Source of the DNA: Thermoplasmata archaeon
Lineage (GTDB): Archaea; Thermoplasmatota; E2; JACPAO01; JAHFTW01
DNA: 64,000 nt
Direction: 5' to 3'
NCBI GenBank assembly: GCA_034667725.1
Contig: JAXDQS010000004.1
Location: 30,973-94,972 of the forward strand
The translations under genes were made by a program, and so were the position numbers. Each line of letters begins with the position of its first letter. The stretch's first letter is position 1. The notes beneath the pieces are model-generated. The model saw only the letters and a list, made by a program, of their open reading frames with translations, was not told the origin of the DNA and searched no databases. This document shows positions 1 through 64,000 of this stretch, one piece after another.

Positions 1-1221
1 CGGCGCCTTGCGGGCCGTCCACTCGCACATGAGCCCGCCCAGCCGCTCGACGCCGATCTCCAGCTTGTCGTCCGCCGGGTGGCTGAAGTTGAGGCGCATC
101 GTGTTGAAGCCCACGTTGGGGTCGGGGAAGAACGACTTGCCGGGCACATAGGCGACGTTGCGCTGGACGGCGTCCTTGAGCATCTCGGTGGTGTTGACGT
201 GCGGCGCCATGGTGGCCCAGGTGAACAGGCCGCCCTGGGACTTGGTCCACGAGGTGCCCTCCTTCGGGAAGTGCTTGTCCATGCCATGCAGCATCAGGTC
301 GCGCTTCTTGCGGTAGAGGCTGATGATCTCGGGCAGGTGCTTGTCGATGAGGCCGCTGGCCAGCAGGTCCGCCGCGATGTACTGGGTGAAGGCGTTGGTG
401 CAGAGGTCCACGCCCTGCTTGCCGATGACCATCTTGCGGGTGACCTCCAGCGGGGCGACGCTCCAGGCGAGGCGGAAGCCGGGGACCAGGATCTTGCTGA
501 AGGTGCCGAGGTAGATGACGCGACCTTCCTTCTTGTCCATGCTGTGGATGGTAGGGACCGGCTCGCCGTCGAACCGCAGCTTGCCGTAGGGGTCGTCCTC
601 GACGATCAGGAGGTCGTGCTCGTGGGCCAGCTCCAACAGGCGCTTGCGGCGGGGGGCCGACACGGTGGTGCCCGAGGGGTTGGCGAAGGTCGGGACGACG
701 TAGAGGAACTTGGGGTGGACGCCCTGCTTGCGGAGCCGGAGCAGGGTCTCCTCGACGGAGTCCGGGTCGATGCCGTCGCCGTCGGAGTCGGCGGTGGCGT
801 ACTGGACGCCGTAGGCGTTGAACGACTGCATGGCGCCGAGGTAGGTCGGGCTGGAGACCAGGACGGTGTCGTTGACGTCGAGGAAGACGCGGCCGAGCAG
901 GTCGAGGCCTTGCTGGCTGCCGTTGGTGATGAGGACCTGGTCGGGGTGGACGTCCATGCCGTCCTTCCGGAGGTGCTCGGCCACGGCCTCGCGCAGGGGG
1001 GTGACGCCCTCGGTGGTCGAGTACTGCAGCGCGGACTTGGCGTGGTCCCGCAGGACGCGGTGGGTGGCCTCCTCGACCTCGCGCACCGGGAAGGTGGCGG
1101 GGTTGGGCAGGCCGCCGGCGAAGCTGATGATGTTGGGCTTCTCGGTCAGCTTCAGCAGCTCGCGAATCTCGCTGGCTTTCTGCCGTTGGGTTCGCTGCGC
1201 GTAGAGCTTGCCGAAGTCCAT
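1..1221 (-). CDS. PLP-dependent aminotransferase, class I/II (2-aminoadipate/kynurenine aminotransferase-like); C-terminus cut by the window edge
   Basis: Not in the ORF track (runs off the window). Hand translation of the minus strand from ATG at 1221 gives MDFGKLYAQRTQRQKASEIRELLKL...ISFAGGLPNP...TNGSQQGLDL...YLGTFSKILVPGFRLAW (PLP-lysine motif). TTTTAT box at 1248-1253 lies about 29 nt upstream. Confidence 0.75.
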   Translation of the reverse strand, partial: MDFGKLYAQRTQRQKASEIRELLKLTEKPNIISFAGGLPNPATFPVREVEEATHRVLRDHAKSALQYSTTEGVTPLREAVAEHLRKDGMDVHPDQVLITNGSQQGLDLLGRVFLDVNDTVLVSSPTYLGAMQSFNAYGVQYATADSDGDGIDPDSVEETLLRLRKQGVHPKFLYVVPTFANPSGTTVSAPRRKRLLELAHEHDLLIVEDDPYGKLRFDGEPVPTIHSMDKKEGRVIYLGTFSKILVPGFRLAWSVAPLEVTRKMVIGKQGVDLCTNAFTQYIAADLLASGLIDKHLPEIISLYRKKRDLMLHGMDKHFPKEGTSWTKSQGGLFTWATMAPHVNTTEMLKDAVQRNVAYVPGKSFFPDPNVGFNTMRLNFSHPADDKLEIGVERLGGLMCEWTARKAP

Positions 1222-1247
1222 CGCGATTGCGCCCAGCCCCCTGAATC

Positions 1248-1253
1248 ATAAAA
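1248..1253 (-). promoter_or_regulatory. TATA box for the aminotransferase gene (leaderless spacing)
   Basis: TTTTAT on the minus strand, about 29 nt upstream of ATG 1221, in an otherwise GC-rich spacer. Confidence 0.4.
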
Positions 1254-1414
1254 GGGTTCGGCAAGGTGGCGTCTTTGCCAAACCTCGTTCAGCGGATTCA
1301 GCCATTTCTAGACCATGTTTAGAAAACGTGGCTGGCGGCTGAACAAAGGCCCGGCTTTCGGGGGCTTGCTTCACCGGGAGGCCCACGGACAGGCCACGGC
1401 GGGGCTGAACAGGT

Positions 1415-2656
1415 TCAAAGGATCGCGTGCAGCAGCCAGTAGCAGACCGCGGCCACGACGGCGGCCATCGGGATGGTGATGACCCATGCCGACATGATGC
1501 GCCGCGCCGTGCCCCAGCTCACCGCCGACATGCGCTGGAACGCGCCGACGCCGAGGATCGACCCCGTGATGCTGTGCGTCGTCGAGACCGGCACGCCCTT
1601 GTTGGCGAGGAAGAACAGGCTCATCGCGCTCGCGGTCTCGGCGGCGAACCCTTGGCTCGTGTCGAGGTGCGTGAGCTTGGTGCCCATGGTCTTGACGACC
1701 TTGTGGCCTCCGATCATGGTGCCCAGCGCGATGGCCAGGCCGGAGGCGACGATGACCTCCGGCGGCACCGGGAACTCCTTGATGTTGGCCGGCGACGGCA
1801 CCGCGCCCGCCGCGATCAGGAGCGCCGAGATGACGCCCATGGTCTTCTGCGCGTCGTTGGTGCCGTGGCCGAGCGAGTAGGCCGCCGACGAGCCGATCTG
1901 CGCCCAGCGGAAGCCGCCCTTGACCCGGCTCGACGGCACACGGTAGAACAGCCGCGCGATGACGGCGGTGAACACGAACGCCATGAGGAACCCGATGAAC
2001 GGGCTGTAGGCGATGAACAGCAGGGTCGCAAGCAGCTTCTGGACCTGGAAGCCCTGGAAGATGCGCACCGCCAGCCAGACGGCCGAGCCGATGCCGGCCC
2101 CGACGAAGAAGCCCGTGCGCAGCCGCGACCGGCTGGCGGCGGCCACGGCGACCCCGCCGGCCGCGCCCACGGCGGCGCCCTCCAGCAGGATGACGCCGAC
2201 GGCCGCCACGTCGCCCCAGCCCCAGAACTGGACGCCGCCCATGCCGGCGTGCGCCAGCGCCGCGCCGACCAGGCCGCCGATCAGGCTTTGGCTGGACGAG
2301 ATCGGGATTCCGAGGACGATGGTGAGCACCGACCAGAAGACGGCCCCAAGCAGGCCTGCGAGGATGACCTCGGTCGTGACGGCGTCCTTGGCGATGATGC
2401 CGGAGCCGACGGTGGCCGCGACCGCGGTGCCGGCGAAGGCGCCGACGAAGTTGAACGTCCCCGCCAGCGCCAAGGCGCCCCAGACGGGCAGCGCGCGGGT
2501 GGCGACGACGGTGGCGATCGAGTTGGCGGCGTCGTGCAGGCCGTTGTAGAAGTCGAACAGCAGCGCGACCAGGATCGTGAGGAGGACCAGCGGCGTCACG
2601 GCGTCCCAGCCGATGTGGCCCCAGCCGTCGAGGATGCCCAGCAGCGGCAGCGCCAT
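1415..2656 (-). CDS. pitA: Inorganic phosphate transporter, PiT family
   Basis: 413 aa, polytopic; FDFYNGLHDAANSIATVV and GHGTNDAQKTMGVI PiT signature repeats. Confidence 0.9.
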   Translation of the reverse strand: MALPLLGILDGWGHIGWDAVTPLVLLTILVALLFDFYNGLHDAANSIATVVATRALPVWGALALAGTFNFVGAFAGTAVAATVGSGIIAKDAVTTEVILAGLLGAVFWSVLTIVLGIPISSSQSLIGGLVGAALAHAGMGGVQFWGWGDVAAVGVILLEGAAVGAAGGVAVAAASRSRLRTGFFVGAGIGSAVWLAVRIFQGFQVQKLLATLLFIAYSPFIGFLMAFVFTAVIARLFYRVPSSRVKGGFRWAQIGSSAAYSLGHGTNDAQKTMGVISALLIAAGAVPSPANIKEFPVPPEVIVASGLAIALGTMIGGHKVVKTMGTKLTHLDTSQGFAAETASAMSLFFLANKGVPVSTTHSITGSILGVGAFQRMSAVSWGTARRIMSAWVITIPMAAVVAAVCYWLLHAIL

Positions 2657-2662
2657 GGCGGC

Positions 2663-3325
2663 TCACCCGTGCTTGCGCAGGATGTCCTGGAGCACGTCGG
2701 CCACGTCCTCGCACCGGTCGGTGGCGTCCTCGAGGAACTCGTAGATTTCCTTGTACTTCAGGATGACAACCGGGTCGTTGGTCTTGAACAGGGCGCCGAT
2801 GGCCTCGTTGAGGGCGCGGTCGGCGACGTTCTCCAGGCGGTGGATCTCCACCACGTGGGCCGGGATGGTGGTCTTGAGGCTCGAGGGCTTGCGCAGGCCG
2901 CGGACGCCGTCCACCAGCTCGCGGATCTGGCCCTCCAGCACGTCGATGAAGACCTTCATGTGCGGCGTGGGGGCGGGGATCTCCAGGAGCGCGATGCGGT
3001 TGGTGGCGGCGTAGATGGCGTCCACGATGTCGTCGAGGGCGTGCGCCAGGCGGGCGATGTCCTCGCGGTCGATGGGCGTGATGAAGGTCGCGTTGAGGCG
3101 GTCGAACACCTCGTGGCCCACGCTGTCGGCCTCGTGCTCGACGTCGCGGATGCGGGTGCGCCAGGCCTCGACGTTCTGCCAGTTGTCCACCATCTGCCGG
3201 AACAGGCCGGCGGCGTCGCTGGCCAGGGCGACGTGGCGCTCCAGGAGGTCATAGAAGACCCGGTCTTGCGGGATGATCCATTCCTTGAAGCCCATGGCGC
3301 GGCGGCAGATTTCTCGCGACTTCAC
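2663..3325 (-). CDS. DUF47 / PhoU-like Pit accessory protein
   Basis: FKEWIIPQDRVFYDLLERH... helical protein immediately upstream of pit, the usual DUF47-PiT pairing. GTG 3325 sits about 27 nt from a TATA box (leaderless); alternative ATG at 3295. Confidence 0.8.
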   Translation of the reverse strand: MKSREICRRAMGFKEWIIPQDRVFYDLLERHVALASDAAGLFRQMVDNWQNVEAWRTRIRDVEHEADSVGHEVFDRLNATFITPIDREDIARLAHALDDIVDAIYAATNRIALLEIPAPTPHMKVFIDVLEGQIRELVDGVRGLRKPSSLKTTIPAHVVEIHRLENVADRALNEAIGALFKTNDPVVILKYKEIYEFLEDATDRCEDVADVLQDILRKHG

Positions 3326-3327
3326 CG

Positions 3328-3356
3328 TATTCTCAATCTTCTATTGAGACTATAGC
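3328..3356 (-). promoter_or_regulatory. AT-rich promoter/operator of the DUF47-pit operon (TATA CTATAG plus inverted repeat TCTCAAT/ATTGAGA)
   Basis: tattctcaatcttctattgagactatagc; 21 of 29 nt match 24266-24294, upstream of the AbrB-PhoU gene. Abuts the phoU stop codon. Confidence 0.5.
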
Positions 3357-4009
3357 TAACGCAAGGGGAGCCGGCGCTCGCCGCTCGCCATGTAGAGCGC
3401 CTTCTCCGCGATCTTGCGGGCGTTGTCGCCGGTGCGCTCCAGGTGCCGGGCCACCAGGATGTGGTGGGCGTGCAGCGTGATGGTGCGCGGGTCCTCCATC
3501 ATGTAGGTGATGGCCTGGCGGAAGATCTGGTCGTAGAGAGTGTCCACCACCTCGTCCATGGCCGCGACCCCGCGCGCCTTGGCCGCGTCCCGCTCCTTGT
3601 ACGCCTCGATGGCGCGGTCGTACATCTCCATCGCCTTCTCCGCCATCAGGTTGAACGCCAGCGGCTTGCGGGGCAGCTTCTGGTCCCCCAGTTCCAGCGT
3701 CGCCTTGGCGATGTCGTAGCCGTAGCGGCCGATGCGGTCGATGTAGGTGATGACCTTGAGGCTGGCCCCGATGGTGCGCAGGTCGGCCGCCATCGGCTGG
3801 TTCAGGGCCAAGAGCGACAGCGCCTCGGCCTCGATCTCGACGTCGAGCCGGTTGAGCTCCTCCTCGCGCTGGATGACGCGGCGGGCCAAGGCGGCATCCC
3901 CGTCCACCAGGCTGCGGACGCCCTCGACGAGGTTCAGGCGGGCCTGGTCCGCCATGTGCAGGACGCGGGCCTTGAGCTGGTCGATCTCGTTGTGGAACTC
4001 CTTGGTCAT
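3356..4009 (-). CDS. phoU: Phosphate signalling protein PhoU
   Basis: 217 aa, two PhoU repeats (ALNQPMAADLR..., IARHLERTGDNARKIAE); directly downstream of pstB. Confidence 0.9.
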   Translation of the reverse strand: MTKEFHNEIDQLKARVLHMADQARLNLVEGVRSLVDGDAALARRVIQREEELNRLDVEIEAEALSLLALNQPMAADLRTIGASLKVITYIDRIGRYGYDIAKATLELGDQKLPRKPLAFNLMAEKAMEMYDRAIEAYKERDAAKARGVAAMDEVVDTLYDQIFRQAITYMMEDPRTITLHAHHILVARHLERTGDNARKIAEKALYMASGERRLPLR

Positions 4010-4012
4010 GGG

Positions 4013-4807
4013 TCACCCGAAGCGGCCGGTCACGTAGGCCTCCGTCTGCGCGTTGCGCGGGTTCTCGAACAGGTCGCGGGTCGTGCCCTCCTCGATGAGC
4101 TCGCCGAGGTAGAAGAACGCCGTGCGGTCGGAGACCCGCGCGGCCTGCTGCATGTTGTGGGTCACGATGACGACGGTGTGGTCGCGCCGCAGCTCCGCCA
4201 TCAGGTCCTCGATCTTCGCGGTCGCGATCGGGTCGAGGGCGGAGCACGGCTCGTCCATCAGGATGACGTCGGGCCGCACCGCGAGCGCGCGGGCGATGCA
4301 GAGCCGCTGCTGCTGGCCGCCGGAGAGCGCCGTGCCGGGCTGGTCCATGCGGTCCTCGACCTCGCCCAAGAGGTGCGCCTTGGCGAGCGCCTCGCGGACG
4401 CGGTCCTTGACCTGCTCGCGCGACAGGCCGCCGTCGAGCCGCAGGCCGTAGGCGACGTTCTCGAAGATCGACTTGGGGAACGGGTTGGGCTTCTGGAACA
4501 CCATGCCGACCTGGCGCCGGAGGGCGGCCGCCTCGACGCCGCGGGCGTGCACGTCGTGGCCGTGGTACAGCAGCCGCCCCTCGACGCGGGCGCCGGGGAT
4601 GAGGTCGTTCATGCGGTTGAGGCAGCGCAGGAAGGTGGACTTGCCGCAGCCGGACGGGCCGATGAAGGCCGTGACCTGGCGGCGCGGGATGTCGAGGCTG
4701 ACGTCCTTGAGGGCGTGCTTGTCGCCGTACCAGACGTTGAGGCCGCGCACGGCGAAGGCCGCGGCGGTGTCCTGGAGGGGGGTCGGGGGTGCGAGGGTGG
4801 TGGTCAT
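4013..4807 (-). CDS. pstB: Phosphate ABC transporter ATP-binding protein PstB
   Basis: GPSGCGKST Walker [15 protein letters not shown] signature, [11 protein letters not shown] Walker B, C-terminal YVTGRFG. Start taken at internal Met48 of track ORF 4013-4948. Confidence 0.95.
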
Positions 4808-4812
4808 GGGGT

Positions 4813-5678
<866 letters not shown>

Positions 5679-5682
<4 letters not shown>

Positions 5683-6602
5683 GCGAACCGCCTCCGGTAG
5701 CGGGCGAGGATGAACTCGGCCGCCAGGTTGACGGCGAAGGTGAGCGCGAACAGGTAGGCGCCGATGGCGAAGATGGAGCGGTACTGGATCGAGCCGTCAG
5801 GCAGGTCGCCGCCGGCGCGGTTGGCGATGAACGACGTGATGGTCTGCGCCGGCTCGAGGTAGTCCCAGGTCATGGTGGGCACCAGGCCGGCGGCCAGCGT
5901 CACGACCATGGTCTCGCCGATGGCCCGGCTGAAGCCCAGGATGGTGGCGGCGGTGATGCCGCTGCGGGCGGCGGGCAGCACGACCTTCCAGGTGGCCTCC
6001 CACTTGGTGGCGCCGAGGGCGAGGGCGCCTTCCCGCAGCTCGCGCGGCACGGCCCGGAGCGCGTCGTCGGAGATGCTGGAGATGATGGGCACCACCATGA
6101 CGCCGAGGGCCAGGGACGCCGACAGGGCGGTGAACAGCGGCGCGTGGAACGTGGACTGGATGAACGGGCCGATGACGAACAGCGCCAGCAGGCCGAACAC
6201 GATGCTCGGGATCCCGGCCAAGAGCTCCAGCGTGGGCTTGAGGACGCGGCGGGTGCGGTCGCCCGCGAACTCGCTGAGGTAGAGCGCGGAGCCGACGCCG
6301 AGGGGGATGCCGATGAGGCTCGCGCCGACCGCGACCTGGATGGTGCCCTTCAACAGCGGGACCGAGCCGTACTGGCGCGGCAGGAAGTCGGGCGCCCAGG
6401 TGGTGCCGAACAGGAACTCCGCCATGTCCACGGCGGCGAAGAACTGGAAGCCGTTGGTGAGCAGGGTGAGGAAGATGGCGGCCGTCGTGACCGTGGCCAC
6501 CGTCGCCGACGCGAACAGCAGCACCAGGATCCCGCGCTCGGCCAGGCGGGCGGCTTGGAGGCGCCGGCTGGCAAGGACGGGGACGGTCGGGGCCTCGGTC
6601 AT
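5679..6602 (-). CDS. pstC: Phosphate ABC transporter permease PstC
   Basis: 307 aa, [15 protein letters not shown] loop; 4-nt overlap with pstA. Confidence 0.9.
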
Positions 6603-6609
6603 GGGCGGC

Positions 6610-7548
6610 TCAGGCGATCTTGGCTTGCATCTCGGCGAGCTTGGCGGCGGGCATCCGGATGTACTTCACGGCGGCCACCAGGTCTTGGCCCTCCTGGGAG
6701 AGGCCCTTCTCGAAGTAGGCCTTCAGGACGCCGGCCGGCTTGCCGTCGGTGTACATGAAAAGCGGGCGGGCGAGCGGGTGGTACTTGCCGCCCTCGACGT
6801 TGGCGTCCGTGGGCTCGACGCAGCCGTTGCCCTTGCCCTCGTCGACGCCGACGACGCGCACCTTGTCCGGATGCTCGCGGGCGTAGGCCAGGCCGAAGTA
6901 GCCGAGCGCGTAGGGGCTGGAGGCCACGCCCTGCACCAGGACGTTGTCATCCTCCGACGGCGTGTAGTCGCTGCGGCCCTTGGTCTCCTTGCCGTCGACG
7001 GGGGCGAGGATGGCCTCGACGAAGTACTCGAAGGTGCCCGAGTCGGTGCCGGGGCCGAACAGCTCGAAGGCCTCGTCCGGCCAGTCGGCGTCCAGGTCCT
7101 TCCAGCGCTTGGCCTGCTTGGCGGCGTCGGCGGTCCAGACCTGGTGCAGCTGGGCGGTCGTGAGGCAGTGGACGAAAGTGTTGGAGGCGGCCACGACCAC
7201 CGACAGGCCGTCGACCGCGACCTGGATCTCGAACGGCTCGATGCCCTTGGCCTTGCAGTCGGCGACCTCGGTCGCCTTGATCGGCCGGCTGGCGTCGGCG
7301 ATGTCCAGCTCGCCGCGGCAGAAGCGCGCGAGGCCCGCGCCGGAGCCGCCGCCGCCCACCACGATGCTGGCGCCGACGTCGCGGCCGAAGGCCTCCGACC
7401 ACGCCTGCGCGATGGGGTAGACCGTCGAGCTGCCGGCTTGGTCGACGACGACGCGGCTGCCGGCGCATCCAGCCAGCAGGAGGAGAAGGAGGGCGAGGGA
7501 CGCAAAGGTGCGCTGCATGGGCCAGGAGGCAGGCGGGCCGGGCTTCAC
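6610..7548 (-). CDS. pstS: Phosphate-binding lipoprotein PstS (copy 1)
   Basis: Lipobox LLLAGC, GSSTVYP, GGGSGAG, GPGTDSGTF. GTG 7548 lies about 29 nt downstream of a CTATAG box (leaderless); alternative ATG 7518. Confidence 0.9.
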   Translation of the reverse strand: MKPGPPASWPMQRTFASLALLLLLLAGCAGSRVVVDQAGSSTVYPIAQAWSEAFGRDVGASIVVGGGGSGAGLARFCRGELDIADASRPIKATEVADCKAKGIEPFEIQVAVDGLSVVVAASNTFVHCLTTAQLHQVWTADAAKQAKRWKDLDADWPDEAFELFGPGTDSGTFEYFVEAILAPVDGKETKGRSDYTPSEDDNVLVQGVASSPYALGYFGLAYAREHPDKVRVVGVDEGKGNGCVEPTDANVEGGKYHPLARPLFMYTDGKPAGVLKAYFEKGLSQEGQDLVAAVKYIRMPAAKLAEMQAKIA

Positions 7549-7574
7549 CGTAACCTCCGGATTCTAGGGTTTCT

Positions 7575-7580
7575 CTATAG
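7575..7580 (-). promoter_or_regulatory. TATA box for pstS copy 1
   Basis: CTATAG followed 22 nt later by TACGGTGAAG, the same decamer that carries the GTG start of the DUF47 gene. Confidence 0.45.
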
Positions 7581-8609
7581 TCAGGCGATCTTGGCTTGCA
7601 TCTCGGCAAGCTTCGGGGCCGGGAGCTTGATGTAGCCGACCTCGTGGACGATCTCCTGCCCGCCCGCCGAGAGCCCCTTCTCGAAGTAGGCCTTGAGGAC
7701 GCCGGCGGGCTTGCCCTTCGTGTACATGAAAAGCGGGCGGGAGAGCGGGCTGTACTTGCCGCCCTCGACGTTGGCGTCCGTCGGCTCGACGCAGCCGTTG
7801 CCCTTGCCCTCGTCCACCTTGACGACGCGCACCTTGTCCGGGTTCTCCTTGGCGTAGGCCAGCCCGAAGTAGCCGAGCGCGTGTTGGCTGGAGGCCACGC
7901 CCTGCACAAGCACGTTGTCGTCCTCCGACGGCGTGTAGTCGCTGCGGCCCTTGGTGTTGGCGCCGTCGAACGGCGTGATGATGACCTCGACGAAGTAGTC
8001 GAAGGTGCCCGAGTCGGTGCCGGGGCCGTAGAGCACGATGGGCTGGTCCGGCCACGCGGGGTCGAGCTGGCTCCACTTGGTCACCTGCTTGGAGGCGTCC
8101 GCGGTCCAGATGCGGTTGAGCTGGGCGACCGTCAGGCACTGCACGAAGGTGTTCGACGTCGCGACCACGACCGACAGGCCGTCGACGGCGACCTGGATCT
8201 CGAACGGCTCGATGCCGGCGTTGCGGCAGGTCGTCTTCTCCGCGTCGCGCATCGGGCGCGAGGCGTCCGCGATGTCCAGCTCGCCGCGGCAGAAGCGGCT
8301 GATGCCGGCGCCGGAGCCGCCGCCGCCAACGACGATGTTGGCGCCGATGGCGCGGCCGTGCTCCTCGGCCCAGGCCTGCGCGATCGGGTAGACCGTCGAG
8401 CTGCCGGCCTGGTTGACGAGCTGCCGGCCGCCGGAGCCGCCCGTCACGACCTGCACGCTGGTGCTGGTGGCGGTGACGGTCTGGCCCGCCGCGTTGGTGG
8501 TGGTGAAGGTCTGGGTGTGCGTGGTGGTGTTGCTGGTGCTGGCCGCGCAGCCTGCCAACAGGAGGATGGCGACGGCGGAGGCGGCGGTCAAGGCGGGCTT
8601 GAGGTTCAT
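7581..8609 (-). CDS. pstS: Phosphate-binding lipoprotein PstS (copy 2, with Thr-rich linker)
   Basis: Last 342 aa of track ORF 7581-10475: MNLKPAL...LLLAGC lipobox, about 40-aa T/S-rich linker, then a PstS fold collinear with copy 1 and the same C-terminus AEMQAKIA. AAGGTG Shine-Dalgarno-like motif upstream of the ATG. Confidence 0.9.
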   Translation of the reverse strand: MNLKPALTAASAVAILLLAGCAASTSNTTTHTQTFTTTNAAGQTVTATSTSVQVVTGGSGGRQLVNQAGSSTVYPIAQAWAEEHGRAIGANIVVGGGGSGAGISRFCRGELDIADASRPMRDAEKTTCRNAGIEPFEIQVAVDGLSVVVATSNTFVQCLTVAQLNRIWTADASKQVTKWSQLDPAWPDQPIVLYGPGTDSGTFDYFVEVIITPFDGANTKGRSDYTPSEDDNVLVQGVASSQHALGYFGLAYAKENPDKVRVVKVDEGKGNGCVEPTDANVEGGKYSPLSRPLFMYTKGKPAGVLKAYFEKGLSAGGQEIVHEVGYIKLPAPKLAEMQAKIA

Positions 8610-8741
8610 GGGGACACCTTGTGTCGGCCGCGACCTCCCGCCCAGCGTCTTGGCCGTATCCTCAATAGACCCCTGTGGCCGCAAGTGGCTAGGGAGCAAA
8701 CCTTGAACCTCGGGCCCGGCCGGTCGGACGCGGTGCAACCC

Positions 8742-10121
8742 ATGAACCCCAAGCTGCTCGGCCTGCTGGCCGCCACGCTCCTCCTGTCCGCCCCGGCCGC
8801 CGCCGAGCTCGGCGCCCTCGGCTCCACCGTCAAGGTCGGCGACTCCGACTACGTCCAGATGGTCAAGCGCGCCCCCATCCCCGTGCGCGCCCTTGAGATC
8901 GACACCGGCCAGACCGGCGAAGCCATGGACAACTGCATCCTGCTCATCGCCGACAGCACCGACGGCGGGGCCGTCCCCACCTACAGCTTCGGCGTCGCGC
9001 GCACCGTCCGCGTCAAGGACCATCACCTCACCTCCTGCAACGGCCAGAAGACCGGAACCCTGGTCGGCGACGCCAGCATCCTTGAGAAGAGCCGGCCCGC
9101 CATCGAGCGCGCCGTCGAAGTCCGCTACGGCGACGCCACCCCGGACGGCAAGTACGGCAAGGCCGACACGCTCTACCTCACCACCATGGTGACCCTGCCC
9201 GGCCCGCCGGTCGCCAACGCCCGCGGCCTCGCCATGACCGGCGCCACCGGAACCTGGACCCTCCGCCTCACGCCCTTCGGCACCTTCCCCGCCGGCTCCT
9301 TCGTCAAGGCCGAAGACCCCGACTTCATCCTCTACCGCAACACCGCCACCGGCCCCAGCGGCTCCTCCCCAGGCTCCGTCGCGGGCGCCACCGGCACCAC
9401 GTTCCCCGCCGCCGCCGGCGCCGACCTCACCTGGACCAACACCCCCCGCATCGCCTGCTTCGGCATGGTCGAACGCGAAGGCGGCCCCTGGTACCTCGTC
9501 CCCTCCAGCGGCGGCTGCTCCTTCACCGCCGCCACCGGCGCGTGGACCCTCCCCACCTTCGGCGCCGCCAACACCGCCCTCCCCGTCCACGCCGTCCGCC
9601 TCGGCGTCCCCAACCCCCAAGGCCAGCCCTCGGTGCAACCGACCCGCATCGAACTGCCCCCCACCGCCGACTACACCGCCGGCAAGAACCTCGGCTTCAC
9701 CGTCCGCGTCGCCAACGAAGGCACCTTCGCGGGCGCCGGCCTGCTGGTGGTCCGGCTGGACGGCGCCATCGTGGACGCCCGCATGACGCCCGTGCTGTCC
9801 CCCCAGGAAACGGGCGCCCTGAACTTCAAGGTCGAGCTGCCCGAGCACGGCGGCGAAGTGGAGCTCGCCGTCAACGAGATGGAGGTCAAGCTGGACGTCG
9901 CCGGCCCGGTCGCGGCGGCCGGAACGACCGACGACGCCCAAGCGGCCGCGCTGGAGCAACTGGAACAAAAGGTCGCCCAACTGGAAGCCAGGCTGGCGGC
10001 GCAGGAGCCTGTTGTTGAAGCTGCCACGCCCCCCTCGACGGCAAGCACGCCGGGGCTGACCCCGGTCTTGCTGCTCGTGGGCATGGCGGTGGTGGCGATG
10101 ATGCGGCGGCGCAAGGCCTAG
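8742..10121 (+). CDS. Secreted surface protein with CARDB-like domain, coiled coil and C-terminal TM/basic anchor
   Basis: Last 459 aa of track ORF 7596-10121. Signal peptide MNPKLLGLLAATLLLSAPAAA, CARDB-like NLGFTVRVANEGTFAG..., heptad AALEQLEQKVAQLEARL, end TPGLTPVLLLVGMAVVAMMRRRKA. Confidence 0.6.
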   Translation: MNPKLLGLLAATLLLSAPAAAELGALGSTVKVGDSDYVQMVKRAPIPVRALEIDTGQTGEAMDNCILLIADSTDGGAVPTYSFGVARTVRVKDHHLTSCNGQKTGTLVGDASILEKSRPAIERAVEVRYGDATPDGKYGKADTLYLTTMVTLPGPPVANARGLAMTGATGTWTLRLTPFGTFPAGSFVKAEDPDFILYRNTATGPSGSSPGSVAGATGTTFPAAAGADLTWTNTPRIACFGMVEREGGPWYLVPSSGGCSFTAATGAWTLPTFGAANTALPVHAVRLGVPNPQGQPSVQPTRIELPPTADYTAGKNLGFTVRVANEGTFAGAGLLVVRLDGAIVDARMTPVLSPQETGALNFKVELPEHGGEVELAVNEMEVKLDVAGPVAAAGTTDDAQAAALEQLEQKVAQLEARLAAQEPVVEAATPPSTASTPGLTPVLLLVGMAVVAMMRRRKA

Positions 10122-10129
10122 ACGGCAAC

Positions 10130-10206
10130 GGGGCAGGATTCGACCCTTCGCTCCCTCGGTCGCGCAGGGATGCCTCGCGGCTACGCCGCTCGGCGAATCC
10201 TGCCCC
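10130..10206 (-). repeat. tRNA-Leu-derived palindromic unit 1 (perfect 13-bp stem GGGGCAGGATTCG/CGAATCCTGCCCC)
   Basis: Arms at 10130-10142 and 10194-10206 are exact reverse complements. The arm sequence is the T-loop/T-stem/acceptor segment of the adjacent tRNA-Leu. Confidence 0.7.
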
Positions 10207-10253
10207 AGCCCGCTTCCGCCAAGGCGCCTGCTGCGCGGCGCGCTTGTGCAAGG

Positions 10254-10339
10254 TGCAGGGGGCAGGATTCGACCCTGCGCTCCCTTCGGTCGCGCAGGGA
10301 TGCCTCGCGCCTGCGGCGCTCGGCGAATCCTGCCCCTGC
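10254..10339 (-). repeat. tRNA-Leu-derived unit 2: tRNA-shaped pseudo-tRNA with intact acceptor stem and T arm but a scrambled core
   Basis: Minus strand reads GCAGGGG-CA-(52 nt)-GCAGG-GTCGAAT-CCTGC-CCCCTGC-A. 26 of 27 nt are identical to the tRNA-Leu 3' end (10378-10404). It also contains the same 13-bp palindrome as unit 1. Confidence 0.65.
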
Positions 10340-10378
10340 CCGTCGCGCCGCGGCGCCTTCGGCGGCCGCTGGGGCTAG

Positions 10379-10462
10379 TGCAGGGGGCAGGATTCGAACC
10401 TGCGAACCACGAAGGACCAGGGCCTAAACCTGGCGCCGTTGACCAAGCTTGGCAACCCCTGC
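10379..10462 (-). tRNA. tRNA-Leu (anticodon UAG), class II, no encoded CCA
   Basis: GCAGGGG acceptor, anticodon arm CCAGG-TTTAGGC-CCTGG, 13-nt variable arm, T arm GCAGG-TTCGAAT-CCTGC, discriminator A. GGTTTTCA box lies about 28 nt upstream. Confidence 0.9.
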
Positions 10463-10493
10463 TTGCGTCCGCCATGCGGGCTTGCGTGAAAAC

Positions 10494-10772
10494 CTAGCAC
10501 GCGGCCCGCCAGGCGAACCAGGCCCACGCCACCGCAGCCACGGCGGCCAACCCGAACGGCACCAGGAACGCCGGCTTCCGGGTCTTGTGGCGCACCAGGA
10601 GCATCCCGAGCAGCATCCCGGCCCAGCCGCCCAGCGCCGCCCACAAGAGCAACGCGGCCTCGCTGCGGCGGCGGGCCCTGCGCTTGGCGGCGCGCTTGTC
10701 GGCGGCCACCAGCACCAGGCCGGCGAGGTTAGCAACGCCCAGCCATGCCCACAGCCAGCCGCAAGGCTCCAT
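10494..10772 (-). CDS. DUF1294 family membrane protein
   Basis: 92 aa; ...DKRAAKRRARR..E..LLLWAALGGWAGMLLGMLLVRHKTRKPAF, typical of DUF1294. Confidence 0.75.
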   Translation of the reverse strand: MEPCGWLWAWLGVANLAGLVLVAADKRAAKRRARRRSEAALLLWAALGGWAGMLLGMLLVRHKTRKPAFLVPFGLAAVAAVAWAWFAWRAAC

Positions 10773-10822
10773 GCCACGGGGACAGGCTGGGGGTTTTTGG
10801 CGCAGCGCCCGGTCGGCGGCGT

Positions 10823-11323
10823 GTGCTGGAGCTGAAGATCGACGGCTGGCGCAAGGGCCTGCGCTTCTCGAGCGCGCACATCACGCCGGAGCACAAGAAG
10901 TGCGGGCGGCTGCATGGGCACACCTACGCCATCCACCTGCGGATGCGGGGCGCGCAGGACGAGTGGGGCATCGTGCTGGACTTCGGCGTCATCACCGACA
11001 CCCTGAAGCAGATCGGCGACGAGATCGACCACCTGGTGCTGGTGCCGACGGAGTCGAACCACTACTCGGACCTGCAGGTGACGGAGCAGGAGGTCAGGTT
11101 CCGCGTCATCGACCCCTACACCGGCGAGCCCAAGCGGTTCAGCTTCCCCCGGCAGGACTGCGCGCTGCTGCCCATCCCGAGCACGACGGCGGAGGACCTG
11201 GCGAAGTACGTGTACCGCGAGTTCATGCGGCGCACCAAGTTCACGACGGCGACCGCGTTCGTCGAGGTCGGCGTGGACGAGGGATACGGGAAGGGCGCCT
11301 GGTTCGCGGAGAAGTGGAGCTAG
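10823..11323 (+). CDS. queD: 6-carboxy-5,6,7,8-tetrahydropterin synthase (QueD / PTPS family)
   Basis: FSSAHITPEHKKCGRLHGHTY... Zn/His motif. Start set at GTG 10823 to avoid overlap with the DUF1294 gene; the track ORF begins at 10745. Confidence 0.85.
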   Translation: MLELKIDGWRKGLRFSSAHITPEHKKCGRLHGHTYAIHLRMRGAQDEWGIVLDFGVITDTLKQIGDEIDHLVLVPTESNHYSDLQVTEQEVRFRVIDPYTGEPKRFSFPRQDCALLPIPSTTAEDLAKYVYREFMRRTKFTTATAFVEVGVDEGYGKGAWFAEKWS

Positions 11324-11952
11324 CTGGGCGGGGGCAAGAACGGCACAACCGCCAGCACCATGCGGGGGTCCATGGCGCCGCATTCCACGTCGTACGCGTC
11401 CTCTTGCGGGGTCACGCGGGCCACGGGGCGGCCGCCGCACAAGACTTCGTAGGCGGCGGCGCGGCGGCGCACTTCAGCCACGACCTCGCCGCGGTGGTCC
11501 TGGACGCACAGCACGGCGGCGCCGCCGCGCACCGGGCCTTGCGGGACGCACACGGCGCCGAGGCGTTCGCCGTCGGCGGTGAACTCGTGGACGAAGACCT
11601 TGGTCCGGCCGACCCAGGCGGTGCGGCGCCAGCGTTCGCCGGCGCGGACCTCCAGCCAGGCCGTGCGGCGGCCGTGCAGCACGAACCGCAGCCAGGCCGG
11701 CCGGAGCGCGCCGCCTTCCAGGCGCGCGGCTCCGAGGCGCTTGCCGTGCGGGTCGTGCAGGGTGTAGGCGTCGGCCTCGGCCCGCAGCAGGAACCGGACG
11801 CGCGGCGGGGCGGGCCGCGGCGGCGTGGGCGCCATGCGGCGGATGGGGCCGCCGGCCTGGACGGCGTCGGGGCCGGAGGCGGCCGGGAGCACGATGCGGG
11901 GCGGGGCGCGGGAGGGGGAGGGACGGCGGACGACCGCGCCTGGCTCGGGCAT
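11320..11952 (-). CDS. Hypothetical protein, possibly LURP-one/tubby-like (DUF567) fold
   Basis: From internal Met50 of track ORF 11320-12099. Beta-rich repeats ...YTLHDPHGKRLG..., ...VQDHRGEVVAEVRR..., end YDVECGAMDPRMVLAVV. The N-terminus is P/R-rich. Weak call. Confidence 0.35.
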   Translation of the reverse strand: MPEPGAVVRRPSPSRAPPRIVLPAASGPDAVQAGGPIRRMAPTPPRPAPPRVRFLLRAEADAYTLHDPHGKRLGAARLEGGALRPAWLRFVLHGRRTAWLEVRAGERWRRTAWVGRTKVFVHEFTADGERLGAVCVPQGPVRGGAAVLCVQDHRGEVVAEVRRRAAAYEVLCGGRPVARVTPQEDAYDVECGAMDPRMVLAVVPFLPPPS

Positions 11953-12010
11953 AGGGTGGGAACCGGCGGGGTGCCCATGAAGCCCGCTTTCGCGGCAGGG
12001 TCGGGCGGGC

Positions 12011-12727
12011 GTGGGCCGCCACGGTGATAACCGACGGGCGGGTGGGCCGTCTGTGCCTAGCAAGGCGGTCGTGCTGTTGTCGGGGGGCTTGGACTCCACG
12101 ACCGCCGCGGCGTGGGCGAGGCGCGAGGGGCACGCGGTCTACGCGGTGAGCTTCGACTACGGGCAGCGGCACCGCAAGGAGCTGGAGCGCGCCAAGGCGG
12201 TCGCGAAGGCCGTGGGCGTCGTGGCGCACGTGGTGTTGCGGGTGCCGCTCGACCAGCTCGGGGGCTCGGCGCTCACGGACGCCGGCATCGAGGTGCCGGA
12301 CGCGCCCGCGGCGGGCAACATCGGCGACCAGATCCCCGTCACCTACGTGCCGGCGCGCAACACCGTGTTCTTGGCGTTGGCGCTGGCCTATGCGGAGACG
12401 GTCGGGGCGCAGCGGCTCGTCATCGGCGCCAACGCGCTCGACTACTCGGGCTACCCGGACTGCCGGCTGGAGTACCTGGAGGCGTTCGAGCGCATGGCGA
12501 ACCTGGCCACGAAGGCCGGCGTCGAGGGGGCGGCCATCACCGTCTCCGCTCCGTTGTTGCATCTCAGCAAGGCCGAGATCGTGCGCCTGGCCGTCGAGCT
12601 GGGCGCCCCTATCCACTTGACTTGGAGCTGCTACCGCGGGGGCAAGGCGCCGTGCGGGGCGTGCGAGTCGTGCGTGCTGCGGGCGCAGGGCTTCGCGGCG
12701 GCGGGTGTCGCGGACCCGGGGGCTTGA
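12011..12727 (+). CDS. queC: 7-cyano-7-deazaguanine synthase QueC
   Basis: [15 protein letters not shown]-loop, [10 protein letters not shown]-terminal [10 protein letters not shown] zinc site. GTG starts possible at 12011 or 12053. Confidence 0.9.
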
Positions 12728-12730
12728 CGG

Positions 12731-13579
12731 TTGGCCCTGGACCCGTTCCTGCACGACCTCGGCATCGTCCTGACGCTCCTGGTGCTGGAGGCGGTGCTGT
12801 CGTTCGACAACGCGGCCGTGCTGGCCGCCATCGTCCGCAAGCTTCCGCTCGGCGACCGCCGGAAGGCGTTGCTCTACGGCCTGGTGGGCGCCTACGCGCT
12901 GCGCATCACGGCGATCTTGCTGGCGTCGTTCCTGATCCGCACGCCGGCGCTCAAGGTGGTGGGCGGCCTCTACCTGCTGTTCCTGGGCGTCCGGCATTTC
13001 TACCAGCTGGCCCGACACCGCGCCGCCGGCCACAAGGAGCACAAGGTGAGCCCCGGCTGGCTGGTGCGGCTCGGCGTCCCGGCGCTGGTGGCGGTCATCA
13101 TCCAGATCGAGGTCATCGACCTGGCGTTCGCGGTGGACCAGGTGGTGGTGGCGGTCGCGTTCACCGACGAGATCCTGCTCATCGTCATCGCCAGCATGCT
13201 GGGCATCCTGTTCTTGCGCCTGGCCGCCGCCGTCGTGGCCCGCGTCATGGACTGGCTGCCCCTGCTGGAGCACATGGCCTACGTCGCCGTGACCTACGTC
13301 GGCGTGAAGCTCATCCTGCTGCACCCGTGGTTCGTCACCAACGCCCAGGTGGTCGGCCGCGACGTGGTGGGCGGCGCCTGCCGCGTCCCGTTCATCCCGG
13401 TCCAGCACCAGGTCGCGCCCGGCGGCCTGCCCGGCTGCGAGATTCCGACCCCGCTCTCGGTCACGGTGACCTTGGCCCTGTTCGGCGTCCCGATCCTCCT
13501 CAAGCTGCTGTTCGGCATCCCGCGCTCGACCCAGACGCCGCCCCCCGAGATGGTGCCGCCGCCTCCCCGGCAACCTTGA
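12731..13579 (+). CDS. TerC/DUF475 family integral membrane protein (copy 1)
   Basis: LVLEAVLSFDNAAVLA and EVIDLAFAVDQV paired motifs; TTG start. Confidence 0.8.
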   Translation: MALDPFLHDLGIVLTLLVLEAVLSFDNAAVLAAIVRKLPLGDRRKALLYGLVGAYALRITAILLASFLIRTPALKVVGGLYLLFLGVRHFYQLARHRAAGHKEHKVSPGWLVRLGVPALVAVIIQIEVIDLAFAVDQVVVAVAFTDEILLIVIASMLGILFLRLAAAVVARVMDWLPLLEHMAYVAVTYVGVKLILLHPWFVTNAQVVGRDVVGGACRVPFIPVQHQVAPGGLPGCEIPTPLSVTVTLALFGVPILLKLLFGIPRSTQTPPPEMVPPPPRQP

Positions 13580-13603
13580 AGCCGTGGGTCCGGTCGGCGC
13601 TGC

Positions 13604-14473
13604 GTGGACCTGCTGGGCGACCTCGCCATCGTGCTGACCCTGGTGCTGCTGGAGGCAGTCCTCAGCTTCGACAACGCAGCCATCCTCACCGTCCTGTCGC
13701 GCCGGCTGCATGACCTCGACGAGCGCCGCCGGGCCCTCAACATCGGCCTCCTCATCGCGTACGGGCTGCGGGTCGCCGCCATCCTGGCCGCCGTCGTGCT
13801 GGTGCAGCAGCCGCTGTTCTTGGTGCTGGGCGGCCTCTACCTCGTCGTCTTGGGCATCAAGCACTTCGTGGCGTTGGCCCGCAAGGGCGACGAGCACTTG
13901 GCGGCCGAGCACAAGCCCATCCTGGCCCGCATCGGCCTCGGCGCGTTCGCCGCCGTCGTGCTGGAGATCGGCGTCATCGACCTGGTGTTCGCGCTCGACC
14001 AGGTGGTCGCCGCCGTCGGCTTCGTCCGCGGCCACGAGCACGCCACCATCCTCATCATCATCGCCGCCAGCCTCGGCCTCCTGAGTCTCCGCCTGCTTGC
14101 CCCGTTCATCGGGCGCCTCATGGACTGGCTGCCGCTGTTGGAGCACATGGCGTTCGTCGCCGTGGCCTTCGTCGGCGGCCTGATGCTGCTGGAGCACACC
14201 TCGCTTGCCGGCGGCCTCCAGCTCGTGGCCAGCCCCGAGGCCCCCGGCGCCCCGGCCGTCCTGTTCCACATGGAGAAGACGGTCAAGATCGGCGTCACCT
14301 TGGCGCTGTTCGCGGTGCCGGTGTTCATCAAGCTGGCGTTCAAGGTGCCGCGCAGCCACCCGGGCGTCCACGCCGCCGTCGAGACGGACTTCGCGGCCAA
14401 GGCGCCGCACCGGGGCGAAGAGGTCGCCCAAGGCGACCCAAAGCACCCGGGCGAGACCCTCAAGCCTCGTTGA
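13604..14473 (+). CDS. TerC/DUF475 family integral membrane protein (copy 2)
   Basis: Collinear paralogue of 12731-13579 (LLEAVLSFDNAAIL, GVIDLVFALDQV, MDWLPLLEHMAFVAV); GTG start. Confidence 0.8.
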   Translation: MDLLGDLAIVLTLVLLEAVLSFDNAAILTVLSRRLHDLDERRRALNIGLLIAYGLRVAAILAAVVLVQQPLFLVLGGLYLVVLGIKHFVALARKGDEHLAAEHKPILARIGLGAFAAVVLEIGVIDLVFALDQVVAAVGFVRGHEHATILIIIAASLGLLSLRLLAPFIGRLMDWLPLLEHMAFVAVAFVGGLMLLEHTSLAGGLQLVASPEAPGAPAVLFHMEKTVKIGVTLALFAVPVFIKLAFKVPRSHPGVHAAVETDFAAKAPHRGEEVAQGDPKHPGETLKPR

Positions 14474-14515
14474 CCGACGCGCAAAGGCCATCTGCTGCCC
14501 CTGGTTTTTCTGGCC

Positions 14516-14836
14516 GTGGCCTACGACGAAGGGCTCGCCCAGCGCATCCGCGACCTCATGCCCGGCGCCAAGGAGAAGGCGATGTTCGGCGGCGTGGCGT
14601 GGATGGACCGCGGCAACCTGGTCGTCGGCGTCCTGGGCGAGGAGATGGTGGCCCGCGTCGGGAAGGACGACACCGAGGCGGCGCTGGCCCAGGAGGGCGT
14701 GCGGCCGTTCGCGTTCACCGGCCGCGCCATGGCCGGCTGGGTCTTGGTCGCGCCGGAGGCCATCGCCGAGGACGACGACCTGGCGCTCTGGGTCGCCCGC
14801 TGCCACCGCTTCACCGACACGCTCCCCTCGAAGTGA
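14516..14836 (+). CDS. TfoX N-terminal domain protein
   Basis: 106 aa; LAQRIRDLMP....EKAMFGGVAWMDRGNLVVGV pattern. Confidence 0.6.
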   Translation: MAYDEGLAQRIRDLMPGAKEKAMFGGVAWMDRGNLVVGVLGEEMVARVGKDDTEAALAQEGVRPFAFTGRAMAGWVLVAPEAIAEDDDLALWVARCHRFTDTLPSK

Positions 14837-14839
14837 CCC

Positions 14840-15283
14840 ATGGCCGACGAACCTCCCAAGCCCTTGCAGCGCGAACTCCTGGTGTGCCTGCTGCTGCACT
14901 TGGTGGCGATGGCGGTCGGCGCCGCCTGGACGTTCTTGGGCTGCAAGGACAACTGCGGCGAAGGCACGCGGATGTGGACGCTGATCGGCGGCGTCACCAT
15001 CTTCGCCGTCGCGGCCACCGCCGCCGCGTCCGAGCTGGCCCGCTCGCTGGCGGGCACCGGCGACGGCTGGCTGCGGTGGGCGGGGCTCTCGATGCTCACG
15101 GCCGCCCTCACGGCGGCGGCGCTCGGGTTCCTCGCCCGGCCGCCGGTGCCGATGGTGCACGCGCCGCTGGAGCGCGGGCTCGCCATCATCCTGCTGGCCG
15201 CCGCCTCCAACGCGCTGCTGTCGCTGGTGGGGGCGGGCGTCGTGCGCTGGGCGCGCAAGCGGGGCGAGCCTCAGGCGCCGTAG
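14840..15283 (+). CDS. Hypothetical membrane protein
   Basis: 147 aa, four hydrophobic helices, no recognisable motif. Confidence 0.4.
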   Translation: MADEPPKPLQRELLVCLLLHLVAMAVGAAWTFLGCKDNCGEGTRMWTLIGGVTIFAVAATAAASELARSLAGTGDGWLRWAGLSMLTAALTAAALGFLARPPVPMVHAPLERGLAIILLAAASNALLSLVGAGVVRWARKRGEPQAP

Positions 15284-16242
15284 CGCCGCAGCAGGCCGCC
15301 GTATGCGTCGACCCGGCGGTCGCGGAAGAAGGGCCAGCCGCGCCGGGCCCGCTCGATCTCCTCGAGGTCGCACTCGACCACCAGGACCTCCTCCTGCTCG
15401 CCGGCCTCGGCGGCCACGACGCCCATGGGCTTGGCGACGAACGAGTGGCCCCAGAACTGCAGGTCCTCCTCGCGGCCGACGCGGTTGACGGCGACGACGA
15501 AGCAGCCGTTGGCGACGGCGTGGGCGCGTTGGATGGTGTGCCAGGCCTGGTGCTGGGTGTCCTTGTACTCCATCTCGCCGAGCCAGGTGCCGATCGCCGT
15601 CGGGTAGAACAGGATGTCCGCGCCCTGCATCGCGGTGAGGCGGGCGGCCTCGGGATACCACTGGTCCCAGCACACGAGGACGCCGATGCGGCCGAACCTG
15701 GTGTCGAACGCCTTGAAGGGGCCGCCGGGCGCGTCGGCGTCGCCGGGCGTGAAGTAGAACTTCTCGTAGAACCGCGGGTCGTCGGGGATGTGCATCTTGC
15801 GGTAGCTGCCCAAGAGCGTGCCGTCCGCGTCGAGCACGACGGCGGTGTTGTGGTAGATGCCCCGGGCGCGTTTCTCGAACAGGCTGCCGATGATGACGAT
15901 GCCGTGCTCCTTGGCCTTGCGGGCGAGGGCTTGGGTCGTCGGGCCCGGGATGGGCTCCGCGAGGTCGAAGAACGCCGCGTCCTCCTCCTGGCAGAAATAG
16001 GGCCCGAGGAACAGCTCCTGGGTGCACACGATCTGGGCGCCCTTGCGGGCGGCGGCGTCGATGAGCTTCAGGGTGCGCGCCAGGTTGTCCTTCGGGTCCG
16101 GGCTGGCGTGGGTCTGCACGACGCCGACCGTCACGGTGTGGGTGTGCGAGGTGTGCGCCAGCGCCTCGGACGCGCCGCGGGCCCCTGCCGGCTCGGCGGC
16201 GGGCGCGTGCAGCTTGGGCTTCGGCGTCCGCTTCGCGGGCAT
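15271..16242 (-). CDS. aguB: N-carbamoylputrescine amidase (nitrilase superfamily)
   Basis: Last 323 aa of track ORF 15271-17106: IVCTQELF (Glu), YRKMHIPD (Lys), GVLVCWDQWYPEAAR (Cys), ILFYPTAIG. GTG at 16134 is a possible shorter start. Confidence 0.8.
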   Translation of the reverse strand: MPAKRTPKPKLHAPAAEPAGARGASEALAHTSHTHTVTVGVVQTHASPDPKDNLARTLKLIDAAARKGAQIVCTQELFLGPYFCQEEDAAFFDLAEPIPGPTTQALARKAKEHGIVIIGSLFEKRARGIYHNTAVVLDADGTLLGSYRKMHIPDDPRFYEKFYFTPGDADAPGGPFKAFDTRFGRIGVLVCWDQWYPEAARLTAMQGADILFYPTAIGTWLGEMEYKDTQHQAWHTIQRAHAVANGCFVVAVNRVGREEDLQFWGHSFVAKPMGVVAAEAGEQEEVLVVECDLEEIERARRGWPFFRDRRVDAYGGLLRRYGA

Positions 16243-16267
16243 CACCGCGGCCACTGGATGGCGGGCT

Positions 16268-17122
16268 TCAGGGTTTTGGTGCCTCGGCAGGGCGCGGCCC
16301 CGTCTCGATGGGACGATTGGCGGCAGGGAAGCTCCACTCCGACCACGAGCCGGGGTAGAGCGCCGGCGGCGGCAGGCCGGCCAGCTCCATCGCGAGCACG
16401 TTGTGGGTGGAGGTGACGCCCGAGCCGCAATAGACCGCCACCTTCTGGCCGGTCGCCTCGGCGAAGCGGGCCCGCAGGGCGTCGCCGCCGAGGAAGCGCT
16501 GGTCGGGCCCGACGTTGCCGGCGAACGGCACGTTGACGGCGCCCGGGATGTGGCCGGCGCGCTTGTCGACGGGCTCCACGATGCCGGCGTAGCGCTCCGG
16601 CGCGCGGGCGTCCACCAGCGTGATGCCGCCCGCCTCCAGCTCCGGCGCCTCGATGACCGGCATGTGGCCGGGCTTGCCGGCGAACGCGGCGGGCTTGCGC
16701 GGCTTCTCGTGGCCGTTGGCCAGCGGCAGCCGCAACGCCTTCCAGCGCGTGAGGCCGCCGTCGAGCACGGCGACGTTGGCGTGGCCGTAGTGGCGCAGCA
16801 GCCACCACAGGCGGCTGGCCCATTGGCCGGCGGCGTCGTCGTAGGCGACGACGAGGGTCGTGGGCGTGATGCCGTTCTGGCCGCACCAGCGCGCGAACGC
16901 GCCGGGCAGCGGCAGCGGGTGGCGGCCGCGGTGGCCGTCGCCGATGGGGCCCGACAGGTCGCGCTCGACGTGGGCGTAGTAGGCGCCGGGGACGTGGCCC
17001 TTGGCGTACTCGCGGACGCCCTTCTCCTTGTCCGCGAGGTCGAAGCGGCAGTCGACCACCAGCAGGTCCGGCCCGCCCAGGCGCTCTTGGAGGGCTTCGC
17101 ACGCAAGGAGCGGGCTGGTCAC
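16268..17122 (-). CDS. Thiosulfate/3-mercaptopyruvate sulfurtransferase (tandem rhodanese)
   Basis: Two rhodanese domains; active-site loop VYCGSGVTS; GHVPGA / GHIPGA. Confidence 0.85.
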   Translation of the reverse strand: MTSPLLACEALQERLGGPDLLVVDCRFDLADKEKGVREYAKGHVPGAYYAHVERDLSGPIGDGHRGRHPLPLPGAFARWCGQNGITPTTLVVAYDDAAGQWASRLWWLLRHYGHANVAVLDGGLTRWKALRLPLANGHEKPRKPAAFAGKPGHMPVIEAPELEAGGITLVDARAPERYAGIVEPVDKRAGHIPGAVNVPFAGNVGPDQRFLGGDALRARFAEATGQKVAVYCGSGVTSTHNVLAMELAGLPPPALYPGSWSEWSFPAANRPIETGPRPAEAPKP

Positions 17123-17165
17123 GGGTGGCCGATGGCCGCCGGGCTGAAAGGCTGTTCCGCCCTGC

Positions 17166-17975
17166 TCAGGCGGGCGGGCCGACGTTCGCGGTGAGCGTTT
17201 CCTTCTGCACGTCGTCCGACTCCCAGGTGTAGGTGCCGGGGATCTTCAGGATGAACGCGCCGGAGCTGGCCAGGCGGGCCACGACGATGTCGCCGACCTT
17301 GCTGCCGACGGGGCCGTTCTTGAGCGTGTAGGCGTGGTCGAGCACGTCGTCGTTCTTGACCTCCAGCGCGTCGCCGGCCACCAGGTCCACGGTGTTCTTG
17401 TCGAGCCCGCCGCCCGCGAAGTCGCCGGCGGCGTGGGTCACGATCTCGAGGGTGCCGGTGGTGGCGATGTCGGACACCTTGATGGGGACCTCGGCGCTCC
17501 AGTACTCCTTCTCGGGAAGCCCGTCGGCGTAGATGCGGGCATAGGCGCGCAGGTAGAACGTGCCCGGGGTCGTGAGGGTGAACGTCCCGTTGAAGGGGCC
17601 GGCGGCGGGGAGGTTCTGGTGCTCCTTGACGGCCAGCTCCATGACGCCGTAGTCCTCCATCTTCTTGACCTGGTCCAGCGGCGTGGGGTGGTGCGCCAGG
17701 CGGACGCTGTTGTACATCGAGTGGCCGCCGGGGTAGCTGCCGTTGCTGACCGTCCAGGACACCTTTGCTTCAAGGTAGACGGTCGCGTTGTAGGACACGG
17801 CCCCCAGGGACACGGAGGGCGCCACCGGCTGCGGGCACAGGCTGGCCGGGTCCGCCGGCGCGTCGTCCGAAAGGGTCAGGATGGTGCCGTCCGGGCAGGC
17901 GAAGGTGTCATCCTGGGAGCCGGAGCAGCCGGCCAGGAGCAGGAGGGCCATGGCGACGGGGGCACCGAAGCGCAT
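17166..17975 (-). CDS. Hypothetical lipoprotein with C-terminal cupredoxin-like beta domain (no Cu ligands seen)
   Basis: Lipobox LLLAGC; beta-rich; no His/Cys/Met type-1 copper set. Confidence 0.5.
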   Translation of the reverse strand: MRFGAPVAMALLLLAGCSGSQDDTFACPDGTILTLSDDAPADPASLCPQPVAPSVSLGAVSYNATVYLEAKVSWTVSNGSYPGGHSMYNSVRLAHHPTPLDQVKKMEDYGVMELAVKEHQNLPAAGPFNGTFTLTTPGTFYLRAYARIYADGLPEKEYWSAEVPIKVSDIATTGTLEIVTHAAGDFAGGGLDKNTVDLVAGDALEVKNDDVLDHAYTLKNGPVGSKVGDIVVARLASSGAFILKIPGTYTWESDDVQKETLTANVGPPA

Positions 17976-18029
17976 CAGGGCGACGGACGCGGCCCAGGCA
18001 AAAGGCGTTCTGGATGGTGAGCTGGCCCC

Positions 18030-18335
18030 TCAGGGGTTCGGGACCGGGACGCACTGGCGGTCCTGCGGGGAGTCCAGGACGATGTAGTAGACGCAGACGC
18101 GGTCGAACTCGGTGCCGACGCAGGCGAAGGCGTACACGAAGCCGGTGGCCTGGTCCTGGACGAGGGCGTAGGGGCCGACGTTGCAGGGGTCGCTGTCGAA
18201 GACGCCGTCGGGGCCGTCGTTGCAGTCGACGGCGACCGGGTTGGGGCGCTCGATGCAGGCGGCGGTGGCGTTCGGCACGGCGGCGAGGGCGGCGACGGAG
18301 GCAAGCAGGGCGGCGGTCAGCAAGGCGCGGTTCAT
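18030..18335 (-). CDS. Small secreted Cys-rich protein
   Basis: From Met27 of track ORF 18030-18413; signal peptide MNRALLTAALLASVAALAA, then seven Cys in about 75 aa. Confidence 0.4.
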   Translation of the reverse strand: MNRALLTAALLASVAALAAVPNATAACIERPNPVAVDCNDGPDGVFDSDPCNVGPYALVQDQATGFVYAFACVGTEFDRVCVYYIVLDSPQDRQCVPVPNP

Positions 18336-18470
18336 GGGTTCATCCTGGGGCAAGCCCCGCCAAGGAACAGGGTGGAGGCCAGAAGGGGCTTCCGGGCAGA
18401 TGCTCGAAAGCACCTTGGGACCCCAGCCCTCGCATCAACGCTTATCCCGGCCGTCCTCGTCGGCGCCTCC

Positions 18471-19340
18471 GTGCAGACCGTGGCCGCCCCAGGCAGCGCG
18501 CGTGAGCCCCTCACCATCGCCCAGCTCGAGGAGAAGGCGCGGCTCCTGCGCATCGAGGTCCTGAAGATGACCTACGGCGCCGGCTCCGGCCACCCCGGCG
18601 GGTCGTTCTCGATGGCGGAGTTCCTGGTGGCGCTCTACTACAACAAAATGATGGTCGAGCCCCAGAACCCGAAGGACCCCGACCGCGACATCTTCATCCT
18701 CTCCAAGGGCCACTGCGCGCCCGGCCTGTACGCCGTGCTGGGCGACCTGGGCTTCTTCCCCAAGGCCGAGTTCACCAAGCTCCGCAAGTTCGGCGGCCTG
18801 CTGCAAGGCCACGCCGACCGCAAGATCCCCGGCATCGAGATGAGCACCGGCAGCCTCGGCATGGGCCTGGGGTACGGCAACGGCTGCGCCATCGTCAAGC
18901 GCATCGACAACAAGAAGGGCCGCGTCTACGTGATCCTCGGCGACGGCGAGCTGCAGGAGGGCAACATCTGGGAGTCCGCGCTCACCTCCAGCCACCGCAA
19001 GCTCGACAACGTCTGCGTCATCGTGGACGCCAACAAGATCCAGATCGACGGCTGGACCAAGGACGTCAAGGACGTCGGCGACATCAAGGCCAAGTTCGAC
19101 GCCTTCGGCTTCTGGACCCGCAACGTCCCCGGCCACGACTTCCGCTCCATCCTCCAGGCGCTCGACGAGGCCGAGACCGTCGTCGGCCAGCCCCAATGCC
19201 TCGTCATGGACACCCAGAAGGGCCACGGCGTCACCTTCATGGTCGGCAAGCCCGAGTTCCACGGCCGCGCCCTCACCAAGGACGAGATGGTCCGCGCCAT
19301 GGCGGAGCTGGGCGAGACCTGGGCCAACGGAGGTGCCTGA
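18471..19340 (+). CDS. Transketolase, N-terminal (TPP-binding) subunit
   Basis: GSGHPGGSFS, SKGHCAPGLYA, ILGDGELQEGNIWE. Start uncertain (GTG 18471 chosen; the track ORF starts at 18372). Confidence 0.9.
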   Translation: MQTVAAPGSAREPLTIAQLEEKARLLRIEVLKMTYGAGSGHPGGSFSMAEFLVALYYNKMMVEPQNPKDPDRDIFILSKGHCAPGLYAVLGDLGFFPKAEFTKLRKFGGLLQGHADRKIPGIEMSTGSLGMGLGYGNGCAIVKRIDNKKGRVYVILGDGELQEGNIWESALTSSHRKLDNVCVIVDANKIQIDGWTKDVKDVGDIKAKFDAFGFWTRNVPGHDFRSILQALDEAETVVGQPQCLVMDTQKGHGVTFMVGKPEFHGRALTKDEMVRAMAELGETWANGGA

Positions 19341-20374
19341 TGTCCTCCCCCGCCCCCGCCGCCCCCGACCGCTGGCGCCCCGGCGACAAGGTCAGCATCC
19401 GCGACGGCTACGGCCGCGGGCTGCAGGAGATCGGGCGCACCCACGCCGACATCGTCGCGCTGGACGCCGACCTGGCCGAATCGACGCGCAGCCACTGGTT
19501 CGCCAAGGAGTTCCCGCACCGCTTCTACCAGATGGGCATCAGCGAGCAGGACATGGTCGTCACCGCCGCCGGCATGGCGCACATGGGCAAGGTGCCGTTC
19601 GCCTCCTCGTTCGCCATCTTCCTCCAACGCGGCTGGGAGCAGATCCGCAATTGCGTCGGCCGCCAGAACCTGAACGTCAAGTTCTGCGGCAGCCACGGCG
19701 GCCTCATGACCGGCCAGGACGGCAGCTCCGCCCACGCCCTCGAGGACGTCGGCGTCATGCGCACCCTGCCGCACATGGGCGTCGTGGCCCCCTGCGACGC
19801 CGTCGAGGCCAAGTCCGCCGTGCTCGCCATGTACCTGCGCCCCGGCCCGGCCTACATGCGCAGCACCCGCGCCGCCGTGCCCGTGCTGTTCCCCGAGGAC
19901 CACGAGTTCAAGTGGGGCAAGGGCCACGTGCTGGCCGACGGCGACGACGCCACCATCATCGCCAACGGCCCCCAGGTCAACGAGGGCCTCATGGCCGCCA
20001 AGGCGCTCAAGGAGAAGGGCCTGAGCGTCCGCGTCATCTCGATGGCGTCCATCAAGCCCATCGACCGCACCCTGATCGCCAAGGCCGGCCGCGAGACCGG
20101 CTTCGTCGTGTCCGCCGAGGACCACTTCATCCACAACGGCCTCGGCTCCGCGGTCGCGGAGTGCCTCGCCGGCGAAGGGGTCGCGGCCAAGCTGTGGCGC
20201 GTCGGCGTCCAGGACGGCTTCACCCAGTCCGGCGACCCGAAGGACCTCTACCGCTACTATGGCGTGGACGCGCAGGCCATCGGCGAGACCGTCGTCCGCC
20301 TGCGCGACGGGTCGTTGCGGGCGCCGTTGGCGCCGCACGACCTCGTCGGGGCGGCGAGCGTTCGCCTCGCCTGA
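19340..20374 (+). CDS. Transketolase, C-terminal (pyrimidine-binding) subunit
   Basis: From Met49 of track ORF 19196-20374; FYQMGISEQDMV, GSHGGLMTGQDGSSAH. Its ATG overlaps the upstream TGA (ATGA). Confidence 0.9.
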   Translation: MSSPAPAAPDRWRPGDKVSIRDGYGRGLQEIGRTHADIVALDADLAESTRSHWFAKEFPHRFYQMGISEQDMVVTAAGMAHMGKVPFASSFAIFLQRGWEQIRNCVGRQNLNVKFCGSHGGLMTGQDGSSAHALEDVGVMRTLPHMGVVAPCDAVEAKSAVLAMYLRPGPAYMRSTRAAVPVLFPEDHEFKWGKGHVLADGDDATIIANGPQVNEGLMAAKALKEKGLSVRVISMASIKPIDRTLIAKAGRETGFVVSAEDHFIHNGLGSAVAECLAGEGVAAKLWRVGVQDGFTQSGDPKDLYRYYGVDAQAIGETVVRLRDGSLRAPLAPHDLVGAASVRLA

Positions 20375-20418
20375 ACCACGGATTCCACGGATCGCACGGA
20401 ACGATTGGAATCCGTGGT
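20375..20418. terminator. Perfect 13-bp hairpin between convergent tkt and pduO-type genes (candidate bidirectional terminator; also a repeat-family member)
   Basis: ACCACGGATTCCA (20375-20387) and TGGAATCCGTGGT (20406-20418) are exact reverse complements with an 18-nt loop. It starts 1 nt after the tkt stop and ends 12 nt before the convergent stop. Confidence 0.5.
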
Positions 20419-20429
20419 CCCAATAGGCG

Positions 20430-21023
20430 TCAAGCCTTGTTGGGTTCCCAGAGGGTCTCGGCGCCGCCTTGCGCCTTCGCCGCCCACCGCGACCACACGA
20501 ACAGCGCATCCGACAGGCGGTTGAGGTAGCGCACCTCGCGCTCCAGGCCGCCGGCCTCGCGCTGGAGGGTCACGGCGACCCGTTCGGCGCGGCGGCACAC
20601 CGTGCGGGCGACGTGCAGCATGGCGTCGAGCCGGGTCCCGCCGGGCAGGACGAACGAGCGCAGCGCGGGCAGCTCGGCGGTGCGGGCGTCGATCTCTGCC
20701 TCCAGCCAGGCGACGTCGGCGTCGGTGGTGCGCGGCTGGCGCGGCCCGAGGTCGGCCGGCAGGGTGGCGAGGCAGGAGCCGAGGTTGAACAGCTGGTGCT
20801 CGATTCGCAGCAGCGTGGGGGCGAGCGCGGAAGTGGCGGCGTCGAGATGGCTGCGGACCATGCCGACCCAGGCGTTGAGCTCGTCCACGGTGCCGTAGGC
20901 CTCGATGCGCAGGTCGTCCTTCGGCACGCGCTGGCCGCCGACCAAGCCGGTGGCGCCGGCGTCACCCGTGCGGGTGTAGATGCGCGACAGCCCGACGCGG
21001 GGCTCCTGGAAGGGGTCGGCCAC
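20430..21023 (-). CDS. ATP:cob(I)alamin adenosyltransferase, PduO type
   Basis: RIYTRTGDAGATGL, RIEAYGTVDELNA, FVLPGG, RTVCRRAER. Confidence 0.9.
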   Translation of the reverse strand: MADPFQEPRVGLSRIYTRTGDAGATGLVGGQRVPKDDLRIEAYGTVDELNAWVGMVRSHLDAATSALAPTLLRIEHQLFNLGSCLATLPADLGPRQPRTTDADVAWLEAEIDARTAELPALRSFVLPGGTRLDAMLHVARTVCRRAERVAVTLQREAGGLEREVRYLNRLSDALFVWSRWAAKAQGGAETLWEPNKA

Positions 21024-21038
21024 GGGGTTGGAGGGCGG

Positions 21039-21422
21039 TCAGGCCATAAGGGCAAGCCGGCACCGCTGCACGTCCCGCATCCGCTCCAGGGTGGCGTGCA
21101 GCGCCTGGATGCGGGCGGGAGGCCCGGCGACGATGAGGACGTCCATGCAGGTCTCCTGCTCGCAGTGGGTGTGCATCAGGGACAGGACGACGTCGTGGAA
21201 GGCGTGGCGGACTTCGCTGATGCGCGCCTCGGTGCCGTGCGGGTAGAGGATGGTGATGGAGCCGTGGAGGTGGCGGCCGGTGGCGGGGGCGTGGTGGCTG
21301 CCGAGGCGGTCGCGGGCGGCGGCGCGCAGGAACTCGCTGCGGCCCTTGTAGTCCCCCGTGGCGATGGCGCGGTCCATCTCCTCCAGGAGGTCTTCGGGGA
21401 GGCTGACGCTGACAACGGCCAT
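21039..21422 (-). CDS. nikR: NikR-type metal-responsive repressor (RHH plus ACT-like metal domain)
   Basis: Last 127 aa of track ORF 21039-22301: VSVSLPEDLLEEMD...GYKGRSEFLRAA (ribbon-helix-helix), then the H..H...HTHC metal site. Confidence 0.8.
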   Translation of the reverse strand: MAVVSVSLPEDLLEEMDRAIATGDYKGRSEFLRAAARDRLGSHHAPATGRHLHGSITILYPHGTEARISEVRHAFHDVVLSLMHTHCEQETCMDVLIVAGPPARIQALHATLERMRDVQRCRLALMA

Positions 21423-21467
21423 TGTGAGGCCCAGCCCGCCCGCATTCATAATTCCTGGCAAGAAGCT

Positions 21468-22376
21468 ATGAAGGATGGGCGGTGGGGCGGTGGCATGCGC
21501 TGGGTTGCCCCCCTGTCCTGCCTGGTCCTGCTGTTGGCGGGATGCGCCAGCACCACCCCCGAGAACACCGTGGCCGCCGCCAACTACCCGGTGCAGTACC
21601 TGGCCGAGCGCATCGCGGGCGACCTGGTCCCCGTGCGCATCCTGACGCCCCCCGGCGTCGACCTGCACGAGTTCGAGCCCACCCTCCGCGAGATCCAGAT
21701 CCTGCGTGAGAGCCGCGTGCTGGTGCTGCACGGCCTCGGCGTCGAGCCCTGGGTGGACCACGCCCTGGAGAGCCTGGGCAGCGCCGCGCCGCCGGTCATC
21801 CGGGCCGCGACCCTGCCGGCGGGCGAGTCGTTCCTGGAGCTGGAGGAGGACGGCGAGGTCGGCCGCGACCCGCACACCTGGCTCGACCCGCTGGCTTACA
21901 TTGCCGAGGCCAAGGTCGTGCGCGACGGCCTGATGGAGGCGTTCCCCGAGCACGCCGCCGCCTTCGCCGAGCGTGCCGCGGTCCTCGTGGCCGACCTGGA
22001 GGCGCTGCACGCCGCCATGGCCGCCGGCCTCGCCCAGTGCGAGATCCGCACCGTCGTCACCAACCACGACGCCTACTCCTACTTCGCGCGCCGGTACGGC
22101 CTGGAGATCGTCAGCCTGCACGGCCTCGAGCCGGGCTCCCAGCCGGACCCCCAGTCGGTGCGCGACGTCATCGAGACCATCCGCGCCACGGACACGACGG
22201 TGCTGTTCGTCGAGGACGAGACCGACCCCGCCGCCGTGGCCTCCATCGTCGCGGAGACCCACATCGCCACCGGCGTGCTGCACGTGGCCGAGTCCCGCCA
22301 CCCCACGCTCGACTACCTCGCCCTCCAGCGCGAGAACCTGGCCGCCTTGTCCGCGGCGCTCAGGTGCTCCGCTTGA
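21468..22376 (+). CDS. Metal ABC transporter substrate-binding lipoprotein (ZnuA/TroA family)
   Basis: Last 302 aa of track ORF 20469-22376; lipobox LLLAGC, HEFEPT, DPHTWLDP, HDAYSYF. Alternative ATG at 21495. Confidence 0.85.
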   Translation: MKDGRWGGGMRWVAPLSCLVLLLAGCASTTPENTVAAANYPVQYLAERIAGDLVPVRILTPPGVDLHEFEPTLREIQILRESRVLVLHGLGVEPWVDHALESLGSAAPPVIRAATLPAGESFLELEEDGEVGRDPHTWLDPLAYIAEAKVVRDGLMEAFPEHAAAFAERAAVLVADLEALHAAMAAGLAQCEIRTVVTNHDAYSYFARRYGLEIVSLHGLEPGSQPDPQSVRDVIETIRATDTTVLFVEDETDPAAVASIVAETHIATGVLHVAESRHPTLDYLALQRENLAALSAALRCSA

Positions 22377-23092
22377 CCTTGGCTATCGACGTCCGGGACG
22401 TGTGCGTCAACCTCGCCGGCCGCGAAATCCTGCACGACGTCAACCTCCAGGTGCCGGCCGGCCAGCTGGTCGGCGTCCTGGGCCCGAACGGCGGCGGCAA
22501 GACCACGCTCCTGCGCGTCCTGGTGGGCTTGCAGGCCACGGACTGCGGCGAGGTCCGCATCCTAGGTGAGACACCGCGGGGCGCGCGCGGCCGCGTCGCC
22601 TACGTTCCGCAGAACGTGGCGCACGTCGAGGCGCGGTTCCCGGCCAACGTCCACGAGGTCGTCATGATGGCGCGCACCGGCAAGCGCGGCCTTTTGGCCC
22701 GCCCGGACGCGGCCGACCGCCAGGCCGTCGAGCAGGCCTTGGCGGAGGTGGGCGCGTGGGAGCTGCGCGACCGCGCCATCGGCCGCTTGTCCGGCGGCCA
22801 GCGCCAACGCGTGTTCCTGGCCCGCGCGCTTGCGCAGGAGCCGGAGCTGCTGCTCTTGGACGAGCCCTTGACCGGCGTGGACCGGGACGCGCGCGCCGAC
22901 TTCCTGGGGATGCTGCGCCACCTGCACCGCGACCACCGCCTGACCGTGCTGATGGTGAGCCACGACGCCTCCGGGATGCGCCTGCTGGCCGACCGGTTCG
23001 TCGCCATCGAGACCCGCAAGGTGTTCGACGGCCCGCCCGCCGCCTTCGAGGAGGCCGGCCACATCACCGAGCACCGGGGGCCGCACGCATGA
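22364..23092 (+). CDS. Metal ABC transporter ATP-binding protein (ZnuC-like)
   Basis: GPNGGGKTT, LSGGQRQRVFLARA, LLLDEP. GTG start overlaps the end of the binding-protein gene. Confidence 0.9.
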   Translation: MLRLTLAIDVRDVCVNLAGREILHDVNLQVPAGQLVGVLGPNGGGKTTLLRVLVGLQATDCGEVRILGETPRGARGRVAYVPQNVAHVEARFPANVHEVVMMARTGKRGLLARPDAADRQAVEQALAEVGAWELRDRAIGRLSGGQRQRVFLARALAQEPELLLLDEPLTGVDRDARADFLGMLRHLHRDHRLTVLMVSHDASGMRLLADRFVAIETRKVFDGPPAAFEEAGHITEHRGPHA

Positions 23093-23889
23093 CGTTCGAG
23101 CTGTTCCTGCAGGACCCTTACTTCCAGCGCATCCTGCTGACGGCCTTGGTGGTGGCCGCGACCGCCGCAGCGCTCGGCATCCACTTGGTGCTGCGCGGCC
23201 TCAGCCTGTTCGGGGACGGCGTGGCGCACATCTCGTTCGCGGGGGTCGCCTTGGGCTTCGCGCTGGGCGTGCTGCCGTTGGCCAGCGCCATGGTGCTGAG
23301 CTGCGTCGGGGCGCTCGCGATCCAGGAGCTGCGGCGCCGGCAGCTGACGAAGGGCGACACCGCCATCGGCGTCATCTTCACCGCCAGCCTGGCGCTCGGC
23401 GTCGTGCTGCTGTCGCTGGGCGCCGGCCCGGGCGTCAGCCTAGACTCCTACCTGTTCGGCAACCTGCTGCTGGTGGGGGAGCAGGACTTCTGGATCGTGG
23501 TGGCCGTCGCCGTCGTGGTGCTGGCGACCTTGGCGCTGCTGCATCGGGCGCTGTTCGCCTTGACCTTCGACGCCCAGGGGGCCGAGGTGCAGGGCCTGCC
23601 GGCGCGCGGCCTGGAGACGGTCCTGACCCTGCTGACGGCGGCCGCCATCGTGGTGGCCAGCCGGGTCGTGGGCGTGCTGCTGGTGTCGAGCCTGCTGGTG
23701 GTGCCGGCGGCCGCCGCGCTGCAATGGGCGCGGGGGTTCCGTCAGGCGATGGCGATCGCCATGGCGCTGGCGGTCGCGGTGACGGTCCTCGGCTTGGCGG
23801 TCTCGGCGGAGTTCGCGCTGCCGAGCGGGGCCACCATCGCGCTGGTCAGCAGCGCCTCGTTCGTGGTCGCGCTGGCGACCCGGCGCTGA
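23089..23889 (+). CDS. Metal ABC transporter permease (ZnuB-like)
   Basis: From Met112 of track ORF 22756-23889; polytopic ABC-3 type membrane protein; ATGA overlap with the ATPase gene. Confidence 0.9.
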   Translation: MTFELFLQDPYFQRILLTALVVAATAAALGIHLVLRGLSLFGDGVAHISFAGVALGFALGVLPLASAMVLSCVGALAIQELRRRQLTKGDTAIGVIFTASLALGVVLLSLGAGPGVSLDSYLFGNLLLVGEQDFWIVVAVAVVVLATLALLHRALFALTFDAQGAEVQGLPARGLETVLTLLTAAAIVVASRVVGVLLVSSLLVVPAAAALQWARGFRQAMAIAMALAVAVTVLGLAVSAEFALPSGATIALVSSASFVVALATRR

Positions 23890-23928
23890 AAGGCAAGCCT
23901 CAAAGCCGCATCCCATGAATGGCCCTTC

Positions 23929-24258
23929 ATGGAAAGCGCCGCGCTGCTCCGGATGATCAGCGAGGGCACCCGCCACTCCCTGTTGCAGGAGCTTCGGTCG
24001 GGCGAGCGCACCGTGTCCGAGCTGGTGTCGTCGCTGGGCGGCGAGCAGAGCAACCTCAGCCACCACCTCGCGGTCTTGCGTGACGCAGGGCTGGTGGCGT
24101 GCCGGCGGGAGGGGCGCAACCAGCGCTACCGGCTGGCGGACGTGGAGGTGGCGCGGCTGCTGGAGCAGGTGGAGCAGTTGGCGGCGCGGCTCGACCAGGT
24201 GGCCTACAGCGTTTCCCTGGGGCTCCCGGCTGGCCAGGCGTTCCATGGCTATGGGTGA
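23929..24258 (+). CDS. ArsR/SmtB family transcriptional regulator
   Basis: HSLLQELRSGERTVSELVSSLGGEQSNLSHHLAVLRDAGLV, a winged HTH. Confidence 0.85.
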   Translation: MESAALLRMISEGTRHSLLQELRSGERTVSELVSSLGGEQSNLSHHLAVLRDAGLVACRREGRNQRYRLADVEVARLLEQVEQLAARLDQVAYSVSLGLPAGQAFHGYG

Positions 24259-24265
24259 AGCCCGC

Positions 24266-24294
24266 TCCTATCAATATTCTATATAGACTACAGC
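24266..24294 (+). promoter_or_regulatory. AT-rich promoter/operator of the AbrB-PhoU gene (TATATA box 24280-24285)
   Basis: tcctatcaatattctatatagactacagc; 21 of 29 nt match the pit-operon element at 3328-3356. GTG 24310 lies about 27 nt downstream of the TATA. Confidence 0.5.
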
Positions 24295-24309
24295 CGCATC
24301 CGACTTCCT

Positions 24310-25338
24310 GTGCCCGCCCGCTCCCCCAACATGGAACTGAGGAAGCTGCAGGTCACCGGCGGCTCCACGCACGTCGTCAGCCTCCCCAAGAAGTGGATCG
24401 ACCGCAACCGGCTCGGCCGCAGCGACACCGTCGCCATCCACGAGGAGCCCGACGGCTCGCTCCTCTTGATTCCCCACAGCGAGGCCAAGGCCGAGACCCG
24501 CAGCCTCACCGTGGACCTGCCCGACGGCGTCCAGGCCGAGGAGGTCGTCCGCCGCCTGGTGGGCGCCTACCTCGCCGGCGCCGACGAGATCCAGGTCCGC
24601 ATGGCCAGCCGCATGGACCCGAAAATCCGCCAAGTGGTCCGCGACACCAGCCGCAGCCTGGTCGGCGTCGAAGTCCTGGAGGAAGGCGCCCAGACCATGG
24701 TGCTGCAGGACCTCGTCGGGGTCGCCGACATGGACCTCCGCAAGACCCTCACCCGGATGCAGCGCATCGCCCGCCTGATGTACGACGACGCCCTCAAGGC
24801 CTTCGAGGCCCGCGACATCGCGCTGGCCGGCGACGTCCGGCGCCGCGACGACGAGCTGGACCGCCTGCTGTGGATGGTCTCCAAGCAGATGCACGCCCTC
24901 CTGGAGCAGCCGCGCATCGCCGCCCGCCTCAACGTCCGCCCCGCCGAGGCACTGAACCTGTTCCTCGCCGCCCGCTCCCTGGAGCGCATGGGCGACCACG
25001 CCGCCAAGGTATGCGCCAACATCGGCGCCCTCGAAGGCCAGAAAGTCACCCCCGCCGTCATGGCCGCGTTCACCCAGCACGCCCAGCACGTCCGCACCAT
25101 TTGGGACGACGCCTTCAGCTCCCTCAAGCGCCCCGACTTCGTGCAAGCCTCCCGGGCCGCCGACGCCGGCGAGGCCGCCGGCACCTGGCGCGGCGAGGTC
25201 TCCACCCTCATCAAGGGGCTCGCCCCCGAGGCCGTCGCCCCCCTGACCTTGATCGCGGACTCCTTGGACCGCACCCGCGGCTACGCCATCGACCTGGCGG
25301 AGACCGCGATGAACCAGACCTATCAGCAGATGGTGTGA
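24310..25338 (+). CDS. AbrB/SpoVT DNA-binding domain fused to a PhoU domain (archaeal phosphate-regulon regulator type)
   Basis: RKLQVTGGSTHVVSLPKKWI (SpoVT-AbrB) followed by two PhoU repeats (RRDDELDRL, LERMGDHAAKV). Leaderless GTG 24310, or ATG 24331. Confidence 0.85.
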   Translation: MPARSPNMELRKLQVTGGSTHVVSLPKKWIDRNRLGRSDTVAIHEEPDGSLLLIPHSEAKAETRSLTVDLPDGVQAEEVVRRLVGAYLAGADEIQVRMASRMDPKIRQVVRDTSRSLVGVEVLEEGAQTMVLQDLVGVADMDLRKTLTRMQRIARLMYDDALKAFEARDIALAGDVRRRDDELDRLLWMVSKQMHALLEQPRIAARLNVRPAEALNLFLAARSLERMGDHAAKVCANIGALEGQKVTPAVMAAFTQHAQHVRTIWDDAFSSLKRPDFVQASRAADAGEAAGTWRGEVSTLIKGLAPEAVAPLTLIADSLDRTRGYAIDLAETAMNQTYQQMV

Positions 25339-25475
25339 GGAAACCCTCGGGCGCAGCGAGGAGGGTTTCCGAGACGGTTGAGGCCCACGCCGCACCGGCG
25401 CGCGTGGGACGCCTCAACCTGTAGCCCCGGTCCCAGGACCGAACGTTTTTCCGAAGGCCACCCTGGGCGCATCCC

Positions 25476-26075
25476 GTGGTCCGGACCACCATCTCGGAGG
25501 CCGTCTGCCCGGCGTGCAACGGCCAAGGCCTGGAATACACCGCCGAGCAGGTGGACCTGCCCTACATGGGGAACTCGCTCGAGACGCTGCTGCGCTGCGA
25601 GGCCTGCGGCTACCGGCACGCCGACTTCGTCCTCACCGAGCACCGCGAGCCGACCCGCTACATCTACGACGTGCGGCGCGCCGAGGACATGTCGGTGCGC
25701 GTCGTGCGCAGCGGCTCCGGCACCATCCGCATCCCGGAACTGGGCATCAGCATCGAGCCCGGTGTTGCCTCGGAGGCGTTCGTGTCGAACATCGAGGGCA
25801 TCCTGGTGCGGGTCGAGCGCGTGCTGGACCAGCTCGGCCGCGACGCCGAGGAGGAGTCCATGCGCACCCGCGTCATGGACTTGCAGGACACCTTGGGCGC
25901 GCTGCGCGTCGGCACCGGACCCCCCGTCACGGTCATCCTGGAGGACCCGTTCGGCAACTCCGCCATCCTCGGGGAGGGCGCCCGCCACGAGCGCATCCCC
26001 CCCGAGGAGGCCGACCAGTTGAAGGTCGGGATGCTGGTCTACGACCCGGACGGCAAGCTCATCCGGGACGAGTAG
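25476..26075 (+). CDS. ZPR1-type zinc-finger protein
   Basis: CPACNG...(26)...CEACGY zinc ribbon, then a ZPR1 beta domain (VVRSGSGTIRIPELG, ILEDPFGNS). Confidence 0.8.
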   Translation: MVRTTISEAVCPACNGQGLEYTAEQVDLPYMGNSLETLLRCEACGYRHADFVLTEHREPTRYIYDVRRAEDMSVRVVRSGSGTIRIPELGISIEPGVASEAFVSNIEGILVRVERVLDQLGRDAEEESMRTRVMDLQDTLGALRVGTGPPVTVILEDPFGNSAILGEGARHERIPPEEADQLKVGMLVYDPDGKLIRDE

Positions 26076-26080
26076 CCCGG

Positions 26081-27037
26081 TCAGGTGGACTTCAGCACGC
26101 CGAGCGTCGGCTCGTAGACCAAGCCCTTGTCCATGAGGCGGTTGAGCGCCTCCTCGACCGACTCGGGCGTGATGCCGCCGGTGGACGCCGCGGCCAGGAT
26201 GTCGTCCCAGCGCGCGCCCTTCTGCCCTTCGAGCTTCTGGACCGACGCGAACACCGCGTTGTCCAGCGCCTCCTCGGCGGCCCCCTTCTGGGGGTCCGCC
26301 TTCGGGGCGGGCGTGGGCGGCTTCCAGGCGGGCGTCGGCTCGGGCTCGGCGTCGTCCATGCGCGGCGGCGCCTGCTCGGCGCGGGCCTCGACGCGGTGGA
26401 CGGGCACGGAGCCGCCGCGCAGGTGCTCCAGCGCGGTGCGGACGGCGATGCCGTAGCGGCCGTCGTCGGCCAGGCCGTAGTGCTGCTGCGCGAGCGCCGC
26501 GCCCTCGGCAAGCGGGCGCGGGATGCCCTGCGCCGCAAGCGCGTCGGGGGTCGCGCCGCCGCGGGCCGCCTTGAACGCCTGCAGGCGCTCCTGGGTGCGG
26601 CGGGCGGTGTCGAGGATCCACTGGTCGCGGGTCTGCTCGTCGACGACGGCGATGGTCTCGGGGCGGATCGACACGAACACCGAGCCGGGCTCGGGCTCGT
26701 AGGTGCGCGCCTTGCCGGTGATGGCGACGAACTGCGGCGGCTGGAGCTGCGAGATGGCCTGCGCCGCCTCGGGCTGGTAGTTGCCGGCGTACACGGTGAA
26801 GACGCCGGTGGGGTCGCTGACGCGGGCACGCCAGACCTCGCCGGACTCGCCGACGGGCTCGACGTCGGTGCAGACGCCGACGACGTGGATGCGGTTCACC
26901 TTGGCGCCGAGCGGGGTCACGAGGAAGCTCGGGTCCTTCTCGCCGGCGCCGGGGATCTGGACGCGGCTGGCGTTGAACTCCTGGGCGAAGGCGCGGTGGG
27001 CGACCTCGCGCTGGATGCGGCGGGGGGCTTCGTCCAT
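26081..27037 (-). CDS. RPA32-like / RPA-associated OB-fold protein with C-terminal winged helix
   Basis: Single OB fold (VHVVGVCTDVEP...VWRARVSDPTG), P/A-rich linker, C-terminal wHTH (ITPESVEEALNRLMDKGLVYEP). Translationally coupled to the upstream RPA gene. Confidence 0.7.
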   Translation of the reverse strand: MDEAPRRIQREVAHRAFAQEFNASRVQIPGAGEKDPSFLVTPLGAKVNRIHVVGVCTDVEPVGESGEVWRARVSDPTGVFTVYAGNYQPEAAQAISQLQPPQFVAITGKARTYEPEPGSVFVSIRPETIAVVDEQTRDQWILDTARRTQERLQAFKAARGGATPDALAAQGIPRPLAEGAALAQQHYGLADDGRYGIAVRTALEHLRGGSVPVHRVEARAEQAPPRMDDAEPEPTPAWKPPTPAPKADPQKGAAEEALDNAVFASVQKLEGQKGARWDDILAAASTGGITPESVEEALNRLMDKGLVYEPTLGVLKST

Positions 27038-28356
27038 CAGGCCACCTCCAGCAGGGCGGCGGCCGCGGCCTTGGCGTCCTCGGCGTGGCGGGCCATCGAC
27101 TGGACGATGTAGGTGACGCCGTACTCGTCGCTCAGGGCGTTGCCGCGCACCGCGAACACGCGGCCGGTGAGCTTGGCCTTGAGCACCTCGAAGGCGAGGT
27201 CAGGGCGCAGCGTCTCCTTCTGGACCTCCTCCAGCGTCTTGCCCAAGAGCTGCTCGGTGACGGCGCGGCCGGCCACCAGGTTGACGGCGCCGGTGCCGTC
27301 GTCCAGGATGGCCTTGAGGCGGACGTCGGGGACGCCCGCGACCTGGTTGTGGATGCGGCACATGCCGGCGGCCAGGACGCGGGTGCAGCCGGCGGTGGAG
27401 CAGCGCTGGACGAGGCCGGAGCCGGGCCGGACCTCCAGGAGCGTGCCGACGACGTGCAGGTCGGAGCCGCCGTTGCGGGCCAGGACCTCGCGGATCGGCA
27501 GGGTGGGGCGCTTGGCCAGGAGCTCGGCCGGCGGCACCTCGGTGGCGGCGGGGCTGATGCGGGCGTCCGTGTCGAAGTTGAGCTGGGCGACCCCGCGGTA
27601 GGCGCGGATGTAGCCGCCCTCGATGGTGACGGCCTGGCCGGCAGCAAGGCCCGGGTCGGCCCAGGCGGTGAACTCGATGCGGCCGGAGGCGTCGGCGAGG
27701 GCGCCGCTCCAGACCGTCTTCTGGGTGCCTTGGACGGTGAGCTGGCGCGGCTGGATGTCGAGGATGCGGGCGGTGACGCGGATGCCGCGGACGCCGTCCT
27801 TCAGGTCGGCGATGGGCATGTCGCGGAACGTGACCGGCGTCTGGGGGAGGTCGGCCTCGTCGAGCTTGGCGACCTTGGTGCGGTCGCCGAAGTTGACCTG
27901 GACCTGGCCGTTGAACGCCTTGGTGTAGGCGCCCTCGACCTGGAGCACGTCGCCCTTCTGGAGGCCTTCGAGCGGGCGCCAGGAGGTGTAGGGGGCGGTG
28001 CCGGTCTCGTCGCCCAGGAGGCCCCAGACGATGTCCTTGGTCTCGCCGCGGGCGGTGACCGCCTTGGTGCTGACCGACAGGAGGCGGACCTTCAGGTTCA
28101 CGAAGGGGCTGGCGGGCGGCAGGCTGGCAAGCGGGACGCGCTCCTGCGACACGGGGGCGGCGGCGCGGGCGGCGGCGGGCTGGACGCCGTGGTGCCGCTC
28201 GATGGTGCGGACGGCCTGGTCGATCGGGACGCCGTACTCCAGGTACTTGGCCAGCTCGTCGCGCAGGTCCTGCTCGTCCACCTCGGCGCCGAGCTTCGTT
28301 CCGAGGGTCTTCTTGAGCGCCGCCAAGTAGGGCGCCAGGTCTGGGGTGGTTTGCAT
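27037..28356 (-). CDS. rpa: Replication protein A large subunit (multiple OB folds plus zinc motif)
   Basis: 439 aa; repeated OB-fold blocks and CSTAGCTRVL..GMCRIH zinc module. Confidence 0.8.
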   Translation of the reverse strand: MQTTPDLAPYLAALKKTLGTKLGAEVDEQDLRDELAKYLEYGVPIDQAVRTIERHHGVQPAAARAAAPVSQERVPLASLPPASPFVNLKVRLLSVSTKAVTARGETKDIVWGLLGDETGTAPYTSWRPLEGLQKGDVLQVEGAYTKAFNGQVQVNFGDRTKVAKLDEADLPQTPVTFRDMPIADLKDGVRGIRVTARILDIQPRQLTVQGTQKTVWSGALADASGRIEFTAWADPGLAAGQAVTIEGGYIRAYRGVAQLNFDTDARISPAATEVPPAELLAKRPTLPIREVLARNGGSDLHVVGTLLEVRPGSGLVQRCSTAGCTRVLAAGMCRIHNQVAGVPDVRLKAILDDGTGAVNLVAGRAVTEQLLGKTLEEVQKETLRPDLAFEVLKAKLTGRVFAVRGNALSDEYGVTYIVQSMARHAEDAKAAAAALLEVA

Positions 28357-28527
28357 GGTTCTGCCTCAAAGCGGCCGGTGGTTGGCGTGGCCGCGGTCGG
28401 TGGATGCGAAGGCCTGGCTTGGTTGGCGGCGTCCAAGCCTGCGCGTGTCCAATTCACTCCATGGGGTCTTCCGGTATGAAGCCCCCGCTGGCAGGGCGAG
28501 TGAAACCGTTGGAGCCGGTGGAGCGGC

Positions 28528-29037
28528 CTAGCGGCTGCGCCGCAGGGCAAGGGCCGCGACGGCCAGGCCCGCCACCAGGAGGGGCAGGGCCACGCCGGGG
28601 GCCCGGCCCTTCGACGACGAGGACAAGGTGTCGTCGTCCAGGCCGGCCTCGTGGTCGACCGTGTCGCCTTGCAGCACGCGGAACACCATCGTGTCGCCCG
28701 AGGGGCTGTCGCGCACCAGGTGGTCGCCGACGTGCGCGGCCATGAGCTGGAACGGCTGCGAGGCCTTGTCCTCGCCGGAGGCGACGGTGATGCTCACCCC
28801 GAAGTCGGCCAGCGTCACGGTGTGCGAGCGCTCGTCGAGCGGGTTGGAGACCGAGACCACGTACCAGTCGCCGACGGTGGCGTTGACGTCGCGCCCGTCC
28901 ACGAAGCCCGCCTCGTCCACGAAGGCCGGGATGGAGCACGGGTGGGCGGACTCGCAGCCGTCGTCCTGGGCGGCGGCGGGCAGGGCAAGCACGGCGAAGA
29001 CGAAAACCGAAGCGAGGACGGGAAGCTGGACGCGCAT
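28528..29037 (-). CDS. Secreted beta-sandwich protein with C-terminal TM/basic anchor
   Basis: Signal peptide ...ALPAAAQ; end APGVALPLLVAGLAVAALALRRSR. Confidence 0.5.
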   Translation of the reverse strand: MRVQLPVLASVFVFAVLALPAAAQDDGCESAHPCSIPAFVDEAGFVDGRDVNATVGDWYVVSVSNPLDERSHTVTLADFGVSITVASGEDKASQPFQLMAAHVGDHLVRDSPSGDTMVFRVLQGDTVDHEAGLDDDTLSSSSKGRAPGVALPLLVAGLAVAALALRRSR

Positions 29038-29080
29038 GGGGTCACCGGGAACCAGGGGAGGAAGGGAAAGAGGTCACGGT

Positions 29081-29866
29081 CTAGCGCGGCGGGCGCCCGC
29101 CCGACGGCCGGCCTGTCTCGGAGGGACGGCCGCCGTGGTCGGGGCGGCCCTCGGGGTGGTCCGGCGCGGGGCGCACCGGCTCCTCCGCGTAGTGCGCCTC
29201 GATGCGGGCAACATGGGCCGTCATCTCGTCGAGATGGGCCAGGATGCGGGCCTCGAGCGACTCCAGCCGGTCGAGCTGGGCCTCCAGGCGAGCCAGGCGC
29301 TCGGCGCTGGTGCCGTTGGCCTCCATCTGGGCCGTGAGGTCCGCGACGCGGGCGTCGATGCGCTCCAGCAGCATGACCATGCTCTCCATCATGCGGACCT
29401 CGGCGTGGACGCGGCGGGCCGCGCGCATGTCGGGCGCGTGCGGGTCGCCGGGCCCGTGGCGGCAGCCCTCGCCCAGCCGGAGGCCGGGGCGGTGGGTACC
29501 GTTGCCGGTGCCGTTGGCGGGCGCGGCGGCCGGGCGGTGCGGGCACGGCGGCGGCGGGCAGGGCATCGGGCGGCCGACGGGGGCGTGGGTCCGGTTGCCG
29601 GTGGGGTTGCCGGCCAGCGGGCGGCCGGGGTGGGGACCGCAGGGCAGCACGCAGGGCCGCACCGGGGGCACGCGGGTCGTCCTGTTGGCCGACCGCGGGG
29701 GCGGCGGCGGGCAGTGGTGGGGCGGCGGGCACGGGCGGGCCGTGGCGTTGTCCGAGGGGGACGGGCAGGCCGGGGACGGCGACGAGGCCTGGGCCCCGAT
29801 GCTGGGCACAGCCGCGAAGGCGGCGCCGAGGACCAGGACGAGGGTCAGCACGAGGGTGGTGCGCAT
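29081..29866 (-). CDS. Secreted Cys/His/Pro-rich protein with C-terminal coiled coil
   Basis: From the internal Met of track ORF 29081-30310. Signal peptide MRTTLVLTLVLVLGAAFAA; CPPPHHCPPPPP, CVLPCGPHP, PCPPPPCPH; N-x-T sequons; heptads LLERIDARVADL...LEAQLDRLESLEARI. Confidence 0.45.
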   Translation of the reverse strand: MRTTLVLTLVLVLGAAFAAVPSIGAQASSPSPACPSPSDNATARPCPPPHHCPPPPPRSANRTTRVPPVRPCVLPCGPHPGRPLAGNPTGNRTHAPVGRPMPCPPPPCPHRPAAAPANGTGNGTHRPGLRLGEGCRHGPGDPHAPDMRAARRVHAEVRMMESMVMLLERIDARVADLTAQMEANGTSAERLARLEAQLDRLESLEARILAHLDEMTAHVARIEAHYAEEPVRPAPDHPEGRPDHGGRPSETGRPSGGRPPR

Positions 29867-29906
29867 GGAATGTCCTCCAGGACAGCACGCCAGGCAGCGC
29901 GGCGGT

Positions 29907-29936
29907 AGATAAAGCGCCCCGCACAAGCCTCGAACG
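29907..29936 (-). promoter_or_regulatory. TATA box plus conserved upstream element shared with 30601-30631
   Basis: Coding strand CGTTCGAGGCTTGTGCGGGGCGCTTTATCT. The leader carries GGAGGA (29873-29878) before ATG 29866. Confidence 0.45.
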
Positions 29937-30002
29937 TTCCCGAACAAAAGCGAAGGAAGGAGGGAGAAGGAGGGAGGAAAAGGATGGAGAGGGAGCCTGC
30001 GC

Positions 30003-30557
30003 CTAGGTGGAGGTCGCGGACTCGGTGGCCGAACTGGACGAGGCGGCGTCGCCGCGGGCCGCGCGGCGCTCCTCGACGTGGTCGCGGACCTCTTCCCACT
30101 TCGCCTTGAGCTTCTCCAGCTTCTCCTGGAGCTTGGCGATGCGCTCCTCGACGTGGGCGGCGCGGTCCTCGAGCTTCTCGATGCGGTCCTGAATCTTCTC
30201 GGCGGTCTCGTTGCCGGTGAAGTTGCCGGCGGCCAGCTTGGCCTCCAGGCGGTCGATGCGCTGCTCGATGCGCTCCAGGAGACGCTCATGGGCCTCGATG
30301 GCGCGCACAAGGGCGTGGGCCTCGCGACGCGCCTTGATGGCCTTCTTGGCCATCTCGCACCGCTTCTCCAACGTCGTGTTGTCGTCGGCGCCGGCGCACT
30401 TCTCGCGCGCCTTCTCGCGGGCCTCCAGGGCCTTCTCGCGGCGCTCGTCCGCGCGGTCGCCGCCCTTGCCGTCGCCAGGCTTCGCGTTCACGGTGGCCAG
30501 GCCGGCCGCGGCAAGCAGGGCGACCGCGGCGATGGCCAGGATGGGTTTGATGTTCAT
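30003..30557 (-). CDS. Secreted coiled-coil protein
   Basis: Signal peptide MNIKPILAIAAVALLAAAGLA; charged heptads (LLERIEQRIDRLEAKL, IEKLEDRAAHVEERIAKLQEKLEKLKAKWEE). Confidence 0.5.
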   Translation of the reverse strand: MNIKPILAIAAVALLAAAGLATVNAKPGDGKGGDRADERREKALEAREKAREKCAGADDNTTLEKRCEMAKKAIKARREAHALVRAIEAHERLLERIEQRIDRLEAKLAAGNFTGNETAEKIQDRIEKLEDRAAHVEERIAKLQEKLEKLKAKWEEVRDHVEERRAARGDAASSSSATESATST

Positions 30558-30600
30558 GCGGGGTGGTCCTCCAAGGACAGCCCCTGCTGGCCACTCAGAG

Positions 30601-30631
30601 AATATAAGGCGCGCCGCACAAGCCTTGAACG
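30601..30631 (-). promoter_or_regulatory. TATA box plus conserved upstream element shared with 29907-29936
   Basis: Coding strand CGTTCAAGGCTTGTGCGGCGCGCCTTATATT. The leader carries GGAGGA (30567-30572). Confidence 0.45.
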
Positions 30632-30651
30632 ATGACGCCCGAGGGCGGCCT

Positions 30652-31059
30652 TCAGGCCTTCTTCTGGTCCGTCAGGTTGGCGAAGTGGTCGCCGACGGGC
30701 TTGCTGCCGGCCTTGGCGACCTTCAGGTTGACCTGGACGATCTCGTTGGAGACGCGGTTGCCGCGCACCGACTGGCGCTTGCGCTTGCCAGGGTAGTCCG
30801 TCGGGTGGTAGCCGATGCCCTCGGTCAGCAGGAGGCGGCGGCGCACGGTGCCCTCGAAGTCGCCGCGCATGGGGAAGCCGGCCTTGTCGGAGCCGCCGGT
30901 GATCTGGAGCTTGTAGCCCGGCAGGTTGGCGTTGATGCCGTCCACCTGGTCGCCGATCTTCTTGCCGAGGAAGTTCTGGGCGTGGTGGCCGGTCACTTCG
31001 AAGTTGAAGGACTTGCCAGTGGCGGGGTCGTTGATGACGAGCTTGAAGGTCGTGGCCAT
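30652..31059 (-). CDS. rps6e: 30S ribosomal protein S6e
   Basis: FKLVINDPATGKSF..., GGSDKAGFPMRGD, RRRLLLTEG. Archaeal/eukaryotic-only ribosomal protein. ATG at Met4 of the track ORF. Confidence 0.95.
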   Translation of the reverse strand: MATTFKLVINDPATGKSFNFEVTGHHAQNFLGKKIGDQVDGINANLPGYKLQITGGSDKAGFPMRGDFEGTVRRRLLLTEGIGYHPTDYPGKRKRQSVRGNRVSNEIVQVNLKVAKAGSKPVGDHFANLTDQKKA

Positions 31060-31066
31060 GGGGTTC

Positions 31067-31128
31067 ACCTGTCCCGGGTATCCCGAGGCGTTGCGGCCTC
31101 AGTGCACCATGGGGCGTCCGGGACAGGT
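31067..31128 (-). promoter_or_regulatory. 5' leader hairpin of rps6e: perfect 11-bp inverted repeat that covers the AGGTGA ribosome-binding motif
   Basis: ACCTGTCCCGG (31067-31077) and CCGGGACAGGT (31118-31128), 40-nt spacer. TTTATA box at 31146-31151 places the transcription start near the distal arm. Confidence 0.45.
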
Positions 31129-31177
31129 TCGCGACAGGGGAGGCGTATAAATCCGTGATGGCGAGGGGCCGGCCACC

Positions 31178-31327
31178 CTACTCCTGGAACGACGTGCACG
31201 CGCAGCCCTTGACCTTGCAGGCGCCTTCGCCCCAGCGGCCACGTCGGCCGGGCCCGATGAAGTGGCCTTCCCGGCCTTGCCCCGTCTTGGGGTGGCCGCA
31301 GCCGGGACGCCGGCAATGCTCTGGCAC
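31178..31327 (-). CDS. Candidate 49-aa Cys/His-rich small protein (below the ORF-track size cutoff)
   Basis: Hand translation: (GTG)PEHCRRPGCGHPKTGQGREGHFIGPGRRGRWGEGACKVKGCACTSFQE*. C-x4-C-x-H and C-x4-C-x-C spacing; high third-position GC; same strand as both neighbours. Confidence 0.3.
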   Translation of the reverse strand: MPEHCRRPGCGHPKTGQGREGHFIGPGRRGRWGEGACKVKGCACTSFQE

Positions 31328-31476
31328 CGGCCTTCGGCTCAACCCCGCCGGCAGAAAAGAGGGGAAAGGGGCCTTTCCTGTGAATCAGGTGCAGGCCGGG
31401 CCCCGCCGGCCCCGCCTGGCGATGCCAGCTTGGCGTGCGGGGGCCGGCGGCGGGCCGGAGGGAGGCCGCGGCGAGG

Positions 31477-32130
31477 CTACCGGGTCACTTCCATGCCGCG
31501 AATCTCCTCCATGAGCTCGGGCTTGCGCTCTTGCGCGCGCAGCGCGAGCTCCTCCAGCCGCGGGATGCCAAGCACGCGCTTGGCCTGCGGGAACATCTCC
31601 TTTTCCTCCTCCTCGGCGTGGTGCTCGATCTGCTCCTTGAGGACCATGGCTTGGCCGAGGAACTCCTCGGTGGCGACGTCGCCGCCGCGCATCTTCTCGA
31701 GGAGATGCTCGACGCTGGCGTGCTCCTCGCGCGCCTCGTAGAACAGGACGCGGCCCTTCTCGGTGCCGACGGCTTGCTTGAAGGCGGGGTAGAACACCTC
31801 CTCCTCCAGCTTGGCGTGCACCATGACCTCGGTGTAGATCTCCTGGAACAGCTCCTCGCGGCCGTAGCCTTCGGCGTTCTCCAGGCGCTTCAGGAGCTTG
31901 CGGACCTTCTCGTGGTCCTGGAACAGCATCCCCAGGATGCCGGGGTAGGTGGACGAGCCGGTGCGCTTGATGCCGCGGCCGCCGGTGCGGCCGGCGACCT
32001 TGCGGATGCCGGCGGTCTTGCGGCCGGCGGTGGCGCCGCGGCGGACGGGGGCCTTGCGGCCGATGGTCTTGCGGCCCACGGCCTTGCGGCTGGCGGTGCG
32101 GGTGGTCTTGCGGGAGTTGCGTGCAGGCAT
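31477..32130 (-). CDS. Hemerythrin HHE cation-binding domain protein with about 60-aa basic GRK-repeat N-terminal tail
   Basis: HHE-type helices (FQDHEKV, HAKLEEEVFYP, EEHASVEHLL, IEHHAEEEEKEMF); N-terminus RKAVGRKTIGRKAPVRRGATAGRKTAGIRKVAGRTGGRGIKR. Confidence 0.8.
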   Translation of the reverse strand: MPARNSRKTTRTASRKAVGRKTIGRKAPVRRGATAGRKTAGIRKVAGRTGGRGIKRTGSSTYPGILGMLFQDHEKVRKLLKRLENAEGYGREELFQEIYTEVMVHAKLEEEVFYPAFKQAVGTEKGRVLFYEAREEHASVEHLLEKMRGGDVATEEFLGQAMVLKEQIEHHAEEEEKEMFPQAKRVLGIPRLEELALRAQERKPELMEEIRGMEVTR

Positions 32131-32194
32131 GGCGGGTGACCCGGGCGCCTACAACGGCGTGGGCGCAAGAACCGCCGCCGTCGCGGCAACCGGG

Positions 32195-33268
32195 CTAGGG
32201 GAGGCGGCGGCGCAGCGCGGCCAGGGCCAGCAGGGCGCCGACGGCGGGGAGCACCAGCACGGCGGGCGCGTCCTTCTCGGTCTCGGCGGCGGGGCGGGTG
32301 CGCAGGTCGCCGCGCGGCAGGCCGCTGCTGCTGGCGTCGTCGAGGGCGTCGAGGACGACCTGGGCCGCGGTGCCGCTGGTCTTGGGCTTGGAGCCCGTGG
32401 TGCTGCTGCTGGAGGAGTTGGGCGTGGGGAACCAGTTGTTGCCGCTGGAGCTGGTGCTGGTGCCCGAGCCGTCCTCGCCGTCGTCGAGGTCCGAGCCCGT
32501 CGTGCCGTCCGAGGAGGTGCCGGTGGTGCCCGCGCCGCTGGAGGTGCTGGACTTGGTCCCGCTGGTGGAGCTGGAGGACGAGCCGGTGGTGGAGGAGCCC
32601 GACGTGCTGGAGGCGCTCGTGGTGGTGGACGAGGAGCTGGAGGTGGTCGAGCCGGAGGGGGGCAGGTGGAAGGTCAGCACCATGGTGGCGGCGCCGGAGC
32701 CGTCCTCGCTGAAGGTGATGCGGTCCTTGGAGGAGGACACGGTGGCGCCGGGCGGGAAGCCCGCGGTGCCGTCGATGATCCAGCCGGCGGGGGCGCGCAG
32801 CACCTGGACGGCGCTGTTGGGCTCGGGGTCCGCGTTCGGGACGTACAGCTTGTGCTCGGAGGCCGAGGCGGCCGGCGGGAAGGTGAGGGTGCGGGTGAGC
32901 GTGAGGTCGATGGGCGAGGTGGCGCCGACGAGGCCGGCCAGGCCGGTGAGGACCGTGACCGTCATGGTGCCGCTGGTGGCGCTGACGTTGTCGACGCGGG
33001 GCTCGGTGGCGCCGACGCCGCTGCCGTAGCTCTCAATGAGGCCCTTGAACCAGGTCTCCTCGGTCGTCGACACGGTGCCGTCGTTGTCGGTGTCCACGGC
33101 GTCGCGCAGGTCGTGGGCGTCGGAGTTGGTGTAGCGGCCGGCCACGGCGTACTCGAGGTGCTCGAGGTCGCTGAACTTCAGGTCGCGGGAGACGGGCACG
33201 ACGTCGGCGTTGAGCGCCGGCGCCAACAGGGTGGCGGCAAGCAGGAGCGCAGCGGACAGGCGAAGCAT
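32195..33268 (-). CDS. Secreted Ser/Thr-rich surface protein with Ca-binding-like DTDNDGTVS loop and C-terminal TM/basic anchor
   Basis: Signal peptide, about 100-aa S/T/G low-complexity region, end PAVLVLPAVGALLALAALRRRLP. Confidence 0.55.
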   Translation of the reverse strand: MLRLSAALLLAATLLAPALNADVVPVSRDLKFSDLEHLEYAVAGRYTNSDAHDLRDAVDTDNDGTVSTTEETWFKGLIESYGSGVGATEPRVDNVSATSGTMTVTVLTGLAGLVGATSPIDLTLTRTLTFPPAASASEHKLYVPNADPEPNSAVQVLRAPAGWIIDGTAGFPPGATVSSSKDRITFSEDGSGAATMVLTFHLPPSGSTTSSSSSTTTSASSTSGSSTTGSSSSSTSGTKSSTSSGAGTTGTSSDGTTGSDLDDGEDGSGTSTSSSGNNWFPTPNSSSSSTTGSKPKTSGTAAQVVLDALDDASSSGLPRGDLRTRPAAETEKDAPAVLVLPAVGALLALAALRRRLP

Positions 33269-33336
33269 GGCCTACGGCCAGTCCCGGAGGGGGACTTGAA
33301 GCTTGGCAGGGGCCGGGTGTTGCGTTGCCAGTTCGG

Positions 33337-33942
33337 CTAGACGTGGGCCCGGGGCGGGACGCCGACGGCCAGGCGCTCCTCGACGCACTCGGCCACTTCC
33401 TGCCAATCCTTGACGCGCACCGGGTTGGTGTGCGCCGGGACGTCCCGGTTGTACGGGTGGTCCATCAGGATGGCGAAGGTGCCGTCGGCGGCGGCCATCA
33501 GCACGTTGTGCGGCGCGTCGTCCACCAGGATGTCCCAGCCGACCTTCAGGCGCTGCTCCATCACGAGGTTGTCGTGCGGGATGCCGTGGGTCGCAAGGAA
33601 GTGCCGGGTGGCGGCCTCGGCGTGCAGGCCGCGGGCGGTCACCACGTCGACCTGGTGGCCTTCCGCCTGCCACTTGGCCATGACGCCGGCGGCCAGGCGG
33701 TCGCGCGGCGGCTCGCTGTGCAGCAGGGGGTCGGTCTCGATGTCGCGCATCAGACCGTACACCTTGCTCGGCGGCAGGTCCGCCTCCTGGACTGCCTTGT
33801 AGCGGTAGAAGTCCCAGTGGCGGAAGCCTTCCGCGTTCAGGTCGATGCCGTATCGGTCCCGGAATCCACGCAGGATGTAGGGGACATGGTCAAAGAGGAC
33901 GCCGTCGAAATCGACGGCGATCCGGAGTCGTTGTGTCTGCAT
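33337..33942 (-). CDS. HAD-superfamily 5'(3')-deoxyribonucleotidase-like phosphatase
   Basis: IAVDFDGVLFD (DxDxV motif I), VVTAR (motif II), ILVDDAPHN (motif IV). Confidence 0.65.
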   Translation of the reverse strand: MQTQRLRIAVDFDGVLFDHVPYILRGFRDRYGIDLNAEGFRHWDFYRYKAVQEADLPPSKVYGLMRDIETDPLLHSEPPRDRLAAGVMAKWQAEGHQVDVVTARGLHAEAATRHFLATHGIPHDNLVMEQRLKVGWDILVDDAPHNVLMAAADGTFAILMDHPYNRDVPAHTNPVRVKDWQEVAECVEERLAVGVPPRAHV

Positions 33943-34086
33943 TTGCCCTAGGCATTGGTCGCGCAGGTGGGATAACCCCTTGCGCAGGAAGTCGCTATTG
34001 TCGAACCGCGGCCTACAGACTTTCCGGATCGGGCCGATGCCTACGCGTTTTTGCAGGTGCCGCTGCGGGCTTGCCCACTGAAGCCT

Positions 34087-34518
34087 TCAGCGGCTCGGAA
34101 TCTGCTCTTTGACCTTCCGCCCGGTGTCGAACGCCTTGCCCAGCCGCTCCTCCAGGTACTTGGCGCAGAACGCCTCCAGCTCGGCCGGCAGGGTGTGCTC
34201 CATGTCGCAGGCCGCCTCGTGCGCCTTCTGGTGGTCCATGCCGCAGGCCTCCTGCAGGAACGCCTGCATGATGCGGTGCTTCTCCAGCTGCCGCCGCCCG
34301 ACCGTGCGCCCCGACTCCGTGAGCGTCACGCCCTTGTACGGCTCGTACTCGACCAGGCCCGCCTTCTCGAGCTTCTGGATCATGTCCGTGACCGACGGCG
34401 GCGCGACCTTGAGGTGGCCGGCGATCTCGCCCGTGCGCGCGGCCTTGCCTTCCTCCTCCAGCCGGTAGATGGTCTCCAGATACTCCTGCATCTGCTCGGA
34501 GACTGGTTTCGCGGTCAT
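34087..34518 (-). CDS. DtxR/MntR family metal-dependent repressor
   Basis: Last 143 aa of track ORF 34087-34938: QEYLETIYRLEEEGKAARTGEIAGHLKVAPPSVTDMIQKLEKAGLV, HRIMQAFL. Confidence 0.85.
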   Translation of the reverse strand: MTAKPVSEQMQEYLETIYRLEEEGKAARTGEIAGHLKVAPPSVTDMIQKLEKAGLVEYEPYKGVTLTESGRTVGRRQLEKHRIMQAFLQEACGMDHQKAHEAACDMEHTLPAELEAFCAKYLEERLGKAFDTGRKVKEQIPSR

Positions 34519-34604
34519 GGGAGGCTCCGTCGCGGGGCTGGAGCGAAGCGGAAGCCAGGCCGCGGGACCGCCTTCTTCACGGCGCGCCCAACCCCGCCAC
34601 GGAC

Positions 34605-35141
34605 CTAAGCCCGCCGGTCCAGGAGACGGAACAGCACAAGGTCCTGCAACCCAGGGCCAAGGTTCGGCATCGCCTTGTGGCGCGGCAGCAGCCGGTCGCG
34701 CACGAAGCCGCACGCCGCCAGCACCCGCATCGAGGCGTCGTTGCCCAGCGCCACCAGCGCCACGACCGGACGCGCCGGCAGCGCGGCCAGCGCCGCCAGG
34801 ATGGCCGACACGGCCTCGCGGGCGTACCCCTGCCCCCACGCGTCGCGCGCCAGCAGGTAGCCGACCTCCCAGCCGAGCGCCGTCGAGCGCACGCCCGCGG
34901 CCCCCAGCAGGCGCCCCGCCCGGTCCTCCACCAGCCAAGGGCAGTCGGTGCCCTCCTGCCAGCCGGCCTCCGCCAGCCGGACGAACGCCGCGGCGTCGTC
35001 CAGGCTGCGGTGCGTCGGCCAGGAGAGGAACCGCGTCACCTCGGGGTCGGAGCCGTAGCGCGCGAAGATGGCGGCCGCGTCGGCGGGAAGCGGCCGGCGC
35101 AGGCGAAGACGCGGGGTCGCCAGCGCTTCCGGGACGGTCAT
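34605..35141 (-). CDS. GNAT family N-acetyltransferase (RimJ/RimL-like)
   Basis: Last 178 aa of track ORF 34605-36257; LRLRRPLPADAAAIF..., WGQGYAREA, GNDASMRVLAACGF. ATGA overlap with the upstream gene. Confidence 0.8.
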   Translation of the reverse strand: MTVPEALATPRLRLRRPLPADAAAIFARYGSDPEVTRFLSWPTHRSLDDAAAFVRLAEAGWQEGTDCPWLVEDRAGRLLGAAGVRSTALGWEVGYLLARDAWGQGYAREAVSAILAALAALPARPVVALVALGNDASMRVLAACGFVRDRLLPRHKAMPNLGPGLQDLVLFRLLDRRA

Positions 35142-36247
35142 GGCGTCGGCGGGTACTCGATCCCAGGCAGCAGCTGGCGCCTGAGGTGGTCGCGCTGCAT
35201 GTGGGTGGTCTCCCCGACGAACTGCAAGGCCCGGACGTCGCGCGCGAACCGCTCGGTGCCGCCCTCGCGCATGAAGCCGGTGCCGCCCTGGATCCGGATG
35301 GCCTGCCGCGTCATGGGCACCGCCATCTCGGCCGCGAACGCCTTGGCGCGGGCGGTCCAGACGCTGGCGTCGGGCGCGTCCATCCGGGCGGCCGCGGCCA
35401 GCACCAGCGACCGCGCCGCTGCCAGCTGGATGTCCATCTGGGTGAGGCCGTCGGAGACCGCCTGGTAGGTGCCGATGGGCGCGCCGAACTGGGTGCGGGT
35501 CTCGGCGAACCGGGCCGCCGCGGACAGCGCGCCGCCAACACAGCCGCACAGCGCCGCCGCCGCGCCGAGCTGGAACCAGAGGCGGGCCTGCGCGACCCGT
35601 TGCGTGCCCTCGCCGGGCGCCCCCAGGACCGCGTCGTCCCCCAGCCGCACCGCGGTCAGGTAGACCGTGCGGATGCCGGCGGCGCGCAGGCCCAAGAGCG
35701 GTTCGTTGGCGCTCAGGCTCACGCCCTCCGTCGCGGCCGGCACCGCGTACAGGGTCGGCCCGCCCGGCGCCTGCGCCAGCAGCAGGAACCACTTGGCGGC
35801 CGCCGCGTTCAGGGCCCAGACCTTCTGGCCCGTGACCTTGGTGCCGTGGCCATCGCCGTTCGGGACGGCGGCGGTGCCCGGCTGCAGCAGGTCGGAGCCG
35901 CCCGCCTCCTCGGTCACGAGGACGGCCGCCAGCTCGCCGCCCGCCAGCCGGGACGCGAACGGCGTGCCTTGGGCGGCGGCGACGGCGGCGTTGTGCGCGA
36001 CCAGCGACGCGGCGACGTTGGCGTCCACTTGCGCCAGCTCGTCGATGGCAAGCGCGAACGCGGTGGCGCCGGGGCCGCCGGCGTCGGCGCAGGAGCCCAG
36101 GCCGAGGCCGAGGGCTTCCTGGATGGCCTCCACGGGGAAGCGGTCGTGCCGGTCCGCCTCGGCGGCCGCGTCGAGGCCATGGCGGGCGGCGAACTCGCGC
36201 ACGGTGGCCTGGATGAGCGCCTCGTCCTCGGACAGCACGTAGGGCAC
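35138..36247 (-). CDS. Acyl-CoA dehydrogenase family protein
   Basis: 369 aa; VTEEAGGSD, FAETRTQFGAPIG.YQAV, IQGGTGFMRE. Confidence 0.8.
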   Translation of the reverse strand: MPYVLSEDEALIQATVREFAARHGLDAAAEADRHDRFPVEAIQEALGLGLGSCADAGGPGATAFALAIDELAQVDANVAASLVAHNAAVAAAQGTPFASRLAGGELAAVLVTEEAGGSDLLQPGTAAVPNGDGHGTKVTGQKVWALNAAAAKWFLLLAQAPGGPTLYAVPAATEGVSLSANEPLLGLRAAGIRTVYLTAVRLGDDAVLGAPGEGTQRVAQARLWFQLGAAAALCGCVGGALSAAARFAETRTQFGAPIGTYQAVSDGLTQMDIQLAAARSLVLAAAARMDAPDASVWTARAKAFAAEMAVPMTRQAIRIQGGTGFMREGGTERFARDVRALQFVGETTHMQRDHLRRQLLPGIEYPPTP

Positions 36248-36304
36248 GCGAGGTCATCGGCGCGCGTCAGATAGCCGTATCTGCCCGTTCCCGTTCCGTG
36301 CGGC

Positions 36305-36688
36305 ATGGACGACGCCGCGTGGAAGGCGAAGCTGACGCCGGAGCAGTACGAGGTGGCGCGGTGCAGCGCGACCGAGCGGCCGTTCTCGGGGAAGTACTGG
36401 AACCACAAGGGCGTCGGGATGTACAAGTGCGTGTGCTGCGGGACGCCGCTGTTCAAGTCGGACACCAAGTTCGACTCCGGCACCGGCTGGCCCAGCTTCT
36501 GGGCGGCCGTGGACCGCAGCAAGGTGCGTGAGGTGGAGGACCGCGAGTACGGGATGGTGCGGACGGAGGTGCGGTGCGCGACCTGCGACGCCCACCTCGG
36601 GCACTTGTTCGACGACGGCCCCGACCCGTCGGGCGAGCGCTACTGCATCAACTCCGCCAGCCTGGAGTTCGACGGCAAGGGCAAGTAG
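36305..36688 (+). CDS. msrB: Peptide-methionine (R)-S-oxide reductase MsrB
   Basis: [32 protein letters not shown]. Confidence 0.95.
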
Positions 36689-36689
36689 C

Positions 36690-37091
36690 ATGGCCGCCCC
36701 CGCCGCGACCGAGGTCATCCAAGCCACCTTGGCGCCCGCCTTCCTCATCTCGGGCACCTCGGTGTTCCTCAACTTCGCCCAGAACCGCCTGTTCCGCGTC
36801 ATGGACCGCGCCCGCGACCCCGGCGCCAGCGCCGAGGCGGGCGGCCGCGCCAAGCTGCTGCACCGCGCCCGGATGCTGCGCAACGCCATCGCCATGGGCG
36901 TGCTGACCGTGGCGTTCACAGTGACGAGCGCCATCCTGGTCATGGGCGGCCAGATGTTCGGGTCGCCGGGCCTTGTGGACTCGGCGCCCTACACTTTTGC
37001 GCTGGCGCTGCTGTCGTTCTTCACGGCGCTGCTGTTCGTGTTCGCGGACACGGTGGCGTCGGTGCGCAGCGTCGAGCGGCCACCCGGTTGA
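36690..37091 (+). CDS. DUF2721-like membrane protein
   Basis: From Met55 of track ORF 36528-37091; LAPAFLISGTSVFLNFAQNRLFRVMDRAR pattern plus two more TM segments. Confidence 0.55.
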   Translation: MAAPAATEVIQATLAPAFLISGTSVFLNFAQNRLFRVMDRARDPGASAEAGGRAKLLHRARMLRNAIAMGVLTVAFTVTSAILVMGGQMFGSPGLVDSAPYTFALALLSFFTALLFVFADTVASVRSVERPPG

Positions 37092-37130
37092 AGGACCGCG
37101 TTTTGCCACGCTCCAGCAACCTTAAGCAGA

Positions 37131-37520
37131 ATGGATACCATAGGGTATCTGATGGCATGGGACGAGGGGTCGCCCATCGAACCAATCCCCGAGGACTGGG
37201 AGTATCAGGTGGCGATCCGCCTCCTGGACCAGGACCCTCCCTTTGACCGGGAGCTCGTGGAGGCCCTCGTGGGCGGCCGCAAGCGCAACGCCGAGCTCAA
37301 GGTCCTGCTCCAGGGCCGCAACGTCAACGTCCTGACCAAGGCCTTGAAGCGGCTGCGCGAGGAGGGCGTCATCCAGTCGGGCCTCACCCAAGACCTCCGG
37401 GAACGGACGTACGCCCTCACGAAACTGGGGGCGCTGGTGGTGTTCCGCCTGCATGAGATGATCCCCTACCACCGCAGCGAAGCCGCCGTCAAGCGCGGCC
37501 GCTCGGCGGCTTCGGCATGA
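37131..37520 (+). CDS. Winged-helix DNA-binding protein (HxlR/MarR-like), tentative
   Basis: 129 aa; ELKVLLQGRNVNVLTKALKRLREEGVIQSG...RTYALTKLG. The start codon lies within the palindrome GATACCATAGGGTATC. Confidence 0.45.
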   Translation: MDTIGYLMAWDEGSPIEPIPEDWEYQVAIRLLDQDPPFDRELVEALVGGRKRNAELKVLLQGRNVNVLTKALKRLREEGVIQSGLTQDLRERTYALTKLGALVVFRLHEMIPYHRSEAAVKRGRSAASA

Positions 37521-37972
37521 CGTGGTGGCACAGCCACCCAAACGCCGCCGAGATCGTGCGCAAGCATTGGCGCCAGGCCGAGCTTTGCATCGTGGCCCTG
37601 CAGGAGCCGTGCATCGCCATCGGCAACGACGAACTGCGGAACATCGAGCGCGTCATCCGCGTCGCTGGGGTGGACGACCTTCGGCGCTGGACGCCCCGCA
37701 AATCCTGGTTCGTGGCGGTCATGCTGTGCCCCGGCGACCAGACGGAGGCCTTGGGGGCGACGGTCCTTGAGCTTGGCCTCGATCCGCGCCGGTTCCACTT
37801 CTACCTGCACGCCGCGACGCCGGTCTCGAGCTTGGCCGGCTGGGCCGCCCTGGGCCTTCCGCTCGATGCGGTCGACCAGGACGTCTCGGACTGGAAGGAA
37901 TTGCACAAGCTCCTGGGCGTCCACTTCAACATCCAGATCGTCGACGACGCGACGAGTCCTGCCAAGCCGTGA
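37517..37972 (+). CDS. Hypothetical protein, translationally coupled to the wHTH gene
   Basis: 151 aa, no recognisable motif; ATGA overlap at 37517. Confidence 0.4.
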   Translation: MTWWHSHPNAAEIVRKHWRQAELCIVALQEPCIAIGNDELRNIERVIRVAGVDDLRRWTPRKSWFVAVMLCPGDQTEALGATVLELGLDPRRFHFYLHAATPVSSLAGWAALGLPLDAVDQDVSDWKELHKLLGVHFNIQIVDDATSPAKP

Positions 37973-37984
37973 ACGTCGGCGCCG

Positions 37985-39748
37985 TCAGGCGAGGAAGACC
38001 TGCACCTTGACCTGGTTCCGGCCCGCGCCCGCCGTCCACGCCAGCGTGACCTGGCGGCTGCCGCGCGGCGGCACCTCGATGCGCTCCTCGGCCACCGTCT
38101 TGGTGTCGAGCTGGAGCACGACGCGCAGCTGCGCCGGCACCGAGCCGTCGTTGTGGATGGTCGCGGTGGTGGCCACCTGGGATCCGGGCCGGGGGCTGGG
38201 CGGGCTGTGGCGGACGTCGGCGAGCTGGATGTCGCGGGCGCTTGCGTAGACCGCCGACTTCGCGGTGGGCTGGGCCTTGACCTCGACCTTGGCGCGGCCG
38301 CGGTGGCTCGACATCGGCGTGCCGTCCTCGCCCAGCGGGACGACGTTGAACTCGACGGTCTGGCGGTCCTTCTCGGTGGCGTCCGCGGGGACCTGGATGC
38401 GCAGCGTGCCTTCCATCGGGCCGTCGTCGGCCGGCATGGCAAGGTCCACCGACTCCTCGAGGCCGCGGCGGCTGCCGCCCATCGAGAGTGCCGCCAGGAA
38501 GCCGGCGCCGTCCGCGTGCAGCACGCCGCGGGCGCTTGCGACCTTGCGCTTGCGGGGCGACACCTCGACCCGGAACTCGGCGGAGCCGCCGGGCGTCACG
38601 ACGGCGCGCTTCGGGCTCACGGTCACGGCGACGTAGGGCGTGCGCACCAGGAACAGCGCGAGGAACACGACGGCGACGGCCAGCAGCAGGAAGAACAGCA
38701 GCAGCGCGAGCTCTGCGTACTCGCCCAAGGCGTCGTCGAGGTGGACCGCCTCCGCGAGCGGCGTCAGGAACGCGAGGGCCGGGGGGACCGGCGTGCGCTG
38801 CTTGGCCGGGGGCGGCGGGACGGCGGTGAGCTCGATGGACAAGTCCACTTGGCTGGTGCCGCCGCGGGCGGAGGTCGCGACCACGGGGATGGTGAGGTCG
38901 CGCGGGGCGGGCCCCGTCAGCTGCACGGTCACAGTCACGGGCGCGACCTGGCCCGCCGTCAAGGCGATGGATTGCGGATTGACGCGCAGGTCGGACACGC
39001 CGGCCGGCTTGGGCGGCAGCGCGATCGCGACCACGTCGGGGTCGGTGCCGACGTTGGACACCAGCAGGTCGAAGGTGAGGGTGGCGTTGGCGCTCGCCGT
39101 CGTCGCCGACGCGCCCGTGATGCCGGTCGTGCCGGCGGCGTCGCGCAGCGTGCCGCCTTGGGCCAGCAGCCGCACGCCGGCCTGGATGGGCGGGCGCGGC
39201 ACCGTGAACGACGCGGCGCCGGCGTCGGGCGCGCGGTCGAGGGCGCTGGAGTCGTCCTGCGTGACCGGGTCGGGGGCGCTGCCCTCCGACGTGTCCGCTG
39301 CGGTGAGGGTCACGTTGCCGAGCTGGTCGCCGCCGACCGCGTCGATCGACGCCATCGGGACCAGCAGGTGCAGCAGGTTGCCGTCGAGCGTGAGGTTGAC
39401 GCCGGGCGCGCCGGTGACGCCGCTGGTGGCGATGGTCAGGGTGAAGGGCGTGCCGCGGGCGGTGCTGTTGGCGTAGCTGGTCGCGCCGCGGTCCACGGTG
39501 AAGCGCAACGTCAGCCGTTCGGTGGCGGTGACCGGGGCGCTGGTGGTGATGGCGAGGTCGAGCACGCTGCCGGCGAGGTCCGCGGTGACGGCGGTGAGGT
39601 CCACCTGATCGAACGGGATGTCGTCCGCGAGCGGGCCGGCGGTGACCACCTGGTCGCCGGACGGGTCCGACAGCACGGCCACCGGGGCTGCGCTGGCCAC
39701 GCTCGCGAACGCGACGGCGACCAGCGACAGGAGGGGGAGGAGACGCAT
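37985..39748 (-). CDS. Surface/transmembrane protein with central TM helix and C-terminal CARDB-like domain
   Basis: From Met22 of track ORF 37985-39811. Signal peptide MRLLPLLSLVAVAFASVASA, TM ELALLLFFLLLAVAVVFLALFLV, C-terminal ATIHNDGSVPAQLRVVLQLD. Confidence 0.55.
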   Translation of the reverse strand: MRLLPLLSLVAVAFASVASAAPVAVLSDPSGDQVVTAGPLADDIPFDQVDLTAVTADLAGSVLDLAITTSAPVTATERLTLRFTVDRGATSYANSTARGTPFTLTIATSGVTGAPGVNLTLDGNLLHLLVPMASIDAVGGDQLGNVTLTAADTSEGSAPDPVTQDDSSALDRAPDAGAASFTVPRPPIQAGVRLLAQGGTLRDAAGTTGITGASATTASANATLTFDLLVSNVGTDPDVVAIALPPKPAGVSDLRVNPQSIALTAGQVAPVTVTVQLTGPAPRDLTIPVVATSARGGTSQVDLSIELTAVPPPPAKQRTPVPPALAFLTPLAEAVHLDDALGEYAELALLLFFLLLAVAVVFLALFLVRTPYVAVTVSPKRAVVTPGGSAEFRVEVSPRKRKVASARGVLHADGAGFLAALSMGGSRRGLEESVDLAMPADDGPMEGTLRIQVPADATEKDRQTVEFNVVPLGEDGTPMSSHRGRAKVEVKAQPTAKSAVYASARDIQLADVRHSPPSPRPGSQVATTATIHNDGSVPAQLRVVLQLDTKTVAEERIEVPPRGSRQVTLAWTAGAGRNQVKVQVFLA

Positions 39749-39775
39749 CCCAGGTGCCCGGAGGGAGGCCCAAGA

Positions 39776-39783
39776 TATAAAAA
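39776..39783. promoter_or_regulatory. Shared AT-rich TATA element (TATAAAAA) between divergent genes
   Basis: The only AT-rich octamer in the 39749-39813 spacer; about 32 nt from minus-strand ATG 39748 and about 34 nt from plus-strand ATG 39814. Confidence 0.4.
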
Positions 39784-39813
39784 CATGAAAAGGGGGTGCA
39801 CACCCTGACACCC

Positions 39814-40092
39814 ATGGTCGACGCCGAGCTCACCAAGCGCCTTGTCCGCATCCTCAACGAGCTCGAGGAGCGCTTCGCCCAGGGCACCATCAGCCTGCGC
39901 GAGATGACCGCCATCGTGGAGAAGGAGAAGATCGCCCACCTCGACGGCTACCTCCGCCGCGCCGGCGCCCTCGACTACCAGTCCCCGAAGCGGTTCTTCC
40001 AGGCGGGCCCCGACCTGAAGTCGGTGCGCGAGGCCCTCAAGAAGGGCAAGGTCCCCCGCGGCCTCGAAGGCCTGCTGGGCGCCGCGTCCTAG
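39814..40092 (+). CDS. Small hypothetical helical protein
   Basis: MVDAELTKRLVRILNELEERFAQG...; the track ORF begins at GTG 39796. Confidence 0.35.
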   Translation: MVDAELTKRLVRILNELEERFAQGTISLREMTAIVEKEKIAHLDGYLRRAGALDYQSPKRFFQAGPDLKSVREALKKGKVPRGLEGLLGAAS

Positions 40093-40511
40093 GCGGCCGG
40101 CCAACGGTAAGGCATCTCGGGCCCTTCGGTCCAGCCGAACCGGCCGTACCAGAGCGGGTCCTTGCGGAGCAGGTTGCTCCGGTGCGACGCATGGAACGCC
40201 GGGTCGCCGAGCCACGCCGGCCTGTCGCGCGCCGCCGCCGGGTCCAGCAGCGCCTCGAACAACGGCAGCCGCGTGTCCAGGTAGCCGCGCCGAATCCACT
40301 CCTTGCACACGGCGATGCCGTACTCGGCCAAGGCGTTCTCGTGGCCGCGCCACATCCGCAGCGCCGGATGGTTTCGCCAGCCTTTCGGCTCGTGGACGCC
40401 GCGCAGGATGCGCAGCAGGTGGAGCGCCTCCAGCCGCTGCTTGCCGAGCCGCTGCCGGTCCAGGACCTGGGCGCTTTGGCGGAAGTCCGGGTAAGGCAGG
40501 AAGGTCTGCAC
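40089..40511 (-). CDS. Pyrimidine-dimer DNA glycosylase (T4 endoV / Pyr_excise)-like protein
   Basis: (V)QTFLPYPDFRQSAQVLDRQRLGKQRLEALHLLRIL...WRNHPALRMWRGHENAL. GTG start at residue 14 of the track ORF. Confidence 0.6.
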   Translation of the reverse strand: MQTFLPYPDFRQSAQVLDRQRLGKQRLEALHLLRILRGVHEPKGWRNHPALRMWRGHENALAEYGIAVCKEWIRRGYLDTRLPLFEALLDPAAARDRPAWLGDPAFHASHRSNLLRKDPLWYGRFGWTEGPEMPYRWPAA

Positions 40512-40524
40512 GGCCCGCGCCCGC

Positions 40525-40986
40525 CTACTTCTGCGGGTCGCGGCTGGCACGGATGATGTCGGCCACCCGGCGGGCGCGCTCCATCTTCTCCTTCTCCTCG
40601 TCGGTCTCCGCCACGACGCCAGGCACCGGGATGGGCTTGTTGTTGCGGTCGAGCGCGACGAACGTCATGTAGCAGCTCGCGGTGTGGCGCACCTCCCCCG
40701 TGGTGGGGCTCTCGGCCTCGACCCGGATGCCCACAAGCATGCTGGTGCGGCCGACGTGGCGGACGGTGGCCTTGATGACCAGGATGTCCCCGATGTAGAC
40801 CGGCTCGCGGAAGTCCATGCGCTCCAGCGACACCGTGACGACCTTGGGCACGCGGGCATGGCGCCAGGCGGCGACCGCGGCCGCCTCATCGATGTACTTC
40901 AGGATGGCGCCGCCATGCACGTTGCCGTAGACGTTGGCCTCGTCCGGCGTCATCAGCTTCGACATGGTGGTGGCGGACTGGCGCAT
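40525..40986 (-). CDS. Acyl-CoA thioesterase (hotdog fold, YciA/Acot type)
   Basis: TPDEANVYGNVHGGAILKYIDEAA, FREPVYIGDIL. Alternative ATG at 41019. Confidence 0.85.
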   Translation of the reverse strand: MRQSATTMSKLMTPDEANVYGNVHGGAILKYIDEAAAVAAWRHARVPKVVTVSLERMDFREPVYIGDILVIKATVRHVGRTSMLVGIRVEAESPTTGEVRHTASCYMTFVALDRNNKPIPVPGVVAETDEEKEKMERARRVADIIRASRDPQK

Positions 40987-41248
40987 CGGCACCGGCGGGA
41001 TGCCAGACGGCTTGGGCATGCCTGCGCGCATCAAGTCAAGGGATTTCAGGGCGAAGGTCCGCGGGCCGGTCCCCTTGCCGGCGGCAAGCCCCGCGGAACA
41101 CGCCGGTTTCCCCGATGGAGCGGGCCCGCGGCGAGGTGGGCGCCAAGCTTGTCCACGGACAACGCACGGATTGTTTCCGTCCTGCTGCAGTCGTTTCCAG
41201 CTTTCTCCAGCAACGGTCAAGTAGCGACTTCCGGCCAAGACGCCCTGC

Positions 41249-42037
41249 ATGGCAGCCCCGCAAACCCAAAGAACCGTGCGCAGCCGCGCCCCATGGCTCG
41301 CCGGCCTCGGCCTAGCAGGCGTGGTGCAGTTCGTCGTCGCCCTCGTCATGCTGCACATGGCGAACTTCCCCCGCCAGCCGTGGCACATGAGCCAGTTCGC
41401 CAACATGCAGCTCAACTGGATGTGGGTCATGGGCCTGTTCGGCTTCATCGTCGGCGCCGCCGCCATCACCGTCGCCATCGTCCCCTACCTGTCCGGCTCG
41501 CGCGCCTCCCGCATCGGGCTCTGCCTCCTCGGCCTGGCCGCCGTCGGCGGCGTCATGCTGGCCGTGTTCCCCACCGACCCGACGCCGCACCGCCACACCC
41601 TCGTCGGGACCATCCACAACGAGGTCGCGCCGCCCACGTTCGCGAGCCTCAGCCTGGCCATCGTGATGATGGGCCCCGCGTTCCGCTCCAACCCCGCCTG
41701 GCGCCCGCTCGGCGCCGTCAGCATCGTGCTCGGAGGCCTCGCCGGCCTCGCCGCCCTCGGCTACGTCTGGGCCGACATGAACGAGCAGCCGGTCGTCGCC
41801 GTGCTGCAGCGCATCATGGTGGGCCTGGTGATCGCCTGGTTCATGCTGCTCGGCCTGCGCCTGCTGGCGGTCCGCCGCATGGAGCGCCGCGAGGCCGAGG
41901 AGCGCGAGCTGCGCGCCGCCCAGGCGCGGCTGGCCCGCCGCCGGGCCCGCGAAGCGGCCCGGGCGGCCAAGCGCGCGTCGGCTTCGCTGTCGCGCCCACA
42001 AGCCTTAACCGCCTCCGTTCCGCAGTCCCGGACATGA
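41249..42037 (+). CDS. DUF998-like membrane protein with basic coiled C-terminal tail
   Basis: Six hydrophobic helices, VFPTDP motif shared with 42603-43277. Confidence 0.55.
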   Translation: MAAPQTQRTVRSRAPWLAGLGLAGVVQFVVALVMLHMANFPRQPWHMSQFANMQLNWMWVMGLFGFIVGAAAITVAIVPYLSGSRASRIGLCLLGLAAVGGVMLAVFPTDPTPHRHTLVGTIHNEVAPPTFASLSLAIVMMGPAFRSNPAWRPLGAVSIVLGGLAGLAALGYVWADMNEQPVVAVLQRIMVGLVIAWFMLLGLRLLAVRRMERREAEERELRAAQARLARRRAREAARAAKRASASLSRPQALTASVPQSRT

Positions 42038-42561
42038 AGGCCGCGGCCACTTTGGCGCTGCTGTTGTTGGCGGGCTGCGCCTCGGCGCCGGCCTCCGACG
42101 AGGCCCCTCCGCTCTACACCTTCGCGCGCCGCGTCGGCGACGACGGGCGCGACCCGGTCCCGTGCGAGGCGTTCGGCGGCCACACCGTGCTGGTCGGCGT
42201 CGGCACCACCCTGGCGGCCCAACCCCACCGCGGCGTCGCCCCCTTCGACGCGGTGGCGCAACTGGTGGTGCCGGCCAACACCTCGGCGCTGGTGCTCGAC
42301 CTCTGGTGGGACCAGGGCGCCGCCGCCGGCCTGCGCTCGCACGTGCAGGGCCCGGGCACCGACCTCATGAGCGACGTGCAGGCGGCCGCGACCGAGGAGG
42401 CCCCGCTGCGGCTGCGCATCGACAGCCCCGCCCCCGGCCCCTGGACCTGGCGCGCCCTGGCCGACCCGGCCGCCGTCGGCGTCGTCGTCCACTTCCAGGA
42501 GGGGCTGTACCGCCTCACTCCTGAGCAGAGCGGGTTCGGCTGCAACAAGGCCGGCGCCTGA
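42034..42561 (+). CDS. Hypothetical lipoprotein
   Basis: Last 175 aa of track ORF 40684-42561; lipobox LLLAGC; ATGA overlap with the upstream gene. Confidence 0.5.
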   Translation: MKAAATLALLLLAGCASAPASDEAPPLYTFARRVGDDGRDPVPCEAFGGHTVLVGVGTTLAAQPHRGVAPFDAVAQLVVPANTSALVLDLWWDQGAAAGLRSHVQGPGTDLMSDVQAAATEEAPLRLRIDSPAPGPWTWRALADPAAVGVVVHFQEGLYRLTPEQSGFGCNKAGA

Positions 42562-42602
42562 AGTCGCAAAGCCTACAAGCCCGCGCCCCCCATCGGAAGC
42601 CC

Positions 42603-43277
42603 GTGGCTCCCCAGGCCCTGCCCCGCGGCGACCGAGCCGTCCGCTTCGCCCTGGCAGGCTTGCTGCTGTTCCTCGCCGCCCAGGCCGTGCTGCACTTTGC
42701 CTTCTGGGGCGACAACCCGCGGCACATCAGCAGCTACGTCTATTGGGGCCCCTGGGCCGAGGCGCTGTGGAACGTCGGCGTCTTCGGCCTGTCCGGCGGA
42801 TTGCTGGCGCTCGCCGTCGCCGTCCGCCTCCGCCTCCCCGCCAGCCAGAACGGCAACCTGGCCGTCGTGTACCTCGCCGGCGCCGCCATCACGGTCGCCG
42901 CCCTCGCGGTGTTCCCCACCGACAAGACCCACCTGCCCTCGACGCCGTCCGGCTACCTGCACGACGCCGCCGCCCTCACCTCGGTCGTGTGCCTGTGCGC
43001 CGCGATGCTGCTCCTGGTCGAGTGCGGCCGCGTGGACAGCCGCTGGCAGGCCATCGCCGGCAGCTCCACCACCATCCCGATCGTCGCCACCGTGTTCAGC
43101 TTCGGCTGGGCCATCATGGACGTGACGCCGTTCGAGCAGACCTCCGAGTTCCTGCAGCGCGTCCTTGCCGCCTACCTCATCGGCTGGTTCGTGCTGGTGG
43201 CGTGGCGGCTGCGCGCCCAGCACCTGCCCGCCGAGGACGCGCCCGCCGCCGACGCCGTCAACCAGCCCGCGCGCTGA
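42603..43277 (+). CDS. DUF998-like membrane protein (paralogue)
   Basis: Similar helix pattern and VFPTDK motif; GTG start. Confidence 0.5.
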   Translation: MAPQALPRGDRAVRFALAGLLLFLAAQAVLHFAFWGDNPRHISSYVYWGPWAEALWNVGVFGLSGGLLALAVAVRLRLPASQNGNLAVVYLAGAAITVAALAVFPTDKTHLPSTPSGYLHDAAALTSVVCLCAAMLLLVECGRVDSRWQAIAGSSTTIPIVATVFSFGWAIMDVTPFEQTSEFLQRVLAAYLIGWFVLVAWRLRAQHLPAEDAPAADAVNQPAR

Positions 43278-44382
43278 CCGTGCGCACCTTGGCCAGCACC
43301 GCCCACCCCGCGCCGGCGCACAGCACGCCCACCGCCGCCACCGCCCACATCGGATGCCCCTGCGCGGCCGCCCAGCCCGCCACCGGCCCCGCGGCACCCG
43401 TGCCCGCGTAAGCCAGCACCGCCTGCAGCCCATGGCCCCGCCCGCCGCTGCGGCCCGCCTGCCGGCTCACCTGGCTCGGCAGCGCCGCCGACAAGGTCGC
43501 GTGCGCCGCGAAGAACAGCAGCCCGCCGCCGGCCACCGCCCACGCGGCGTCGAAGCCCACGAAGGCCGCCGCCCCGACCGCCAGCAGGCCCAGCGCCGCC
43601 GCCGTGGCGGCGGGCGCCTGGCCGCTGCGGTCGATGGCGCGGCTGGCCCCCGCCATGAGCACGAACGCGCCCACCAGGACGGCGGCGAGCGCGCCGTGGC
43701 CGAGCGGCACGCCGGCCAGGAAGAACACCACCGTCGTGAGCGCGAAGTTGGTGGCGAGCCCAGCGGCCCCGAGCGCCAGCACCGGCGCCGACAGCGCGCC
43801 GCTGGCCGGCGGCAGCGGGCGCGGCGGGGGCCAGCGCAGCAGCACCACTGGCAGCAAGGCCGCGACGCCGAGGGCCGCGGTGGCGACGAACAGGCCCGGG
43901 ATGCCCCAGACGGGCTCGAGCTGCGAGCCGACCACGAGGCCGAGCAGGAAGCCGACGCCCGCGGGGACGCCGACAATGGCCATCGCCGTCGTGCGGCGCT
44001 CCTCCGGCACGGTCTCGCCGACGGCGGCCAACGCGGCGCTTGCGACCCCGCCGAGCCCTTGCAACAGCCGCGCGGCGATCAGGCTCCCGATGTCCTGCGC
44101 GGCGGCGGCCCATAGCGAGCCCGCGATGAACAGCAGGCTGCCGAGCACGAGCACCGGCTTGCGGCCGACGCGGTCGGACAAGATGCCCATGGGCAGTTGC
44201 GCGAGGGCGAGGGTGATGCCGTAAGCCGAGAGGGCGGTGCCCACCAGGACGGGGTCGGGCGTGAACTGGCCCGCATGGCGCGTGAACCCCGACAAGACCA
44301 GCGAGAAGCCGAAGACCCGCGTGAACACGATGCCGGCCGCCCCGCCCACGAGGCCCAGCTCGCCCCGCGTGAACCCCGGCAT
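43258..44382 (-). CDS. MFS transporter
   Basis: 12 predicted TM helices; GILSDRVGRKPVL loop 2-3 motif. Confidence 0.85.
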   Translation of the reverse strand: MPGFTRGELGLVGGAAGIVFTRVFGFSLVLSGFTRHAGQFTPDPVLVGTALSAYGITLALAQLPMGILSDRVGRKPVLVLGSLLFIAGSLWAAAAQDIGSLIAARLLQGLGGVASAALAAVGETVPEERRTTAMAIVGVPAGVGFLLGLVVGSQLEPVWGIPGLFVATAALGVAALLPVVLLRWPPPRPLPPASGALSAPVLALGAAGLATNFALTTVVFFLAGVPLGHGALAAVLVGAFVLMAGASRAIDRSGQAPAATAAALGLLAVGAAAFVGFDAAWAVAGGGLLFFAAHATLSAALPSQVSRQAGRSGGRGHGLQAVLAYAGTGAAGPVAGWAAAQGHPMWAVAAVGVLCAGAGWAVLAKVRTVSARAG

Positions 44383-44481
44383 CGCGGCGGCGAGGCGGGG
44401 ACGGGGACTTGGAGGTTGCCTGCCCGCCAGCCGTCGTCAAAACCCAGAACTACCGCGGCCTCCGTCAGGGCCTTGGTCCAA

Positions 44482-44607
44482 ATGCCGACGCCCAACGACC
44501 CGCGCAGCAACGCCAAGAACCCCACCAGCCCAGAAAACAAGGCCGCGCGCGACAACCGCGCGAACCAGATCAACCCCAACAACCAAGCCACCAAGGGCAA
44601 GAAGTGA
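44482..44607 (+). CDS. Candidate 41-aa hydrophilic Asn/Lys-rich peptide
   Basis: Met96 to the stop of track ORF 44197-44607: MPTPNDPRSNAKNPTSPENKAARDNRANQINPNNQATKGKK. A/C-rich, G-poor strand composition, atypical for this window. Confidence 0.3.
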   Translation: MPTPNDPRSNAKNPTSPENKAARDNRANQINPNNQATKGKK

Positions 44608-44638
44608 GGGCTTCGCCTAGCGCGTGGCTGGGCATTGG

Positions 44639-44659
44639 AGGCGGGAGATACCGGATTCG
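44639..44659 (-). repeat. 21-nt exact direct repeat of the tRNA-Lys 3' end (att-like core)
   Basis: AGGCGGGAGATACCGGATTCG at 44639-44659 is identical to 44812-44832 (T loop to the 3' end of tRNA-Lys plus 3 nt). Confidence 0.8.
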
Positions 44660-44814
44660 GCGAGGGGCCGCCCGAGCCTGCGAAGGGCGGTCCCGATGCG
44701 CTTCCTGCCGGCCGAGCGCCAGCGCGGCCGGGCGCAGCAAGCCACGAACCGGACTGCACGCTTCGACCGCCCCTCAGCGGGCGCTCTGCGCCTCGCTGGG
44801 GGCGCGTCTGCAGG

Positions 44815-44890
44815 CGGGAGATACCGGATTCGAACCGGTGAATGGCGGATTAAGAGTCCGCTGCCTTGGACCTGTCTCGGCTAATCTCCC
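44815..44890 (-). tRNA. tRNA-Lys (anticodon CUU), no encoded CCA
   Basis: GGGAGAT acceptor, anticodon arm GCGGA-CTCTTAA-TCCGC, T arm ACCGG-TTCGAAT-CCGGT, discriminator G. The D arm is atypical (3 bp plus a mismatch, 11-nt loop). CTTATCTA box lies about 33 nt upstream. Confidence 0.8.
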
Positions 44891-44943
44891 AGGGCCGATG
44901 GCCGCCGACAAGGGTTTCGTAGATAAGGGAAACGGTGAAGGGC

Positions 44944-45855
44944 TCACTCCAGGCGCGCCCGCAGCCGGCCCAGTCCCAAGAGGACGATGCAGGCCAGGCC
45001 GATGCCGACCGCGAGGGCAGGGCGTGCGCGCAGGCCGTCCGGTCCGCCGGCCGTGGCCGGGGTGAACAAGGGGGCGATGGTGTGGCCGCTGTAGTCGCAC
45101 CTGGGATTGGTGGGGTTGACGCGGAAGCAGAAGCTGACGGAGTCTTGGGCGCAGCCTTGGACGCGGAACTCGACTTCGGCGCCGGCGACGCGAGCCATGG
45201 CGTGGACGTGGGGGCCGCGGCCGCGGAACGTGGGGCTGGTGAAGTCGCTGAAGCTGCCGCCAGTCCGGATGTAGCCTTCGAGGTGGCTGGTGCTGCATGT
45301 GGGGCCGCGCCACCGGAGGATGGCGGAGGTCGGCGTGATGTTGGCGACGAAGACCTCGTAGCCTTCGGGCGCGGTGAGGAAGGACACGGTGTTGGGGGAG
45401 CTGGAGGGTCGCGCCGTGGTGGTGTCGGGGGCTGGGCAGGCGGGGTCGAGCGGCAGGGTCTCGAAGCACAGGTCGGCCGAGGGGGCGATTCCCCAGGGGC
45501 CGCCGCAGGAGCCGTCGGTGCCTTGCACGGAAGCGATGAAGCGGTGGCCCGGCGCCAGGGCGGTGAGGTTTGCCTCGAAGGCGCGGATGCCGGCTTGCGC
45601 GGGCGTGCGGGCCCAGCCGTCGCCGGCGCCTTGGGTGGCGTCCTGGTAGGCGACCCAGGTGGTGGCCGCGCAGTTGGCGACGGTCCACCGCAGGGTGGCG
45701 TTGGTGCGCCCGACGGCGGCGATTTGGACGTCCACGATCCGCGCGGGCGCCGGGTCGGAGGGGCCGCTCGTCGTGGTCGTGGTGGGGCTGGGGGAGTGCG
45801 CGCCGGCCGCGGGCAGGACGAGGAGGGCGAGCAGGAGGAGGATGGCCGTGCGCAC
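44944..45855 (-). CDS. Secreted protein with two FN3-like domains and C-terminal TM/basic anchor
   Basis: Last 303 aa of track ORF 44944-46671. GTG start; signal peptide RTAILLLLALLVLPAAGA; NATLRWTV / SAILRWRG FN3-type strands; end ALAVGIGLACIVLLGLGRLRARLE. Confidence 0.55.
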   Translation of the reverse strand: MRTAILLLLALLVLPAAGAHSPSPTTTTTSGPSDPAPARIVDVQIAAVGRTNATLRWTVANCAATTWVAYQDATQGAGDGWARTPAQAGIRAFEANLTALAPGHRFIASVQGTDGSCGGPWGIAPSADLCFETLPLDPACPAPDTTTARPSSSPNTVSFLTAPEGYEVFVANITPTSAILRWRGPTCSTSHLEGYIRTGGSFSDFTSPTFRGRGPHVHAMARVAGAEVEFRVQGCAQDSVSFCFRVNPTNPRCDYSGHTIAPLFTPATAGGPDGLRARPALAVGIGLACIVLLGLGRLRARLE

Positions 45856-45914
45856 GACTCGGACACCCTGCGGGCCAAGTTCAGGGTTTGCAGGCCGTTG
45901 GGCGCTGGCCGAAC

Positions 45915-46682
45915 CTATTCCTCGGAGTCGCCAGCGGCTTCCTTCTTGGCCGCGGGCGCGTCGTCGGCGTCCTCGTCCTTGGGCGCGTCTTTGGGGTCGG
46001 TGGCGCCGGAGCCGTGCTCGGCGCGCAGCTTCTCCATGGCGTCCTCGTCGTCGAACTTGCTGAGGTAGTCGGGCTCGACGGCCTCGGTGACGTAGACCGA
46101 CTTGCCGGCGCGGAAGATGAAGTTGCCCGCCTCGCTGGCGGCCTTGACGTCGACCTCCAGCAGGATGGGGTCCGGGTTGTGGACGCGGCCGGCGCTGTAC
46201 GCCTTGTCCGGCGTGGCGCTGAGGTGGATCATGTTGCGGTCGGAGGGGCGCAGGCCGGTCTCCAGCACCAGGTCGAGCTCCTCCTCGCTGACGGGGAAGT
46301 AGAGCTTGTCCACCTGGGCCTCGGGCAGGTCGTCGAGGTTGACGTTGACCGAGTGGGCGTAGGTCGCGCGGATCATGCCGCCGTCGATTTGGTAGCGGCC
46401 CTTCTCGTCGGTCTCGACCAGCGCCTGGATGTGCTCGGGGCGCAGCCAGCGGGCGTAGTTGGGGCGGGAGTTCCGGATGGCGCCGACGAACTCGTTGAGG
46501 TCGACCCAGCCGCGGCCGTCCATCGTCAGGCCGAAGCGCTCCGGGAAGTGGCGCAGGATGCCGGCCATCATGCGGCCGACGCGGTCGATCTCGAAGTCCT
46601 TCATGACGAAGCGGCCGGGGGTGTCGCAGAGCGGGCAGTTCTCTCCGCGGTAGTATCCATGGGTGCGGCATTGGGCGAGCAT
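45915..46682 (-). CDS. kptA: RNA 2'-phosphotransferase Tpt1/KptA with acidic C-terminal tail
   Basis: From Met20 of track ORF 45915-46739; RVGRMMAGILRH.PERFGL, GRYQI, IRATYAHS, HLSAT. Possible N-terminal C-x12-C-x2-C motif. Confidence 0.9.
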   Translation of the reverse strand: MLAQCRTHGYYRGENCPLCDTPGRFVMKDFEIDRVGRMMAGILRHFPERFGLTMDGRGWVDLNEFVGAIRNSRPNYARWLRPEHIQALVETDEKGRYQIDGGMIRATYAHSVNVNLDDLPEAQVDKLYFPVSEEELDLVLETGLRPSDRNMIHLSATPDKAYSAGRVHNPDPILLEVDVKAASEAGNFIFRAGKSVYVTEAVEPDYLSKFDDEDAMEKLRAEHGSGATDPKDAPKDEDADDAPAAKKEAAGDSEE

Positions 46683-46687
46683 GGCAG

Positions 46688-46759
46688 AGGGGAGAGAGGG
46701 ATTCGAACCCCCGTAAACGGGATCTGCAGTCCCGCGCATAGCCGCTTTGCTATCTCCCC
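46688..46759 (-). tRNA. tRNA-Cys (anticodon GCA), no encoded CCA
   Basis: GGGGAGA acceptor, anticodon arm CGGGA-CTGCAGA-TCCCG, T loop TTCGAAT. The 3' end lies 5 nt from the kptA ATG. Confidence 0.85.
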
Positions 46760-46825
46760 GGTCGGACGCCGGTGGCGGGGGCTTGGGAAAGCCCCATCAC
46801 GGCCGCGCCGACCCCAGGGGCGTTC

Positions 46826-47380
46826 TTAAACTTGGCCAGCGGCCGGGGGGAGCTTCCCCTTCTTCGGCGACAACGCCTTCGCCTGCCCGGCGGCCGGCAA
46901 CCCCAGCGGCGCCCCGGGTTGGGCGGGGTTCTCCTCGACCTTCTTCTTGACCTCGCGGGCGGCGGCGGCCATGGCGGGGGCGGCCTCCTTCGCGCGGGTG
47001 GCCTGCTCGCGCTCGTCGTAGAGCTGCTCGACCACCTCCCAGACGGTGCGGATGTGCGGGATGGTGATGCTGCCGCCGACGACCAGGGCGACGTTGAGGG
47101 CGTCCAGCAGCTCGGCCTTCTTCCAGCCGACCTCGACGCAGCGGTCGCAGTGGTAGGCGATGCAGTCATTGCAGCGCAGCACCGTGGAGGCGACCAGGCC
47201 AAGCAGCTCCTTGGTCTTCTCGTCCAGGCCGCCGGTGGCCGTCAGGTCGCGGTAGGCCGCCGAGTCGAGGGCGAAGAACCGCTTGAGGTCGCGGTGGTCT
47301 TCCTTCAGCAGGTTGTCCGTCTTGCGGCGGCGGGAGGCGCGGAACTCGTGCAGGTCCATCCGGTCGGGCTGCTCGGACAC
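46826..47380 (-). CDS. Carboxymuconolactone decarboxylase / AhpD-like family protein
   Basis: LGLVASTVLRCNDCIAYH CxxC core; basic, P/A-rich C-terminal tail. Confidence 0.8.
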   Translation of the reverse strand: MSEQPDRMDLHEFRASRRRKTDNLLKEDHRDLKRFFALDSAAYRDLTATGGLDEKTKELLGLVASTVLRCNDCIAYHCDRCVEVGWKKAELLDALNVALVVGGSITIPHIRTVWEVVEQLYDEREQATRAKEAAPAMAAAAREVKKKVEENPAQPGAPLGLPAAGQAKALSPKKGKLPPAAGQV

Positions 47381-47442
47381 GGCCCTGCGAGGACGGGGGG
47401 CGGACTTGGGCCTTTGCCCGTCCCACCTTGTGGACAGGTCGG

Positions 47443-47925
<483 letters not shown>

Positions 47926-47978
47926 GGTTCAGGTCGGCGCGGCAGCAGCTTCAAGCTGGCGCCCGCCTGGCGGCGCGC

Positions 47979-48392
47979 GTGCAGGTGCGGGCCGAGGAGC
48001 TGCGGGAGCGTTTCGTGTGCGTCGTCCCCCACGCCGGCACGCTGGCGGAGGTGGACAAGACCCGCCGCCCGCTTTACCGCCACATGGTGGTGCAGGAGCT
48101 GGTGGGCGGGCCGAGCATCCTGCGGTTTTGGCCCGATGGCCGGCTGGACGCGCTGGTGCAGACGCACGCGGGCTTCGACGGCGACGAGGTGTGCACGGTC
48201 GAGCGGCTGGCGCCCGGCCCCTACGCGGTGCTGGACTACGAGGGCCCCGAGGAAGGGCTGGCCGAGGCGCGCGAGCGCATCCTGGCCTGGGTGAAGGCGA
48301 AGGGCCACCCGGCGCGGCCGCTGTTGCAGGTCCACCTCATGGACGCGATGGACGGCATCGTCGAGCAGCAGTTCCAGGTTCCCCTGGCTTGA
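47979..48392 (+). CDS. GyrI-like small-molecule-binding domain protein
   Basis: 137 aa beta-alpha pattern ...YAVLDYEGPEEGLAEARERILAWVKAKG. Confidence 0.55.
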   Translation: MQVRAEELRERFVCVVPHAGTLAEVDKTRRPLYRHMVVQELVGGPSILRFWPDGRLDALVQTHAGFDGDEVCTVERLAPGPYAVLDYEGPEEGLAEARERILAWVKAKGHPARPLLQVHLMDAMDGIVEQQFQVPLA

Positions 48393-48445
48393 CCCCTGGG
48401 CGCCGCCAAGAAAAGCCATATGGACGAGGCGGCCGGTCCCGAGTC

Positions 48446-48964
48446 GTGTTGCGCCCAGGCGATGCGGCCCCCGACTTCGTCCTGAAGGACGCCGACGGCA
48501 ACGACGTCCGCCTGTCGTCGTTCGCGGGCCATCCCATCCTGCTGTTCTTCTACCCGCGGGACAACACCGCCGGCTGCACGCTGGAGGCGAAGAAGCTGCG
48601 CGACGCGGCGGGGGGGTTCGCGCGCCACGGCGCCCACGTGGTCGGGGTCAGCATGGACTCGCCGGAGACCCATTGCGCCTTCCGCGACAAGCACGACCTG
48701 CCGTTCACGCTGCTGTCCGACGCCGAGGGCCGGGTGCATGACCTGTACTCGGCGTGGCGCACCCACCTCTTGGGCAGGCGCCCGATCGGGGTCCGGCGCT
48801 GCAGCTTCCTCATCGACGGCGACGGCATCATCCGGGTCGTCTACAAGCACGTCCGGCCGCTCTCGCACGCCCGCCAGGTCCTGAAGGACCTGGAGCGGCT
48901 GGAGGCGCAGGAGTCGTGGGGCAAGCCGACGACGCCCGGCATCAAGGAGCTGCTGCGGCGCTAG
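48446..48964 (+). CDS. bcp: Peroxiredoxin (Bcp type, 1-Cys variant)
   Basis: Last 172 aa of track ORF 47837-48964; FFYPRDNTAGCTLEA, GVSMDS, FTLLSDAEG; GTG start. Confidence 0.85.
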   Translation: MLRPGDAAPDFVLKDADGNDVRLSSFAGHPILLFFYPRDNTAGCTLEAKKLRDAAGGFARHGAHVVGVSMDSPETHCAFRDKHDLPFTLLSDAEGRVHDLYSAWRTHLLGRRPIGVRRCSFLIDGDGIIRVVYKHVRPLSHARQVLKDLERLEAQESWGKPTTPGIKELLRR

Positions 48965-49458
48965 GCAGGCGGGGCGGGCGTCACTTCGACCAGCACCGTG
49001 CTGGCCTCGACGGCCGACCCTTCGCTGACGTGGACGCGCGCGACCGTGCCCGCGATGGGCGACTTGAGGTCGTTCTGCATCTTCATCGCCTCCAGGACCA
49101 AGAGCACGTCGCCCTCGGCCACGACCTGGCCTTCCTTGACCTTGACCTCGACGATCTTGCCGGGCATGGGGGGCTTGATGCGGCCGTCGTTCTTGCGGCC
49201 GGCGGCGTTCTTCCGGACCAGCTCGGGGCGGGCGCGGCGGACCTCCAGGTCCAGCAGGTGGGGGCCCTCGAACACCTGGCCGTTGCGGACGATGAACTCG
49301 AACGCCTTGCCCTCGACCGTGACCTTGTAGTGGCCCTTCGCGAGGGTCTCGACCTTGGGCGCGAACGGCTCGCCCTCGACCACGAACTTGGGGCCTTCGG
49401 CGTGCTCCTCGACGGTGACGTGGTGCAGGCGGCTGCCCAACTGGAACGAGTAGCGCAT
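48961..49458 (-). CDS. accB: Biotin carboxyl carrier protein
   Basis: Last 165 aa of track ORF 48961-50349; biotinyl-lysine motif VLEAMKMQN. Its ATG overlaps the accC stop by 1 nt. Confidence 0.9.
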   Translation of the reverse strand: MRYSFQLGSRLHHVTVEEHAEGPKFVVEGEPFAPKVETLAKGHYKVTVEGKAFEFIVRNGQVFEGPHLLDLEVRRARPELVRKNAAGRKNDGRIKPPMPGKIVEVKVKEGQVVAEGDVLLVLEAMKMQNDLKSPIAGTVARVHVSEGSAVEASTVLVEVTPAPPA

Positions 49459-51041
49459 CAGAGCAGCCCCCCGATGGCCTCGCGGCGGCCTTTCTGGCCC
49501 CAGGGGGACAGGCGGCGGCGCCCGAACTCGTCGACGCCGACGTTGGTGGCGGCGCTCTGCTTGAACTGGTATGCCTTCTGCACCAGCGAGTCGATGCCGC
49601 CGGGCTCCTGCGCCAGGGCGGCGGCGAGGGCGGCGAGCTTGACCTTGGTCTCCTTCGTGACGGCCTCCTCGACGCCCATGAGGCGGTCGAGGATGCGGCG
49701 CTCGTCGAGGAACTTCGTGGTCATGTCGCCGGCGCAGAACGCCTCGTCCTCGAAGATGACCTGGTGCAGCTCGCGGTTGGTGACGAGGTTGCCGAGGTCG
49801 TACTCGGCAAGGGCGCGGCGCATCTTGCGGATGGCCTCGGGCCGGTCGGCGCCGTAGCAGATGAGCTTGGCGACCATCGAGTCGTAGGTCGAGGGCACCT
49901 GGAAGCCGGAGTAGAGGTAGGTGTCCACGCGGACGCCGTTGCCGTTGGGCGGGACGTGGCGCGCGATCAGCCCAGGCGTCGGCATGAACTTGTTGCGCGG
50001 GTCCTCGGCGTTGATGCGGCACTCGATGGCCCAGCCGCGGCGGCGGGCATCGACCCACTTCTGGTCGTAGCCGAGCGGCTCGCCGGCGGCGATGCGAATC
50101 TGCTCGCGCACCAGGTCGATGCCGTAGACCTGCTCGGTGACGGGATGTTCGACTTGGAGGCGGGTGTTGACCTCGTTGAAGTAGAACTTGCCCTCCTCGT
50201 AGAGGAACTCCGCGGTGCCGGCGTTCCAGTAGCCGACGTCCTTGGCCAACTGGCACACCGACGCGCCGACGCGGGCGCGGTCCTCGTCCTTGACGATGGG
50301 GCTGGGGGCCTCCTCGATGAGCTTCTGGTGGCGGCGCTGGACGCTGCATTCGCGCTCGCCGAAGTGGACGACGTTGCCGTGCTCGTCGGCGAGGAACTGG
50401 ATCTCGATGTGGCGGGGGCGCGTGATGAACTTCTCGATGAACACCTCGCCGCGCCCGAAGGCGGCCTTGGCCTGGCGTTGGGTGGCCGCGAGCGCGCCGG
50501 CAAGCTCGGACTCCGACTGGACGACCTGCATCCCCATGCCGCCGCCGCCGAACGCCGCCTTGATGATGACGGGGTAGCCGGTGAGCTTGACGACCTCACG
50601 CGCCTCGTCGAGGGTGGCGACGAACTCGTCCTTGCCGGGCACGACGGGCACCTTGGCCCTGCGCGCCGCGACCTTGCTCGCCACCTTGTCGCCCAGGACG
50701 TCGATTGGCTTCGGGGGCGGGCCGATGAACTTGACGCCGGCCTTCGCAAGCGCGGTGGCGAACTCGCTGCGCTCCGACAGGAAGCCGTAGCCAGGGTGGA
50801 CCGCGTCGGCGCCGACCTTCTGGGCCAGCTCCACGATAGCGGGGATGTTGAGGTAGTTCGTGGACGACGCCTCGTTGCCCAGGAGGTAGGACTCGTCGGC
50901 GAAGCGGACGTGCGGCGCCTTGGCGTCCTGCGGGCTGTGGATGGCCACGGTCTGGATGCCCAGCTCGCGGGCGGTGCGCATGACGCGCAGGGCAATCTCG
51001 CCACGGTTGGCGACCAGGATCTTGCGGAACAGGGGCTTCAT
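49458..51041 (-). CDS. accC: Biotin carboxylase subunit of acyl-CoA carboxylase
   Basis: Last 527 aa of track ORF 49458-51782; KILVANRGEIALRV, HPGYGFLSE, KAAFGGGGMGM, EVNTRLQVEHPVTE. ATGA overlap with bioY. Confidence 0.95.
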   Translation of the reverse strand: MKPLFRKILVANRGEIALRVMRTARELGIQTVAIHSPQDAKAPHVRFADESYLLGNEASSTNYLNIPAIVELAQKVGADAVHPGYGFLSERSEFATALAKAGVKFIGPPPKPIDVLGDKVASKVAARRAKVPVVPGKDEFVATLDEAREVVKLTGYPVIIKAAFGGGGMGMQVVQSESELAGALAATQRQAKAAFGRGEVFIEKFITRPRHIEIQFLADEHGNVVHFGERECSVQRRHQKLIEEAPSPIVKDEDRARVGASVCQLAKDVGYWNAGTAEFLYEEGKFYFNEVNTRLQVEHPVTEQVYGIDLVREQIRIAAGEPLGYDQKWVDARRRGWAIECRINAEDPRNKFMPTPGLIARHVPPNGNGVRVDTYLYSGFQVPSTYDSMVAKLICYGADRPEAIRKMRRALAEYDLGNLVTNRELHQVIFEDEAFCAGDMTTKFLDERRILDRLMGVEEAVTKETKVKLAALAAALAQEPGGIDSLVQKAYQFKQSAATNVGVDEFGRRRLSPWGQKGRREAIGGLL

Positions 51042-51916
51042 GCGGGTTCCTCGGTGGCGAGCTCCCTGCCCGAGGGCAGGAAGGAGACGGAGGCGAGGAC
51101 GGCGAGGCCGGCCTTGAGGACATCGAAGGGCAGGAACACGGTGCTGCCGAGGGCGAACGCCTTCGACCAGGACCATCCCAGCGTGAGCTTCAGCACCGGG
51201 ACGCCGCACAAGTGGATGATGGCGACGGCCCCCAGCAGGACCAGGTAGAGGTTCAGCGCCTCGGAGCCGGCCGCGCGGCGGGACAGCAGCCAGCCGACCA
51301 CGGGCGCGCACACCAGGAACAGCCCACCGAACAGCCAGGCATAGTCCAGGGTCGCGTCGTAGGCGTCGCCGCTGCCGGCGCCCGCGAACGAGCCGCCGCC
51401 CGCCAAGAAGAAGGTGCTGCCCACGACGCCCAGCAGCAGGACCAAGAGGCCGAAGCCGACGGCGCGGGTCCAGCGGGCGTCGAGCCCGCGCTGGCGGCGG
51501 CGCATGTAGGCCCCGACGAACGCGGCCGCCGCGAAGAAGCCGACGAGGTAGCCTGCGGTGTAGCCGGTCTGACGCACAACGTCGGGCACCAGCACGCGCC
51601 AGCGGTCGGCGTGCCAGAGCGCGTCGGGGTTGAACGCGTCGGCGCTCGGCGCGAACACGTGCAGCCCCGCGAGTCCGGCCGCGAGGTAGAGACCCATCGA
51701 CACCATCGCCCAGCGGCCGCCGAGCATGACGCCGGCGAGCGCTACGCCCAGCACTTGGAAGGTGAACGGCACCGGCGTCCACGGCAGCGGCAGCGACACC
51801 TGCGCCAAGAGCGCGGTGAGGCCCGTGAAGGCGGCCGCGAAGCCGGCCTTGGCCATCCAGCCGAGCTCGTGCGCCTGGCGGTACGCCCGCAGCCGCGCGA
51901 CCCGGACGTCCGTCAC
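51038..51916 (-). CDS. bioY: BioY-family biotin transporter (long form, 292 aa)
   Basis: PWTPVPFTFQVLGVALAGVMLG BioY core motif; six or more TM helices. GTG start lies 1 nt after the PKS stop codon. Confidence 0.8.
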   Translation of the reverse strand: MTDVRVARLRAYRQAHELGWMAKAGFAAAFTGLTALLAQVSLPLPWTPVPFTFQVLGVALAGVMLGGRWAMVSMGLYLAAGLAGLHVFAPSADAFNPDALWHADRWRVLVPDVVRQTGYTAGYLVGFFAAAAFVGAYMRRRQRGLDARWTRAVGFGLLVLLLGVVGSTFFLAGGGSFAGAGSGDAYDATLDYAWLFGGLFLVCAPVVGWLLSRRAAGSEALNLYLVLLGAVAIIHLCGVPVLKLTLGWSWSKAFALGSTVFLPFDVLKAGLAVLASVSFLPSGRELATEEPA

Positions 51917-51917
51917 C

Positions 51918-60845
<8,928 letters not shown>

Positions 60846-61012
60846 GGGGACGACGCTCCAGGACCCCGGGTGGGGGCCCCGGCATTGGGTGGCATTCCCG
60901 GGGTAGGGGTCCACCAGATGAAACCTCTGCTTCCGGCCCTGTGGCGTGCTGTGCCAGGCCCTGCCGGCCACGCGGCCTGTGGGACCCGCCTTTCTTTAAC
61001 CCAACAGAAGGG

Positions 61013-61498
61013 ATGGCGCCTATCCGCTTCGACCAGCACCCCAACGCCTTGCTCGTGCACCATCTCTACGACGCGCTCGCCCGCCGCGACGGCGACGCCA
61101 TGGCCGCCTGCTACACGCCCGACGCCGCCTTCTCGGACCCGGTCTTCCCCGACCTGCACGGCGCCGAGGTCGGGGCGATGTGGCGGATGCTCACCGCCCG
61201 CGGCGGCAGCATCACGGTCGAGGTCCGCGAAGTGGTCGCCAGCGCCACGGACGGCACCGCGACCTGGGAGGCGCGCTACCTGTTCGGCGCCACCGGCCGC
61301 AAGGTCCGCAACGTGGGCAACGCGGTGTTCACCTTCCGCGACGGCCGGATCGCGACGCACGTCGACACCTGGTCGTTCTCGGCGTGGGCGGCGCAGGCGC
61401 TCGGGCTGCGCGGGCGGCTGCTGGGCAAGACCGCGTTCCTGCGCCGGAAGGTGCGAAGGCAGGCGAGGCGAGGGTTGGAGAAGCTCCTCCCAGGATGA
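61013..61498 (+). CDS. SnoaL-like / NTF2-fold protein (polyketide-cyclase-like family)
   Basis: From Met25 of track ORF 60941-61498; LVHHLYDALARRDGDAMAACYTPDAAFSDPVF...FTFRDGRIATHVDTW. Divergent from the PKS gene. Confidence 0.65.
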   Translation: MAPIRFDQHPNALLVHHLYDALARRDGDAMAACYTPDAAFSDPVFPDLHGAEVGAMWRMLTARGGSITVEVREVVASATDGTATWEARYLFGATGRKVRNVGNAVFTFRDGRIATHVDTWSFSAWAAQALGLRGRLLGKTAFLRRKVRRQARRGLEKLLPG

Positions 61499-61505
61499 TC
61501 AGCCA

Positions 61506-63128
61506 CTACAGTGGCGTCAGCCCATGCTTCTTCTGCGGCCGCTGCTCACGCTTGTTGATCAAAGGCCACAGCGCCTGGATCAACCGGGGCCGGGTCTCGC
61601 TCGGCTCGATGACGTCGTCGATCCAGCCCCGCTCCGCCGCGACGTAGGGGTTGGCGAACTTCTCCTGGTATTCGGCCTGGAACCTGGCGGCGAGCTCCTT
61701 GGCCTTGGCGGGGTCCTCCTCGAGGAGCTTCTGCATGTCGCGCTTGTAGAGGATGTTGACCGCGCCCTCGGCGCCCATGACGGCGATCTCGGCGGCGGGC
61801 CAGGCGAAGTTGACGTCGCTGCCGACGTGCTTCGAGGACATGACGATGTAGGCGCCGCCGTAGGACTTGCGGGTGATGACCGCGAGCTTGGGGACCGTGG
61901 CCTCGCAGTAGGCGTACAGCAGCTTGGCGCCGTTGCGGATGATGCCGCCGTGCTCCTGGCCGAGGCCGGGCAGGAAGCCGGGCACGTCGACGAACGAGAT
62001 GATGGGGAAGTTGAACGAGTCGCAGAACCGGATCCACTTGGCGGCCTTGATGCTGGCCTCGATGTCGAGGGCGCCGGCGAGGACGCTGGGCTGGTTGGCG
62101 ACGATGCCGACGGGGTAGCCGTCGAGGCGGGCAAGGCCGATCACGACGTTGGTGGCCCACTTGGACTGCAGCTCCTCCCAGGTGCCCTTGTCCATGATGC
62201 GGGTGATGATGTCGCGGATGTCGTAGGGCTTGTTCGGGTTGGGCGGGACGATGGTGTCCAGTTCCAGGTCCATGCGGAAGCGGTCGTCGGTCGGCTTGAC
62301 GACGGGCAGCTCGGAGAGGTTGTTGCTCGGGAGGTAGGTGAGCAGGCTGCGGATCTTGCGGATGGCGTCGTCCTCGTCGAGGCCCGAGAAGCTCGCGACC
62401 CCGGACTTGACGGTGTGCACCGAGGCGCCGCCCAGCTCCTCCTGGCTGGCCTCCTCGCCGGTGACGGTCTTGACGACGTCGGGGCCCGTCACGAACATAT
62501 GGGACGAGTCCTCGACCATCACGACGAAGTCCGTGAGCGCCGGGGAGTACACCGCGCCGCCGGCGGACGGGCCGACGATGACGGAGATCTGCGGGATGAC
62601 GCCGCTGGCCTGGACGTTGCGGAAGAAGATGTCGCCGTAGCCCGCGAGGGACGCGACCCCCTCCTGGATGCGGGCGCCGCCGGAGTCGTTGAAGCCGATG
62701 ATGGGCGCGCCGTTGCGGATCGCCATCTCCTGGACCTTGCAGATCTTCCTGGCCGTCTGCTCGCCCAGGGAGCCGCCGAGCACCGTGAAGTCCTGGCTGT
62801 AGATGTAGACCACGCGGCCGTTGACGTAGCCGTAGCCGGTCACGACGCCGTCGCCGTCGAAGCGCGACTTGTCCATCCCGAAGTGGGTGGCCTGGGTGCG
62901 GACGAAGGGATCGAGCTCGACGAACGTGCCCGGGTCGCACAGCAGGTCGATGCGCTCGCGGGCGGTGTACTTGCCCTTGTCGTGCTGGGCCTGGATGCGG
63001 GCCGTGCCGCCGCCCAGCATCGCCTTGGCCTTGCGGTCGCGCAGGCGGGCGATGGGGTCGAGCGGCTCGGTGGCGGCGAGGCCGTTCTTGGGCTTCGCGG
63101 CCTCCTTGGGCACGGCGGTCGGGCTCAT
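61506..63128 (-). CDS. pccB: Acyl-CoA carboxylase carboxyltransferase subunit (PccB/AccD5 family)
   Basis: GGG..RIQAQHDKGKYTARERI, FTVLGGSLGE, GFNDSGGARIQEG, PGFLPGLGQEHGGIIRNGAKLLYA. ATG 63128 lies about 27 nt downstream of the TTTACATA box (63152-63159). Confidence 0.95.
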   Translation of the reverse strand: MSPTAVPKEAAKPKNGLAATEPLDPIARLRDRKAKAMLGGGTARIQAQHDKGKYTARERIDLLCDPGTFVELDPFVRTQATHFGMDKSRFDGDGVVTGYGYVNGRVVYIYSQDFTVLGGSLGEQTARKICKVQEMAIRNGAPIIGFNDSGGARIQEGVASLAGYGDIFFRNVQASGVIPQISVIVGPSAGGAVYSPALTDFVVMVEDSSHMFVTGPDVVKTVTGEEASQEELGGASVHTVKSGVASFSGLDEDDAIRKIRSLLTYLPSNNLSELPVVKPTDDRFRMDLELDTIVPPNPNKPYDIRDIITRIMDKGTWEELQSKWATNVVIGLARLDGYPVGIVANQPSVLAGALDIEASIKAAKWIRFCDSFNFPIISFVDVPGFLPGLGQEHGGIIRNGAKLLYAYCEATVPKLAVITRKSYGGAYIVMSSKHVGSDVNFAWPAAEIAVMGAEGAVNILYKRDMQKLLEEDPAKAKELAARFQAEYQEKFANPYVAAERGWIDDVIEPSETRPRLIQALWPLINKREQRPQKKHGLTPL

Positions 63129-63151
63129 GGCGTCGCGGGCCACGCCCACCC

Positions 63152-63159
63152 TATGTAAA
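63152..63159 (-). promoter_or_regulatory. TATA box for pccB (leaderless spacing)
   Basis: TTTACATA on the minus strand, about 27 nt upstream of ATG 63128. Same spacing as the pit, pstS and abrB-phoU promoters. Confidence 0.45.
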
Positions 63160-63216
63160 GGCTTGTCCGGATGTGCCATTGTGCCCGGCACACCGGGCCA
63201 TTGCGAACCTGTGCGG

Positions 63217-63651
63217 TCACATCATCATGTCGTGCGGTTGGACGACGATGGTGCCGGTCATGCTCGGGTGGACCTTGCAGTGGTAGGCGACAGTGCCCTC
63301 CTTCGCGAAGCCCTGCTCGATGACGTCGCCGTCCGCCATGCAGACCGGCGCCACGCCGACGGGGGCCGCGCAGTTGGGGTGCGAGTCGTAGCTGCCGTCG
63401 TCGTAGGTCACGGTGTGGCCGGTGGTGCCGTCGTTGTGGGTCCAGCGCACCTTGTCGCCCACGTGGATCATGGTCGTCTGGTTGACGAAGGCATTGCCCT
63501 CGAGGCTGACGTCATGCGTCATCGCCATGTGCATCATGCCGCCCGTGTCCGACGACGAGGAGGTCGTCATGGTGGAGGAGCCGTCGGTGTCGGAGGAGGA
63601 GCAGCCCGCAAGGGCGAGCATCAGCGTGGCAGCGGCCAGGAGGAGGCGCAT
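63217..63651 (-). CDS. Type-1 copper (plastocyanin/halocyanin-like) lipoprotein
   Basis: Lipobox LALAGC, S/T linker, TTGHTV (His), YHCKVHPSM (Cys-His-Met ligands). Confidence 0.85.
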   Translation of the reverse strand: MRLLLAAATLMLALAGCSSSDTDGSSTMTTSSSSDTGGMMHMAMTHDVSLEGNAFVNQTTMIHVGDKVRWTHNDGTTGHTVTYDDGSYDSHPNCAAPVGVAPVCMADGDVIEQGFAKEGTVAYHCKVHPSMTGTIVVQPHDMMM

Positions 63652-63699
63652 GCGCTCGACGAGCCGGCGGCGGGTATGGCGTTTGTGGTGGGGCCATGG

Positions 63700-64000
63700 C
63701 TACTCGAGCAGCCAAGTGTAGCCTTGCAGGAGGGTCGCGGCGCCCAAGGCCCAGGCCCGCCACGGCCGGACGCCGGGCGCGGCCAGCGCCAGCCACAGCA
63801 GCGGGAGCTGGGCCGCCGCGACGTAGCGCAGCGGGTCCCGCCAGAGTGGCGAGAAGCCGTCGGCCCCGTCCTCCACGACATGGAAGACCGCCGCGAACAG
63901 GAAGCCCAGGAAGACCATCAGGCCGGCGGCCAGCAGCAGCCCGCTCACGGCCTCGTCCCGCCAGCGCGCCGCTTGCGTGCGCAGCGGGCCCCAGAACGCC
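63700..64000 (-). CDS. Hypothetical membrane protein, N-terminus possibly beyond the window
   Basis: Track ORF 63700-63948. The frame stays open to the window edge; two or three hydrophobic helices. Confidence 0.3.
   Translation of the reverse strand, partial: AFWGPLRTQAARWRDEAVSGLLLAAGLMVFLGFLFAAVFHVVEDGADGFSPLWRDPLRYVAAAQLPLLWLALAAPGVRPWRAWALGAATLLQGYTWLLE

What the first reader, a model, noticed from the sequence alone, without database searches (positions are those of the whole stretch)
48961..63128. The PKS is wired to its own malonyl-CoA supply: pccB / SnoaL / PKS-bioY-accC-accB
Seen in sequence: PKS stop TGA at 51918-51920, then 1 nt, then the bioY GTG at 51916. The bioY stop overlaps the accC start (ATGA at 51038-51041). 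The accC stop overlaps the accB start (TGATG at 49456-49460). This makes four co-oriented, translationally coupled genes. The carboxyltransferase subunit lies just upstream on the same strand with its own TATA box and leaderless ATG. Established knowledge: biotin carboxylase, BCCP and carboxyltransferase together form an acyl-CoA carboxylase that makes (methyl)malonyl-CoA, the PKS extender unit. BioY imports the biotin cofactor. Inference: a self-contained module of precursor supply, cofactor import, synthase and built-in activating PPTase. This fits an organism that has no other need for malonyl-CoA or ACP.
Basis: partly seen in the sequence, partly recalled or inferred. Interest (0 to 1): 0.78.

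Follow-up and report, generated by a model that had tools for sequence, protein, structure and literature searches.

The report
Archaeal lipid megasynthase inside carboxylase operon
An uncultured archaeon carries a giant fatty-acid/polyketide-type synthase, with its own built-in activating enzyme, sitting in the middle of the operon for the carboxylase that makes its building block malonyl-CoA; relatives keep the same arrangement, and it stands out because archaea are thought to lack this kind of machinery.

Summary
On the minus strand lie pccB (61506-63128), a 2,975-aa synthase (51918-60845), bioY, accC and accB, with the three stop/start junctions as described. The window is archaeal (Thermoplasmatota).

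One correction: the SnoaL gene is on the opposite strand and is absent from all relatives.

- In 22 related archaeal genome loci the order is pccB > synthase > (bioY) > accC > accB, tightly packed.
- In more distant archaea and in Chloroflexota and Elusimicrobiota the synthase still sits beside a carboxyltransferase gene, but in different gene orders.
- Every synthase-linked carboxyltransferase has Ile or Cys where propionyl-CoA carboxylases have Asp (S. coelicolor PccB D422). This fits acetyl-CoA carboxylation.
- The acyltransferase domain has a malonyl-type motif.

The synthase (KS-MAT-KS'-3xACP-KR-DH-PPTase) belongs to the bacterial "Type R" PfaA-like secondary-lipid synthases described in 2011. 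Here it is archaeal, has a fused PPTase, and is embedded in the carboxylase operon.

Not shown: the product, expression, and whether this carboxylase serves only the synthase.

One unexpected extra: all carrier domains of this family have Thr, not Ser, at the phosphopantetheine attachment site.

The parts
63152..63159 (-). TATA-like box TTTACATA, 23 nt upstream of the pccB ATG. Probable promoter of the ancestral operon, giving a leaderless pccB mRNA.
   Evidence: Sequence. The motif CAAGGCTTTACATA is conserved at the same distance in L002, L004, L006 and L015. Function is inferred, not shown.
61506..63128 (-). pccB-type carboxyltransferase (beta subunit of acyl-CoA carboxylase), 540 aa, with Ile428 at the S. 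coelicolor PccB D422 position.
   Evidence: Pfam Carboxyl_trans, 649 bits. The best solved relatives are PCC beta subunits. The position-422 mapping was verified with PDB mutants 1XNW (I), 3IAV (V) and 3IB9 (L). Ile or Cys is present in all PKS-linked homologues.
61013..61498 (+). SnoaL_2 (NTF2-like) gene, divergent from the PKS. A window-specific insertion between pccB and the PKS, not part of the conserved module.
   Evidence: Pfam SnoaL_2, 71.9 bits. No tblastn hit in any of L002-L023 or L024-L103.
60846..61012 (.). 167-nt divergent intergenic spacer. It must hold the promoter of the PKS-bioY-accC-accB unit in this genome, and that of SnoaL.
   Evidence: Sequence. AT-rich boxes GTTAAAGAAAG and GGTTTCATCTG are present. 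Assignment as promoters is inferred.
51918..60845 (-). 2,975-aa iterative type I PfaA-like synthase: KS-MAT-KS'-ACPx3-KR-DH-PPTase.
   Evidence: Pfam. NCBIfam best hit is TIGR02813 PfaA, 945.5 bits against a cut-off of 1010.1. Identical to a 2,975-aa public gene call.
59538..60815 (-). KS1 domain (aa 11-436), with Cys231, His365 and His408.
   Evidence: Pfam. Motifs DAACASS, EAHGTST and KSNMGHL.
58104..59039 (-). Malonyl-type acyltransferase domain (aa 603-914), with GHSLGE and AAFHS motifs.
   Evidence: Pfam Acyl_transf_1. TIGR00128 fabD, 222 bits. Motifs.
56271..57578 (-). Second, divergent FabF-like ketosynthase (KS', aa ~1090-1525), called 'CLF' in the 2011 classification but retaining Cys1273, His1421 and His1461.
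   Evidence: PDB and NCBIfam FabF hits. Cys-His-His is conserved in 120 of 120 homologues.
55101..56003 (-). Three tandem ACP domains (aa 1615-1682, 1735-1802, 1848-1915), each with DLGIDTV, i.e. Thr at the canonical phosphopantetheine-Ser position.
   Evidence: Pfam PP-binding, 3 stretches. Motif positions 1640, 1762 and 1878. Alignment to DS-containing ACPs of known structure.
53757..54425 (-). Ketoreductase domain (aa 2141-2363), with the DYSAAN motif.
   Evidence: Pfam KR. Motif.
52659..53510 (-). PKS-type dehydratase domain (aa 2446-2729), with HxxxGxxxxP at His2476.
   Evidence: Pfam PKS_DH_N / PS-DH. Motif LRDHKVDGVPYLP.
51966..52508 (-). C-terminal Sfp/HetI-type 4'-phosphopantetheinyl transferase domain (aa ~2780-2960), with GVDLE and WAAKEAALK motifs.
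   Evidence: Pfam ACPS. NCBIfam pantethn_trn / HetI. 30% identical to the stand-alone PPTase next to the Chloroflexota homologue.
51038..51916 (-). bioY, a biotin transporter S-component, 292 aa. Its GTG start lies 1 nt after the PKS stop.
   Evidence: Pfam BioY, 89 bits. Junction. Present at this position in 7 of 10 close relatives.
49458..51041 (-). accC, biotin carboxylase, 527 aa. Its ATG overlaps the bioY stop (ATGA).
   Evidence: Pfam, NCBIfam and junction.
48961..49458 (-). accB, biotin carboxyl carrier protein, 165 aa, with the EAMKM biotinylation motif (Lys126). Its ATG overlaps the accC stop (TGATG).
   Evidence: Pfam Biotin_lipoyl. Junction. Motif.

Best explanation
The locus is an archaeal (Thermoplasmatota) version of a horizontally mobile lipid-synthesis cassette. 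It consists of a PfaA-like iterative type I synthase of the "Type R secondary lipid synthase" kind, embedded in the operon of a three-subunit biotin-dependent acyl-CoA carboxylase.

Proposed mechanism:
1. BioY imports biotin, and BCCP (accB) is biotinylated.
2. AccC carboxylates the biotin. The PccB-type carboxyltransferase, with Ile at the specificity position, transfers CO2 to acetyl-CoA and gives malonyl-CoA.
3. The C-terminal PPTase domain of the synthase converts its own three ACP domains to the holo form.
4. The MAT domain loads malonyl units. KS and KS' elongate, and KR and DH reduce and dehydrate. The result is a long-chain hydroxy or (poly)unsaturated fatty-acyl product, or a saturated one if an enoyl reductase acts in trans.

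Ancestrally the five genes form one operon read from the leaderless pccB promoter. In this genome a SnoaL_2 gene was inserted between pccB and the synthase.

Shown: gene content, junctions, intact catalytic motifs, conserved linkage, and the residue signature.
Inferred: co-transcription, acetyl-CoA as substrate, and the nature of the product.
For: (1) The window is archaeal. Ribosomal protein S6e, jr-ZPR1 and AbrB-PhoU genes lie on the same contig. All 22 close loci come from Thermoplasmatota genomes.

(2) Synteny in close relatives.
- pccB lies immediately upstream of the PKS in 16 of 17 loci that have an upstream flank. The gap is -4 to 141 nt in 13 of them.
- Downstream, the PKS is followed by bioY-accC-accB (7 loci) or directly by accC-accB (2 loci), with 1-8-nt overlaps.
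- The flanks are otherwise not conserved.
- The pccB-PKS spacers in relatives are C/T-rich and have no TATA-like box.

(3) The same linkage occurs in different gene orders elsewhere.
- Two other archaea: BC>BCCP>CT>PKS (L105, L112).
- CT>PKS (L111) and CT>FabI>PKS (L104).
- Chloroflexota: PKS>PPTase>CT>BC>BCCP (L107, L108).
- Elusimicrobiota: PKS>PPTase>CT (L113).
- L114: Cu-protein>CT>PKS.

(4) The carboxyltransferase signature.
- All PKS-linked CTs have Ile or Cys at the PccB D422 position. Among 79 unlinked relatives, 56 have Asp.
- D422I and I420D exchanges switch acetyl-CoA acceptance in S. coelicolor, as reported in PMC7835884.

(5) Co-inheritance.
- The archaeal PKS-linked CTs form one clade in a neighbour-joining tree.
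- CT identity and PKS identity to the window co-vary (Spearman 0.86, n=21).

(6) Every CT homologue at least 66% identical has Ile, apart from one anomalous 761-aa bacterial hit (P0155) with Asp for which no identity was reported. Those on long contigs share a contig with a PKS homologue.

(7) The catalytic motifs of KS1, MAT (xAFH malonyl type), KS', KR, DH and PPTase are all intact.

(8) Literature: the Type R architecture with a downstream PPTase, and an ACC gene inside the Koribacter cluster, are described in PMC3098273.
Against: - There are no transcript or biochemical data.
- By overall similarity the CT is a propionyl-CoA-carboxylase-type protein. [quoted passage not shown]
- pccB>accC>accB without any PKS is the ordinary arrangement in distant lineages. 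The carboxylase operon may therefore pre-date the synthase and may still have housekeeping roles.
- In L004 and L012 accB is followed by an enoyl-CoA hydratase, with an acyl-CoA dehydrogenase nearby. This is a catabolic-looking context.
- The linkage is not universal. L013 has no pccB upstream. L109 has no CT within 10 kb. L104 and L111 lack accC/accB within 10 kb.
- No enoyl reductase, thioesterase or acyltransferase is conserved in the window's clade, so the product and its release are unknown.
- The rest of the genome could not be searched for a second carboxylase.
Confidence: 0.8

Rival explanations
1. Housekeeping carboxylase with a passenger. On this view the accC/accB/pccB genes are the organism's general acetyl/propionyl-CoA carboxylase, serving propionate, odd-chain or branched-chain catabolism or anaplerosis. 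The synthase merely landed in that operon. The linkage then reflects history and convenient expression, not a dedicated supply line.
For: - pccB>accC>accB adjacency without a PKS is the common arrangement in dozens of other lineages.
- The CT is closest to solved PCC beta subunits.
- An enoyl-CoA hydratase and an acyl-CoA dehydrogenase follow accB in L004 and L012.
- No second carboxylase was seen in the 64-kb window, so this one may be the only one.
Against: - A passenger would not stay linked through at least four different gene orders in archaea, Chloroflexota and Elusimicrobiota.
- All linked CTs have Ile or Cys instead of the PCC Asp.
- The archaeal linked CTs are one clade.
- No PKS-less relative was found at 66% CT identity or above.
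- The two views are not exclusive: the enzyme could serve both roles.
Confidence: 0.12
2. Pks13/AccD4-like logic. On this view the linked carboxyltransferase carboxylates a long-chain acyl-CoA rather than acetyl-CoA. One of the two ketosynthases then performs a head-to-head Claisen condensation, giving an alpha-branched, mycolic-like lipid.
For: - A CT gene adjacent to a PKS is the hallmark of the mycobacterial fadD32-pks13-accD4 locus (established knowledge, from memory).
- The synthase has two intact ketosynthases.
- An acyl-CoA dehydrogenase or FabI-like gene accompanies some clusters.
Against: - The CT scores far higher against AccD5/PccB-type short-chain enzymes than against AccD4 (600 and 650 bits versus 455 bits).
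- The MAT motif is of the malonyl type.
- No FadD-type acyl-AMP ligase is conserved in the clusters.
Confidence: 0.05
3. Artefact. On this view the synthase is bacterial DNA mis-assembled or mis-binned into archaeal contigs, so there is no archaeal synthase-carboxylase module.
For: - The closest non-archaeal homologues are bacterial (Chloroflexota, about 45% identity).
- Some of the related genomes are labelled 'bacterium' or 'Halobacteriales'.
Against: - Composition is uniform across the window: GC is 0.67-0.76 throughout, and GC3 is about 0.96 in the cluster as in the flanks.
- Archaeal marker genes lie on the same contigs. These are S6e and ZPR1 in the window, ribosomal L1/L10 in L104, S3Ae in L111, and archease/RtcB in L105.
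- The pccB promoter is of the archaeal TATA type.
- The same junctions were recovered independently in more than 20 assemblies.
Confidence: 0.01

Closest known systems
"Type R" secondary lipid synthase clusters (Shulse & Allen 2011, PMC3098273): a pfaA homologue KS-MAT-CLF-ACP(3-6)-KR plus a downstream PPTase, in Acidobacteria, Elusimicrobia and Chloroflexi
   Same: - The architecture is the same: KS-MAT-second KS-tandem ACPs-KR, plus a DH.
- The bacterial phyla are the same among the nearest non-archaeal homologues at 44-47% identity.
- A PPTase is always part of the cluster.
- An ACC gene inside the Koribacter cluster was already noted in that paper.
- The product is uncharacterised in both.
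   Different: - The host is an archaeon.
- The PPTase is fused to the C-terminus of the synthase. This holds for 46 of the 120 best homologues, and every one of those that carries a taxon label is archaeal.
- The synthase sits in the middle of a complete CT/BC/BCCP operon together with bioY.
- The 'CLF' retains Cys-His-His.
- The paper lists no archaea and treats the ACC link as a single case.
PUFA synthase PfaA/PfaE (Shewanella/Moritella pfaEABCD; NCBIfam TIGR02813)
   Same: - It is the best family-level match, at 945.5 bits.
- Both have KS-MAT, tandem ACPs and KR-DH, use an Sfp/HetI-type PPTase, and are iterative and malonyl-CoA dependent.
- Canonical pfa clusters directly followed by an Ile-type CT-BC-BCCP operon also exist (L079, L081, L086).
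   Different: - The score is below the family cut-off of 1010.1.
- There are no PfaB, PfaC (FabA-type DH) or PfaD (ER) partners.
- There is an extra KS' between the AT and the ACPs.
- The PPTase is fused.
- The ACPs carry Thr instead of Ser at the attachment site, whereas canonical PfaA ACPs have DLGIDSI.
Enediyne PKSE (e.g. SgcE, CalE8): KS-AT-ACP-KR-DH-PPTase (from memory)
   Same: Both are iterative type I synthases with an integrated C-terminal PPTase that self-activates the ACP. Both have only KR and DH as reducing domains, which in PKSE yields a conjugated polyene.
   Different: - PKSE has a single ACP and no second KS.
- It works with a dedicated thioesterase and the enediyne cassette genes, none of which are present here.
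- No sequence-level test against PKSE was run.
Promiscuous acyl-CoA carboxylases with a PccB-type beta subunit: S. coelicolor AccB (I420) versus PccB (D422), T. fusca AcCCase (PMC7835884), and the archaeal AccC/AccB/PccB of Metallosphaera/Acidianus (from memory)
   Same: - The three-subunit design is the same: BC + BCCP + a 12S-type CT.
- The window CT has Ile at the D422/I420 position, like the acetyl-CoA-accepting AccB.
- The archaeal-type BC has a C-terminal extension (NF006406).
   Different: - There is no epsilon subunit.
- The operon is interrupted by a 9-kb synthase gene and bioY.
- Substrate preference has not been measured.
- No 3-hydroxypropionate-cycle genes occur in the window.
fadD32-pks13-accD4 locus of mycobacteria (from memory)
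   Same: A dedicated carboxyltransferase gene is kept next to a type I PKS, so that the carboxylated substrate is made where it is used.
   Different: - AccD4 carboxylates long-chain acyl-CoA for a single Claisen condensation.
- The window CT is nearer to AccD5/PccB than to AccD4.
- The synthase here is an iterative reducing system, and no FadD32-like ligase is present.

Membership tests
Type R secondary lipid synthase cluster (PMC3098273) | A pfaA homologue with the domain order KS-MAT-CLF-ACP(3-6)-KR | tested here: met
   Pfam and NCBIfam give KS, AT, a second KS-like domain, 3 ACPs and KR, plus a DH. The second KS keeps Cys-His-His, so 'CLF' is a misnomer.
Type R secondary lipid synthase cluster (PMC3098273) | A separate PPTase gene downstream of the synthase | tested here: not met
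   The PPTase is a C-terminal domain of the synthase itself (ACPS, aa ~2780-2960). Bacterial homologues L107, L108 and L113 have the separate gene. This is a fusion variant of the same component.
Type R secondary lipid synthase cluster (PMC3098273) | Sequence relatedness to the Chloroflexi, Elusimicrobia and Acidobacteria members | tested here: met
   The nearest non-archaeal homologues are Chloroflexota (Caldilineaceae, Anaerolineae, Oscillochloris, Kouleothrix), Elusimicrobiota and Spirochaetota, at 44-47% identity over most of the length. The type strains of the 2011 paper were not compared directly.
PUFA synthase PfaA (NCBIfam TIGR02813) | Score at or above the curated cut-off | tested here: not met
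   945.5 bits against a cut-off of 1010.1.
PUFA synthase (pfaABCDE system) | Partner genes: pfaC (KS-CLF-FabA DH), pfaD (ER) and pfaB (AT) | tested here: not met
   None are present in the window or in the +/-10 kb flanks of 22 relatives. A true pfa cluster (L079) shows them all.
Biotin-dependent acyl-CoA carboxylase (BC + BCCP + CT) | Biotin carboxylase with ATP-grasp domains | tested here: met
   Biotin_carb_N, CPSase_L_D2 and Biotin_carb_C. NF006367, 619 bits, above its cut-off of 597.
Biotin-dependent acyl-CoA carboxylase (BC + BCCP + CT) | BCCP with the (A/E)MKM biotinylation motif | tested here: met
   Biotin_lipoyl, 70 bits. EAMKM at residues 123-127.
Biotin-dependent acyl-CoA carboxylase (BC + BCCP + CT) | A 12S-type carboxyltransferase | tested here: met
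   Carboxyl_trans, 649 bits. E = 1e-200 to PCC beta structures.
Acetyl-CoA-accepting (AccB-like) rather than PCC-specific carboxyltransferase | A non-Asp residue (Ile) at the S. coelicolor PccB D422 / AccB I420 position | tested here: met
   Ile428 aligns with chain position 422, which is the site that varies among 1XNW, 3IAV and 3IB9. Its role is described in PMC7835884.
Acetyl-CoA-accepting (AccB-like) rather than PCC-specific carboxyltransferase | Measured carboxylation of acetyl-CoA | not testable with these tools
   This needs an enzyme assay.
BioY biotin transporter | Match to the Pfam BioY profile above the gathering score | tested here: met
   89.1 bits against a cut-off of 25. The match comes in two stretches, because the 292-aa protein has an insertion. 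There was no NCBIfam hit. No BioM/BioN genes are nearby.
Operon (single transcription unit) | Same strand, overlapping or abutting stop/start codons, and no internal promoter or terminator | tested here: inconclusive
   Overlaps of 4 and 1 nt and a gap of 1 nt were verified and are conserved in relatives. No transcript data are available.
Carrier protein (PF00550) competent for phosphopantetheinylation | A conserved Ser in the DSL motif at the start of helix II | tested here: not met
   All three ACPs have DLGIDTV. The Thr aligns with the Ser of PigH, Aquifex ACP and CurA ACPs. The same holds in 519 of 527 motifs across 120 homologues.

The most novel reading that the evidence does not exclude
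This family of megasynthases carries its acyl chains on threonine-linked rather than serine-linked phosphopantetheine, installed only by the PPTase that always travels with it, either fused (archaea) or adjacent (bacteria). Together with its own Ile-type acetyl-CoA carboxylase, this makes a fully orthogonal, horizontally portable lipid-synthesis cassette. Such a cassette would give several archaeal lineages (Thermoplasmatota, other Euryarchaeota, probably Asgard Kariarchaeaceae) an ACP- and malonyl-CoA-dependent route to fatty-acyl lipids. That capacity is otherwise held to be absent from Archaea.
Probability: 0.35. Interest if true: 0.85.

Novelty: new variant of a known kind. Interest (0 to 1): 0.68.

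Why it matters
Archaea are textbook organisms without ACP, ACP synthase or a fatty-acid synthase. This is stated, for example, in bioRxiv 10.1101/2024.07.05.601840. The origin of fatty-acid membranes in eukaryotes, the 'lipid divide', is an open question.

Here a whole clade of uncultured Thermoplasmatota, and scattered other archaea including an Asgard lineage, carries a complete, apparently self-sufficient package. It comprises carrier domains, their activating enzyme, the elongating and reducing domains, the malonyl-CoA-forming carboxylase and, in many, a biotin importer. Two lineages add a FabI-like enoyl reductase (L104, L105), which completes a fatty-acid cycle.

The conserved packaging gives a defined, clonable five-gene unit that can be expressed to find the product.

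It also shows that the carboxyltransferase link, mentioned once for one bacterium in 2011, is a general property of this synthase family.

The all-Thr carrier domains, if truly modified, would be a new kind of prosthetic-group attachment. They would also explain why every cluster keeps a private PPTase.

Tried and rejected
- The GTG at 60971 as PKS start was rejected. Homologues and the public gene call start at ATG 60845.
- The 3,810-aa plus-strand ORF was rejected as an antisense artefact of 71% GC.
- SnoaL as a pathway cyclase was rejected as part of the conserved module. It is on the opposite strand and absent from all relatives.
- Peroxiredoxin/AhpD-like genes downstream of accB, and the 4HBT thioesterase at 40525-41031, were considered as pathway partners. 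They are not conserved near the cluster in relatives.
- Bacterial promoter and terminator scans were not used, because the organism is archaeal.
- The metagenome scan with pccB gave only one close relative (L024). The other 79 loci served as an out-group rather than as sister genomes.
- Rfam and tRNA scans found only three tRNAs.
- Literature searches for archaeal or Thermoplasmatota PKS, an Asgard PKS, or Thr-for-Ser carrier proteins found no description of this system. The search covers open-access papers and bioRxiv only.
- A whole-genome survey for a second carboxylase or for 3-hydroxypropionate-cycle genes was not possible, because only the window and +/-10-kb loci could be read.
- The neighbour-joining tree has no bootstrap support and is midpoint rooted. 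It is used only for the grouping of the archaeal linked CTs.

Full report
**What is in the sequence.**
The window has about 71% GC throughout. A third-codon-position GC screen, the ORF list and Pfam give the following genes:
- accB, minus strand, 48961-49458.
- accC, minus strand, 49458-51041.
- bioY, minus strand, 51038-51916.
- A 2,975-aa type I synthase, minus strand, 51918-60845.
- pccB, minus strand, 61506-63128.
- A SnoaL_2 gene, plus strand, 61013-61498.

- TGA (51920-51918), then G, then GTG (51916).
- ATGA at 51041-51038.
- TGATG at 49460-49456.

pccB has TTTACATA 23 nt before its ATG. A 3,810-aa ORF on the opposite strand is a high-GC artefact. The same DNA, with identical gene calls including the 2,975-aa synthase, is present in a JGI metagenome contig.

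**Whose genome it is.**
The contig carries ribosomal protein S6e, a ZPR1-type zinc finger and an AbrB-PhoU regulator. A scan of one genome per species with the synthase returned 22 loci. All come from Thermoplasmatota archaeal MAGs, a few of them mislabelled, and are 49-75% identical. More distant loci carry ribosomal L1/L10, S3Ae or archease/RtcB next to the synthase. The module is therefore genuinely archaeal.

**The synthase.**
The domains are KS, malonyl-type AT (GHSLGE, AAFHS), a second divergent FabF-like KS, three ACPs, KR, a PKS-type DH and a C-terminal Sfp/HetI-type PPTase. All catalytic motifs are intact.

The best family match is PUFA synthase PfaA, just under its cut-off (945.5 bits against 1010.1). 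There is no ER, no FabA-type DH and no thioesterase.

The architecture and the nearest bacterial homologues match the "Type R" secondary lipid synthase of Shulse & Allen 2011 (PMC3098273). Those homologues are Chloroflexota, Elusimicrobiota and Spirochaetota at 44-47% identity. The 2011 paper describes KS-MAT-CLF-ACP(3-6)-KR plus a downstream PPTase, with an unknown product, and lists no archaea. In 46 of the 120 best homologues the PPTase is fused, as it is here. Every one of those that carries a taxon label is archaeal. The so-called CLF keeps Cys-His-His in all 120.

**Is the linkage to the carboxylase real?**

*Close relatives.*
- pccB lies directly upstream of the synthase in 16 of 17 loci with an upstream flank. 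The gap is -4 to 141 nt in 13 of them. It is 338-703 nt in the other three (L023, L006, L005); only in L005 was the spacer examined, and it holds a 230-aa hypothetical ORF.
- Downstream, the synthase is followed by bioY-accC-accB in 7 loci and directly by accC-accB in 2.
- In one locus (L005) an opposite-strand gene intervenes.
- Stop/start overlaps are conserved.

Apart from a small copper protein upstream of pccB, nothing else in the flanks is shared with the window. The conservation is therefore not just overall genome collinearity. The pccB promoter motif is conserved, and the pccB-synthase spacers have no TATA-like box. The ancestral unit thus looks like one operon, pccB-PKS-(bioY)-accC-accB. 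The window's SnoaL gene is a private insertion that splits it.

*Distant relatives.*
- Two other archaeal lineages have BC>BCCP>CT>PKS (L105, L112).
- Two have CT>PKS (L111) or CT>FabI-like>PKS (L104).
- Chloroflexota have ACAD>PKS>PPTase>CT>BC>BCCP (L107, L108).
- An Elusimicrobiaceae genome has PKS>PPTase>CT (L113).
- Another Thermoplasmatota contig has Cu-protein>CT>PKS (L114).
- Only L109 shows no carboxyltransferase within 10 kb. L013 lacks pccB upstream.

A linkage that survives this much reshuffling across two domains is under selection.

Loci with pccB>accC>accB and no synthase are common. They are, however, only 56-62% identical, come from unrelated lineages and lack bioY. A database-wide search with the carboxyltransferase gave a continuous series from 100% down to 66% identity. 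Long contigs in that series repeatedly coincide with contigs bearing synthase homologues. The one unmatched contig I could check was again synthase-linked. I found no relative that keeps this carboxylase set without the synthase. Absence in incomplete data is not proof.

**Does the carboxylase make malonyl-CoA?**
By overall similarity the beta subunit is a propionyl-CoA-carboxylase-type protein. At the position equivalent to S. coelicolor PccB D422 it has Ile. I verified the mapping with the PDB mutants 1XNW, 3IAV and 3IB9, which differ only at chain position 422.

According to PMC7835884:
- D422I makes PccB accept acetyl-CoA.
- I420D restricts AccB to propionyl-CoA.
- The residue is important but not the only determinant.

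Every synthase-linked carboxyltransferase has Ile (archaea, Elusimicrobiota) or Cys (Chloroflexota). Of 79 unlinked relatives, 56 have Asp. Three unlinked-looking exceptions with Ile (L079, L081, L086) turned out to sit right after canonical pfa clusters. The archaeal linked enzymes form one clade, and their divergence tracks that of the synthase (Spearman 0.86). With the malonyl-type AT motif, this supports acetyl-CoA carboxylation for the synthase. It does not exclude a second, housekeeping role.

**What remains inferred.**
The following are not shown:
- Co-transcription.
- Substrate preference of the carboxylase.
- The product.
- Whether the genome has another carboxylase.

No other carboxylase, ACP or fatty-acid gene is in the 64-kb window.

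The window's clade has no enoyl reductase in or near the cluster. The product could therefore be a hydroxy or polyunsaturated acyl chain, or an ER may act from elsewhere. Two other archaeal lineages have a FabI-like gene beside the synthase, which would complete a fatty-acid cycle. Chloroflexota and L109 have a 550-aa acyl-CoA dehydrogenase, with ETF genes in L109. In L004 and L012 an enoyl-CoA hydratase follows accB. This is the best argument for the housekeeping rival.

**An unexpected feature.**
All three ACP domains have DLGIDTV. The Thr aligns with the phosphopantetheine-bearing Ser of ACPs of known structure.
- Across the 120 homologues, 519 of 527 such motifs have Thr.
- Canonical pfa clusters have DLGIDSI.
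- An exhaustive profile-free search with the ACP region recovered 143 further representative proteins. Of these, 105 were Thr-only, 38 Ser-only and none mixed.

This all-or-none split, together with the invariable presence of a private PPTase, suggests a PPTase matched to a Thr acceptor. I found no description of this in the searchable literature.

**Comparison and verdict.**
The locus works like a PUFA-synthase-type iterative system with a built-in precursor supply. It is best filed as an archaeal, PPTase-fused, carboxylase-embedded variant of the Type R secondary lipid synthase.
- The concept of carboxylase genes inside polyketide or lipid clusters is known. It was noted once for this family.
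- New here are the generality of the link, its residue signature, the insertion into the carboxylase operon and the archaeal hosts.

[quoted passage not shown] Against that background, the finding is of real interest to people working on archaeal lipids and the lipid divide, and it defines a compact unit for expression.

Noticed in passing
window 55101-56003 (-), ACP motifs at aa 1640, 1762 and 1878 of the synthase; also all 120 homologues: Every tandem ACP domain has Thr instead of the canonical phosphopantetheine-attachment Ser (DLGIDTV versus DLGIDSI). Among related representative proteins the split is all-or-none: 105 Thr-only, 38 Ser-only and 0 mixed. This suggests a dedicated PPTase that accepts Thr.
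   Followed up: partly
window 56271-57578 (-): The domain called 'CLF' in the 2011 classification keeps the full Cys-His-His ketosynthase triad in 120 of 120 homologues. The synthase therefore has two potentially active ketosynthases. What the second one does is unexplained.
   Followed up: partly
L104 9175-9996 and L105 19661-20452: In two other archaeal lineages a FabI-like enoyl-ACP reductase gene lies directly beside the synthase. All top NCBIfam hits are FabI, at about 235 bits, below the equivalog cut-offs. With it the cluster would encode a complete fatty-acid elongation cycle. L105 also has a FabH-like gene upstream.
   Followed up: partly
L107 8262-9917, L108 8248-9885, L109 4715-8344: A 550-aa acyl-CoA dehydrogenase immediately precedes the synthase in Chloroflexota. 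In one Thermoplasmatota locus it lies upstream together with EtfB and EtfA-ferredoxin genes. It may be a trans-acting enoyl reductase or a desaturating partner.
   Followed up: no
L079, L081 and L086, 1-13600: Canonical pfa (PUFA synthase) clusters (PfaA, KR-DH, AT, FabA-DH, PfaD ER, PfaE) are followed directly by an Ile-type CT, BC and BCCP. The synthase-carboxylase linkage therefore recurs in a second synthase type.
   Followed up: partly
window 63217-63651 (-): A small plastocyanin/halocyanin-like copper protein with a lipobox-type signal (LAGCSSS) lies just upstream of pccB. It is conserved at that position in most close relatives and in L114. No obvious link to the pathway.
   Followed up: no
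L004 21232-22002, L012 23769-24539: In some relatives accB is followed by an enoyl-CoA hydratase gene (4-nt overlap in L004). After it come a metallo-beta-lactamase-fold gene, an HTH_10 regulator and an acyl-CoA dehydrogenase. The window has peroxiredoxin genes there instead.
   Followed up: partly
window 46826-48964: Two AhpC/TSA peroxiredoxins and a carboxymuconolactone-decarboxylase (AhpD-like) gene lie immediately downstream of accB, the first convergent with a 4-nt overlap of stop codons. This oxidative-stress cluster is not conserved in relatives.
   Followed up: no
L003, L004, L012 and L017, spacer between pccB and the synthase: The 65-141-nt pccB-synthase spacers are pyrimidine-rich. 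Several begin with a GC-rich inverted repeat right after the pccB stop (e.g. TGGGGGAGCCTGCGGCTCCCCA in L012). These could be mRNA-processing or attenuation elements that set the pccB:synthase ratio.
   Followed up: no
window 62796-64000 versus JGI contig Ga0467041_0000025: By coordinate arithmetic the window runs about 1.2 kb past the end of the 263,923-bp JGI contig that otherwise matches it. The window's own pccB product is also on record from a 107,877-bp contig. The window therefore comes from another assembly of the same or a near-identical organism.
   Followed up: no
window 1415-8609 (-): A complete phosphate-uptake block is present: a PHO4 transporter, two PhoU genes, PstB, PstA, PstC and two PstS-like binding proteins. 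QueD/QueC (archaeosine/queuosine precursor) genes lie at 10823-12727.
   Followed up: no
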